32,000 bases of DNA from Cereibacter sphaeroides 2.4.1 (GTDB lineage: Bacteria; Pseudomonadota; Alphaproteobacteria; Rhodobacterales; Rhodobacteraceae): assembly GCF_000012905.2 (NCBI RefSeq), contig NC_007490.2, positions 1-32,000 of the forward strand, written 5' to 3'. The notes below the pieces were generated by a model. The model was not told the origin of the DNA, did not search any database, and was given only the letters and a program-made list of their open reading frames with translations. A program made the position numbers and the translations under genes. Within the stretch, counting starts at the first letter, position 1, and the number at the start of each line of letters is the position of its first letter. Shown one piece after another: positions 1-32,000 of this stretch.

Positions 1-35
1 ATGGCCGATCCGAGCGCTCAGAAGGCCGAAAACTA

Positions 36-77
36 CCGTGGCACGTCGTGCCACGCGCGTGGCACACTGTGCCACGG
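36..77. promoter_or_regulatory. Two adjacent 17-bp palindromes GTGGCAC-N3-GTGCCAC (candidate operator pair for a dimeric DNA-binding protein)
   Basis: Site 1 is 38-54 (gtggcac gtc gtgccac) and site 2 is 59-75 (gtggcac act gtgccac). Their centres are 21 bp apart, about two helical turns. The whole 36-77 segment is itself a palindrome around cgcg. Confidence 0.35.
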
Positions 78-477
78 CCCCGAAAAACAACGTAAATACA
101 GCGCGTTGGGAGCCGGGGGCAAATTACGCCCCCTTTTAAGACGAAAAGCCTTTATTTATAAAGGCTTGAAGGCAATGGGCAGCTTGCTGCGTCAGGTGTG
201 TCCTCTTCAGGCCGGAGAGGCAGCCGTAAGGCTGCCGAACCGAGGCCTCCTCGCTCTCGCCGTCGCAGGCGGATGCCTGCTCCTCGACCCCTGCCCCGTA
301 TCGGCCGAGGCTTGGAAAGCCTCGGCCGATACCACCTGGGCGAGCGGGTCCTCCTTCAGTCCGCCCGCGGATCGCCGCCAGCCTGGCCCCGGTTCATCCT
401 TCCTCGAGGCGCAGGCCAGCTCATCCTTCGCGCTTGTGCCGAGGGCCCCCCGCCAGAAGAAAAGCCGGGCCTTCGTC

Positions 478-1011
478 ATGCCGACCGACCGCGACGAGTT
501 CGTGCGGATCCGTGCGCTGGTTCATCACGCCGAAAGCGGCGCGGCCGGCTATGACGATTACCACCGAAGCGCACCCGTGCCCCCGCCCCGCGCACCCTCG
601 ACTATGACGCTCGACCAGATCCGGCAATGGATCGCCGCTACGCCGGGGCAGCAACATGCCATCGGCCGCTATCAGATCATCCCTTCCACCTTGGAGAGCC
701 TGGCCTCGCGCGCAACCCTCCCGGGCTCCACGCTTTTCAGCGCTCCGATTCAGGACAGCATGGCCAGCATCCTCATTCTCGACGCTGGCTATGCGGAGCT
801 GAAAAATGGCGCGATCACGCTCGACAGGTTCATGGACAACCTCGCCCGGATCTGGGCTGGCTTCCCCATGGCGAGCGGGAAGTCCGCCTATGAGGGCGTG
901 GCCGGCAACAGAGCCACGATCAGCCGCAAATTCTACGCAGCGCAGATGGCCGAAATTTTCCCCACAGAGGCCCGCAGAGACCTTCGGGCTACGGAGGTGG
1001 CGGCAAAATAG
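478..1011 (+). CDS. Lysozyme-like / lytic transglycosylase-like protein (lambda R, GH104-like)
   Basis: The ATG at 478 is in frame with the 1..1011 ORF; the residues upstream are Pro/Arg/Ala-rich and look non-coding. 'GRYQIIPSTL' and 'NLARIWAGFPMASGKSAYEG' resemble the lambda R motifs 'GAGRYQLL' and 'CSNIWASLPGAGYGQ'. Confidence 0.55.
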   Translation: MPTDRDEFVRIRALVHHAESGAAGYDDYHRSAPVPPPRAPSTMTLDQIRQWIAATPGQQHAIGRYQIIPSTLESLASRATLPGSTLFSAPIQDSMASILILDAGYAELKNGAITLDRFMDNLARIWAGFPMASGKSAYEGVAGNRATISRKFYAAQMAEIFPTEARRDLRATEVAAK

Positions 1012-1135
1012 CGTGAGGGCCTCAGACGGGGCTCTCCGTCAGCCTGCGAGTGGGTTACGCGCCGATCAATCGACCTTGCCGCCACGGCAGATCGAGATGA
1101 AGGCCACGGCGATGCGGTCAATCGGGCATAACCGG

Positions 1136-1900
1136 TAACCCGGCAGGCCGCCAACCCGGCAGACCCGGCAGCACGGGCAACCAGCCATCCGCAAGCCCGG
1201 CAACACCGGCAACCCGGCAGGCCGACCAACCCGGCAGACCCGGCAGCACGGGCAACCCGCCATCGGCAAGCCCGGCAACACCGGCAACCCGGCAACCCGG
1301 CAAGCCGTCCAAACCGGCAGACCCGGCAGCACGGGCAACCCGCCATCGGCAAGCCCGGCAACACCGGCAACCCGGCAGGCCGACCAACCCGGCAGACCCG
1401 GCAGCACGGGCAACCAGCCATCCGCAAGCCCGGCAACACCGGCAACCCGGCAGGCCGTCCAAACCGGCAGACCCGGCAGCACGGGCAATCCGCCATCGGC
1501 AAGCCCGGCAACACCGGCAACCCGGCAGGCCGTCCAAACCGGCAGACCCGGCAACACGGGCAACCAGCCATCGGCAAGCCCGGCAACACCGGCAACCCGG
1601 CAGGCCGTCCAAACCGGCAGACCCGGCAACACGGGCAACCAGCCATCGGCAAGCCCGGCAACACCGGCAACCCGGCAGGCCGTCCAAACCGGCAGACCCG
1701 GCAGCACGGGCAATCCGCCATCGGCAAGCCCGGCAACACCGGCAACCCGGCAGGCCGTCCAAACCGGCAGACCCGGCAACACGGGCAACCAGCCATCGGC
1801 AAGCCCGGCAACACCGGCAACCCGGCAGGCCGTCCAAACCGGCAGACCCGGCAACACGGGCAACCAGCCATCGGCAAGCCCGGCAACACCGGAATCCCGG
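1136..1900. repeat. Tandem array, 10 copies of a 75-bp unit (one 83-bp variant) built from CCGGCA(A/G) sub-motifs
   Basis: The landmark 'gggcaa' recurs at 1175, 1250, 1333, 1408, 1483, 1558, 1633, 1708, 1783 and 1858. Each unit holds about six CCGGCA-type heptads. No unique spacers. Confidence 0.95.
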
Positions 1901-2277
1901 GCATCCGTGTGCCCGCCGGTTGCGCGACGAAGGCAAGCGCTACGTCATGAAATGGAGAAACTTCCTTACCGGCATTTTTGAGCGCACATCGGGTCTTGGT
2001 CGGGGCACGCTTGCTCTGGGCGTCCCACGTTTGTCTCTAGGGCGCATCGGGTGAGCCGTGAGACACCGCAGGTGCCTCACGGCTTGCCCCTCGGCGAGAG
2101 CGGGGGGGGAGGGGTCAAGGGGCCGCGCGGAGCCGCCCGGAGCCACGCGCAGCAAAGCGAGCATGGCGAGGACGGCGAGCACGGCGGGCGCTTGCGCCCC
2201 TTGCCCTTGACCCCGATGGGGGCGGAGCCCCCCTGACGGCGCGCGTCTGCGCGCCATGCTCCTCACCACGGCGAAGC

Positions 2278-3027
2278 CACGCCGGCCGCCCGCAGATCTC
2301 GGCCGCGATCCCGAAGGGGTGACGGCGCGGCAGGTGCCGACGTGCCGGGAGGGCCGAAGGCCCCTAGGCTCGTCGGTGCCTGACGCGGCGGCGCGCCGGA
2401 GGGCAGGGCTCGAGCCCACGCTGGCCGCCCGCAGGTCTGCCCACGATCCCGGAGGGGTGACGGCGCGGCAGGTGCCGACGTGCCGGGAGGGCCGAAGGCC
2501 CCTAGGCTCGTCGGTGCCTGACGCGGCGGCGCGCCGGAGGGCAGGGCTCGCGCCACGCCGGCCGCCCGCAGGTCTGCCCGCGATCCCGGAGGGGTGACGG
2601 CGCGGCAGGTGCCGACGTGCCGGGAGGGCCGAAGGCCCCTAGGCTCGTCGGTGCCTGACGCAGCGGCGCGCCGGACGGCAGGGCTCGCGCCACGCCGGCC
2701 GCCCGCAGGTCTGCCCGCGATCCCGGAGGGGTGACGGCGCGGCAGGTGCCGACGTGCCGGGAGGGCCGAAGGCCCCTAGGCTCGTCGGTGCCTGACGCGG
2801 CGGCGCGCCGGAGGGCAGGGCTCGAGCCCACGCTGGCCGCCCGCAGGTCTGCCCACGATCCCGGAGGGGTGACGGCGCGGCAGGTGCCGACGTGCCGGGA
2901 GGGCCGAAGGCCCCTAGGCTCGTCGGTGCCTGACGCGGCGGCGCGCCGGAGGGCAGGGCTCGCGCCACGCCGGCCGCCCGCAGGTCTGCCCGCGATCCCG
3001 GAGGGGTGACGGCGCGGCAGGTGCCGA
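2278..3027. repeat. Tandem array, about 5.5 copies of a 137/138-bp unit, each containing a roughly 45-nt imperfect hairpin; higher-order period of about 412 bp
   Basis: 'ggggtgacggcgcgg' recurs with its t at 2320, 2458, 2595, 2732, 2870 and 3007. Two unit subtypes (ctcgagcccacgctgg vs ctcgcgccacgccgg) occur in the order A-B-A-A-B-A. The inner hairpin is CCGACG..GGGCC gaa GGCCC..CGTCGG. Confidence 0.95.
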
Positions 3028-3051
3028 CTAGAGAAAGAGACCATCCGCTTG

Positions 3052-3125
3052 TCAACACGGGCAAACCGGCAACACTGCCAACCCGGCATATCCGTCAACC
3101 CGGCGAGTCGGTTGACCCGGCAGAA
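3052..3125 (+). promoter_or_regulatory. parA upstream region carrying the same (A)CCCGGCA motifs as the 75-bp array, plus the inverted repeat GTCAACC-N9-GGTTGAC
   Basis: The sequence is 'gggcaaaccggcaacactgccaacccggcatatccgtcaacccggcgagtcggttgacccggcag', 40-110 bp upstream of the parA ATG. Confidence 0.4.
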
Positions 3126-3165
3126 AAGAATCCGACATAGTAGTGAAAACGACTGTGAGGGAACG

Positions 3166-3891
3166 ATGAAGGTTATAGCTGCTTACAGCCACAAAGGTGG
3201 AACGGGGAAAACGACGACGCTCATGATGCTGGCAAACGCGATTGAAGCGCGCGGACAGACCGCGCTTCTCGTTGATTGCGATCCGCAGCAGAACTTCGCG
3301 ATGTATCGGCGAAACTCTCAAGGCGAAGGGTTCGACTACTGGTCGGACAGAATGGACGTGATCTACCTCGACTTCGAGGGCACCACCGTTCGGCAGCTAG
3401 AAGAAGCACTCCTAGCCGCGGACGAGAGTGGGAAGTATGACTATGCGCTGCTGAACCTTGCAGGCGCCGATCACCCCTTCAACCGCCTGGCTCTGCGCTA
3501 TGCCGAACTGACGCTGGTTCCATTCAAGCCTGCGGCGACGGAGCTCGCTGAACTCACGCCAGCCTTGAACGTGCTGAAGGAGCTCGAGCAAGAAAGCGAG
3601 GTCGGACAGGTCCGCGTTCTTTTCACCATGATGCGCTCGAAGCTGTCGGCGGCCCAGGTGCTCTACAAGGAAGCGGCCGAGCAACAATATCCGGTGATGC
3701 AGACGCACATCAAAGAGACGGCGCTGTTTGCCGATCTGGTCATGCGCGGCCTGCTGGCGCGGACAATCGAAGGCGAGGAGCCCCATGCGCAGGGTCTCAG
3801 GAAGACGGAGATCGGACGCATGAAGGAAGCGCTGGCGGACTGCATGGGACTGCTGGAAGAGGTCAACGGCATCATCGGGAGCGAGCAATGA
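3166..3891 (+). CDS. parA: ParA-family partition ATPase (deviant Walker A)
   Basis: 'MKVIAAYSHKGGTGKTTT' carries the KGGxGKT motif, followed by 'LLVDCDPQ'. The ATG at 3166 is preceded by gagggaa. Length is 241 aa, i.e. a small ParA. Confidence 0.85.
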   Translation: MKVIAAYSHKGGTGKTTTLMMLANAIEARGQTALLVDCDPQQNFAMYRRNSQGEGFDYWSDRMDVIYLDFEGTTVRQLEEALLAADESGKYDYALLNLAGADHPFNRLALRYAELTLVPFKPAATELAELTPALNVLKELEQESEVGQVRVLFTMMRSKLSAAQVLYKEAAEQQYPVMQTHIKETALFADLVMRGLLARTIEGEEPHAQGLRKTEIGRMKEALADCMGLLEEVNGIIGSEQ

Positions 3892-4514
3892 AGAATAAGG
3901 GGTTCCTCGGGGGTGCACGCCGGCTCCCGGCCGCAGATCATAAGGGAGACGGTCGCCCCACTGCGCTCATCGGCACGATCTTCGCTGGAGAATCCGCCAG
4001 CCCCCAAGAGCCGCAGGAGGTTGCTCGGCAGAATGCCGACGTGCCGGCCGCACCTGACGTCAGCGCGGAGCGCTTCGGTCCGCGCGAAAGTCTATCGCCT
4101 CAGGCTCCGCGGCGCGGCCGCCCACCAAAGCAGGCCGAAGCAAAGTCAGACGAGAAGCGCTTCTACTTCAGTTTGTTGGTCGAGCGTGCCAGTGTCGATC
4201 GAGTGGAGACTCTGCTGGTCAACCATCCTGGGGTCAACCGCAGCCTCATCATGCGGCGTGCTGCAATGGACATGCGGGCGAAGCTGCTGGCGGATGGTAT
4301 GAAAAAGGTGCCTCGATACACGCCTAAGGATCCTGTGCGAGTGAGCCTCGAACTGCGGCTTCCGCTGGCGTTCGCCAACAAGATCAAGGATCGTGATGAT
4401 CCTCTTGACCTTGAGCCGATCACTACGGTGCTAGGTCGCCACGTTGCTCGCTACTACGCCCAGATGCTCGATAGCATCGGACAGCGTGACGAGACTGCCC
4501 CTCGCTCTGAATGA
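3888..4514 (+). CDS. Putative centromere-binding partition partner with a ribbon-helix-helix-like segment
   Basis: ATGA overlap with the parA stop, and GGGAG upstream. The N-terminus is basic and low-complexity. 'KRFYFSLLVERASVDRVETLLVNHPGVNRSLIMRRAAMDM' has a beta-strand/helix/helix RHH pattern. No ParB-box HTH is recognisable. Confidence 0.5.
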   Translation: MKNKGFLGGARRLPAADHKGDGRPTALIGTIFAGESASPQEPQEVARQNADVPAAPDVSAERFGPRESLSPQAPRRGRPPKQAEAKSDEKRFYFSLLVERASVDRVETLLVNHPGVNRSLIMRRAAMDMRAKLLADGMKKVPRYTPKDPVRVSLELRLPLAFANKIKDRDDPLDLEPITTVLGRHVARYYAQMLDSIGQRDETAPRSE

Positions 4515-4522
4515 CCGTCCAA

Positions 4523-4544
4523 GGCCGGGGCACAAGCCCCGGCC
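4523..4544. terminator. GC-rich hairpin between the convergent par operon and the 4578..4829(-) ORF
   Basis: ggccggggc acaa gccccggcc is a perfect 9-bp stem with a 4-nt loop, 9 bp after the 3888..4514 stop. There is no clear U-tract. Confidence 0.45.
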
Positions 4545-4577
4545 GAATAAGACGAGGCGACGGCTCTTTGCCCGGCA

Positions 4578-4829
4578 TCAATCGGTGCCTTCACTGATGG
4601 ACCGGGCTGATCCGTCCGCGGTTGGCGCTTCCCGCGGCCGCAATCCTTTCCGCATGATCCTCGCGCCCTGCTGGAGCGTCATTTCCTCGTCACGCCACGC
4701 ATTCAGTGCAGCCTCGAAAGCAGCCAGCGCCACACTGAAGTGGGCCGCACCTGCCACCTCCTCAATCATGGTGCCGGTCGTGGACCATCTGATAACGCGG
4801 TAGGGGTATTCAAACAGCTTCGGTCTCAT
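4578..4829 (-). CDS. Hypothetical protein (83 aa)
   Basis: GAGGGTG Shine-Dalgarno 5-6 nt before the ATG. Amino-acid composition is protein-like rather than an Arg/Pro/Ala artefact. Confidence 0.4.
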   Translation of the reverse strand: MRPKLFEYPYRVIRWSTTGTMIEEVAGAAHFSVALAAFEAALNAWRDEEMTLQQGARIMRKGLRPREAPTADGSARSISEGTD

Positions 4830-4983
4830 GCTTCACCCTCGGCATCCTTAGGCCGCCTCCCTATCGGAACACAATGGGAACATGCAACCGTCTCGGGGCG
4901 CTGTGGTTTCCACTCCGGCGCGCCGTTTTCGATTTTCGGTATCAAGCGGTAGCGTATGCGCAGCACCACCAGAGGAGAACGGA

Positions 4984-5181
4984 ATGGACGTGCGGACTGA
5001 AGATTATGAGGATCTGTGCCGCGCTTGGGCTGCGTTGGGCGACGCCCCGCAGGAACTGGCGGAGATCGTTGGGGAGCGCCGCGGTGCAGAAGAGGGCGTC
5101 CGCCTGGACGATCTTTTCGCCGCCGTAGCGCGGCTTTGCGATACGGCCGAGGAGCCGAGCCCGGAACTGACCCCGAGCTGA
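4984..5181 (+). CDS. Hypothetical acidic protein (65 aa)
   Basis: GAGGAGAA Shine-Dalgarno 3 nt before the ATG at 4984, the internal start of the 4882..5181 ORF. Confidence 0.35.
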   Translation: MDVRTEDYEDLCRAWAALGDAPQELAEIVGERRGAEEGVRLDDLFAAVARLCDTAEEPSPELTPS

Positions 5182-5226
5182 CGTTAGATGGAGGGGAGCC
5201 GATGCGGCTCCCACTCCTTCTTCATT

Positions 5227-5418
5227 TCAGAGGATCGGAACGGCGGTGATCGTGGCGATGCTCCACGGTATCAGCCCCCGAAAAAGGATTTCAATGCACT
5301 CGCCCTGATTGGTGAGGGCACGCAGGCCCACGATCTCCCGGTATTTTCCGTCCTCGTCTTCCCACTCGGCCCATACGTCATGCGTTTTGCGGCCGCTCTT
5401 CGTCAGTGGTGACACCAT
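5227..5418 (-). CDS. Hypothetical protein (63 aa) immediately downstream of repeat copy A on the minus strand
   Basis: AGGAGCG Shine-Dalgarno before the ATG at 5418. The Shine-Dalgarno region forms the edge of the ~520-bp repeat. Confidence 0.4.
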   Translation of the reverse strand: MVSPLTKSGRKTHDVWAEWEDEDGKYREIVGLRALTNQGECIEILFRGLIPWSIATITAVPIL

Positions 5419-5423
5419 TACGC

Positions 5424-5953
5424 GCTCCTATCGGTGTGCGGCGGTGGGGTCTTTGCCCTCATCCGCCAGTGGGGCGCGGCCTCTCCGATCTGACCTCTGG
5501 AAAGCACCGCGTGCTTTCCGGAGGACAGAGCGGGGAGGGCGAAGCCCTGCCTGCGGCCACGGGGCCGGATGAGACAGGGGCCGGTGACGGGGAAAATTGG
5601 GGGGCACCCGCGCGGGCTCGCCCGCGTGGGGGAGCCGATTTTCTCCGGCGCCGGTGACGCGCCCCAGGCGCGGCATCACAACCCCTGTTCAGCCGGAACC
5701 GGGGATGTCAGGCGGATCCAGCACCTGCAAAAAGTGTCGCGCCGCTCCCGCGGCGCGTCCGTGCCAACTCGATCCGCGCCTTCGCGGATCTCCATCGACC
5801 TCACCGCATCGAGGAGAGCTACAGCCCGATGGACGAGGCCCGCCCTCTCAGCTCGCCCGCGCGAGGATCGTCACCCGAATGGGCGGAGACAGGGCGTCCT
5901 ATCGGACCATGCACGGCTGCGACATGACCGGCTCAGAGAGACGGGCAGGGCGC
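5424..5953. repeat. Copy A of a ~520-bp hairpin-rich direct repeat (partner at 11411-11936)
   Basis: Near-identical by eye to 11411-11936, for example 'ggtggggtct(t/g)tgccctcatccgccagtggggcgcggcctctccgatctgacc...'. Weaker similarity continues to about 6010. Confidence 0.9.
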
Positions 5954-6474
5954 CCGCCGCGCAGGGACGAGAGGGCGTCCTGGCTCCGATCCCGGCCGCT
6001 TGCGGACGGGACTAGAGCCGTGCCCCGGCCACGCCGGGGTCGCGCCCAGATCGCCCTACCAACCCAGATCGCGTAAAATTCGCCTTCTTTGGCAAAGAAT
6101 GGGGTCAACGACTCGCTGGCGGGCTGTCGATCCACCAATTCCTGGGTCAGTGCAGTGACTTAGATTCACGCGCCTTTGGCGCCCTCTCCGCCACTCTTCC
6201 GGCAAATAACCACACGTTTGTCCACAGCTTCTTGACCAATACCACCACTGGAGGCGAAGAGCCCGTCGAGCACATTATCTTGGGGGCAGGCGGAACAATT
6301 CCCTTGCGGTCATAGGGTTCGAGGCCTCATTTTCGCCTACAGCCTGAAAGGGTTGCGGCCCGCTCTGCCCGTGCCGGGGCAGGCGAGCCGCTCGATCTCG
6401 ACGCGGGCCAAGATCAGGTCACGACATATGTCTGACACAGGCCCGCACCTTCGTAAACTGCTAGGAGGTGTGCC

Positions 6475-6633
6475 ATGAAGGCATCCAGAACGAGGCGGCC
6501 TCGGATCCGCTTGAACAATCCGATGACAGGCTGGGCGATAGATGCCGAGGGCCACGCGGCCATCTTTGGTGTGATTGTCATCATGATGGGGCCGCCGCTC
6601 CTCGCGATGGCGGTGAAGCTGCTCCACCCGTAA
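6475..6633 (+). CDS. Small (52 aa) basic N-terminus plus single-TM protein, too short for the ORF track
   Basis: AGGAGG lies 6 nt before the ATG at 6475. Translation: MKASRTRRPRIRLNNPMTGWAIDAEGHAAIFGVIVIMMGPPLLAMAVKLLHP. A perfect 14-bp hairpin follows 9 nt after the stop. Confidence 0.45.
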   Translation: MKASRTRRPRIRLNNPMTGWAIDAEGHAAIFGVIVIMMGPPLLAMAVKLLHP

Positions 6634-6641
6634 CAGCGCAA

Positions 6642-6672
6642 TCGCCAGCCCGGCGGGACGCCGGGCTGGCGA
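6642..6672 (+). terminator. Perfect 14-bp stem / 3-nt loop hairpin after the small ORF
   Basis: tcgccagcccggcg gga cgccgggctggcga. No U-tract follows, so intrinsic-terminator function is uncertain. Confidence 0.35.
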
Positions 6673-7209
6673 TAGCCGCCCTGCGACGATGCTCGGCCCT
6701 CGTGCTCGCTGTCAGTCAGTCGGTCCACGAAGCGGTTCTGCTCCATGGCGGGCCCACGGTCCTTTCGAAGTCGTTACGGCGGTCCGGACCGCCGGCGGCA
6801 CGCCTTTTTTGCAGCGCCGCGCAAAGCGCGGCCGGAATGTCTTGATCCGCGTCCTCGCGGATCTCGATTGTCGGCGTCCGTCTTATCCAGCCCGCCGTGG
6901 CCTTCGGCCGCGGCGGGCCCTGCAGGTGCGGAGCTGAACGCAGCATTCACGCGGCGCAGAGAAGCGGAGCACCTGTGGGTAAGACGGGCGCCGCGGCCGA
7001 GGGCTCTCGGCCGAGCGGCGGGCAGACGGGACTCCTCTGCCTGCCCCTTCGAGCGCGCGCATGGATAGCGCGTTGACGCGGGATGCGGCCGGAGACCTCG
7101 ACCGCTCGCGGTCGATACGGGTCCGGCCGGTGCGTCATCCGGCCAAATCAGAGCGGCGCGCCGGAGCGCGCGCGCTATATTGCAGACCGACCACAAGGGG
7201 ACAGGGCGA

Positions 7210-7881
7210 ATGTGCAACCTCTACAGCAACACGACCGCTCAAGAGGCGATGCGCAGCCTCTTCGACGTCTCCCTCGAGCTCGACCGCCTGGGGAATGCGC
7301 AACCGCTGCCGGCGATCTGGCCGAAATACGAGGCACCTGTCGTGCGGCTCGACACCGAAGGCCGCCGCGAAATGGTCATGATGCACTGGGGCTTCCTCAC
7401 GCCGAAGACCTCCGCAAAGACCGGCAAACCCTTGGCGCCGGACGCTTGGAACAACGCGCGCGACGACAAGCGCGGAAGCGGCCTCTGGCGCGCCAGCTTC
7501 CAGTCGCGGCGCTGCCTGATCCCCGGCTCGAGCTTCCGCGAGGCGAAGGGGCGCGCGCCGGCGACGGATTTCTGGTTCGCGCTGGCGGGCGAGGAGGAGA
7601 GGCCGCCTTTCGCTTTCGCGGGCCTCTGGCGCCAAGGGCAGCCGAGCGTCGATGGCGAGGCCGGCCAGTGGGTCACGCATACCATGATGACAACGGAGGC
7701 GAATGACCTGGTTCGCCCGGTGCACCCCACTCGAATGCCGGTGATCCTGGCGCCCGAGGATTACGAGACGTGGCTCACGGGCACGGCGGAGGAGGCGGCG
7801 GCTCTCCTGCGGCCCTATCCGGCTGAGCGAATGCGGATCGTGCGGGAGGGGATCGGCATGACCAGCGACCCAATGTCGTAG
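7210..7881 (+). CDS. SOS-response-associated peptidase (SRAP / YedK / HMCES family)
   Basis: With the ATG at 7210 the product starts 'MCNLYS', giving the family-defining Cys2. Also 'HWGFL', 'NARDDK', 'RRCLIPGSSFRE', 'FAFAGLW' and 'MPVIL'. Confidence 0.85.
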   Translation: MCNLYSNTTAQEAMRSLFDVSLELDRLGNAQPLPAIWPKYEAPVVRLDTEGRREMVMMHWGFLTPKTSAKTGKPLAPDAWNNARDDKRGSGLWRASFQSRRCLIPGSSFREAKGRAPATDFWFALAGEEERPPFAFAGLWRQGQPSVDGEAGQWVTHTMMTTEANDLVRPVHPTRMPVILAPEDYETWLTGTAEEAAALLRPYPAERMRIVREGIGMTSDPMS

Positions 7882-7903
7882 CGCAGAACGGCGCCAAGCC
7901 GAG

Positions 7904-7945
7904 TATATCCCCAAGGGAATATGCGGGATATGCGGGAGGGGATAT
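7904..7945 (+). promoter_or_regulatory. Candidate vapB operator: inverted repeat TATATCCCC/GGGGATAT flanking tandem ATATGCGGG x2
   Basis: tatatcccc is at 7904-7912. atatgcggg occurs at 7919-7927 and 7928-7936. ggggatat at 7938-7945 overlaps the vapB ATG. Confidence 0.3.
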
Positions 7946-8156
7946 GGCGCTCTACATCAAGGATGCCGAAGTGGATGAGCTGGCCTCGAATCTGGCGCGA
8001 TTGACCGGCAAAAGCAAGACTGCCTCCGTGCGCGCAGCGCTAGAGGCCGCCATCGCCACACATCGCAACATGCCATCCCTCGCCGAGCGCGTGCTCGAGC
8101 TCCAGAAGCGCGTGCGAGACAACGGCTTCAAGGACGATCCGAGAGGGCGCTCGTGA
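7944..8156 (+). CDS. vapB: VapB-type antitoxin (Rv0623/PSK-like 'MALxIKD' family)
   Basis: 'MALYIKDAEVDELASNLARLTGKSKTASVRAALEAAI' is typical of this antitoxin family. Its stop overlaps the start of the next gene. Confidence 0.7.
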   Translation: MALYIKDAEVDELASNLARLTGKSKTASVRAALEAAIATHRNMPSLAERVLELQKRVRDNGFKDDPRGRS

Positions 8157-8569
8157 TGTTCATCGCCTCGTCCGCCTTCCTTGCCATTCTCCTCGATCGC
8201 CCGGGCGCGCTCGAGCTGGTGCTCGAGGCAACCGCCGGCCCGCGGAAGCCGATCACGTCACCGCTCGTCCGCTACCGCGTTGTCGTGGACCTCGCGCGAC
8301 GGCGCGCCGGGCACTCGGCACCCTCAGCCGAAGATCTCGAGCTCGCGTCGGCGCGCTTCGATGAGCTGCTCGATCTGCTCGGATGCTCGGAAATCATGGT
8401 CACGCCGAAGATTGCGCGCGGAGCCGTGGCTTTGAACGGGGCGTCCGGCCGAAGGCCGGACGCGGCCGCAGAAGACCTCTTCGAGGAAGCCTGCGCCATG
8501 GCGGCCGGTGCAAGGCTCCTGACAGGCCCGGCCCGGAGGGATCCGCCGCAGGGTCTGGCGGCACGCTGA
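8156..8569 (+). CDS. VapC-like PIN-domain protein with apparently degenerate active site
   Basis: 'MFIASSAFLAILLDRPGA' aligns to the usual 'MIVIDTSALLAILL.EP.A', but Asp is replaced by Ala. The C-terminal 'GDCF...KGDDF' region reads 'EDLF...TGPAR'. A GTG start at 8153 is an alternative. Confidence 0.55.
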   Translation: MFIASSAFLAILLDRPGALELVLEATAGPRKPITSPLVRYRVVVDLARRRAGHSAPSAEDLELASARFDELLDLLGCSEIMVTPKIARGAVALNGASGRRPDAAAEDLFEEACAMAAGARLLTGPARRDPPQGLAAR

Positions 8570-8827
8570 GAAAGAGCTGAAGCCGCCGCAGGCGGCGAAG
8601 CCCTTGAGGCCGGATCCGGGGGCGCTGCCCCCCGCGATGCCGATGGCCGAGCGCAAGCGTCGGCGGGCCGGTATCCCCGCCTTCCTACGCCTGCGGCTCC
8701 GTGCAGGTGGGTGATCCCCCTCCGGCCCGCCGAGCCAGGCATCGCACCCCCCGCGTTCGCCACGCGGCAGACCGGCATGGGCGCGCGTCGCGACCATGCC
8801 GATCAGCCAGAATTGTGGAGAGCCCGC

Positions 8828-9229
8828 ATGACAGACGAACTGCAGAAAAGGTCAGTCGTGGACCGCCTCCGGGCAGTGCGCCACCTCTCGGCCGCCATTG
8901 CGGCCTGTGAGCCGGAGGATGCCGCTGTGCTCATGACGGCCGCGCTGGACGGAATGCTGCAGGGATCGCCCGTGCCCTCCCTGTTCGAGCTGGAGGACCA
9001 GGCACACCTCTGGGCCACCTCGGCATCGCCGGCCGAGCTCGAAGCCTACCTTTCGGCCTGCATCGAGCGCCTGACCATGGCCGCCTCCCATGTCCCTCTG
9101 CGAAAGCGCATGTTCATGCTCCTCTGGCAGTCCTTCACGCCGAAGGACCGAGAAGCCTTCATCACATGCCATAGCGCCGGGGCAGAGGGCGACCGCTCCC
9201 CCCGACCCGCTCGGCGAGCGTCGCCCTGA
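8828..9229 (+). CDS. Hypothetical protein, paralogue of 9162..9515(-)
   Basis: GGAGAG before the ATG at 8828. 'AAIAACEPEDAAVLMTAALDGM...LWATSASPAELEAYLSACIERL' matches 'AAIADCHPSDATTIMTAALEDL...LWAAAASPAEVEAYLTAALDRA' in the partner. Confidence 0.6.
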   Translation: MTDELQKRSVVDRLRAVRHLSAAIAACEPEDAAVLMTAALDGMLQGSPVPSLFELEDQAHLWATSASPAELEAYLSACIERLTMAASHVPLRKRMFMLLWQSFTPKDREAFITCHSAGAEGDRSPRPARRASP

Positions 9230-9515
9230 TCCGGTCACGCGCCGCTCTCGGGAAGGGGCCGCGGAAGGCGCGGTCCAGGGCGGCAGTCAGATAGGCCTCG
9301 ACCTCGGCCGGCGACGCGGCCGCCGCCCATAGCTCCGCGTCCTCCGTCGCATCGAGGAATGCGGGCAGGGGGAAACCTGCAGACAGATCCTCCAGGGCAG
9401 CGGTCATGATCGTGGTGGCGTCGGACGGATGGCAGTCGGCTATGGCCGCGCCAAGCCGCTCCGCTGCGGCGATGCGCTCGACCGTCTCGGCGCTGGGGCA
9501 GGACCGGCCAATCAT
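9162..9515 (-). CDS. Hypothetical protein, paralogue of 8828..9229(+), translationally coupled to the upstream methyltransferase
   Basis: ATGA start/stop overlap with 9512..10957(-), and GGGAG 6 nt upstream. The 3' end overlaps the convergent paralogue by 68 bp. Confidence 0.65.
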   Translation of the reverse strand: MIGRSCPSAETVERIAAAERLGAAIADCHPSDATTIMTAALEDLSAGFPLPAFLDATEDAELWAAAASPAEVEAYLTAALDRAFRGPFPRAARDRIRATLAERVGGSGRPLPRRYGM

Positions 9516-10957
9516 GGCCGGCTCCCTTTGCGCATGGTCAGGACAACCGTGTTGATGTTGACGCCGACCGACCGGAAGCTCTCGGGCGGCAGATCACGGA
9601 AGAGGCGGCTCCAGCGGTCGCGGTGCTCCCGGCGCGCCCAATCGCGAAACCGCTCATGACGCGGGGTCTCGTTCACCTCTGCCGACGCCGGCAGGATGGC
9701 CGCGAGCTGGCCGCCCGGCTTCAGGAAGGCCCATGCCTGCATCACATGGTCCATCCAATGCGTGCCGGCGAAGGGCGGGTTCATCACGACCGCATGGTAA
9801 TCCTCACGCGGCTGCAGCCCGAGGAAATTGGCGCAGCGGACAGTGAGGCCCGGAGCGCAGCGGCCTTCAAGTGCGGCAGCGCGGTCCGGGTGGATCTCCA
9901 CCGCATCGACCAGACAGCCCCGCTCGAGGAGGGGCCAGACAAGCCCGCCGATCCCGGCGGAAGGCTCGAGCACCTTCATCCCCGGCTTGAGGTAGAGATC
10001 GTGGAGGGCATCGGCCGCAACCTCGGCCGGCGTGGGGTAGAAGGCCAGATCCTTTGCCGGCACGGTAGCGCGGTTGCGGAAGATGTCCGGACGCGCATCC
10101 GCCGGCGCGGCATCCGGCAGCGCCTCGCCGTAATATTCCGCGAGCTTGCGGTTGACGGCGGCCACGAGAGTGGCGTCCCTGAACCAGAGGTGTGCGTTCC
10201 CGTTCTTGAAAACCCGAACCTCGAAGAACCTCGTCTGAGTCTGGGACTGCTTGGGCCCCCATCCCGTCCGGTCGGCCTCGATTGCCCGCCGGAGAGCGCC
10301 CGGCGCGGGCTGCAATCCCGCGAGGATCGCGAAGATCCGTTCAAGGTCCATGAGCGTCGCCTCGATGCGACAGCCATAATTCCAATGGCCGGTGTCCGAC
10401 GACATGAGGCGGTCCAGGATCACGCGCGACCCGATCTTGAAGCCGTCATGGCTCTTGAACCGGCGGTCCAGTGCCGAGAAGGACCGGGCGAGGCCGCGCA
10501 GGAAGATGAGCTCGGCATCGCCGCAGAGACGCTGGAAGGTAGCGCCGATGTTTTCGAGGGTGGCCTCGGGCACCTCTTCGCCTGAGAGGGAGCGGTCGAA
10601 GTCGTCACGCTCCTTCTGGTCCATCATGGTGCGAAGCCCAGTTTCTTCCAGAAGCCGCGTCCAGATCCGGGTATCGAGGCTGCGGCGCATGGCGGCAAGG
10701 CTGGCCTCGGCCGAGAAGCGCTCGCCGAAGTAGGCGGCGCAGGCTTGCTCGGAGCGGCCGTATCCATGGCCCCCGTGGGCGACCTGCGCGACCCGTTCGG
10801 CCTCGGCCGCGGCAGCATAGGCGGCGGTCAACTGCTCACCTACGCCCTCGAAGGCTTTGAGCGCCGCGGCGCGCGCGTCGGCGATGCGCTCGATGAAGTT
10901 CATGGACACGAGGGAGCCGGAGGCTGCGGAGGCCCCGATCTTTTCAAAAACTGACAT
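9512..10957 (-). CDS. Orphan N6-adenine-type (NPPF) SAM-dependent DNA methyltransferase fused to a ~290-aa N-terminal domain of unknown function
   Basis: Motif I is 'VLEPSAGIGGL' and motif IV is 'VVMNPPFAG', preceded by 'FYPTPAEVA'. No adjacent restriction gene. The N-terminal domain may be DUF4942-like, but this is unverified. ATG at 10957 is preferred over GTG at 10969. Confidence 0.8.
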   Translation of the reverse strand: MSVFEKIGASAASGSLVSMNFIERIADARAAALKAFEGVGEQLTAAYAAAAEAERVAQVAHGGHGYGRSEQACAAYFGERFSAEASLAAMRRSLDTRIWTRLLEETGLRTMMDQKERDDFDRSLSGEEVPEATLENIGATFQRLCGDAELIFLRGLARSFSALDRRFKSHDGFKIGSRVILDRLMSSDTGHWNYGCRIEATLMDLERIFAILAGLQPAPGALRRAIEADRTGWGPKQSQTQTRFFEVRVFKNGNAHLWFRDATLVAAVNRKLAEYYGEALPDAAPADARPDIFRNRATVPAKDLAFYPTPAEVAADALHDLYLKPGMKVLEPSAGIGGLVWPLLERGCLVDAVEIHPDRAAALEGRCAPGLTVRCANFLGLQPREDYHAVVMNPPFAGTHWMDHVMQAWAFLKPGGQLAAILPASAEVNETPRHERFRDWARREHRDRWSRLFRDLPPESFRSVGVNINTVVLTMRKGSRP

Positions 10958-11007
10958 GGGAAATCTCACAGGGAGGGGGGACCGGCCCGCAGGCCGATCC
11001 GCTCGCC

Positions 11008-11403
11008 TCAGTATTCGGACGGAAGCAGCACAGTCAGGAGCCGCCGCGTCTTGGTGACGTCGGCCGCATCATCCGTGGCGAAGGCATAGGCGGGATCGTA
11101 GAGGTCGATTTTCCAGTAGAGCTTCACCTTCTCGCCGCCATAGATCACGAAAAAGGCGCCGAAATCGTGCTGGCCGGAGGGATCATTAGCCTCCGTGAAG
11201 TCGGCGAAGCTCTGGATGGCCACCATGATCTGCACAAGCACGTCGTAACCGAGCGCCACCACGCCGGGCGTCAACACGATACGGCCGGGCACGGTAAAAT
11301 CGGCGCCCCAAGTCGCGCGAAAGCGATCATTCTGCGCGGCGATCAGCGCGGGCAATGCGGTATCTCCTTCGGCCGCTTCCGGATTTTCCATCAAGTCGCA
11401 CAT
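11008..11403 (-). CDS. DUF3768-like protein (plasmid establishment-region family)
   Basis: AGGAGA before the ATG at 11403 (MCDLMENPE...). 'FTVPGRIVLTPGV', 'YWKIDLYDPAY' and the C-terminal 'TRRLLTVLLPSEY' match my memory of DUF3768. Confidence 0.65.
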   Translation of the reverse strand: MCDLMENPEAAEGDTALPALIAAQNDRFRATWGADFTVPGRIVLTPGVVALGYDVLVQIMVAIQSFADFTEANDPSGQHDFGAFFVIYGGEKVKLYWKIDLYDPAYAFATDDAADVTKTRRLLTVLLPSEY

Positions 11404-11410
11404 GCCATTG

Positions 11411-11936
11411 TCTCCTTCGGTGCGCAACGGTGGGGTCTGTGCCCTCATCCGCCAGTGGGGCGCGGCCTCTCCGATCTGACCTCCGGAAAGCACCGCGTGC
11501 TTTCCGGAGGACAGAGCGGGGAGGGCGAAGCCCTGCCTGCGGCCACGGGGCCGGATGAGACAGGGGCCGGTGACGGGGAAAATTGGGGGGCACCCGCGCG
11601 GGCTCGCCCGCGTGGGGGGAGCCGATTTTCTCCGGCGCCGGTGACGCGCCCCAGGCGCGGCATCACAACCCCTGTTCAGCCGGAACCGGGGATGTCAGGC
11701 GGATCCAGCACCTGCAAAAAGTGTCGCGCCGCCCGCGCGGCGCGTCCTTGCCAACTCGATCCGCGCTTTCGCGGATCTCCATCGACCTCACCGCATCGAG
11801 GAGAGCTGCAACCCGATCGGCAAGGCCCGCCCTCTCAGCTCGCCCGCGCGAGGATCGTCACCCGAATGGGCGGAGACAGGGCGTCCTATCGGACCATGCA
11901 CGGCTGCGACATGACCGGCTCGGAGAGACGGGCAGG
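11411..11936. repeat. Copy B of the ~520-bp hairpin-rich direct repeat
   Basis: See copy A. It contains a perfect 14-bp hairpin CCTCCGGAAAGCAC cgc GTGCTTTCCGGAGG at 11481-11511, GATCCGCG cttt CGCGGATC, CGCGCCGC ccgc GCGGCGCG, and others. Confidence 0.9.
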
Positions 11937-12386
11937 AGCGACACGCACCTCTACGAGTTCCGCGCAAGAGGCGTCGGCTGGGGCGTCGCCGATCCCGAGG
12001 GCTTCCACGACGGCTCGCTCCCGGCCAGCAAGACCAGCCTGCTCGATGTCATAGAAGACACCGGAACGAAGACGATCCATTACATCTACGACTTCGGCGA
12101 CAACTGGCATCATGTGATCAGGGTTGAGAAAATCGACGACGCTCTCCCCGGGGCCGATTATCCACGCCTTGTGCGTGCCATCGGCGCCTGTCCTCCCAAG
12201 GATGTGGGACGTACCCACGGCTATGCCGAGTTCCTCGAGGCTCACGCCGAGACGATGAATCTCCATGGCGGCAAGTTCGAGCCGGACGACCCAGGCATCG
12301 GCCGCATCATCGACAGCTTCCAGCGCCCGGCAAAGAAATGGGCGCCGAGGCCCCGGAAGCCCAAAACCACCAGCAGGCGGCTTTGA
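11800..12386 (+). pseudogene. pRiA4b ORF-3-like (PRiA4_ORF3 family) gene with a decayed or frameshifted 5' part
   Basis: The C-terminal 150 aa are clear: 'HLYEF...GWG', 'IHYIYDFGDNWHHVIRVEKI', 'CPPKDVGRTHGYAEFLE'. The expected N-terminal 'PPIWRR...LH...GW' is only recoverable across two frames (SPEW|RRQGV), implying an extra g in 'tgggcgg' near 11867. Confidence 0.55.
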
Positions 12387-12428
12387 GCTACCGCCCGGCC
12401 CGCGGCCTTTGCCGGATGCTCACACCGG

Positions 12429-12829
12429 ATGCGGGCCGAACAGGGAACAATGTCGAAGCACAACCGTGTCGCCAAGGCGATCAGCTACATGTTCAAGAAG
12501 GACCGATGGAATACCTTCACGCTCTTCCTCGAGGATGAGCGCATCTGCCTGACAAACAATGCTGCTGAGCGCGCACTGCGCGGTATCGCCTTGGGACGGA
12601 AAGCCTGGCTCTTCGCCGGATCCGAGCGCGGTGGCGACCGCGTTGCCTTCATGAATTCCCTGATCGCCACCGCCAAGATAAACGACATAGAGCCGCAAGC
12701 CTGGCTCGCCGACGTCCTCGCAAGACTGCCAAAGACAACTGCCTCACGGGTGCCGGACCTTCTGCCGTGAACTTCCAGCCAACAAAGTGCCAGCTCGCAG
12801 CGTGACCAAGGCCTACGCCGGATGCTTAC
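12429..12829 (+). mobile_element. IS66-family fragment: C-terminal ~105 aa of TnpC plus terminal inverted repeat
   Basis: 'ICLTNNAAERALRGIALGRKAWLFAGSERGG...IEPQAWLADVL' is the TnpC C-terminus. The IS66-type end 'gccggatgcttac' finishes at 12829. Confidence 0.75.
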
Positions 12830-12852
12830 GTCAGGTGAGAACATCCATCGCA

Positions 12853-13503
12853 TCAGTTCAATACGGGATACGCCGCGAACACCAGATCGTAAGCGACCAA
12901 TCCCGCCAACCAGATAAGGACGACACCGAACAAGACGTTGATCTTGGCTTTGGCCAAGTTGCTCCCCCGCACGATCATGGGCGACGAAAACACAAGCGCA
13001 GTTACCCCATGGAGCACCAGCCCCAAGGCACCGCACAGCACGACGACGAACACCTTGAACGCTACAGACGAATCCGCCGGCACGAAGGCGCTAAGGATTG
13101 AGCCGAAGAAGAACGCCGCATTCGGGTTGGTCATGCTGACCAGAAATCCAGTAAGGAAGGACGCCCCCGACGGCGACGGCGGACGCCACTGAAGGTCGGC
13201 GGCGCTGGCATCCCTAAAAGCGCTGCGCAGCAGCTTAATCCCCAGCCAACTTAGGTAAGCAACCCCGACTAGCTTCAGTGCGGTCACCAGAGACGGAGCG
13301 TGCCGGAACAGTACCGCCACCCCAAGCATCGCCAGACTCGCCCACAGTAACGATGCGCCGGCGAGGCCGGCCGCCACCGCAAACCCGTGAACGCGACCAT
13401 GTTGAACCGACGTGCTGATGACCAACACCATGTTCGGCCCCGGTGAGAGCCACGCGAGAAAATTAATCACTACGATAGACGTGATCGCGAGCGTCGTGTC
13501 CAT
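12853..13503 (-). CDS. LysE/RhtB-family amino-acid (or small-metabolite) exporter
   Basis: 'FLAWLSPGPNMVLVIS' is the family N-terminal motif. About six hydrophobic helices over 216 aa. Confidence 0.8.
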   Translation of the reverse strand: MDTTLAITSIVVINFLAWLSPGPNMVLVISTSVQHGRVHGFAVAAGLAGASLLWASLAMLGVAVLFRHAPSLVTALKLVGVAYLSWLGIKLLRSAFRDASAADLQWRPPSPSGASFLTGFLVSMTNPNAAFFFGSILSAFVPADSSVAFKVFVVVLCGALGLVLHGVTALVFSSPMIVRGSNLAKAKINVLFGVVLIWLAGLVAYDLVFAAYPVLN

Positions 13504-13509
13504 GACCTG

Positions 13510-14601
13510 TCAGTCCGTTCTCAGATGCCAGATGATCCGGCGGCAATGCGGGTCCGCCGTCGCGAGCCGCTCCTGGCCACCCCCCGGCCAGAGACGCAGT
13601 GCCAGATGAGGCTCGGCATTCCGATCCAGCTCGAATGAGAGCCAAGCGACCGGGCTCTGAGAAGTTGCGTGCGCGCCGATGGTTTCCATATGCTCCGCTA
13701 TGGCTACCTGGCTGTCCGACGGCAGGTAGCTGAACATCAGGGAATGAAACAGCACTCGCGCGACACCTGGAATGCCCGGCAGGCGAAGACGGTTTAGAAC
13801 CCAATCAGATGCGTTACCCTGCTCTATCGGCACAGGATCGTCCAGAAACAGAGAGATCGCCTGGGCAATCCTGCGGTGGCGCTGTTCCTGATCCGGCCAG
13901 ATGTAAGCGTGCGCCCTCTCCCGGCCGACCGCGTTGGTCACATCGATGGGCGCCAAGTCACAGCCGCACCGCGATACGATCCGAGGCTCCGGCTCGCGCG
14001 GCGATGGCCCGATCCAATCGGGATGCAGAACTAGTGGCGAGCCCGGATTGCCAGCTTTGCGGCCGCTCAATACGTAGGCATAGCGATCAAGGATCAGGTT
14101 CAGGCCAGCGCTCGTCCCAATTTCGAACACCGACAATGGGCACCCGGTTCGCCCGGCGACCTCCATCATGCCTGCGTAAAGCAGAGCCGCGCGCCCGACC
14201 TCGTTGGTCTGCGGCGCATGTTCCAGCCAAGACGAAAGAAACTCATCGTTTTCGGCGATCGCTTCCGCCAAGAGCCGCTCGAATGCAACAGGCCCAACGC
14301 TCGAATTAGGAGGGTAAGCCTTGGCGAGATCGCATGAAGGTCTCCGGCGGACAAGCGCATGCAGGGCGCCTGCCACCCGCAGTGCCAGCGCATCGGCCGT
14401 CGCGCATGGATTGCCGTCCCATGTCAAGATGCGTGTGCCGAACCGCGTGTGCCCGTTAAGAACCCGAAGCACACTTCGTAGCAGAGCCGCCGTGAATGTT
14501 GAGCCGAACCTCTCGCAGAGCTCCGCCTGATCCGCAAACGACGCGCGCACCATCTGTGATCTCACGTCTACCTCACCCAATCTCAGCGTCTCGTCAATCA
14601 T
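13510..14601 (-). CDS. DUF2332-like protein (methyltransferase-like fold, function unknown)
   Basis: 'SVFEIGTSAGLNLILDRYAY', 'WIGPSP' and 'RCGCDLAPID' match my recollection of DUF2332. GGTGGAG Shine-Dalgarno. Ends 6 bp upstream of the LysE gene. Confidence 0.6.
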   Translation of the reverse strand: MIDETLRLGEVDVRSQMVRASFADQAELCERFGSTFTAALLRSVLRVLNGHTRFGTRILTWDGNPCATADALALRVAGALHALVRRRPSCDLAKAYPPNSSVGPVAFERLLAEAIAENDEFLSSWLEHAPQTNEVGRAALLYAGMMEVAGRTGCPLSVFEIGTSAGLNLILDRYAYVLSGRKAGNPGSPLVLHPDWIGPSPREPEPRIVSRCGCDLAPIDVTNAVGRERAHAYIWPDQEQRHRRIAQAISLFLDDPVPIEQGNASDWVLNRLRLPGIPGVARVLFHSLMFSYLPSDSQVAIAEHMETIGAHATSQSPVAWLSFELDRNAEPHLALRLWPGGGQERLATADPHCRRIIWHLRTD

Positions 14602-14819
14602 CGCTCCACCTTTGCCCCAGAGAGATAACGCAATCTTGTCTTAATTGTTAACTCTGATACTCACCTTCTTTCTTCGATAAGAATTTGACCAGCGGTCCCT
14701 GTTTTCGCGGCAGACTTTGAGAAGCCGCGTCTATTCTGGCCGCAATTTTTGTAACGGATCACACATTCCTGCAAGTGAAGGGTAAGCCTACCCATTATAG
14801 CGGGGCGCGACCAAAGCAC

Positions 14820-14987
14820 TCACGCAGCCATTTTCAGCTTCATGGTGGGTGTGACCCCGCCGATGCCCATGTTGGTGAGTCTGTTGTTGTAGGTCCAGAG
14901 CCGTGGGGTGGCGATCTGCTGCACTTCTTCGTTGGTTTCAAAGATGTAGAGGCTTGCCGCACGACTAGCAGGCTGCTGAATTTGTCG
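14820..14987 (-). pseudogene. C-terminal fragment of an rve-type (IS3-family-like) transposase, cut by the IS66 end at 14988
   Basis: 'LWTYNNRLTNMGIGGVTPTMKLKMAA*' is a typical integrase-core C-terminus. Confidence 0.5.
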
Positions 14988-16193
14988 GTAAGCGCCTCGC
15001 CGATCCCCTAAGCGGCTCGGCTTGACGTCTTCCGGAAGTGCCACGGCATCAGGTCTTCGATCCGGCTTGCCGGGTGACCATTGAGGATCGCGCGTAGGGT
15101 TTCGGCGATATAGCTCACCGGGTTCACGTCGCTCATCTTGCAGGTGGCCACGAGCGAGGCGAGCATTGCCCAATTCTCGGCGCCGACCTCGTGACCGGCG
15201 AACAACGCATTTTTGCGTGTGAGGGCCACCCTGCGGATCTGGTTCTCGACCGGGTTGGTGTCCATCTCCAGCCGTCCGTCCTCGAGGAACCGGACCAGGC
15301 CCGGCCAGAGGCCGAGGGTGTAGCGGATGTCCTCTGCCAGCTTTGATGACCGTGGGATGCGGGAGAGCTGCACCTCGAGCCAGGGACGGAACGCACTCGC
15401 CGACAAGGCGCAGGGTGCCACCGTAATCCGGGCAGGTCTCGCCGGGATCGAACTCGCGGCGCTCGCGCGGCGTGTCGGGCGGCACCCGCGGACGGCGGCG
15501 CGGCGCCTTCTCCGGGGCTTCGTTGTCGCTTGGTTCATCTGACGTCCCGCAGACCGGCGCGGTCTCGACGCTTTCCGGCTCGGGTGGCGGGGCGACCTCG
15601 GCCTGAGCCACCTGCAGACTCTCGAGTGCGAACTCCAGCTGCTCGATCTCGCGGGCGATCTTCTCCGAGCCCTTGCCGAAGGCCTGCCGCTTCAGCCGCG
15701 CGATCCGCAGCCGGAGCGACTGCACCAGCAGGTCGTGCGCGCGCAGCGTGGCCTGCAGCTGAAGGATCATCGCCTTCAGCGCAGCAGGGTCGTCTGGCAG
15801 GGAAGAGGCGGTGAGCGACATGGCCATAGCTACCATGCCGATGCCAGAATGCCCAACAAAACAAGGGGAAAGCGGCGCTTTGACTCACATCCGCGTCGGC
15901 GCGCTCGTCCAGCGCGGCTGGCGCCAATCGATCCCTTCCCAGAGCATCGCCATTTGCGCCGGTGTCAGCGCAACCTTGCCCTCGGTGGCCTTCGGCCAAG
16001 GGAAGTGCCCGCGCTCGAGCACCTTGTAATAGAGGCAGAAGTCCTGCCCATCCCAGTGCAGGATCTTCAGCCGGTCGCCCATGCGCCCCCGAAACACCAG
16101 GAGCGTGCCGCCCGCCGGATCCTCGCCCAATACCTTCTTCGCCCGCGCGCAGAGCCCGGCAATCCCGCAGCGCATGACGCAGAACACCCACAA
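14988..16193 (-). mobile_element. Internally deleted IS66-family copy: IR, TnpC lacking its catalytic core, and TnpB truncated at its N-terminus
   Basis: The IR 'gtaagcgcctcgccgatcccc' starts at 14988. The TnpC N-terminus (MSLTASSLPDDPAALKAMILQLQ...CPDYGGTLRLVGE) and C-terminus (LEMDTNPVENQIRRVALTRKNALFAG...) lie in different frames and join near 15400. 14988-15300 is near-identical to 26971-27300. Confidence 0.8.
15885..16193 (-). pseudogene. tnpB: IS66 TnpB (orf2), N-terminally truncated
   Basis: 'LLVFRGRMGDRLKILHWDGQDFCLYYKVLERGHFPWP...LTPAQMAMLWEGIDWR'. Confidence 0.75.
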
Positions 16194-16279
16194 TCTGTGC
16201 CTTGGCGAAACGGCTATTCTTCATCCAAATCTCCTCGTCGATCTTGCCGAGAAAATCTGCTTCCGCATCTCTTTCTACA
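16183..16279 (-). mobile_element. Stub of an IS3-family (IS407-group-like) element: putative left IR plus the first 14 codons of orfA
   Basis: The minus strand reads 'TGTAGAAAG...cgacgaggagatttggATGaagaatagccgtttc' (MKNSRFAKAQIVGV). This is about 70% like the 24085-24180 end by eye. The exact IR tip is uncertain. Confidence 0.45.
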
Positions 16280-16431
16280 TGCTGCGGAATAGCCCGCAGC
16301 CATTACGCTGAATCAAAGCATGAATCCCATCTGGTGAGATGCGCAGCGGCTCCACTTCACACCATCCGCCAAATCTTAAGAAATTCCCAATTGAAGAATG
16401 AAATTTTCTTGCAGGTCGCTGGAATCAATTC

Positions 16432-16460
16432 TTGACAACCATAACGGGTATTTTTCAAAT
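16432..16460 (+). promoter_or_regulatory. Sigma70-like promoter candidate for the seven-gene operon
   Basis: TTGACA (16432-16437), 17-nt spacer, then TCAAAT (16455-16460), in an AT-rich stretch. AAGGAGG lies 6 nt before the ATG at 16517. Confidence 0.35.
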
Positions 16461-16516
16461 TTATCCTACCGCGGCGATTCTCGTTATCCGACAAGGTCGA
16501 CGCAAAGGAGGAAGCA

Positions 16517-17587
16517 ATGCGAAGCGAAGCGAAGAACCAGAAGCCCACGGCGTACCCGATGAAGGGAATCGATGACCTCCCCCTGCACGAAATTATTGAA
16601 CCCGCTCTGGATATCACCAGTCCGCAGGTAGCGTGTGTTGGGATCGGAGTTCGCGCGGTGTGCAACTACGATTGTGTTTACTGTTACGCTGGGCATTCCG
16701 ATAAGCGTGGCGACATGTCTGTCGAACAATACTTTGACGTGATGGAGCAGGCCGCCGAACTCGGCGTGAAGACAATCATCATGACCGGGGCCGGAGGCAA
16801 GTCAGAACCAGGCCTGTTCAAAGGCCTCCTGCCGATCCTGGAACGTGCGTCTTCGCTCGGCATGTCGACGGCGATGTTCACCAATGGGTCGCAGTTCGGC
16901 GACGACAAGGTCGCTCGCATCCACAACCTTTCTGCCGTCGAGTTGGCGCATAAGATCCGCGAGCTGAAGGTGTCACTGTTCATCGCCTGCGAGACCTTGG
17001 AGCCGGACCTCTATTCCAACATTACCAAAAAGCCGATCGCGCCGTTCCAGACCGGGCTCATTAATTTGATCGCGGCCGGTTTCATTGGGACGCCGGGCGA
17101 GCCGACCTCGGTGACGATTAGCAGCGTGATCATGCGGCAGAACTTCGAGGAGCTCCCGGTTCTTCAGAAATTTGCGCACAACAACGGATGGCAGTACATC
17201 TGCAAGTTCCCAACCCTCGTTGGAAGCGCGCTCGACCATCCCGAGCTGTTCTTCTCGCCCGAGGAAGCAGCGGAGCGCCACAGCATCGTCGCAGAGTTGC
17301 GCGACAAGCCGGAAACCCTGACCGTCACCCACAGCGGCGCCGAATACTGCCTAGTTAACCAGGTCGGAATGTCTTTCGACAACCTAGGCACGCCGCTGAA
17401 CTGTCTGTCGGGATGCGAGATCACTAGCCGCAAGGATATGAACCTTAAGTCCATGCGCCTCGCGGACATCGTTCTGCTCAAGAAGCACCTCGCCCACCAA
17501 GGTATCGGCAACTGCCCGAAGAAGGCGGTGTTTTACGACTTCAAGCAACCAAAGCTTGAAGCAGCGGCGTTCCATGGATTGTCTTGA
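16517..17587 (+). CDS. Radical SAM enzyme (MoaA/PqqE/viperin-like core, Cys-containing C-terminal region)
   Basis: 'VCNYDCVYCYAG' is the CxxxCxxC motif, and 'IIMTGAGGKSEP' is a GGE-like motif. C-terminal cysteines (YCLVNQ, NCLSGCE, GNCPKK) could bind an auxiliary cluster. Confidence 0.85.
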   Translation: MRSEAKNQKPTAYPMKGIDDLPLHEIIEPALDITSPQVACVGIGVRAVCNYDCVYCYAGHSDKRGDMSVEQYFDVMEQAAELGVKTIIMTGAGGKSEPGLFKGLLPILERASSLGMSTAMFTNGSQFGDDKVARIHNLSAVELAHKIRELKVSLFIACETLEPDLYSNITKKPIAPFQTGLINLIAAGFIGTPGEPTSVTISSVIMRQNFEELPVLQKFAHNNGWQYICKFPTLVGSALDHPELFFSPEEAAERHSIVAELRDKPETLTVTHSGAEYCLVNQVGMSFDNLGTPLNCLSGCEITSRKDMNLKSMRLADIVLLKKHLAHQGIGNCPKKAVFYDFKQPKLEAAAFHGLS

Positions 17588-17594
17588 GGCCGTC

Positions 17595-18647
17595 ATGTCG
17601 ATGTTCAACCCATCGTCCTCACCTAGAGACGCGACCCATCCGACCGCCCAAGCCGGGGATCGCTCAAACGGGTCTGCCGCACAGTATGTGGCCGGTCTCT
17701 CCTTCGAGGACTTCGTTGCTATGACGAAGTTCCGCCACCCCAGGCTGCACGGCCTGCTTGACCCGCATTGGCAATGCGACGGTCGGGCACAGGCGGAGGT
17801 GGACCGCCTAAACGTCCAATCTTGGGAGTTCGAGGGTCAGACCGAGGGCGGGCGTGGGAACGATTACAATCTGGCGCAACGCAACATTGACAACCGTCAC
17901 ATCGGGATGACCCGGCTGTTGCGGCTATTCGGCGAAGATGGGGACACACTCCCCGGCCCGCGGACGGTGATCTTGGACGTGCTAGCGGGCGACGGCACGC
18001 TGCGGAGATTTTGCGAACGGTTCGGAGGTACCTCGCCGGAAATCATCTCAGCCGACATGTCACGGCTCATGGTCGACGCCTGTCTGGCCCAAGGCTACCC
18101 CAGCATTCGTCAATCCGCATCGAAAAGCTTCCTGAAGGACGCGGTGCTTGACGGGGTGTTGATCGCCTATGGAAGTCACCACTTGACCAATCCTGAACGG
18201 CGCGAAGCGGCACGCGAAGCGCACCGGACCCTTAGGCGCGGAGGTCGGTTCGTACTCCACGACTTCGAAACGAACGGCCCCGTCGACAGGTGGTTTCGTG
18301 AGGTAGTAGACCCGTTCTCCGCAACCGGGCACCCGCACCCGCATTTTTCCGCCGACGAAATGCGGCAGATCATGTCCGATGCGGGCTTCCGCGACGCCAA
18401 AGTGCAGGCGATGGAGGATCCTTTCGTGCTCACCGGCGACACGCCACAGGCTGCTCGGCGCACTATGCTCCAGCACTTACGCATGATGTATGGGCTCGTA
18501 CGGCTGACGCTAGAGAGCGACGCGGACTGGGACCGGCTGGAGGCCCTTGCCGCCGACACCTTGGGAGAGATGACCATCCGCGCCGTCGATCGCCACTACG
18601 AGGCAACTCTAATGCGTGATGCCTTGGTCGCCGTCGGCATACGATAG
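17595..18647 (+). CDS. Class I SAM-dependent methyltransferase with a ~120-aa N-terminal extension
   Basis: Motif I is 'VILDVLAGDGT'. Also 'LIAYGSHHL' and 'LRRGGRFVLHDFE'. The ATG at 17595 lies 7 bp after the previous stop. Confidence 0.8.
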   Translation: MSMFNPSSSPRDATHPTAQAGDRSNGSAAQYVAGLSFEDFVAMTKFRHPRLHGLLDPHWQCDGRAQAEVDRLNVQSWEFEGQTEGGRGNDYNLAQRNIDNRHIGMTRLLRLFGEDGDTLPGPRTVILDVLAGDGTLRRFCERFGGTSPEIISADMSRLMVDACLAQGYPSIRQSASKSFLKDAVLDGVLIAYGSHHLTNPERREAAREAHRTLRRGGRFVLHDFETNGPVDRWFREVVDPFSATGHPHPHFSADEMRQIMSDAGFRDAKVQAMEDPFVLTGDTPQAARRTMLQHLRMMYGLVRLTLESDADWDRLEALAADTLGEMTIRAVDRHYEATLMRDALVAVGIR

Positions 18648-18721
18648 GCGGTTCCACCACCAGACCGGTCTCGCCCCGCAGGGCGCGACCCTACGGGTCC
18701 CAGCAGAAACGGTCTCTTCGC

Positions 18722-19732
18722 ATGCAAAGAAAACGAACCCTCATCAACGACGCAACGCTGCGCGAAGGGAATCAGGCTTCGGGCGTAAGGTTCAGCGTAC
18801 ACGACAGCGTAGCCATTGCCACCGCGCTTGACGGGATCGGCGTCGACATGATCGAGATCGGTCACCCGCTCGCCGGACCATACGAGCACCAGCGCACCGA
18901 GGCCGTTGCGAAGCTCGGGCTCGGCGCAAAGATCATTGCGCACGCCCGTGCACATCGCACCGATATTGAGGCCGTCAGCCGTACCGGGGCCACTTGGGTC
19001 GGGATCTTCCTGGGTGTCAACGACATCACGACGAAGGCCCGGGTGATCGGTCGCAGCACCACGGAACTGATCCGAATGGTCGCCGACGCGGTGAAGGTCG
19101 CCAAGGATTGCGGCTTGAACATCCGCTACAGTTGCGAAGATGCTAGCCGCACCAACACACTGTTCCTAGTGGACGTGTTCGGCGCGGCGATCGACGCAGG
19201 CGCCGACCGCATTTGCTACGCCGATACGCTCGGAATCGCCGAGCCTGCCGAAGTTGCGCGCAAGGTCACCCTGATGAAGTCCGAATTCCCCGATGCGGAG
19301 GTGGAGGTGCATCTGCACGACGACCGCGGCCTCGCCATGGCCAACTCGCTCGCCGCGATCGACGCCGGTGTCGACTCTATATCCGTCTCGGTGAATGCGT
19401 TGGGCGAGCGCTGCGGCATCACGGACCTAGCGACCTTACTCGTCAATCTTGGATTTCGAGGCGAGCGCGCACTGCCCGACATCTCGGAGCTTCGAGCACT
19501 GTCACGATTGGTCGCCATGTCATCGAATACGCCCTTCGACGCGCTGCGGCCGATCGTCGGCGACAACGCGTTCAAGCATGGATCAAAACTTCACCAACGC
19601 GCCACGCAGTACGAGCCGCGTGCCTACGACTGGATCAAGGAGTTCATCTACAGACATGATCAGCAGGCCGTTGGGCAGGCACCTGGCGAGGAACCGTCGG
19701 CTCCCGACCAAACGGTCAGCGAAATTTCGTAG
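18722..19732 (+). CDS. Homocitrate / 2-isopropylmalate / citramalate synthase-like enzyme (HMGL-like DRE-TIM metallolyase, catalytic domain only)
   Basis: 'INDATLREGNQ', 'MIEIGHP' and 'EVHLHDDRGLAMANSLAAIDAGV'. At 336 aa it has no LeuA-type regulatory domain. Confidence 0.85.
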   Translation: MQRKRTLINDATLREGNQASGVRFSVHDSVAIATALDGIGVDMIEIGHPLAGPYEHQRTEAVAKLGLGAKIIAHARAHRTDIEAVSRTGATWVGIFLGVNDITTKARVIGRSTTELIRMVADAVKVAKDCGLNIRYSCEDASRTNTLFLVDVFGAAIDAGADRICYADTLGIAEPAEVARKVTLMKSEFPDAEVEVHLHDDRGLAMANSLAAIDAGVDSISVSVNALGERCGITDLATLLVNLGFRGERALPDISELRALSRLVAMSSNTPFDALRPIVGDNAFKHGSKLHQRATQYEPRAYDWIKEFIYRHDQQAVGQAPGEEPSAPDQTVSEIS

Positions 19733-19806
19733 TCGATGCCCGACTGCGGCGCCCGTTTCGGCGCGCCGGAGTGAGCACAAGTCTTCCAGACGCGGGATGC
19801 GACGCC

Positions 19807-20175
19807 ATGAAGATTAAACTGATCTACACACCAACCGCGGATCCGACCAGTCCTTGGGACTACCTTTACATCTTGAAGGGCTTCTTCGACAGCAAGACCG
19901 ACTGCAGGATCACAGTTTGCGGTCTCAACATCACAGGATTGCTGTATCTCTTCCAGCCGAAGTGGATCGAGACCTGTTGGGACCGGCTGAACGAGCGGGT
20001 CCTTCAATTCGAGGCGCGGAACAAACTCTCTACCCTCCAGCAGCTGGAATTTGACGCCGCGATCAATCCCCACAAATCCCCCGATGCCTCGGACGTGACC
20101 TGCTACTCCCTCGGGCCGTTGAAATACATCGCTTCGGCGAATGGCTGGTACTGGGAGGGTTCATCCTATGCCTGA
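19807..20175 (+). CDS. Hypothetical protein (122 aa), no recognisable domain
   Basis: The ATG at 19807 begins MKIKLIYTPT.... Its 3' end overlaps the next gene by 8 bp. Non-artefactual composition (Trp/Tyr/Cys-rich) in a locally low-G+C stretch. Confidence 0.55.
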   Translation: MKIKLIYTPTADPTSPWDYLYILKGFFDSKTDCRITVCGLNITGLLYLFQPKWIETCWDRLNERVLQFEARNKLSTLQQLEFDAAINPHKSPDASDVTCYSLGPLKYIASANGWYWEGSSYA

Positions 20176-21490
20176 CAGCCTCGGCCACAAACGGTCGATT
20201 CCGCTCCCCCACATTGGTCTGGCGACGAACGACCCGTACAGGTCGCTGGTTGCGCCGATCTATCAGACCACGGCCTTCGAACTCCCGGAGGCCGACGAGG
20301 CCGCAGCGCTGTTCGCGCTGGAGAAGCTCACACCGATCTATGCGCGCACCGACAATCCGACGACGCGCGTCCTTGAGGAACGGATGCGGGCCGTCGAACA
20401 GGGCGAGGCTTGCATCTGCTTCGCCACTGGCAAGGCCGCGATAGTCGCGGCGATCTGCGCGGTCACCGGAGCCGGAGACAATATCGTTGCGTCACGCAAC
20501 CTGTTCTCAGGCACAATGGCAATGTTCTCCGCGACGCTGAAGAACTTGGGGATCAATGTCCGATTCACCGAGCAGGACACGGCCGAAGCGTTCGAGGCCC
20601 TAAGTGATGAACGCACTAAACTGTGGTATGCTGAGACCTTGTCAAACCCGCTGCTGAAGGTCTTCCCAATCGCCAGCGTCGCACGGCGATCGCACTCGCT
20701 CGGTATCCCACTGGTTATCGACAACACGCTGGGCGTGGGCCTATGCCAGCCGCTGGCGTTCGGCGCAGCGGTTTCGGTTGTCTCCCTCTCGAAATACGTG
20801 GCGGGCGATGGCTCGACTATGGGCGGAGCCCTAAGCGAAGGGAACTTTGAGTGGGCCAGCGCGCGTGACCGGTTTACTTGGCTGTTCCAGCCAGATCCCG
20901 CATTCGCTGGCGTTGTGTGGGCCGATCTTGCCCGCAAGCATCGCACTACGCCGTACATGCTGCGGCTTCGGTTCGTCATGCTGCGGGATTTCGGCGCTAC
21001 CTTAAGTCCATTGTCTGCCTTCTTGCTATCTCAGGCGACGGAAACGCTCGCACTGCGCATACAGCGCCATGCCGAATCCGCGCGTCGCGTCGCCACCTTC
21101 CTGGATGGCCACCCTCGCGTGCGATCGGTCTGTCATCCCACGATCGGTACGGCCGACGAGGTACGGCGAAATGCGGATACGATTCCCGGCGGCGCCTGCG
21201 GGATGGTGTCGGTCGACATCCATGGCGGCCAAGTCGCCGGACAGCGTTTCGTGGCGGGCCTGACGCTGTTCCGGCATGTGGCGACCGCCGGATCAAGCGC
21301 CAGCCTCGCCATCCATCCCTATTCCACGCAGCTGCGGCAATTGACGGAGGACGAGCGTCGCAGAACAGGCGTTCCGGAAGGATTCGTTCGCCTGTCAATT
21401 GGCTTGGAGGATCCGGACATGCTGATCGACGATCTTCAACAGTCTCTCGCCGCCTTGGATGGGGGGCCAGCGCCAGTCCTACCCGAATGA
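20168..21490 (+). CDS. Cys/Met-metabolism PLP-dependent enzyme (O-acetylhomoserine sulfhydrylase / cystathionine gamma-synthase family)
   Basis: 'APIYQTTAF', 'YARTDNPTT', 'ETLSNPLL' and 'VSLSKYVAGDG', which contains the PLP lysine. GGGAGGG 8 nt before the ATG at 20168. Confidence 0.85.
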   Translation: MPDSLGHKRSIPLPHIGLATNDPYRSLVAPIYQTTAFELPEADEAAALFALEKLTPIYARTDNPTTRVLEERMRAVEQGEACICFATGKAAIVAAICAVTGAGDNIVASRNLFSGTMAMFSATLKNLGINVRFTEQDTAEAFEALSDERTKLWYAETLSNPLLKVFPIASVARRSHSLGIPLVIDNTLGVGLCQPLAFGAAVSVVSLSKYVAGDGSTMGGALSEGNFEWASARDRFTWLFQPDPAFAGVVWADLARKHRTTPYMLRLRFVMLRDFGATLSPLSAFLLSQATETLALRIQRHAESARRVATFLDGHPRVRSVCHPTIGTADEVRRNADTIPGGACGMVSVDIHGGQVAGQRFVAGLTLFRHVATAGSSASLAIHPYSTQLRQLTEDERRRTGVPEGFVRLSIGLEDPDMLIDDLQQSLAALDGGPAPVLPE

Positions 21491-21525
21491 CCCCGTCAAT
21501 GCTCAACTTATTGCGAGAGGTAGCC

Positions 21526-22302
21526 ATGACCATAACGAATTCGAAGGCCGAGGCCTGGGAGCTTATCGGCAACCAGTTTTGGACCATTGGCCGGGTCGCC
21601 GCACGTCCAAGCGATCGTGAGAACGACATCTTTCTGGAGAACATCGTGCCCGGTAGCACCGTTGCAGTAATCGGCGCGTCCACGCGCTTCCTGATCGAGA
21701 AGGCCCTCGAACGGGGCGCGTCCGTGACCGTCTTCGACTTCTCCCAACGCATGTGCGACGACTTGGCGGAAGCACTAGCGGACCGCTGCGTAACCATCGA
21801 CCTTCTCGACATCACCGCCGAGATCCCCAAGGAACTTGCCGGTCATTTCGACTTCGTGCTGAACGACCGGCTGATCAACCGCTTCACCACCGAGGAGGCG
21901 CGGCGTGCCTGTCTCGGCATGCTCAGCCTCGTGGGCTCCGGGACCGTCAGAGCGTCGGTCAAGCTCGGCTTCTACGACATCGACCTGAAGCTGATCGAGT
22001 ATGGCGAGCAATCGGGTACCTTGGCGAAATTTTTCGATCCGAGCGACAAGACCTTCCACTTCCGTGAGGCAGGTGACGTACTCGACCGGGCGCTAGTCCC
22101 GCACGGCTTAATCGACAAGCCGACATTGCTGGAATGGTATCGCCGCCGCGGCAAGGAGACCCGCTTCGACGACGAGGACGTGCGCGCCTTGCTCAGCCAC
22201 GACGTCGTGAATGCCAGAGGGTACGTCACCCTTGAAAAGGCGGTTGAACTTCCGGATGCACCGAACACGATGCTCTATCAGTTCTCGCGGCGGGCAGGAT
22301 AG
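21526..22302 (+). CDS. Methyltransferase-fold (Rossmann-like) protein, divergent
   Basis: 'STVAVIGASTRFLIEKALERGASVTVFDFSQRM' and 'FDFVLNDRLINRF' resemble motifs I, II and IV. GAGAGG before the ATG at 21526. An alternative ATG at 21487 forms an ATGA overlap with the previous stop. Confidence 0.55.
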   Translation: MTITNSKAEAWELIGNQFWTIGRVAARPSDRENDIFLENIVPGSTVAVIGASTRFLIEKALERGASVTVFDFSQRMCDDLAEALADRCVTIDLLDITAEIPKELAGHFDFVLNDRLINRFTTEEARRACLGMLSLVGSGTVRASVKLGFYDIDLKLIEYGEQSGTLAKFFDPSDKTFHFREAGDVLDRALVPHGLIDKPTLLEWYRRRGKETRFDDEDVRALLSHDVVNARGYVTLEKAVELPDAPNTMLYQFSRRAG

Positions 22303-22310
22303 AGACGGCG

Positions 22311-24074
22311 ATGTGCGGAATCTACGGCTTTTCGCGCGCGCCGGGATCAACATTCGACGGTGCACGGTTCCTGAACGACGCCCTTAGTAGCCAATCGCAT
22401 CGTGGACCTGACGGGGTGGGCGTCCATATCGGCGAGGCGGCGGGTGTTGGGATGGCGCGCCTGCGGGTCCGCGCGCCACTCGGAGAACCCCAGCCGATAC
22501 CGATGGCGGACGCCGGGTACGCCGCATACAATGGCGAAGTCTATCACAACTATCTTGGGCGCACGCCGGATGGCGGCGCAGGCGAGGTAGACTGCCTAAC
22601 CTCCCCTTCCGTCGACGGCATGTACTCGCTGCTGAAGATTAACGCACTTGGCACCACCTTGGAGATCCAGCGTGACACGTATGGCATCAAACCCTTGTTC
22701 GTGCGCAAGCACCGAGGAGCGCTGGCCTTCTCATCAGAAAAGCAGCCCCTAATCCAAGGCTTGGGGAAGATCCGGCTTAGGCGCGAGGCCATCGCTCAAT
22801 ACCTTGCGTTCGGCCGGCCGATCGACGGCCTCGGCTTCTACGAGGGACTACGCTCGATCCCAGCGGGCGGGCGGTTGAGCGCCTCAGGCGACACTTTGGT
22901 CCAGGCCTCGGCATCCCGGGACATCGCACAACGGATCACCGGAGCCACCCTCCGAGCCCCGCCGTGCCACGAGGAGGTCCGGGAGGCCATTCGCGACGCC
23001 GTAGGCCGAACTCTGGTCTCCAATCGGAAGGTCGGCGTTGCGGTCAGTGGCGGGTTGGATTCGACGATCCTGTGCAGCGAGCTCGATTCGCTGGGCATCA
23101 CCGATCTAGATCTCATCAGTATCCAAGCGTTAGGCTCCCAGGATGGAATTACCGACCTCTCCGCTCTTGAGCTTAAGGGCGAGGCTTGGAAATCTTGGCG
23201 GCTCACCGCCAGCCGCTTCGACCCAGCTACCTACTGGCGGGACCTTCGCCGGGCGATCGCCATCTTGGGCGAGCCGACCCAGATGACCAGCGCGCCGCTC
23301 TATCTCGGGCTGGCGGAGAAAGCGGCCGAGGCCGGAGTCGTCGTTCTGCTGCTAGGGGAGGGGGCGGACGAGTTGTTCTGCGGGTATCGAAGCTACCTGC
23401 CCATGTTGTCCGGCTGGTCCCTTCGCGATTTCCTGTTCCGACCTTTGGAGCGCGCCGTCTGCCAACGGCTGTTCTCAGGCGAGATCCAAGCTCGGTGCGC
23501 CGCAGCACTCGACGTCTTTACGAGGGCCCTGCCCGAAGGGGACCAATGGACGCAGCTGCGCGCCGCTGAAATGAGTCACAATTTGGAGCCTCTTCTCCTG
23601 CGCGCCGACCACACGCTCATGCGCTGCTCGATCGAGGGGCGCACCCCGTTTCTGCACGGCGATGTCGCAGACTTGGCATTTAGCCTTCCAATCGACTCGC
23701 TACTGAGCCCGAACCAGACCAAAGTGTTTCTGCGCCAAGCCTACTTCCGGGACCTGCCGGCCCACTTCAGCACCGAAATCAAAAAGCCATTTCGTGCGCC
23801 GGTTGCCACTTGGTTCGTCGGGCCGCTGAAAGCGTGGTTGACCGAGGAGTTCTCGCGGCAAGAAGCGGTGTTCGCCTGTCTGGGAATCGAGCCCGGAGGA
23901 CTGGAGCACGTGTTGACCAAGACGGCCCAAGGCCATGCGAGAATGGCGAAGGTTGCCTTCTGTCTCCTCACCCTGGGCTTCTGGATTGACTGGCTGATGG
24001 AAAATGACCTGATTGACGAACCGGACATCGCGCGCGCCCATCGCATGGGCAACGAGGGTCCAGCGAAACGGTGA
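22311..24074 (+). CDS. Asparagine synthetase (glutamine-hydrolysing)-like amidotransferase / adenylating enzyme
   Basis: 'MCGIYG' gives the Ntn Cys2. 'VGVAVSGGLDSTIL' is the PP-loop. Also 'LLLGEGADELFCGY'. 587 aa. Confidence 0.85.
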   Translation: MCGIYGFSRAPGSTFDGARFLNDALSSQSHRGPDGVGVHIGEAAGVGMARLRVRAPLGEPQPIPMADAGYAAYNGEVYHNYLGRTPDGGAGEVDCLTSPSVDGMYSLLKINALGTTLEIQRDTYGIKPLFVRKHRGALAFSSEKQPLIQGLGKIRLRREAIAQYLAFGRPIDGLGFYEGLRSIPAGGRLSASGDTLVQASASRDIAQRITGATLRAPPCHEEVREAIRDAVGRTLVSNRKVGVAVSGGLDSTILCSELDSLGITDLDLISIQALGSQDGITDLSALELKGEAWKSWRLTASRFDPATYWRDLRRAIAILGEPTQMTSAPLYLGLAEKAAEAGVVVLLLGEGADELFCGYRSYLPMLSGWSLRDFLFRPLERAVCQRLFSGEIQARCAAALDVFTRALPEGDQWTQLRAAEMSHNLEPLLLRADHTLMRCSIEGRTPFLHGDVADLAFSLPIDSLLSPNQTKVFLRQAYFRDLPAHFSTEIKKPFRAPVATWFVGPLKAWLTEEFSRQEAVFACLGIEPGGLEHVLTKTAQGHARMAKVAFCLLTLGFWIDWLMENDLIDEPDIARAHRMGNEGPAKR

Positions 24075-24136
24075 CCTGCTCCCCTGAAAAGTCCGCGGTT
24101 TGAGGTTAGCCTGTTCTCCAAACGAGGAGACAGACG

Positions 24137-24292
24137 ATGCGGAAAAGCCGTTTCAGCGAAGAGCATATCATTGGCATTCTGAAGGAGAACCAAGCCAGGA
24201 TAGGCGCCAAGGAGCTCTGCCGGAAGCACGGCGTCAGCGATGGCACGTTTTACAAGTGGCGTTCGAGGTCAGCTCCGTGCCGTTGTAGCTGA
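24137..24292 (+). pseudogene. IS3/IS407-type orfA, first ~44 codons only
   Basis: 'MRKSRFSEEHIIGILKENQARIGAKELCRKHGVSDGTFYKWRSR', followed by unrelated residues. Confidence 0.7.
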
Positions 24293-24335
24293 CCACCGTA
24301 AGCGCAGGCTGACCGCCCCTCGGGTAGCGGCTTGA

Positions 24336-25907
24336 CTATCCGCGGAAGTTCCAGGGCATCAGTTCCGCGATGTCGCTCTGCATGTGCTGGTCGAGGATCT
24401 TGCGGAGGGTCGCTGCGATATACGCCTCAGGGTTCACGCCGTTCAGACGGCAGGTGCCGATCAGCGAGGCGATGCGGGCCCATGTCTTCGCCCCATCCGT
24501 GGAGCCGGCAAATAGTGCATTCTTTCTTGTAAGTGGAATCGGACGGATCGCGTTCTCCACCCCGTTGGTGTCCATCTCGAGCCGGCCGTCTTCGAGGAAA
24601 CGGGTCATGCCGTCCCATCTCTTCAGCCCGTACCGGATGTGCGTGCTGAGCTCGTTGGACGAGGAGAGATCCTGAAGGCAGCCCTCGAGCCAGGGCCGGA
24701 GCGCCTCGACGATGGGCCTCGAGAACTTCTGGCGGACCGCGACGCGGGCGGCGGGATCACGGCCGCGGATCTCCTTCTCGATGGCGTAGAGCTGCGCGAT
24801 CCGCGCGATCATCTCGTCGCAGATCGGCGAAGGCGTGTCCTGGCTGAACTTCACGAAGCGCCGCCTCCAATGTGTCCAGCAGAAGGCCAGGGTCCAGGGC
24901 TTCGCGGTCTTCTTGGGGTCGGCCAGCAGGTCGTAGCCGCCATGGCCGTCAACCAGCAGCGTACCGCCGGCGAACCCCTTCAGGATCTCCTGCGCGACCT
25001 TGCCGCCGCGGCTTTGCGAGTGATGGAAGACCACGATCGGAGGATCGCCGCCGCCCCAGCCCCGCTGGTCGCGCAACACCACCCATAGCCAGTCCTTGCG
25101 CACTGCGCCGGTCCCGGGCGCCAGCACGGGGGCGGTGGTCTCGTCCATCTGCAGCCGGTCGCTTCGTCGAAGCTCGGCCATCATCGCGTCGATCACCGGG
25201 GCCAGCAGCTGCGCCGCCCGCCCCGACCACTCGGCCAGCATCGTGCGGTCGAGTTCGATCCCCTGGCGCCGGTAGATGTCGGCCTGGCGGTAGAACGGAA
25301 GGTAGTCGCCGAACTTGCCCACCACGCTGTGCGCGACCAAGGCCTCAGTCGGCAGGCCGCGCGACACCAGCCATTCCGGCGCCGGAGCCTGGGCATGTTG
25401 TGCCCCCGCGCAGGTCCGGCAGACGTATTTCGGCCGGATCGTCACCAGCACGCGGAACTGCGCCGGGATGACATCGAGACGCTCGGTCCTGGTTTCGCCC
25501 ACCCTTTGCATCTCGCCGCAGCCGCAAGGACAAAGGATGCTGTCGGGCTCGATCACCCGCTCGATCCGCGGCAGGTGCTCCGGCAGGTGCCCCTTGTTGC
25601 GCTCCGAAGGCCGGGACGGAGCCTTCCGGGTGCCGAGCGCCTTCTCGGCCGCTTCGCTCGCCGCGGCCAGCATGCCGGCCGCCGCCTCGACATCCTCGAA
25701 CGGCAGGTTCCGTTGGTCGGGGTCGAGCTTCTCGGACTTCGAGCCGAAGGTGTCGCGCCGCATCTGTGCGAGCAGCCGCTCCAGCCGGGCGCGGGCCTCC
25801 TCGACCTCAACCAGGCGGGCCTCGGCCGCGGTGCGCGCGGCTTCCGCCTCGGCCAGCCGCCGCTCGAGATCCGCCACGCGGGCCGCACTGGTTCGGATCG
25901 ATGCCAT
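24336..25907 (-). CDS. tnpC: IS66-family transposase TnpC
   Basis: Leucine-zipper-like N-terminus, 'CPCGCGEM...', 'LQMDETTAPVL', 'LLVDGHGGY' and 'LEMDTNGVENAIRPIPLTRKNALFAGS'. ATG at 25907 is preferred over TTG at 25937. Confidence 0.9.
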   Translation of the reverse strand: MASIRTSAARVADLERRLAEAEAARTAAEARLVEVEEARARLERLLAQMRRDTFGSKSEKLDPDQRNLPFEDVEAAAGMLAAASEAAEKALGTRKAPSRPSERNKGHLPEHLPRIERVIEPDSILCPCGCGEMQRVGETRTERLDVIPAQFRVLVTIRPKYVCRTCAGAQHAQAPAPEWLVSRGLPTEALVAHSVVGKFGDYLPFYRQADIYRRQGIELDRTMLAEWSGRAAQLLAPVIDAMMAELRRSDRLQMDETTAPVLAPGTGAVRKDWLWVVLRDQRGWGGGDPPIVVFHHSQSRGGKVAQEILKGFAGGTLLVDGHGGYDLLADPKKTAKPWTLAFCWTHWRRRFVKFSQDTPSPICDEMIARIAQLYAIEKEIRGRDPAARVAVRQKFSRPIVEALRPWLEGCLQDLSSSNELSTHIRYGLKRWDGMTRFLEDGRLEMDTNGVENAIRPIPLTRKNALFAGSTDGAKTWARIASLIGTCRLNGVNPEAYIAATLRKILDQHMQSDIAELMPWNFRG

Positions 25908-25975
25908 GGGGCGAGGATACCCCACAACCCGCTGCAATGCCTGCCGAAACGCCAGCCCGAGTCACCCTGCCGCGG

Positions 25976-26329
25976 CTATCCGGCCAGTCGCGGCCGCGGC
26001 CGCCGCTCGGCCCGGACCGCTCGCCAGTCCAGCCCTTCGATGAGGGCCGAGAACTGCGCCGGCGACAGCCGGATCACCCCATCGGCCGGCTTCGGCCAGT
26101 GGAAGGCGCCGCCCTCGAGCTTCTTGTAGACCAGAACGAGGCCGGTCTGGTCCCACACCAGGCACTTCAGCTGGTCACCGCGTTTCGAGCGGAACAGGTA
26201 GATCGCGCCGTTGTACGGATCGTGGCCCAGCACGCTCTGCACGATCAGCGCCAGCCCGGCATGGCCCTTTCGGAAATCGACTGGCCGCGTCGCCAGATAG
26301 ACCCGGGTGATCCCGCCCGGCAGGATCAC
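25976..26329 (-). CDS. tnpB: IS66 accessory protein TnpB (orf2)
   Basis: 'RVYLATRPVDFRKGHAGLALIVQ...IYLFRSKRGDQLKCLVWDQTGLVLVYKKLEGGAFHWP'. Confidence 0.9.
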   Translation of the reverse strand: MILPGGITRVYLATRPVDFRKGHAGLALIVQSVLGHDPYNGAIYLFRSKRGDQLKCLVWDQTGLVLVYKKLEGGAFHWPKPADGVIRLSPAQFSALIEGLDWRAVRAERRPRPRLAG

Positions 26330-26748
26330 GCCGCGCTCCGGACCGCTGCGATCACCCGGCCGAGGTGGGCGGCGTCAAAGACGGCAGGCACGAGGATCCT
26401 GACGTCACCAATCTCCAGAGCGAGGCAGGCATCAGATCTACCACCAGCGCTTTGTCCCCCATCCGCCACGACGATCGGCACGAGCCCTAGCGCCTCATCC
26501 TCCGGCATCGGCAGAAGGCCCTCACGGGCCGCCCGCCGCCAGGCATGCAGCTGCGGCGCCGAGACTCCGTGCTTGCGCGCGACATCCGAAACCGACACCC
26601 CGTCGCGGAAGGTCTCCAGCACCATCGCGGCCTTCACATGCTCCGGCCACCGCCGCCTACCGGTCGGACCCGTCACAACCTCGATACGACCGGCATATCC
26701 TTGCTCGTGACTGTGAGAAGTTACGTATGTTTGTACGTCCGTATCCAT
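26326..26748 (-). CDS. tnpA: IS66 accessory protein TnpA (orf1)
   Basis: 'GRIEVVTGPTGRRRWPEHVKAAMVLETF...VARKHGVSAPQLHAWRR'. GGAGG 5 nt before the ATG at 26748. 4-bp overlap with tnpB. Confidence 0.85.
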   Translation of the reverse strand: MDTDVQTYVTSHSHEQGYAGRIEVVTGPTGRRRWPEHVKAAMVLETFRDGVSVSDVARKHGVSAPQLHAWRRAAREGLLPMPEDEALGLVPIVVADGGQSAGGRSDACLALEIGDVRILVPAVFDAAHLGRVIAAVRSAA

Positions 26749-26833
26749 CGACGCCTCCGTTGTTACAGGCGTCATCTCGGAAAGCGCTGCCGATCAGGCA
26801 ACGAGGGCGATGGGCGGTCGCTTACTGACCACC

Positions 26834-27764
26834 ATGCATGGATAGCCGCGCACCCGAGCGATGCTGTCGAGTTCACGGCCAACGCGCTGCCCTCGAACGC
26901 CATCCTCAAATGGCAGGAGGATCGCAAGGTCGAGTGGCACTATATCGCTCCGGGAAAGCCCATGCAGAACTTAAGCGCCTCGCCGATCCCCTAAGCGGCT
27001 CGGCTTGACGTCTTCCGGAAGTGCCACGGCATCAGGTCTTCGATCCGGCTTGCCGGGTGACCATTGAGGATCGCGCGTAGGGTTTCGGCGATATAGCTCA
27101 CCGGGTTCACGTCGCTCATCTTGCAGGTGGCCACGAGCGAGGCGAGCATTGCCCAATTCTCGGCGCCGACCTCGTGACCGGCGAACAACGCATTTTTGCG
27201 TGTGAGGGCCACCCTGCGGATCTGGTTCTCGACCGGGTTGGTGTCCATCTCCAGCCGTCCGTCCTCGAGGAACCGGACCAGGCCCGGCCAGAGGCCCAGG
27301 GTGTCCCGTATCGCCGTGCAACATCGGCGACATGAACGCCGGGGCGGTAACTCTCGGAGGCGATCCGGGCCTTCTCCTCATCGCTCCAGCGCCGCCGACC
27401 CGACGGACCCTCGACCACCTCGAGCCGCCCCGCAAAGCCATTCGGCGAGACGTCCATACAGCCGTCCATTTTGACGTCCACTCCCGTGCAAACACCCGAT
27501 CATTCGCACGTTCGGGAGTTCGTCGGCAGGAGGGGAGCGGCGTGGCGCTTGCTGCAGAACGGCTTCGTCGAGAGCTTCAATGGCCGCCTGCGCGACGAGT
27601 GCCTCAACGAGCACCTGTTCGCCAACCTGCGCCACGCTCGGGAGCTAATCTCGGCCTGGCGCGACGATTACAACCACCACCGCCCTGACACGAGCCTCGA
27701 CGGGCTCATTCCCAAGGGAGTATCACCAACGGTCAGTAGAGGACCAAACCCTGAACATAGCTAA
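26834..27764 (+). pseudogene. IS3/IS407-type orfB (integrase core), 5'-deleted and split by the mini-IS66
   Basis: 'SDAVEFTANAL...WHYIAPGKPMQN' (to 26970) continues exactly as 'GFVESFNGRLRDECLNEHLF...YNHHRP' from 27561. Confidence 0.8.
26971..27552 (-). mobile_element. 582-bp internally deleted IS66 derivative (both IRs kept; TnpC C-terminus fused to TnpA N-terminus) with 8-bp target-site duplication TGCAGAAC
   Basis: The ends are 'ttaagcgcctcgcc' and the reverse complement of 'ggcgtggcgcttgc'. TGCAGAAC occurs at 26963-26970 and 27553-27560. Removing the element restores the orfB reading frame. Confidence 0.85.
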
Positions 27765-27796
27765 CCTATAAGCGCGGACTCCAAGGGGAGCAGGTC

Positions 27797-27966
27797 AATC
27801 GCAATGAGCTCTTGAACGATACGCTGCTCTGCGGCCTCGAACATGCCCGCAGCAGCATCAGCGCCTGGATGGCGACCACAACGCCACCCGGCCTCATTCC
27901 GCGCTCGGCTACAGTGACGTCCGCCGCCAAACTCACCGCAATGGACTGCGGGCCCCGCGCATCTAA
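27797..27966 (+). pseudogene. C-terminal fragment of a second IS3-family orfB, with a frameshift
   Basis: 'ELLNDTLLCGLEHARSSISAWM', then after a +1 shift 'DHNATRPHSALGY'. Confidence 0.5.
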
Positions 27967-28132
27967 GCCGCTACGCCGATCGCCATTGCTCCCTCCGCGC
28001 AAGCGGGCGATGGTCAACTAATAGCTCTAGGTTCAGCTGGATGAGCGTCGGGGGGCAGAGCAGCTGGCTAAATGCTAGAAATGTCTGCCTTTACCCTGCG
28101 ACAACTGCTCTAGACTTCGCGGGAGCGTACAT

Positions 28133-28960
28133 ATGCTGTGGTTCTTCTATCTTGTTGTTCGGGTGTTTGTGGGGTTCCTCTGCTTGGCGGCGCCGCTAAT
28201 GGTACAGCAAGCCTCACTCTGGGTTTACGTCTTGTTCTGGCCGAGCGCCGTGGCGATCCTGATGCTGGGATTACTAGACCCGCGTTACCTATTGCGTCGC
28301 ACCATCGCGGCCATTTCCACTACCGCTATCACCGGCTTCCTCATCAGCGGACTGCCGCCGCTGACGGAAGCCGCTATTGCCGATGACACCCTGCGCGAAG
28401 TGCTTAACCTTATGATCGTTATGGTGACGGGCCGCATGTCCCAAGACTGCGGCTGGCCGCTGGTGTCATTGGTCAGTTTCACATTGTTGATTCTCGCGGC
28501 GCTGGAGGTGCTGCGGACTCGGGAGGAAAGGCCGAAGGACGCGAGGTTTGTGGCCCGGCCTGTTCCCTCCCCGGTGTCGCTTCCGTACGAGGAAGGGGCG
28601 CTCCTGCTCTCGCTCGGAATCACAGTCACCAACGTTGGCAAGAAGGTCTGCACAATCAACCCCCGCGACGTGCGAATCCGAGTCTGCTGGCTCTGGACCG
28701 TCGCGGCATCACCAAGCCTAGAGAACAACAACGACGTGTTGCCTCTGCGCGCGCCCCTGTCGTTGCAACCTGCCGAAACATGCACCCTGCATCTGGATGA
28801 GACGATACATAGCCGGATCCTGAACCAGCTGGCGCGGCTGCCGCGTTGGTTGACTTGGCTCCTGTTGTGGGGTGACGTAGACGTGGCTGGCGAGGTGTTT
28901 AGCACGCGCTTTCCGTCATATCGCAGGCTCGGTGACGATGCTGGACCTAGCCCCGCTTGA
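28133..28960 (+). CDS. Hypothetical membrane protein (about 4 N-terminal TM helices plus a ~150-aa soluble C-terminal domain)
   Basis: GGGAG 7 nt before the ATG. Hydrophobic segments include 'LWFFYLVVRVFVGFLCLAAPL' and 'LWVYVLFWPSAVAILMLGLL'. No recognised domain. Confidence 0.6.
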   Translation: MLWFFYLVVRVFVGFLCLAAPLMVQQASLWVYVLFWPSAVAILMLGLLDPRYLLRRTIAAISTTAITGFLISGLPPLTEAAIADDTLREVLNLMIVMVTGRMSQDCGWPLVSLVSFTLLILAALEVLRTREERPKDARFVARPVPSPVSLPYEEGALLLSLGITVTNVGKKVCTINPRDVRIRVCWLWTVAASPSLENNNDVLPLRAPLSLQPAETCTLHLDETIHSRILNQLARLPRWLTWLLLWGDVDVAGEVFSTRFPSYRRLGDDAGPSPA

Positions 28961-29002
28961 ACAAGCGTCAGATCCCGACGCGCCTTGCCTAGTCTGCGAA
29001 GA

Positions 29003-29380
29003 CTAATGTTCAGCGTCGAGTACCACCAGCCAGTGTTGTGGCGGGATGTACCGCTCGCCGTAGGCTATGGCCACGCCGGAGTAGGTCTGCTTAAACAGCG
29101 CTGCGTATGTCTTCTGGTAGGCTACGCGTCTATCGGCCGGCACGTCCTGCCAGCCAACAGGCTGCGGGAAGCCGTCCTTCTCCCGGTAATTGTGGACATT
29201 ACGCATCTGGGTGAGGATCTCCATTAGGAGGGATTGGGCCAACCGCATCACTTTCTCGCGGTCGGCCCGGTAGTCCGGCATGGCAGCAACGGCCGAGACC
29301 ATTGCTGCCATAACCTTTTCATACGCGCCCTCCGGCACACGCACCTTGAAACTGGCAACCGGGGCGCGAAAGCAGGACAT
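29003..29380 (-). CDS. Hypothetical 125-aa protein translationally coupled to the Phd/YefM-like gene (toxin position, family not recognised)
   Basis: The start shares TGATG with the upstream stop, a 1-nt overlap at 29380. No Doc, RelE, YoeB, PIN or zeta motifs seen. Confidence 0.55.
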   Translation of the reverse strand: MSCFRAPVASFKVRVPEGAYEKVMAAMVSAVAAMPDYRADREKVMRLAQSLLMEILTQMRNVHNYREKDGFPQPVGWQDVPADRRVAYQKTYAALFKQTYSGVAIAYGERYIPPQHWLVVLDAEH

Positions 29381-29808
29381 CAGGCCACCTGAGACTTTTC
29401 AGCCGCTTCATGCGCGCAGGCGTAGCCGACTGTCCGATCATGCGCATGGATCATCTCGTTGATCTCTTCCATTACGCCTTCGACCTTTCGTTTCAGGTCG
29501 AGCAAATCGTTCCGCGCGGTCACGTCAGCGGGATCTTCCGCTTCCAGCACTAGGTCTGTGGATCCAAAGTCACCGACCTTGGACGCTGGCCAAGACAGCG
29601 CAACATGCGCATCGGCGTCGGTGGCCTCTAACGTCGCGAGGTCCGGCATGCTGACGAGCACCGCGGTGGGATGCTTGTGCTTGGTAAGGATGACGCGCTG
29701 GCCATGCTGGCTGACGAGATCAACGAGTTCGGCCAGACCTGCCCGAGCGTCCGTCACAGGAACTTCGAGCGCTTCGCCACGAGAAATGACGTATTCTTCA
29801 TGTTTCAT
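29380..29808 (-). CDS. Phd/YefM-family antitoxin-like protein with a long C-terminal extension (142 aa)
   Basis: 'VPVTDARAGLAELVDLVSQHGQRVILTKHKHPTAVLVSMPDLATLE' is a Phd/YefM N-terminal domain pattern. AAGGAG 9 nt before the ATG at 29808; the track's 29826 start is a TTG. Confidence 0.65.
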   Translation of the reverse strand: MKHEEYVISRGEALEVPVTDARAGLAELVDLVSQHGQRVILTKHKHPTAVLVSMPDLATLEATDADAHVALSWPASKVGDFGSTDLVLEAEDPADVTARNDLLDLKRKVEGVMEEINEMIHAHDRTVGYACAHEAAEKSQVA

Positions 29809-29842
29809 CTGTTCGATCTCCTTCAAAAGGACTCAAACAATA

Positions 29843-30151
29843 TGTACATTTTTCCCCCACAAGTCAAGGTTTTTGTACGAAAATTGGATTCAACCCGGCG
29901 GCCAGCGTACATCTTGTCCGTCCTTCATGTGGAAGATTGCGGTTACTTGGTGCCCTGCTGAACCTTTTTTACGTACGTTACGTGCATCAGTCAAGCATTC
30001 AACGCGACGTTGTGTACATAAATGTTGCATCAAGGCCACGATTACTGTACGTTTAGCCTAACAGCGAACGTTCTCTTCAACCTTTGTACGTTAAAGCAAA
30101 CGCAACACTTGCATTCGTTCCACCTGCTCCCAAGTCGAGAGTTTATGTACA
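29843..30151. promoter_or_regulatory. Divergent intergenic region with eight (T/C)GTAC(A/G) sites
   Basis: Sites start at 29843, 29874, 29906, 29972, 30013, 30046, 30085 and 30146. The region is AT-rich and lies between the 29808(-) and 30220(+) starts. Confidence 0.4.
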
Positions 30152-30219
30152 GAACTGTAGCCGTCCTTAGTCGCGCGGGACGCACATAGGGACACCGTGA
30201 AGCACTGGAGGACGGAGTC

Positions 30220-31173
30220 ATGGCATATCAGCAGGCGAATTGGATCACCATGCACGGGATCACCTTCGAGGCATCTGCTGCAATCGCTCTCCGTAAACTC
30301 GATCCAGCCGCGCGTCAAATCGTCATGGTCAATCTAGCTCGGTTGCGGCTCAGGATCCTGAAGACGCCGCTGAACGCCTCCACCCCCGACGTAGTTGTGC
30401 TCGAACACGTCCAGATCCGTGACCTGCGCGTCTGGTATGTCCGCAACGAGACCGACATGCTGGTCAAACGCTTTGAACGCACTATCCTCCGCTATCCTCT
30501 TGATACAGTTCACCTGCTTCATCGAGCAGAATTTCCAATAGAGCCTCTCGCTCCTGGCGCCTCTACAACCTACGGGGCTTCTGGCGAACTCGAGCCATAC
30601 GATCATGAGACGCCGCTGCTGGCCGAAAGCCCACCAGTGGCCTTCTTGCTGACACTGCGCAATAGCCGGTTGCAGGTCGCACTCGACACGCGAGCAGACA
30701 GTGCGCTGGCTTGGCAGGCCGACTGGACCGCACCGCACTGGCCTCATGCGGGAAATGCACTGATGCTCGAGGCCCGGCTGATGCTAGACTTGAGGTTGCA
30801 GCACGATACCAGCATTCGCGGCGCGTTCCGGATCTGGCAAAGGGAGGACCATGGGAACGACCTGCCACAACCGCTGCCCGCACCGGCCCGCCAAACAAAA
30901 ACCTATGTGACACGCCCCACCGCGCGCAGAGCGCGCCCGCATGACCTGACGGATCGCGTCGCTGCAGGGGACTACAGCCATCTTGCCCAAGTAAGCGCTA
31001 TGATGCAGGCGATAGAGCTTCTGTCCCAAGGGCGGACCGATGGCTGGGCGCTGTGTCTCGACGCTTTAAAGGCCGCTGGGGACGACGTCTACTACGCCCT
31101 CTCGCTGGATGTAACACTGCGCAGGAGCACCCTGCGGCGGCGCTGGCAGGGGAAAGTCGACATCGAATGGTGA
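30220..31173 (+). CDS. Hypothetical 317-aa protein; N-terminal ~90 aa weakly RelE/ParE-like, remainder unknown
   Basis: 'ITFEASAAIALRKLDPAARQIVMVNLARL...LRVWYVRNETDMLVKRFER' follows the RelE/ParE pattern (A..dL.kLd...ri...l..L ... yRi.Y.i....l.v..i.hR). The GGAGG region lies upstream. Confidence 0.5.
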   Translation: MAYQQANWITMHGITFEASAAIALRKLDPAARQIVMVNLARLRLRILKTPLNASTPDVVVLEHVQIRDLRVWYVRNETDMLVKRFERTILRYPLDTVHLLHRAEFPIEPLAPGASTTYGASGELEPYDHETPLLAESPPVAFLLTLRNSRLQVALDTRADSALAWQADWTAPHWPHAGNALMLEARLMLDLRLQHDTSIRGAFRIWQREDHGNDLPQPLPAPARQTKTYVTRPTARRARPHDLTDRVAAGDYSHLAQVSAMMQAIELLSQGRTDGWALCLDALKAAGDDVYYALSLDVTLRRSTLRRRWQGKVDIEW

Positions 31174-31189
31174 GTACGCGACGCGAGCT

Positions 31190-31602
31190 CGTCGTTATGC
31201 AGGCACAAGCACGCCAAGTGGGGAGACCTCGTCCGGAGCAGACTTTGCAAGCTGCCCCGTCCACCTACTACGATCCCTTGGCAAAGTATGCTGATCTGGC
31301 CCGGTTGCCTCGGTGCGACGTTCTGCGGCCCGAGAGCAAGCGCGTGTTCGAGAAGACTTGGCGGGTCTAAGGGGTTCGCGAGATCTGGCGTCAGTTGGAT
31401 CGCGAAGGCTTCGATGTCGACCGTTGCACCGTCGCCAGGCTGATGAAGGGCATGGTATTTAAGGCGTTATCCGCCGCAGGCCGCATAAAACGACGGTGCC
31501 GGACAAGAAGGTTCCATGCCCATTGGACAAGGTGAGCCGTCAGTTCCGCGTGCCGGCTCCCAACATGCTCTGGGTCAGCGATTTCACCTACGTCGCCATC
31601 TA
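31190..31602 (+). pseudogene. N-terminal fragment of an IS3-family orfB, with in-frame stops and frameshifts
   Basis: 'STYYD...', 'REIWRQLDREGFDVDRCTVARLMKGM' and 'PNMLWVSDFTYVA', interrupted by stops. Confidence 0.6.
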
Positions 31603-31604
31603 AT

Positions 31605-32000
31605 GGCTTGTGTGCGCCGCCTATGGCCCATTGATTTCCCGGGTTCCGGATCGGGATGGGAGGGGCGAGCCTCGTTCTGAGGCTTCAGAAGGAGGCGACG
31701 ATGCCGGATGGTGGTGAAGGGTTCGACGGCCGGATCGAGGTGATCCGGCGCACTCGTGGCTATCGGCGCTGGCCGGACGAGGTGAAGGCCACGGATCGTG
31801 GCGGAGAGCTTCCGCCTGGGCGTTCGTGTGGCAGAAATGGCGCGGCGGCACGGGGTTCTTGCGCACCAGCTTTCGGCTTGGCGGCGGCAAGCCCGGAAGG
31901 GGCTGCTCGCTCTGCCCGAGAACGCGGTGGAGGGTCTGGAGGCTGCCTTAGTGCCCCTGACGGTGGAGCCGGAGGTTGGCGCCGGACTGGATGGCCTGTC
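31605..32000 (+). mobile_element. tnpA: Left end of another IS66-family element; tnpA (from ATG 31701) carries a 1-nt frameshift and runs off the window
   Basis: GAAGGAGG before the ATG at 31701. 'GRIEVIRRTRGYRRWPDEVKA' is followed, after a +1 shift near 31791, by 'RIVAESFRLGVRVAEMARRHGVLAHQLSAWRRQA'. The IR position is approximate. Confidence 0.6.

Follow-up and report, generated by a model that had tools for sequence, protein, structure and literature searches.

A hairpin-rich repeat of Cereibacter sphaeroides plasmid a belongs to a widespread, covarying and strand-asymmetric DNA element family of alphaproteobacterial plasmids

In Cereibacter sphaeroides 2.4.1, plasmid a (MOBF/MPF_F) carries two near-identical copies of a hairpin-rich sequence in the window, i.e., the whole stretch of 32,000 nucleotides analysed here, and this raises the question of whether they result from a plain duplication or represent a reiterated element that serves the genes behind it. 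Local megablast aligned copy A (5425–5952) with copy B (11412–11940) at 96.6% identity over 530 columns, blastn gave 96.8% over 526, and a MAFFT alignment was concordant, bearing out the near-identical direct repeat of ~520 bp described in the original prediction. The first identical bases of both copies are CTCCT, the reverse complement of AGGAG, which in copy A occupies 5425–5429 at a distance of 7 nt from the start codon (ATG at 5418) and in copy B occupies 11412–11416 at a distance of 9 nt (ATG at 11403); as had been proposed, each copy meets the Shine-Dalgarno (SD) sequence of a different minus-strand gene, confirmed as the 63-aa ORF and the DUF3768 gene, respectively. A Pfam search with the 63-aa product (WP_017140535.1) returned no match. 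Comparison with sister plasmids showed that the full unit continues to ~6052 in copy A, further than had been assumed; copy B stops at 11936, the end first assigned to it, at the start of a 5'-truncated pRiA4b ORF-3 gene.

All hairpins previously named within the repeat were located. The tip CCTC(T/C)GGAAAGCAC cgc GTGCTTTCCGGAGG lies at 5494–5524, and its 14-bp stem, predicted to be perfect, is so in copy B and contains one T·G pair in copy A. It is accompanied by a palindrome of the CCCGCGCGGG type at about 5609–5630 and by the hairpins CGCGCCGC tccc GCGGCGCG (5738–5757, + strand reading) and GATCCGCG cctt CGCGGATC (5771–5790). Folded as single-stranded DNA, the + strand reached −175.3 kcal/mol, with z = −7.7 relative to sequences shuffled by dinucleotide. 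The features of the locus are collected in Table 1.

Table 1. Coordinates of the repeat copies, their structural parts and the adjoining genes in the window
Feature	Coordinates	Strand	Remarks
63-aa ORF, no Pfam family	5227..5418	-	Directly downstream of copy A; RefSeq WP_017140535.1
Copy A, conserved core	5425..5737	+	Structured strand is the template of the downstream gene
Copy A, hairpin 1	5466..5561	+	Long, irregular, with 14-bp tip at 5494-5524; covariance model R1, 100.1 bits
Copy A, GGGC-GAA-GCCC	5537..5547	+	Contains the DNA mini-hairpin motif GCGAAGC
Copy A, hairpin 2	5546..5722	+	Basal stem of ~35 bp; covariance model R2, 142.1 bits
Terminator-like hairpin CGCGCCGC-GGGA-GCGGCGCG followed by ACACTTTTTG	5728..5757	-	Upstream of the core on the gene strand; only match of the consensus scan
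Copy A, Cereibacter-specific extension	5758..6052	+	Shared by copy B no further than 5952; aligned with the right flanks of pORIO2 copies 1, 3 and 4
DUF3768 gene, then DUF4942	11008..11403	-	Directly downstream of copy B; RefSeq annotation
Copy B, conserved core	11412..11724	+	nhmmer 11418-11782; R1 11452-11547; R2 11532-11709
Copy B, terminator-like hairpin (11725-11744) and extension	11725..11936	+	Cut short at 11936
5'-truncated pRiA4b ORF-3 family gene	11931..12386	+	Adjoins copy B

To extend the analysis beyond this plasmid, further copies were sought by BLASTN, as the original prediction had suggested, and by a genome scan. The searches revealed that the repeat is not a private duplication: a core of ~330 nt forms a family of ~100 copies on plasmids of Cereibacter, Paracoccus, Roseobacteraceae, Shinella and Sinorhizobium, with 60–85% identity across at least eight genera and distant copies on plasmids of Roseobacter, Ruegeria, Dinoroseobacter, Leisingera, Paracoccus, Shinella and Sinorhizobium. 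Positions 1–365 of the nhmmer family profile correspond to 5431–5795 in copy A, and similarity to other genera stops near 5800; only the first ~330 nt are conserved as an element, the remainder being specific to Cereibacter.

The placement of the core is strikingly regular. Its end lies 8–20 nt from an opposite-strand start codon equipped with an SD sequence in 92 of 100 copies, each operon has one copy, and all copies inside one locus are co-oriented. The genes downstream encode DUF3768 (the commonest, 22 of 92), ArdC, an orphan N6/N4 methylase, DUF932, ParB-like and DUF4942 proteins, or are small ORFs; proteins of 55, 63, 84 and 209 aa that belong to no family also occur directly behind copies. 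Plasmids pORIO2 and pORIO3 carry four full copies each, before the 63-aa ORF, DUF932, the ParB-like gene and DUF3768, and MOBP plasmids carry two each, before DUF4942 and DUF932/DUF945. An integron attC-like cassette site and a MITE were considered and rejected, the element being much longer than attC, without a linked integrase and with an edge fixed at the SD sequence. Literature searches found no published account; the element is a widespread hairpin-rich DNA family, apparently undescribed. Very probably, it represents a conserved cis-regulatory element family situated before establishment and anti-defence genes of alphaproteobacterial conjugative plasmids.

The converse reading is a functionless segmental duplication of an intergenic region together with the 5' end of a pRiA4b ORF-3 gene, the second possibility in the original prediction, or else a selfish or recombinogenic repeat. 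Its recent-duplication part stood. Copies within one plasmid are 96–98% identical and share 200–300 bp beyond the conserved core, which is recent intra-plasmid spread or gene conversion in the Cereibacter MOBF plasmids, and extension fragments are found on plasmid b as well. Relative to C. azotoformans pORIO2 and pORIO3, plasmid a is without ~9.8 kb (DUF932 to the ParB-like gene), a segment lying between two repeat copies; the comparison points to a deletion between copies in plasmid a and lends indirect support to the earlier suggestion that the repeats could delete the DNA between them. The supposed decayed pRiA4b N-terminus inside the repeat, in contrast, was without HMM support. The annotated ORF 11583–12386 reads through the repeat, yet its PF07929 match covers residues 117–224 (profile positions 40–148 of 173), stays outside the repeat and begins at profile position 40, exactly at the repeat's end. 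Correcting the frameshift changed the score from 89.8 to 90.9 bits and did not extend the match, and the N-terminal 54 aa alone gave nothing against PRiA4_ORF3 at E ≤ 1. Together with the maintenance of the core across genera, the compensatory changes in two hairpins described below and the fixed position and orientation relative to start codons, this leaves a functionless duplication very improbable and largely refuted for the core.

Covariation supports the structure of the core. Hairpin 2 forms a three-way junction above its basal stem, with one long and one short branch. Compensatory changes across the family affect 24 of the 31 pairs of hairpin 1 and 47 of the 60 pairs of hairpin 2. Paired cells amount to 88.8% in hairpin 1, versus 77.2% in shuffles, and to 75.1% in hairpin 2, versus 61.7% in shuffles and 40–46% with slid partners; both hairpins exceeded each of 500 shuffles and all slid controls, the shuffle controls overstating significance because the copies are phylogenetically related.

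The two strands differ markedly in their folding. For the core of copy A, −123.4 kcal/mol (z = −10) was obtained on the + strand and −92.3 kcal/mol (z = −4) on the − strand, and among 92 family cores the + strand, i.e., the template of the downstream gene, folded better in every case, with a mean difference of 18.5 kcal/mol and z values from −3.7 to −10 as opposed to −0.7 to −4. On the structured strand, G·T outnumbers A·C (190:65 in hairpin 1 and 291:97 in hairpin 2), a ratio of ~3:1 that is somewhat inflated because covariance-model alignments prefer G·U over A·C. The mRNA-sense strand folded as RNA was itself somewhat better than shuffles (z = −3.05).

This architecture invites comparison with the Frpo/ssi single-stranded DNA promoters, reportedly described by Masai and Arai in 1997. 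Like these, the element is reiterated upstream of establishment operons, co-oriented and able to form stable stem-loops on the template strand. Frpo/ssi and the class 2/3 promoters are dispersed before leading-region operons; in IncF and IncI1 plasmids they are ~300-nt repeats in one orientation before ssb, psiB, ardA, klcA and methylase genes, their template strand forms large stem-loops, and the genes are silent from these sites in double-stranded DNA (PMC11541004, PMC12672017). With −78 to −128 kcal/mol on the template strand, the 330-nt cores fall beyond the fold cut-off of < −75 kcal/mol per 300 nt applied to promoter classes 1–3 in pESBL (PMC12672017). There are also differences: the element has two hairpins with a three-way junction instead of one long hairpin, and the predicted −35/−10 duplex is not rebuilt in the stems, no conserved −35/−10 pair being present on either arm of hairpin 1 or 2. 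A blastn search against 5,426 complete E. coli genomes, plasmids included, gave no match at E ≤ 0.01. The leading idea of the original prediction, a reiterated structured promoter or leader element possibly active in single-stranded DNA, was upheld as to a conserved structured family in one orientation before establishment genes, with covarying hairpins and the template strand as the stable one; the −35/−10 pair it implied is missing from the stems.

Promoter searches gave a similar picture for double-stranded DNA. A sigma-70 scan of 5200–6200 found no site. Across the family, the gene strand contains even a 7–8/12 promoter match in only 10 of 93 copies; the best matches, of 7–8/12, are not positionally conserved and in Cereibacter are directed toward the loop. 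A promising motif resembling CTTGAC, on the 3' arm of hairpin 2, was discarded as a promoter, occurring in some lineages only and without a −10 partner. An antisense or small RNA read from the + strand is likewise without a conserved promoter at the left end or a conserved + strand terminator; the T-run that follows hairpin 2's long branch is replaced by covarying G/C in other lineages and is therefore a stem, not a terminator. On the gene strand, a strict scan recovered a terminator upstream of the core in 19 of 93 copies, most of them from Cereibacter. Rfam, proposed earlier as a check, yielded no match at the gathering score in the whole window and only generic hairpins (miRNA precursors) at E ≤ 10; a tRNA/tmRNA search found none.

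A closer architectural parallel comes from a Gram-positive plasmid. EGeRS1 (establishment gene regulatory sequence type 1; Val-Calvo et al. 2021), known from the Bacillus plasmid pLS20 and its relatives, is a sequence of 400–750 bp, present as GC-rich repeats of 420–750 bp before five establishment operons, among them that of ardC. Every copy stops at the ribosome-binding site (RBS) and consists of a conserved core of ~325 nt next to the RBS and an optional upstream extension; EGeRS1 contains many inverted repeats with very stable predicted folds, has no constitutive housekeeping-sigma promoter and stops read-through in its native orientation (PMC8708921). The present element likewise has a core of ~330 nt ending at the RBS, an extension that reaches ~628 bp in Cereibacter MOBF plasmids and no housekeeping-sigma promoter recognisable in silico, and is repeated before establishment operons including that of ArdC. 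EGeRS1 belongs to Firmicutes and the present family to Alphaproteobacteria; the likeness is architectural, and sequence kinship across phyla is unexpected. Moreover, the strand transferred in pLS20 has been shown not to be the template strand for EGeRS1 but its complement (PMC8708921), whereas in the present family it is the template that folds better. The covariation, the strand asymmetry and the GNA mini-hairpin described here are unreported for EGeRS1.

It is conceivable, then, that the element works on double-stranded DNA or RNA, as an insulator and long structured leader with a non-canonical promoter or one induced by a plasmid- or host-encoded factor, the single-stranded intermediate playing no role. 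Such a regulator would agree with the near-identity in architecture to EGeRS1 (PMC8708921), the terminator-like hairpin at the upstream edge, the modest RNA fold of the mRNA-sense strand and an element orientation that is mixed with respect to the relaxase across plasmids. A structured mRNA leader would, however, place the better fold and the wobble pairs on the sense strand, the opposite of what all 92 cores display; a + strand RNA has neither an evident promoter nor a conserved terminator; and GC-GNA-GC has been described as a DNA mini-hairpin motif (PMC13037366). We regard this explanation as rather unlikely.

The mini-hairpin sits between hairpins 1 and 2 and occurs as GC-GNA-GC or GC-GNNA-GC in ~98 of 100 copies, in the variants GC-GCA-GC, GC-GAA-GC, GC-GAAA-GC and GC-GTA-GC. 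DNA mini-hairpins of the GCGNAGC/GCGNNAGC type are found at single-stranded DNA priming and promoter sites, among them the G4 primase site, RSF1010 ssiA and the single-stranded DNA promoter of N4 vRNAP; in the complementary-strand origins of G4, St-1 and alpha3 and in RSF1010 ssiA, the mini-hairpin lies among larger hairpins (PMC13037366). Our element shares the flanked mini-hairpin with the G4-type ssi, RSF1010 ssiA/ssiB and the N4 vRNAP promoters, but these signals measure 40–140 nt and are without a tie to gene starts. The enzymes acting at them are DnaG, RepB' and vRNAP.

The element could accordingly be a G4-like primase signal only, which starts complementary-strand synthesis such that the genes behind it become double-stranded first. 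The mini-hairpin between two larger hairpins and the missing −35/−10 hexamers are compatible with this, and Frpo itself also yields primer RNA (PMC12672017). On the other hand, a gene made double-stranded still needs a promoter, and none was seen in the stretch from the putative start site to the gene. Unlike in G4-type ssi, the CTG start triplet is not conserved: only 41 of 100 copies have it within 9 nt on the 3' side of the mini-hairpin, and the others have CCG or CCA, although CTG is the triplet of E. coli DnaG and may not be that of the alphaproteobacterial enzyme. The position at the SD edge in 92 of 100 copies, with one copy per operon, fits expression control better than priming alone, and priming as the sole function is improbable.

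Readings that involve the entering strand depend on which strand is transferred. In plasmid p.D, the sequence CCTATCCTGC matches the RP4 nic region at 10 of 10 positions; it is carried by the structured strand and precedes mobC by 35 nt. With an RP4-type nic on this strand, the elements would lie 4–6 kb into the leading region and the T-strand would be the template. Three elements of pTAV1 have the same geometry, and from these arrangements the structured strand would be the transferred one in plasmids of the p.D and pTAV1 types. The opposite arrangement is seen in seven contigs (the Roseobacteraceae 55-aa-gene subfamily, L126 and L037), where the genes linked to the element and the relaxase operon are divergent; if the relaxase gene enters last, as is usual, the structured strand would apparently not be transferred there. 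In plasmid a, MobF converges on the element genes; the single-strand reading given below would require the + strand to be the transferred one. The oriT of this plasmid was not located: the gap between DsbA and the T4CP resembles the R388 nic region only weakly and quasi-palindromically, and RP4- and RSF1010-type nic motifs elsewhere were set aside as chance matches. Nor was a nic identifiable in the region upstream of the L007-type relaxase or in the pTAV1 intergenic region.

Taking these observations together, we hypothesize that the family may act as single-strand initiation elements, analogous to Frpo/ssi and to EGeRS1 of pLS20, and tentatively give this reading a probability of 0.4–0.45. 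The template strand of the downstream gene would fold into the two long hairpins and the GC-GNA-GC mini-hairpin. As long as the plasmid that has entered by conjugation is still a single strand, this structure would serve as an initiation signal that avoids coating by SSB and recruits RNA polymerase and/or primase, so that transcription of the adjoining gene, or its conversion to double-stranded DNA, would come early and be only transient. Once the plasmid is established in double-stranded form, the element would be without a promoter, and the terminator-like hairpin at its upstream edge may guard the gene from read-through. The family, its position and orientation, the structure and the strand asymmetry are shown here, whereas we infer the activity as single-stranded DNA, the enzyme recruited and the transfer of the + strand in plasmid a. 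The lack of a conserved −35/−10 pair, the divergent relaxase operons of the seven contigs, the convergent MobF of plasmid a and the transfer of the non-template strand in pLS20 speak against this reading. A bolder version, which we consider doubtful, is a new class of single-strand initiation element without sigma-70 mimicry, in which GC-GNA-GC between two covarying hairpins would be the determinant by which RNA polymerase or primase recognises the incoming strand, and which alphaproteobacterial plasmids at large would use to fire anti-restriction and establishment genes; such a class might share its logic with the Gram-positive EGeRS1.

To our knowledge, only for enterobacterial IncF and IncI1 plasmids have experiments demonstrated that anti-defence genes are expressed early and transiently from the single strand that enters the cell. 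For Alphaproteobacteria, including rhizobia, Paracoccus and the marine Roseobacter group, the family described here provides a concrete candidate: a conserved, covarying and strand-specific element. The repeats also account for modular reshuffling and deletion in establishment-gene islands. In addition, the element offers a practical marker, as any gene directly behind a copy becomes a candidate for a role in establishment or anti-defence, for instance those of the family-less proteins of 55, 63, 84 and 209 aa.

Pairwise alignment of the two repeat copies in plasmid a of Cereibacter sphaeroides 2.4.1, copy A before a 63-aa ORF and copy B before a DUF3768 gene, gave 96.6% identity over 530 columns, confirming the near-identical direct repeat of the original prediction as real and far beyond chance. 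The proposed Shine-Dalgarno boundary was also recovered: both copies start with CTCCT, the complement of AGGAG, 7 nt from the ATG of the 63-aa ORF (5418) in copy A and 9 nt from that of the DUF3768 gene (11403) in copy B, and all hairpins listed earlier are present in the window sequence. Plasmid a, a 100% match to the repeat, is 153 kb long and carries a MOBF relaxase and MPF_F, with the MobF gene ending just left of the window. The intervening 5.4 kb encode a hypothetical protein, an SOS-response-associated peptidase, VapBC, two further hypotheticals, DUF4942 and DUF3768. A decayed pRiA4b ORF-3 N-terminus, previously read in the repeat, found no support: PF07929 covers residues 117-224 of the annotated ORF, from profile position 40, which is exactly the repeat end; joining the two frames as proposed gave 90.9 instead of 89.8 bits, the start being unchanged; and the N-terminal piece alone retrieved nothing at E<=1. 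In RefSeq, ORF 11583-12386 is a 267-aa pRiA4b ORF-3 family protein starting at TTG; the repeat supplies its first ~116 residues, which lack Pfam support. The gene looks 5'-truncated against the repeat.

Beyond a conserved core of ~330 nt, copies A and B have a further ~200 bp in common, and copy A, aligned with C. azotoformans pORIO2, runs on to about 6052; this extension is confined to Cereibacter. Since copies inside one Cereibacter plasmid are 96-98% identical and have common sequence outside the core, their likeness points to recent spread or gene conversion. The left flank of copy A is that of pORIO2 copy 1 (63-aa ORF), and its further-out right flank is that of pORIO2 copy 3, the region before the SOS-response peptidase gene; from these mixed flanks, plasmid a lacks ~9.8 kb (DUF932 to ParB-like) found between two repeat copies in pORIO2 and pORIO3, consistent with deletion by recombination between repeat copies. 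In the comparison of pORIO2 record 20001-30359 with window 5419-6500, the missing stretch runs from DUF932 to the ParB-like gene and includes a GGDEF phosphodiesterase and small genes. Plasmid b of strain 2.4.1 contains extension fragments without the core (4001-4152 and 5492-5574 of its record; 84-87% identical) among transporter and regulator genes. The window has other repeats as well. About 11 tandem copies of a CCCGGCA-rich 75-nt unit (1056-2038; identity 81-98% mid-array, 62-70% at the ends) sit inside an annotated minus-strand 263-aa hypothetical ORF (1066-1857) with one weak sub-threshold Pfam hit. A ~137-nt unit, repeated in tandem four to five times (2276-3028; 95-99% identical), lies in a non-coding gap that precedes a VirC1/ParA-like ATPase gene (3166-3891) and the partner of this gene (3888-4514); the repeats may serve as centromere-like partition sites. 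A 333-bp direct repeat (14989-15321 and 26972-27304; 99.7% identity, 12 kb apart) has a third, weaker copy near 24299-24598, and an IS66-family TnpB gene (about 15886-16176) is annotated just downstream of its first copy.

The search for further copies, which the original prediction had proposed, extended the repeat well beyond plasmid a. pORIO2 and pORIO3 carry four full copies each, directly followed, in one orientation throughout, by the 63-aa ORF, DUF932, a 624-aa ParB-like gene and DUF3768. On the small MOBP/MPF_T Cereibacter plasmids p.D and pORIO6, versions of 340-365 nt (84-86% identical) precede DUF4942 and DUF932/DUF945. Sensitive BLAST followed by nhmmer detected copies of 70-80% identity on plasmids of Roseobacter, Ruegeria, Dinoroseobacter, Leisingera, Paracoccus, Shinella and Sinorhizobium, each with an opposite-strand gene directly downstream. 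A scan of one genome per species for the best-conserved 22-mer, followed by nhmmer, enlarged the collection to about 100 copies; in 92 of 100, an ORF with a Shine-Dalgarno sequence begins 8-20 nt past position 1 of the family profile. The downstream genes encode DUF3768 (22), ArdC with ArdcN and zincin domains (14), a 55-aa protein (11), an N6/N4 DNA methylase (11), a 209-aa protein (7) and DUF932 (6), the rest being ParB-like, DUF4942 and several small ORFs. The segmental duplication offered earlier as an alternative thus stands as regards recent duplication or spread of copies with common flanks, but a local duplication as the full account is replaced by a family. In 11 contigs, Roseobacteraceae or unclassified (L007, L018, L025, L026, L033, L035, L040, L058, L085, L105 and L130), the gene that directly follows the element encodes the conserved 53-55-aa protein (MARDKKIEG...EYA), which has no Pfam family; in the five with a nearby relaxase, this gene adjoins a ParA-like operon as well as a relaxase operon that diverges from it. 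Further uncharacterised genes downstream encode proteins of 209, 84 and 122 aa.

In every lineage, the plus strand of the core, i.e., the template strand of the downstream gene, folds into the same parts.

Coordinates of the repeat copies and of the parts of the conserved element (window positions)
Feature	Position	Strand	Basis
Copy A	5425-5952		pairwise alignment
Copy B	11412-11940		pairwise alignment
Conserved core	5425-5737	
Small hairpin	within core	+	
Hairpin 1, long, irregular	5472-5547	+	folding
GGGC-GNA-GCCC	5537-5547	+	
Conserved CC(Y)GCGG	within core	+	
Hairpin 2, ~170 nt, ~35-bp basal stem and three-way junction	5548-5716	+	folding
A-rich linker	last part of core, after hairpin 2	+	
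GC hairpin next to A-rich linker	5757-5738	gene strand	

All copies were aligned to covariance models derived from 10-11 diverse members. For hairpin 1, 88.8% of cells were paired, compared with 77.2% in shuffles and 34-60% with slid partners, with changes on both sides at 24 of 31 pairs; hairpin 2 reached 75.1% (61.7% in shuffles, 40-46% with slid partners), with compensatory changes at 47 of 60 pairs, these pairing figures overstating significance because the alignments are model-fitted and the copies related. The tip of hairpin 1 alone occurs as six different complementary sequence pairs among lineages. Judged by this covariation, selection maintains the structure. About 98 of 100 copies contain GC-GCA-GC, GC-GAA-GC, GC-GAAA-GC or GC-GTA-GC. 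A 2026 review (PMC13037366) presents GCGNAGC and GCGNNAGC as DNA mini-hairpins of extraordinary stability; the natural sites it gives for them, namely the primase start of phages G4, St-1 and alpha3, RSF1010 ssiA, and the N4 virion RNA polymerase hairpin promoters, all serve initiation on single-stranded DNA. In the element, as in G4 according to this review, the motif can fold alone or become part of a longer hairpin.

The folding is strand-specific. As single-stranded DNA, copy A reaches -175.3 kcal/mol on the plus strand (z = -7.7) and -144.6 on the minus strand (z = -2.1); as RNA, z is -5.7 and -3.05, respectively. The plus strand was more stable in all 92 distinct cores, by 18.5 kcal/mol on average (range 6-32), with z-scores of -3.7 to -10 against -0.7 to -4 for the minus strand. 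It is G-rich in 92/92 cores, yet not T-rich; the asymmetry persists under composition-preserving shuffles, and G·T outnumbers A·C at modelled pairs in the two hairpins (190:65 and 291:97). By plasmid type, the folding asymmetry amounts to -29 kcal/mol for MOBF, -23 for the p.D/pTAV1 type and -12 for the divergent type, a ranking that is suggestive but drawn from few, related sequences. An mRNA leader is expected to give the reverse asymmetry, and neither a promoter nor a conserved terminator for a plus-strand RNA was found; template-strand single-stranded DNA is therefore the simplest carrier of the structure.

Rfam contains no family for the repeat, and our literature searches found no description of the alphaproteobacterial element. 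No sigma-70-type promoter was detected on either strand of 5200-6200; gene-strand matches of even 7-8/12 occurred in only 10 of 93 copies, at inconsistent places, no -35/-10 pair was positionally conserved on the hairpin arms across these 93, and blastn against 5,426 complete genomes of E. coli, F-like and IncI1 plasmids included, found no similarity. Lacking these defining sequence features, the element should not be filed under Frpo/ssi; what holds of the structured promoter or leader originally envisaged is a conserved, structured, strand-specific element before establishment genes, but not an Frpo-like hexamer pair. The closest architecture is EGeRS1 of pLS20, a conserved, GC-rich sequence of 420-750 bp before five establishment operons, including ardC, that each time ends at the RBS, with a ~325-nt core, an optional extension and many inverted repeats; it has no constitutive promoter, blocks read-through, and the T-strand is the non-template strand for its genes (PMC8708921). 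On the gene strand of our element, the A-rich linker together with the adjoining GC hairpin resembles a terminator, by strict scan in 19 of 93 copies, mainly Cereibacter. An EGeRS1-like regulator working on double-stranded DNA or RNA is the main rival to a single-strand signal, and in our judgement a less probable one.

Evidence that the structured strand is the transferred one is mixed across plasmids. In p.D, 35 nt upstream of mobC, the structured strand reads CCTATCCTGC; this sequence matches exactly the RP4 nic region as given in an oligonucleotide in PMC3772185 and agrees with the MOBP consensus YATCCTG|Y. The structured strand of p.D is thus probably the T-strand; both elements would then lie 4-6 kb into the leading region, and the T-strand would be the template for the genes they precede. 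The three elements of pTAV1 (Paracoccus versutus) have their genes all directed at the mobC-relaxase region, which is 3.6-14.5 kb distant, suggesting the same geometry as p.D, given the usual relaxase-last polarity; L041, L045 and L034 are arranged like pTAV1. In seven contigs (five closely related Roseobacteraceae contigs with the 55-aa gene, L126 and L037), the genes linked to the element and the relaxase operon are divergent, and the structured strand would be the non-transferred one under the relaxase-last rule. MobF converges on the element genes in plasmid a and pORIO2/pORIO3. An oriT of plasmid a was sought and not located. Just left of the window, a conserved, relatively AT-rich gap between a DsbA-like gene and the T4CP-MobF operon (NZ_CP015289 3514-3762; 164-412 of record L001) contains CACATGTG followed by CGTTATTGAATAGC, which we take to be loosely like the R388 IR2-nic region; it is a possible oriT candidate, its strand ambiguous owing to the quasi-palindromic sequence.

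Because hexamers are absent, the oriT of plasmid a is not located and the transferred strand is seemingly wrong in one subfamily, we assign a probability of about 0.45 to what is still the most likely mechanism, in which the element would act as a single-strand initiation signal, that is, a promoter and/or primer site. The genes that follow it form the set known from establishment and anti-defence islands of plasmids (PMC11541004), and the repeat is a member of a conserved, structured, strand-specific family of cis-elements tied to establishment genes.

Follow-up and report, generated by a model that had tools for sequence, protein, structure and literature searches.

A plasmid locus of Cereibacter sphaeroides 2.4.1 as a candidate orphan biosynthetic gene cluster combining a radical SAM enzyme, a homocitrate-synthase-like enzyme and an AsnB-like amidotransferase

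The window analysed here is a stretch of 32,000 nucleotides of a ~153-kb conjugative plasmid from Cereibacter sphaeroides 2.4.1. It carries an operon-like array of seven ORFs (Table 1), whose junctions measure, in order, 7, 74, 74, -8, 35 and 8 nt. This array had been proposed by an earlier, sequence-only reading; its gene order, junctions and common (+) strand were recovered as described, and the motifs that it had used to name six of the products are all found in the translations (CNYDCVYC, VLDVLAGDG, LREGNQ, HLHDDRGLAMAN, SLSKYVAGDG, MCGIYG and, in the AsnB-like protein, SGGLDS). Six of the ORFs were matched by Pfam; the 122-aa ORF was without any match. The plasmid location and the lowered G+C content that had been put forward are correct (60.7% for the operon vs 66.6% for positions 1-12800 of the window), and the hand counts behind the latter (30, 29 and 38 per 60 nt) are exact. 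None of the seven genes encodes a regulator, an NRPS or a PKS. The claim that there is no transporter also holds within the seven genes but not for their surroundings, as a gene encoding a LysE-family exporter lies nearby.

Table 1. Features of the C. sphaeroides 2.4.1 locus (positions in the window)
Feature	Position	Strand	Basis or remark
LysE-family exporter	12853..13503	-	Pfam LysE 1.4e-30; same strand as DUF2332, 6 bp downstream
DUF2332 protein	13510..14601	-	Pfam DUF2332 4.3e-104
Degraded IS66-family element	14820..16290	-	Pfam LZ_Tnp_IS66, TnpB_IS66 and annotation; between DUF2332 and radical SAM genes
AT-rich leader, presumed promoter region	16291..16516	+	46.5% G+C over 226 bp 5' of first gene
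Radical SAM enzyme, new very small family	16517..17587	+	PF04055 Radical_SAM, 6.6e-11
MT1, class-I SAM methyltransferase	17595..18647	+	Pfam Methyltransf_23/11/25
Homocitrate-synthase (HCS)-like Claisen condensing enzyme	18722..19732	+	PF00682 HMGL-like, 1.4e-62
orf122, internally deleted relic of ~730-aa B12-binding radical SAM gene	19807..20175	+	Homologue alignment
MetY-like PLP gamma-replacement enzyme (O-acetylhomoserine sulfhydrylase family)	20168..21490	+	PF01053 Cys_Met_Meta_PP, 1.5e-92
MT2, SAM-binding Rossmann protein	21526..22302	+	PDB 3IV6 (E 2.7e-172); weak Pfam Methyltransf_25, 2.4e-4
AsnB-like glutamine-hydrolysing amidotransferase (Ntn Cys + PP-loop)	22311..24074	+	PF00733 2.1e-46 and GATase_7
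IS3-type orfA fragment	24137-24270		Between operon and ISRhsp5
ISRhsp5, intact IS66-family (tnpC, tnpB, tnpA)	24336..26775	-	Annotation and Pfam
Second copy of 333-bp IS66 3' fragment	26972..27304	.	99.7% identical to 14989-15321, direct orientation

The AT-rich, promoter-like region and strong Shine-Dalgarno sequence noticed earlier are present, AAGGAGG (16506-16512) lying 4 nt 5' of the ATG of the radical SAM gene, but a strict sigma-70 consensus was not found in this leader, which also has no match to any Rfam family. The operon is bracketed by insertion sequences as had been stated, with a degraded IS66 element upstream (frameshifted tnpC at 14820-15836, tnpB at 15885-16193, and a short IS3-type orfA start at ~16180-16224) and the intact ISRhsp5 downstream. 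Beyond the degraded element lie the DUF2332 and LysE genes. In two loci found elsewhere (L003 and L009), the DUF2332 and radical SAM genes are divergent neighbours ~200 bp apart; in the C. sphaeroides copy, the DUF2332-LysE pair is cut off from the operon by IS elements. The LysE gene has a G+C content (0.598) similar to that of the operon and probably provides the export step of the cluster, a place taken at other loci by MFS, RND or MMPL transporters.

The radical SAM enzyme has only 17 homologues among 5.8 billion proteins, each at least 57% identical. Its invariant cysteines (C40, C49, C53, C56, C158, C229, C278, C296 and C333) include six beyond the CX3CX2C motif, so that an auxiliary Fe-S cluster is probably present. 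The best Foldseek matches are SkfB (TM 0.60), SuiB, MoaA, DesII, PqqE and viperin (13-19% identity), some of which are peptide-modifying enzymes. The MT1 gene always lies directly 3' of the radical SAM gene (43-53% identity across loci), and its product has a ~110-aa N-terminal extension and, in the family alignment, invariant His-rich motifs (AYG-HH, HDF and TGH-H-HF). On Tistrella pTM2, the gene for one MT1 homologue (47%) precedes genes for an AsnB-like protein and a LysE protein, and another homologue (34%) belongs to an NRPS cluster of Streptomyces that also encodes methylaspartate mutase and AsnA.

The HCS-like enzyme (64-75% identity within its family) consists, as had been proposed, of the catalytic domain only, Pfam detecting the TIM barrel and no regulatory domain. 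Its top NCBIfam models are those of isopropylmalate synthase (IPMS) and HCS, every score being below the cut-off, and its best PDB match is the Sulfolobus HCS 6ktq. The R-E metal/2-oxoacid motif, H-x-R, R-Y-S-C-E-D, ADT-G and H-x-H are conserved. The Arg and Ser of R-Y-S-C-E-D occupy the positions at which the distal carboxylate of 2-oxoglutarate is bound in HCS and where a Glu is present in IPMS. All 10 members of the AsnB-like family share the motifs MCGI(Y/F)G, HRGPDG and YNGE, and the PP-loop motifs are likewise conserved throughout; the glutaminase nucleophile is thus kept in all of them, which points to amide formation.

The product of the sixth ORF had been described as a second methyltransferase-fold protein, in agreement with its weak Pfam match; this has to be corrected to a protein of solved structure, PDB 3IV6, whose bound SAM adopts an extended conformation (bioRxiv 10.1101/2022.05.16.491946). 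MT2 is paired with the AsnB-like gene in the window, in L003 and L009 (65-66% identity) and in a Streptomyces cluster, L018, where its counterpart lies between HCS and AsnB. The DUF2332 protein is modelled (AF2, pLDDT 95) with a methyltransferase-like Rossmann fold, its weak Foldseek matches being nearly all class-I SAM methyltransferases, and the motif E-x-G-x-S-A-G-x-N shows little or no variation. Homologues are encoded a few kb from the radical SAM gene in L002, L003, L004, L006, L009 (a fragment) and L010, with 46-50% identity (33% to the L009 fragment). The family is large (at least 927 matches), and elsewhere its members are encoded on their own in unrelated surroundings; in this pathway the protein could confer resistance, or do something else, instead of acting as a catalyst.

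The nearest PDB entries of the MetY-like enzyme are O-acetylhomoserine sulfhydrylases and Fub7. Its catalytic Lys is kept, and the His that usually follows this Lys is replaced. Apart from the window, a homologue (57% identical) was found only in L003, and the enzyme is an accessory to the conserved genes. The ORF for the 122-aa protein, previously reported as unknown, is what a deletion has left of a B12-radical-SAM gene: its residues 1-92 align to residues 3-94 of P0259 (E 4e-18) and residues 80-120 to 521-557 (E 1e-4). Only 6 homologues occur among 1.84 billion representatives, the long ones carrying B12-binding and Radical_SAM domains, and all other cassette loci lack a counterpart. The relic, whose GC3 (0.748) equals that of the adjoining genes, is probably non-functional.

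The conserved unit is a five-gene cassette encoding the radical SAM enzyme, MT1, the HCS-like enzyme, the glutamine-dependent AsnB-like enzyme and DUF2332, which recurs in ~10 metagenomic or MAG loci. Only the first four are constant members, DUF2332 being a near-constant fifth: wherever a locus is of sufficient length, the collinear radical SAM-MT1-HCS triad is found, and these loci all include the AsnB-like gene and, in 7 cases, DUF2332. The cassette is rare (pattern scans found 1 locus in 185,579 species genomes and 1 in the metagenome collection), and its synteny is kept across Alpha- and Gammaproteobacteria along with secondary-metabolism genes. The seven-gene unit of the sequence-only reading has therefore to be redrawn, as it left out DUF2332 and the LysE gene presumably co-transcribed with it, and took in an accessory gene and a relic. 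That reading had also called for a neighbourhood comparison, holding that genes never found together elsewhere, each grouping with housekeeping paralogues, would speak against its proposal; since the cassette genes do co-occur in other loci, this objection falls. The accessory genes differ between loci and are of types common in secondary metabolism: two ATP-grasp ligases, an MFS transporter and an alpha/beta hydrolase adjoining the cassette in L009; AMP-ligase, carrier protein, PhyH and MMPL in L010 and L006; FabH-like and SCP2-like proteins in L002, L006 and L010; and CoA-transferase III, HMG-CoA lyase and MmgE/PrpD, which are enzymes of branched di-/tricarboxylic acids.

No characterised pathway matching the cluster was found in the literature, so that the earlier statement that it cannot be assigned to one holds. 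The cluster is nevertheless related to other orphans. The HCS-like, MT2 and AsnB-like proteins best match P. aeruginosa PA1211-PA1221, whose product is without report, and a syntenic Streptomyces cluster. Identities are 43% for HCS, 32% for AsnB (PA1214), 27-33% for PhyH and 32-34% for AMP-ligase with the former, and 49% for HCS, 47% for MT2 and 42% for AsnB with L018, which also encodes an aconitase; identity to housekeeping asnB is ~27%. The locus is a variant, with a radical SAM gene, of an orphan cluster type that Pseudomonas aeruginosa and Streptomyces also carry.

Taken as a whole, we consider it fairly likely (probability of about 0.7) that the locus is an orphan biosynthetic gene cluster whose product is small, polar and exported. 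This compound would be an acid, both amidated and methylated, made from a substrate of the 2-oxoglutarate type, and the earlier proposal of a dicarboxylic or amino acid that is built, amidated and methylated with one radical step remains plausible. The following model, whose step order is arbitrary, can be drawn from enzyme classes and active-site residues, with substrates deduced from family-level residues only. The five-gene cassette would be the engine, tailoring and coupling enzymes differing by bacterium. By condensing acetyl-CoA with a dicarboxylic 2-oxoacid of the 2-oxoglutarate type, the HCS-like enzyme would form a hydroxy-tricarboxylate resembling homocitrate. The substrate or product of this reaction would be modified by the adjacent upstream radical SAM/MT1 pair, through a single radical step and a single methylation, the His-rich MT1 being perhaps a metal-dependent methyltransferase that targets a chelating oxo- or hydroxy-acid. 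The AsnB-like enzyme would adenylate one carboxylate and convert it to a carboxamide with ammonia from glutamine, and MT2 and DUF2332 would act in further SAM-dependent steps. In C. sphaeroides and L003, the MetY-like enzyme would move a 3-amino-3-carboxypropyl group from activated homoserine onto a nucleophile of the intermediate, a step standing in for the ATP-grasp ligases or the adenylation enzyme and carrier protein of other versions. The product would then leave through LysE.

A lesser but serious possibility is that the 2.4.1 copy is a decaying remnant, acquired on a mobile element and eroding, that has lost the ability to make the ancestral product or indeed any product. The internally deleted B12-radical-SAM gene and the IS66 and IS3 debris between DUF2332-LysE and the operon are signs of decay, and this copy is possibly silent as a result; the product in C. 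sphaeroides may be simplified or lacking altogether. Moreover, only five plasmid-collection records carry the cluster, all derived from or labelled strain 2.4.1, and one re-sequenced copy has MT1 in two pieces (97.5% identity). Against erosion, the other six ORFs are as long as their homologues (40-75% identity) and retain their catalytic motifs, GC3 is uniform, and the ~226 bp upstream of the operon are still native and include the strong Shine-Dalgarno. For the family as a whole, decay in this strain is compatible with an orphan biosynthetic cluster.

It is unlikely that the enzymes make a cystargolide/belactosin-type warhead, in which an HCS/IPMS-like enzyme forms an acid of the alkyl-malate type, one of whose carboxylates is masked for a time by a methyltransferase, and an adenylate-forming enzyme, here the AsnB-like one, closes a beta-lactone or beta-lactam ring before amino-acid coupling. 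Such a scheme has been established for CysG, CysF and CysE (PMC11427300). It would suit the ligases, hydrolase and MFS transporter of L009 as well as the IPMS-like enzyme, methyltransferase, AMP-ligase and hydrolases of PA1211-1221, and beta-lactam synthetases are AsnB relatives. However, to our knowledge the glutaminase Cys is missing from beta-lactam synthetases and lasso cyclases, whereas this nucleophile and the other glutaminase residues are kept here. Furthermore, the HCS-like residues are of HCS type rather than IPMS type, the window lacks AMP-ligase, hydrolase and ATP-grasp genes, and MT1 and MT2 have no detectable sequence similarity to CysG or BelI in a PDB search.

Maturation of a ribosomal peptide encoded elsewhere by a SkfB/SuiB-type radical SAM enzyme, a lasso-cyclase-like AsnB and the methyltransferases is improbable. 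SkfB, SuiB, PqqE and EpeE are the nearest radical SAM structures, and weak NCBIfam matches to sactipeptide maturases and lasso cyclases exist, but no conserved small ORF was found upstream of the radical SAM genes, the ~48 residues before CX3CX2C cannot accommodate an RRE domain, a leader peptidase is absent, the AsnB-like enzyme is glutamine-dependent, and HCS-like enzymes, CoA-transferases and lyases are alien to RiPP logic.

Family annotations (IPMS/HCS, OAH sulfhydrylase, asparagine synthase) and the nitrogen-fixing host could suggest a chance grouping of spare leuA/nifV, metY and asnB copies or a NifB/NifV-like cofactor maturation set. This is very improbable: in the comparison with housekeeping paralogues proposed earlier, all enzymes score far under the NCBIfam equivalog cut-offs (nifV 251/463, leuA 196/599, asn_synth 194/267, and TIGR01326, for the MetY-like enzyme, 414/495), the synteny with secondary-metabolism genes spans two proteobacterial classes, the HCS-like enzyme falls in a clade with PA1217 and the enzyme of the Streptomyces cluster, and the radical SAM enzyme lacks NifB architecture, its closest structures being others. 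Least credible is an anti-phage defence module: although the plasmid site lies among toxin-antitoxin genes and the radical SAM enzyme is matched by PADLOC pVip (4.7e-13) and NCBIfam viperin_w_prok (1.3e-10) models, the other genes match no defence model save for a weak generic methyltransferase match of MT1, and the viperin matches (41 bits, far under the 180-bit cut-off) are limited to the generic N-terminal part of the radical SAM fold, at residues 47-137 and at positions 8-91 of a 257-position model.

Across the 7.8 kb that hold the operon, identity is 100% to a conjugative repABC plasmid of ~153 kb from Cereibacter (Rhodobacter) sphaeroides 2.4.1. The operon encodes a radical SAM enzyme (rSAM), a methyltransferase (MT1), a homocitrate-synthase-like enzyme (HCS-like), the 122-aa product of orf122, a MetY-like PLP enzyme, a second methyltransferase (MT2) and an AsnB-like protein. 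Its seven plus-strand ORFs and their junctions (7, 74, 74, -8, 35 and 8 nt) are exactly those described in the sequence-only reading, whose quoted motifs and hand-counted G+C values were also reproduced exactly. The classes proposed there for six of the seven products agree with Pfam, which recognizes Radical_SAM, class-I methyltransferase, HMGL-like (catalytic domain only) and Cys_Met_Meta_PP domains, a weak methyltransferase fold and Asn_synthase plus GATase domains; the 122-aa ORF has no Pfam match. In NCBIfam, every operon protein scores under the cut-off of the matching housekeeping equivalog. The leader carries AAGGAGG 4 nt ahead of the ATG, no strict sigma-70 consensus was found in it, and searches for Rfam families (riboswitch or other) and tRNAs returned none. 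Literature searches on the enzyme combination, the cluster proteins and DUF2332 returned nothing that describes the cluster. The finding is real and its general explanation is probably (about 0.7) an orphan biosynthetic gene cluster. The most apt description is that of a rare radical-SAM- and DUF2332-containing variant of the unsolved PA1211-PA1221/Streptomyces cluster type, the C. sphaeroides copy being IS-rearranged and partly decayed.

Positions of the features discussed, in the window and in related loci
Feature	Sequence	Position (nt)	Remark
Tandem array	Window	1131-1900	75 bp x 10.2 copies, very G+C-rich
Tandem array	Window	2276-3028	137 bp x 5.5 copies, very G+C-rich
ParA-like AAA ATPase gene	Window	~3165-3890	Both arrays lie just upstream
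Direct repeat of 530 bp	Window	5425-5952 and 11412-11940	Plasmid backbone, 96.6% identity
LysE exporter gene	Window	12853-13503	Next to DUF2332 gene
DUF2332 gene	Window	13510-14601	LysE exporter gene 6 bp on
Degraded IS66 element	Window	14820-16290	Operon flank
IS66-family 3' fragment, direct repeat of 333 bp	Window	14989-15321 and 26972-27304	99.7% identity
IS3-family orfA 5' fragment	Window	~16180-16224 (-)	Faces outward from operon
Leader	Window	16291-16516	46.5% G+C
Seven-gene operon	Window	16517-24074 (+)	
orf122	Window	19807-20175	
MT2 gene	Window	21526-22302	
IS3-family orfA 5' fragment	Window	24137-24270 (+)	Faces outward from operon
ISRhsp5	Window	24336-26775	Intact, other operon flank
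Halogenase-family genes and cupin_8	L002, 198-kb JGI contig	1-5797	Few kb upstream of cassette
rSAM gene between transposases	L007, Gammaproteobacteria MAG	1270-4266	
MT1 mini-cluster	L019, Tistrella mobilis pTM2	9932-13244	
NRPS cluster with MT1 homologue	L020, Streptomyces sp. NBC_00829 plasmid	4777-20120	

Only 17 homologues of the rSAM protein in total, each at least 57% identical to it, were found among 5.8 billion proteins. Pattern scans for its family retrieved a single locus from 185,579 species genomes and a single one from a metagenome collection; therefore, the synteny evidence comes from contigs found through exact-protein look-up. Genomic context was covered for ten rSAM homologues, and all proteins were compared all-against-all. 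In the loci that show the triad rSAM, MT1 and HCS-like, the three genes are adjacent and collinear without exception and are always accompanied by an AsnB-like gene (broken in the metagenomic locus L004). Seven loci, window included, have a DUF2332 gene no more than a few kb away. In two metagenomic loci, L003 and L009, it divergently adjoins the rSAM gene at a distance of ~200 bp, and in the window this layout is split by 1.9 kb of IS debris. The location of the neighbouring DUF2332 and LysE genes, together with their G+C content, which matches that of the operon, indicates that the functional unit extends further left than the sequence-only reading had placed it. The claim that the unit contains no transporter applies to the seven genes alone, as the functional unit includes the LysE exporter.

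The view of the seven genes as one unit stands for rSAM, MT1, HCS-like and AsnB-like, which are constant, and fails for the other three. Among the loci compared, the MetY-like gene is present only in the window and L003, and orf122 is found in no locus other than the window; among rSAM loci, MT2 is limited to the window, L003 and L009, where it always adjoins the AsnB-like gene. Accessory genes differ from one metagenomic locus to another: two ATP-grasp ligases, an MFS transporter and an alpha/beta hydrolase in L009, an AMP-ligase with a carrier protein in L010 and L006, a PhyH dioxygenase in L004, L009 and L010, FabH-like proteins in L002, L006 and L010, and SCP2-like proteins in L002 and L006. 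Several loci encode a CoA-transferase III, an HMG-CoA lyase, enoyl-CoA hydratases or an MmgE/PrpD protein, and the transporters of the other loci are of the MFS, RND or MMPL type. Such varying accessory genes around a constant set are typical of a conserved biosynthetic cassette placed in varied tailoring contexts. In L007, the gene after rSAM encodes an MmgE/PrpD-family protein and stands in place of MT1 and HCS. Four tryptophan-halogenase-family genes precede the cassette of L002, and may constitute a separate or linked halogenation module.

The product of orf122, listed in the sequence-only reading as an unknown protein, turned out to be a relic. Scanned in full with HMMER, 1.84 billion representative proteins yielded six homologues, the long ones being ~730 aa in length and carrying B12-binding and Radical_SAM domains. 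Residues 1-92 of orf122 align to residues 3-94 of a ~730-aa homologue (E 4e-18) and residues 80-120 to residues 521-557 of the same protein, ANGWYWE included (E 1e-4). This two-piece alignment identifies orf122 as the remnant of a B12-radical-SAM gene that underwent an in-frame deletion of ~430 codons and lost its 3' end. It is not a class B radical SAM enzyme, as both catalytic domains are deleted and only ~92 N-terminal residues and a C-terminal piece of ~40 residues are left. An enzyme has been lost from the cluster version found in C. sphaeroides. Possible homologues of orf122 in L002 and L006, 121/122 aa in length, proved to be SCP2-like and unrelated.

The rSAM enzyme belongs to the radical SAM superfamily (PF04055, 43.1 bits for a cut-off of 29.5; invariant C49-x3-C53-x2-C56) and has six further invariant cysteines (C40, C158, C229, C278, C296 and C333). 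C278, C296 and C333 would be candidate ligands of the one or two auxiliary [4Fe-4S] clusters that the C-terminal Cys motif binds in the SPASM/twitch subgroup. Identity is 70-87% across the recovered loci, and both Alpha- and Gammaproteobacteria are represented among the few sources that bear a taxon label. The folds nearest to its AF2 model (pLDDT 79, low-confidence C-terminus) are those of SkfB, SuiB, MoaA, DesII, PqqE and viperin, with 13-19% identity and TM <=0.60. It shares the CX3CX2C core, a partial TIM barrel and a C-terminal Cys-rich region with SPASM/twitch-type enzymes but, unlike them, has no RRE domain, reaches no family model and forms a separate 17-member family. It may be read, from the model, as the representative of a new, twitch/SPASM-like family. 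This tiny, highly conserved family is devoid of any characterized relative, which makes it attractive as a possible source of new radical chemistry.

The HCS-like enzyme (PF00682, 211.9 bits) retains LREG, HLH and ADT-G and belongs to the DRE-TIM metallolyase family, but remains under the cut-offs of the nifV (251.5 vs. 462.9), LysS (264.5 vs. 413.6) and leuA_bact (195.8 vs. 598.7) equivalogs. Its closest solved relatives are homocitrate synthases (LysS/NifV/AksA), with which it shares the fold, metal ligands and catalytic residues; it differs from them by its shorter length (313-339 aa), by HLHDDRG in place of HxHNDxG and by the absence of homoaconitase or dehydrogenase partners from the window. 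Its retained Arg and Ser occupy what we take to be the sites that bind the distal carboxylate of 2-oxoglutarate in these synthases, the Arg position being Glu in IPMS. As these sites and the metal and oxoacid ligands are kept, the substrate is proposed to be a dicarboxylic 2-oxoacid. A large sister clade with 45-54% identity is found in Streptomyces, Vibrio, cyanobacteria and others.

The AsnB-like protein of the window, an AsnB-type amidotransferase (PF00733, 159.6 bits; PP-loop SGGLDS), does not reach the TIGR01536 equivalog (194 vs. 267). Its N-terminal motifs MCGI(Y/F)G, HRGPDG and YNGE are kept in all ten family members and, combined with the PP-loop, therefore point to a glutamine-hydrolysing amidotransferase rather than to an enzyme of the beta-lactam synthetase/lasso cyclase type. 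That branch has lost the glutaminase Cys nucleophile, whereas the Cys is kept here, and the scores are far below the cut-offs of the lasso cyclase (53 vs. 525) and macrolactam cyclase (51 vs. 300) models.

Features of MT1 are an N-terminal extension and His-rich motifs that are invariant. The mini-cluster of the plasmid locus L019 encodes LysR, an MT1 homologue (47%), an AsnB-like protein, whose gene seems to be frameshifted near the 5' end, and LysE, whereas rSAM and HCS are missing. The mini-cluster thus suggests joint action of MT1 and an amidotransferase on an exported amino or dicarboxylic acid. The NRPS cluster of the plasmid locus L020 is headed by a 34% MT1 homologue and also encodes a methylaspartate (glutamate) mutase, AsnA and a glutamate-synthase-related protein. 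These neighbours hint that the substrates of MT1 are acidic amino or dicarboxylic acids. MT2 is identical to PDB 3IV6, deposited as a 'putative Zn-dependent alcohol dehydrogenase'; no functional study of this structure was found, its only literature mention being a fold-evolution preprint. The DUF2332 model (pLDDT 95) resembles class-I methyltransferase folds alone, and weakly (Foldseek E 1e-3 or worse, TM ~0.25); the family is large and elsewhere stand-alone, in contexts unrelated to the cassette. The PLP enzyme is a full-length Cys_Met_Meta_PP protein (310 bits) with its catalytic Lys in SLSKYVAGDG, and scores under the cut-off of the MetY subfamily TIGR01326 (414.5 vs. 495.1). Its closest PDB structures are O-acetylhomoserine sulfhydrylases and Fub7. 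The position that follows the Schiff-base Lys, presumably the usual conserved His site of MetY/Fub7-type enzymes, is Asp in the window and Thr in L003.

The nearest relatives of the cluster as a whole are found outside the rSAM loci. PA1211-PA1221 of Pseudomonas aeruginosa is an orphan NRPS-type cluster, induced by quorum sensing and RpoH, to which, according to a July 2026 paper, no product has been assigned (PMC13351317). Its gene table comprises A-PCP, C, hydrolases, PhyH, IPMS/HCS, a methyltransferase, an AMP-ligase, AsnB, TauD and MFS (PMC9866376). The best non-self matches of the HCS-like (43%, PA1217) and AsnB-like (32%, PA1214) enzymes in the plasmid collection share one place, a prophage-split megaplasmid copy of PA1211-PA1221. 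The cluster L018 of Streptomyces sp. CA-179760, for which no product was found, is syntenic with PA1211-PA1221, with an aconitase and an ATP-grasp ligase in addition; it encodes HCS-like (49%) and AsnB-like (42%) relatives of the window proteins and, between them, a 269-aa protein with 47% identity to MT2. The AsnB-like homologues of both clusters have an N-terminal Cys, as in the window, and other members of the window family share PhyH and AMP-ligase homologues with them, the MFS exporter being also common. Conversely, the window family adds rSAM, MT1 and DUF2332; the window itself is devoid of the A-PCP, C domain, TauD, PhyH, AMP-ligase and aconitase of these clusters, and PA1216 has no similarity to MT1 or MT2. 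A His-rich, cupin-like tail ends the Pseudomonas, Streptomyces and Bacillus HCS/IPMS-like enzymes at the C-terminus but is absent from the window family. The Bacillus example is L016, known from 42 Bacillus records of B. cereus-group plasmids, where an IPMS-like enzyme that has this PA1217-type tail is associated with an alpha/beta hydrolase, two ThiF-family adenylyltransferases and DUF441, in what looks like another uncharacterized cluster type.

Among characterized systems, cystargolide and belactosin offer the best analogy in logic, namely a leuA-type Claisen hydroxy-acid that is methylated, ATP-activated and joined to amino acids. Their pathways involve an IPMS homologue, the carboxyl methyltransferase CysG/BelI, the AMP-dependent lactone synthetase CysF, the hydrolase CysE and the ligases CysC/D (PMC11427300). 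L009 carries a comparable complement (ATP-grasp, hydrolase and MFS). However, the window has the Claisen enzyme alone, without AMP-binding, hydrolase or ATP-grasp genes, and neither MT1 nor MT2 matches the CysG/BelI chains in PDB. Furthermore, its ATP-dependent enzyme is a glutamine amidotransferase and not a CysF-type enzyme, its substrate residues are HCS-type instead of IPMS-type, and rSAM and DUF2332 have no counterpart there.

The dapdiamide pathway includes the ligase DdaG, the AsnB-like amidotransferase DdaH and the ATP-grasp ligase DdaF. DdaH depends on glutamine and amidates a dicarboxylic acyl unit at its free carboxylate, and the ATP-grasp enzyme adds amino acids. The proposed AsnB-like amidation is the likeness to the window, and one ATP-grasp protein of L009 weakly matches the DdaF model (2.5e-7); the acid is nevertheless fumarate and not a Claisen product, and HCS-like, radical SAM and methyltransferase enzymes are absent. 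A RiPP cluster is improbable, since the N-terminus of rSAM is too short for an RRE and no conserved small ORF is found upstream in 12 loci; tblastx and blastn revealed nothing conserved in the 700 bp upstream of 12 rSAM genes that could be a precursor peptide. A viperin-type defence function is even less convincing, as the pVip match is limited to residues 47-137 (model positions 8-91/257) and scores 41 for a 180-bit cut-off. Phosphonate, lasso and nif systems had already been set aside in the sequence-only reading, rightly so: a PEP_mutase domain is missing from the ORFs of the window as well as from the genes called in related loci, and neither the lasso cyclase nor the nifV cut-off is reached.

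The enzyme classes and catalytic residues are established by these comparisons, and from them we infer a pathway for the orphan cluster, any specific chemical scheme for which is much less probable than the general explanation. The pathway would start from acetyl-CoA and a 2-oxoglutarate-type acid and would include one radical step, methylations, a glutamine-dependent amidation and optionally an aminocarboxypropyl addition, before export via LysE. Tentatively, and with the odds somewhat against it, the cassette might make a new building block, i.e., a radical-modified, methylated and amidated homocitrate- or 2-oxoglutarate-type acid, through a new reaction of the rSAM family, such as a skeleton rearrangement of a small carboxylic acid or the formation of a C-C or C-S bond on it. 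If so, solving the C. sphaeroides cassette would reveal the chemistry of the PA1211-PA1221 cluster type, as the HCS/MT2/AsnB trio is common to this type. Homology ties the cluster to a P. aeruginosa locus that is strongly induced by quorum sensing and stress and implicated in virulence. Because C. sphaeroides 2.4.1 is genetically tractable and one component is already crystallized (3IV6), this orphan cluster is easy to test. A bioactivity of practical interest would be possible should the product prove to be an amino or dicarboxylic acid of the antimetabolite type.

The 333-bp direct repeat encloses the operon and ISRhsp5, which suggests a recombination or composite-element history. The two IS3-family orfA fragments (MKNSRF... 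and MRKSRFSEEHIIGILKE...), ~70% identical across ~60 nt, are each cut off by IS66-family sequence. Elsewhere on the plasmid, the backbone contains a 530-bp direct repeat, and the tandem arrays near the ParA-like gene may be plasmid partition or iteron repeats.
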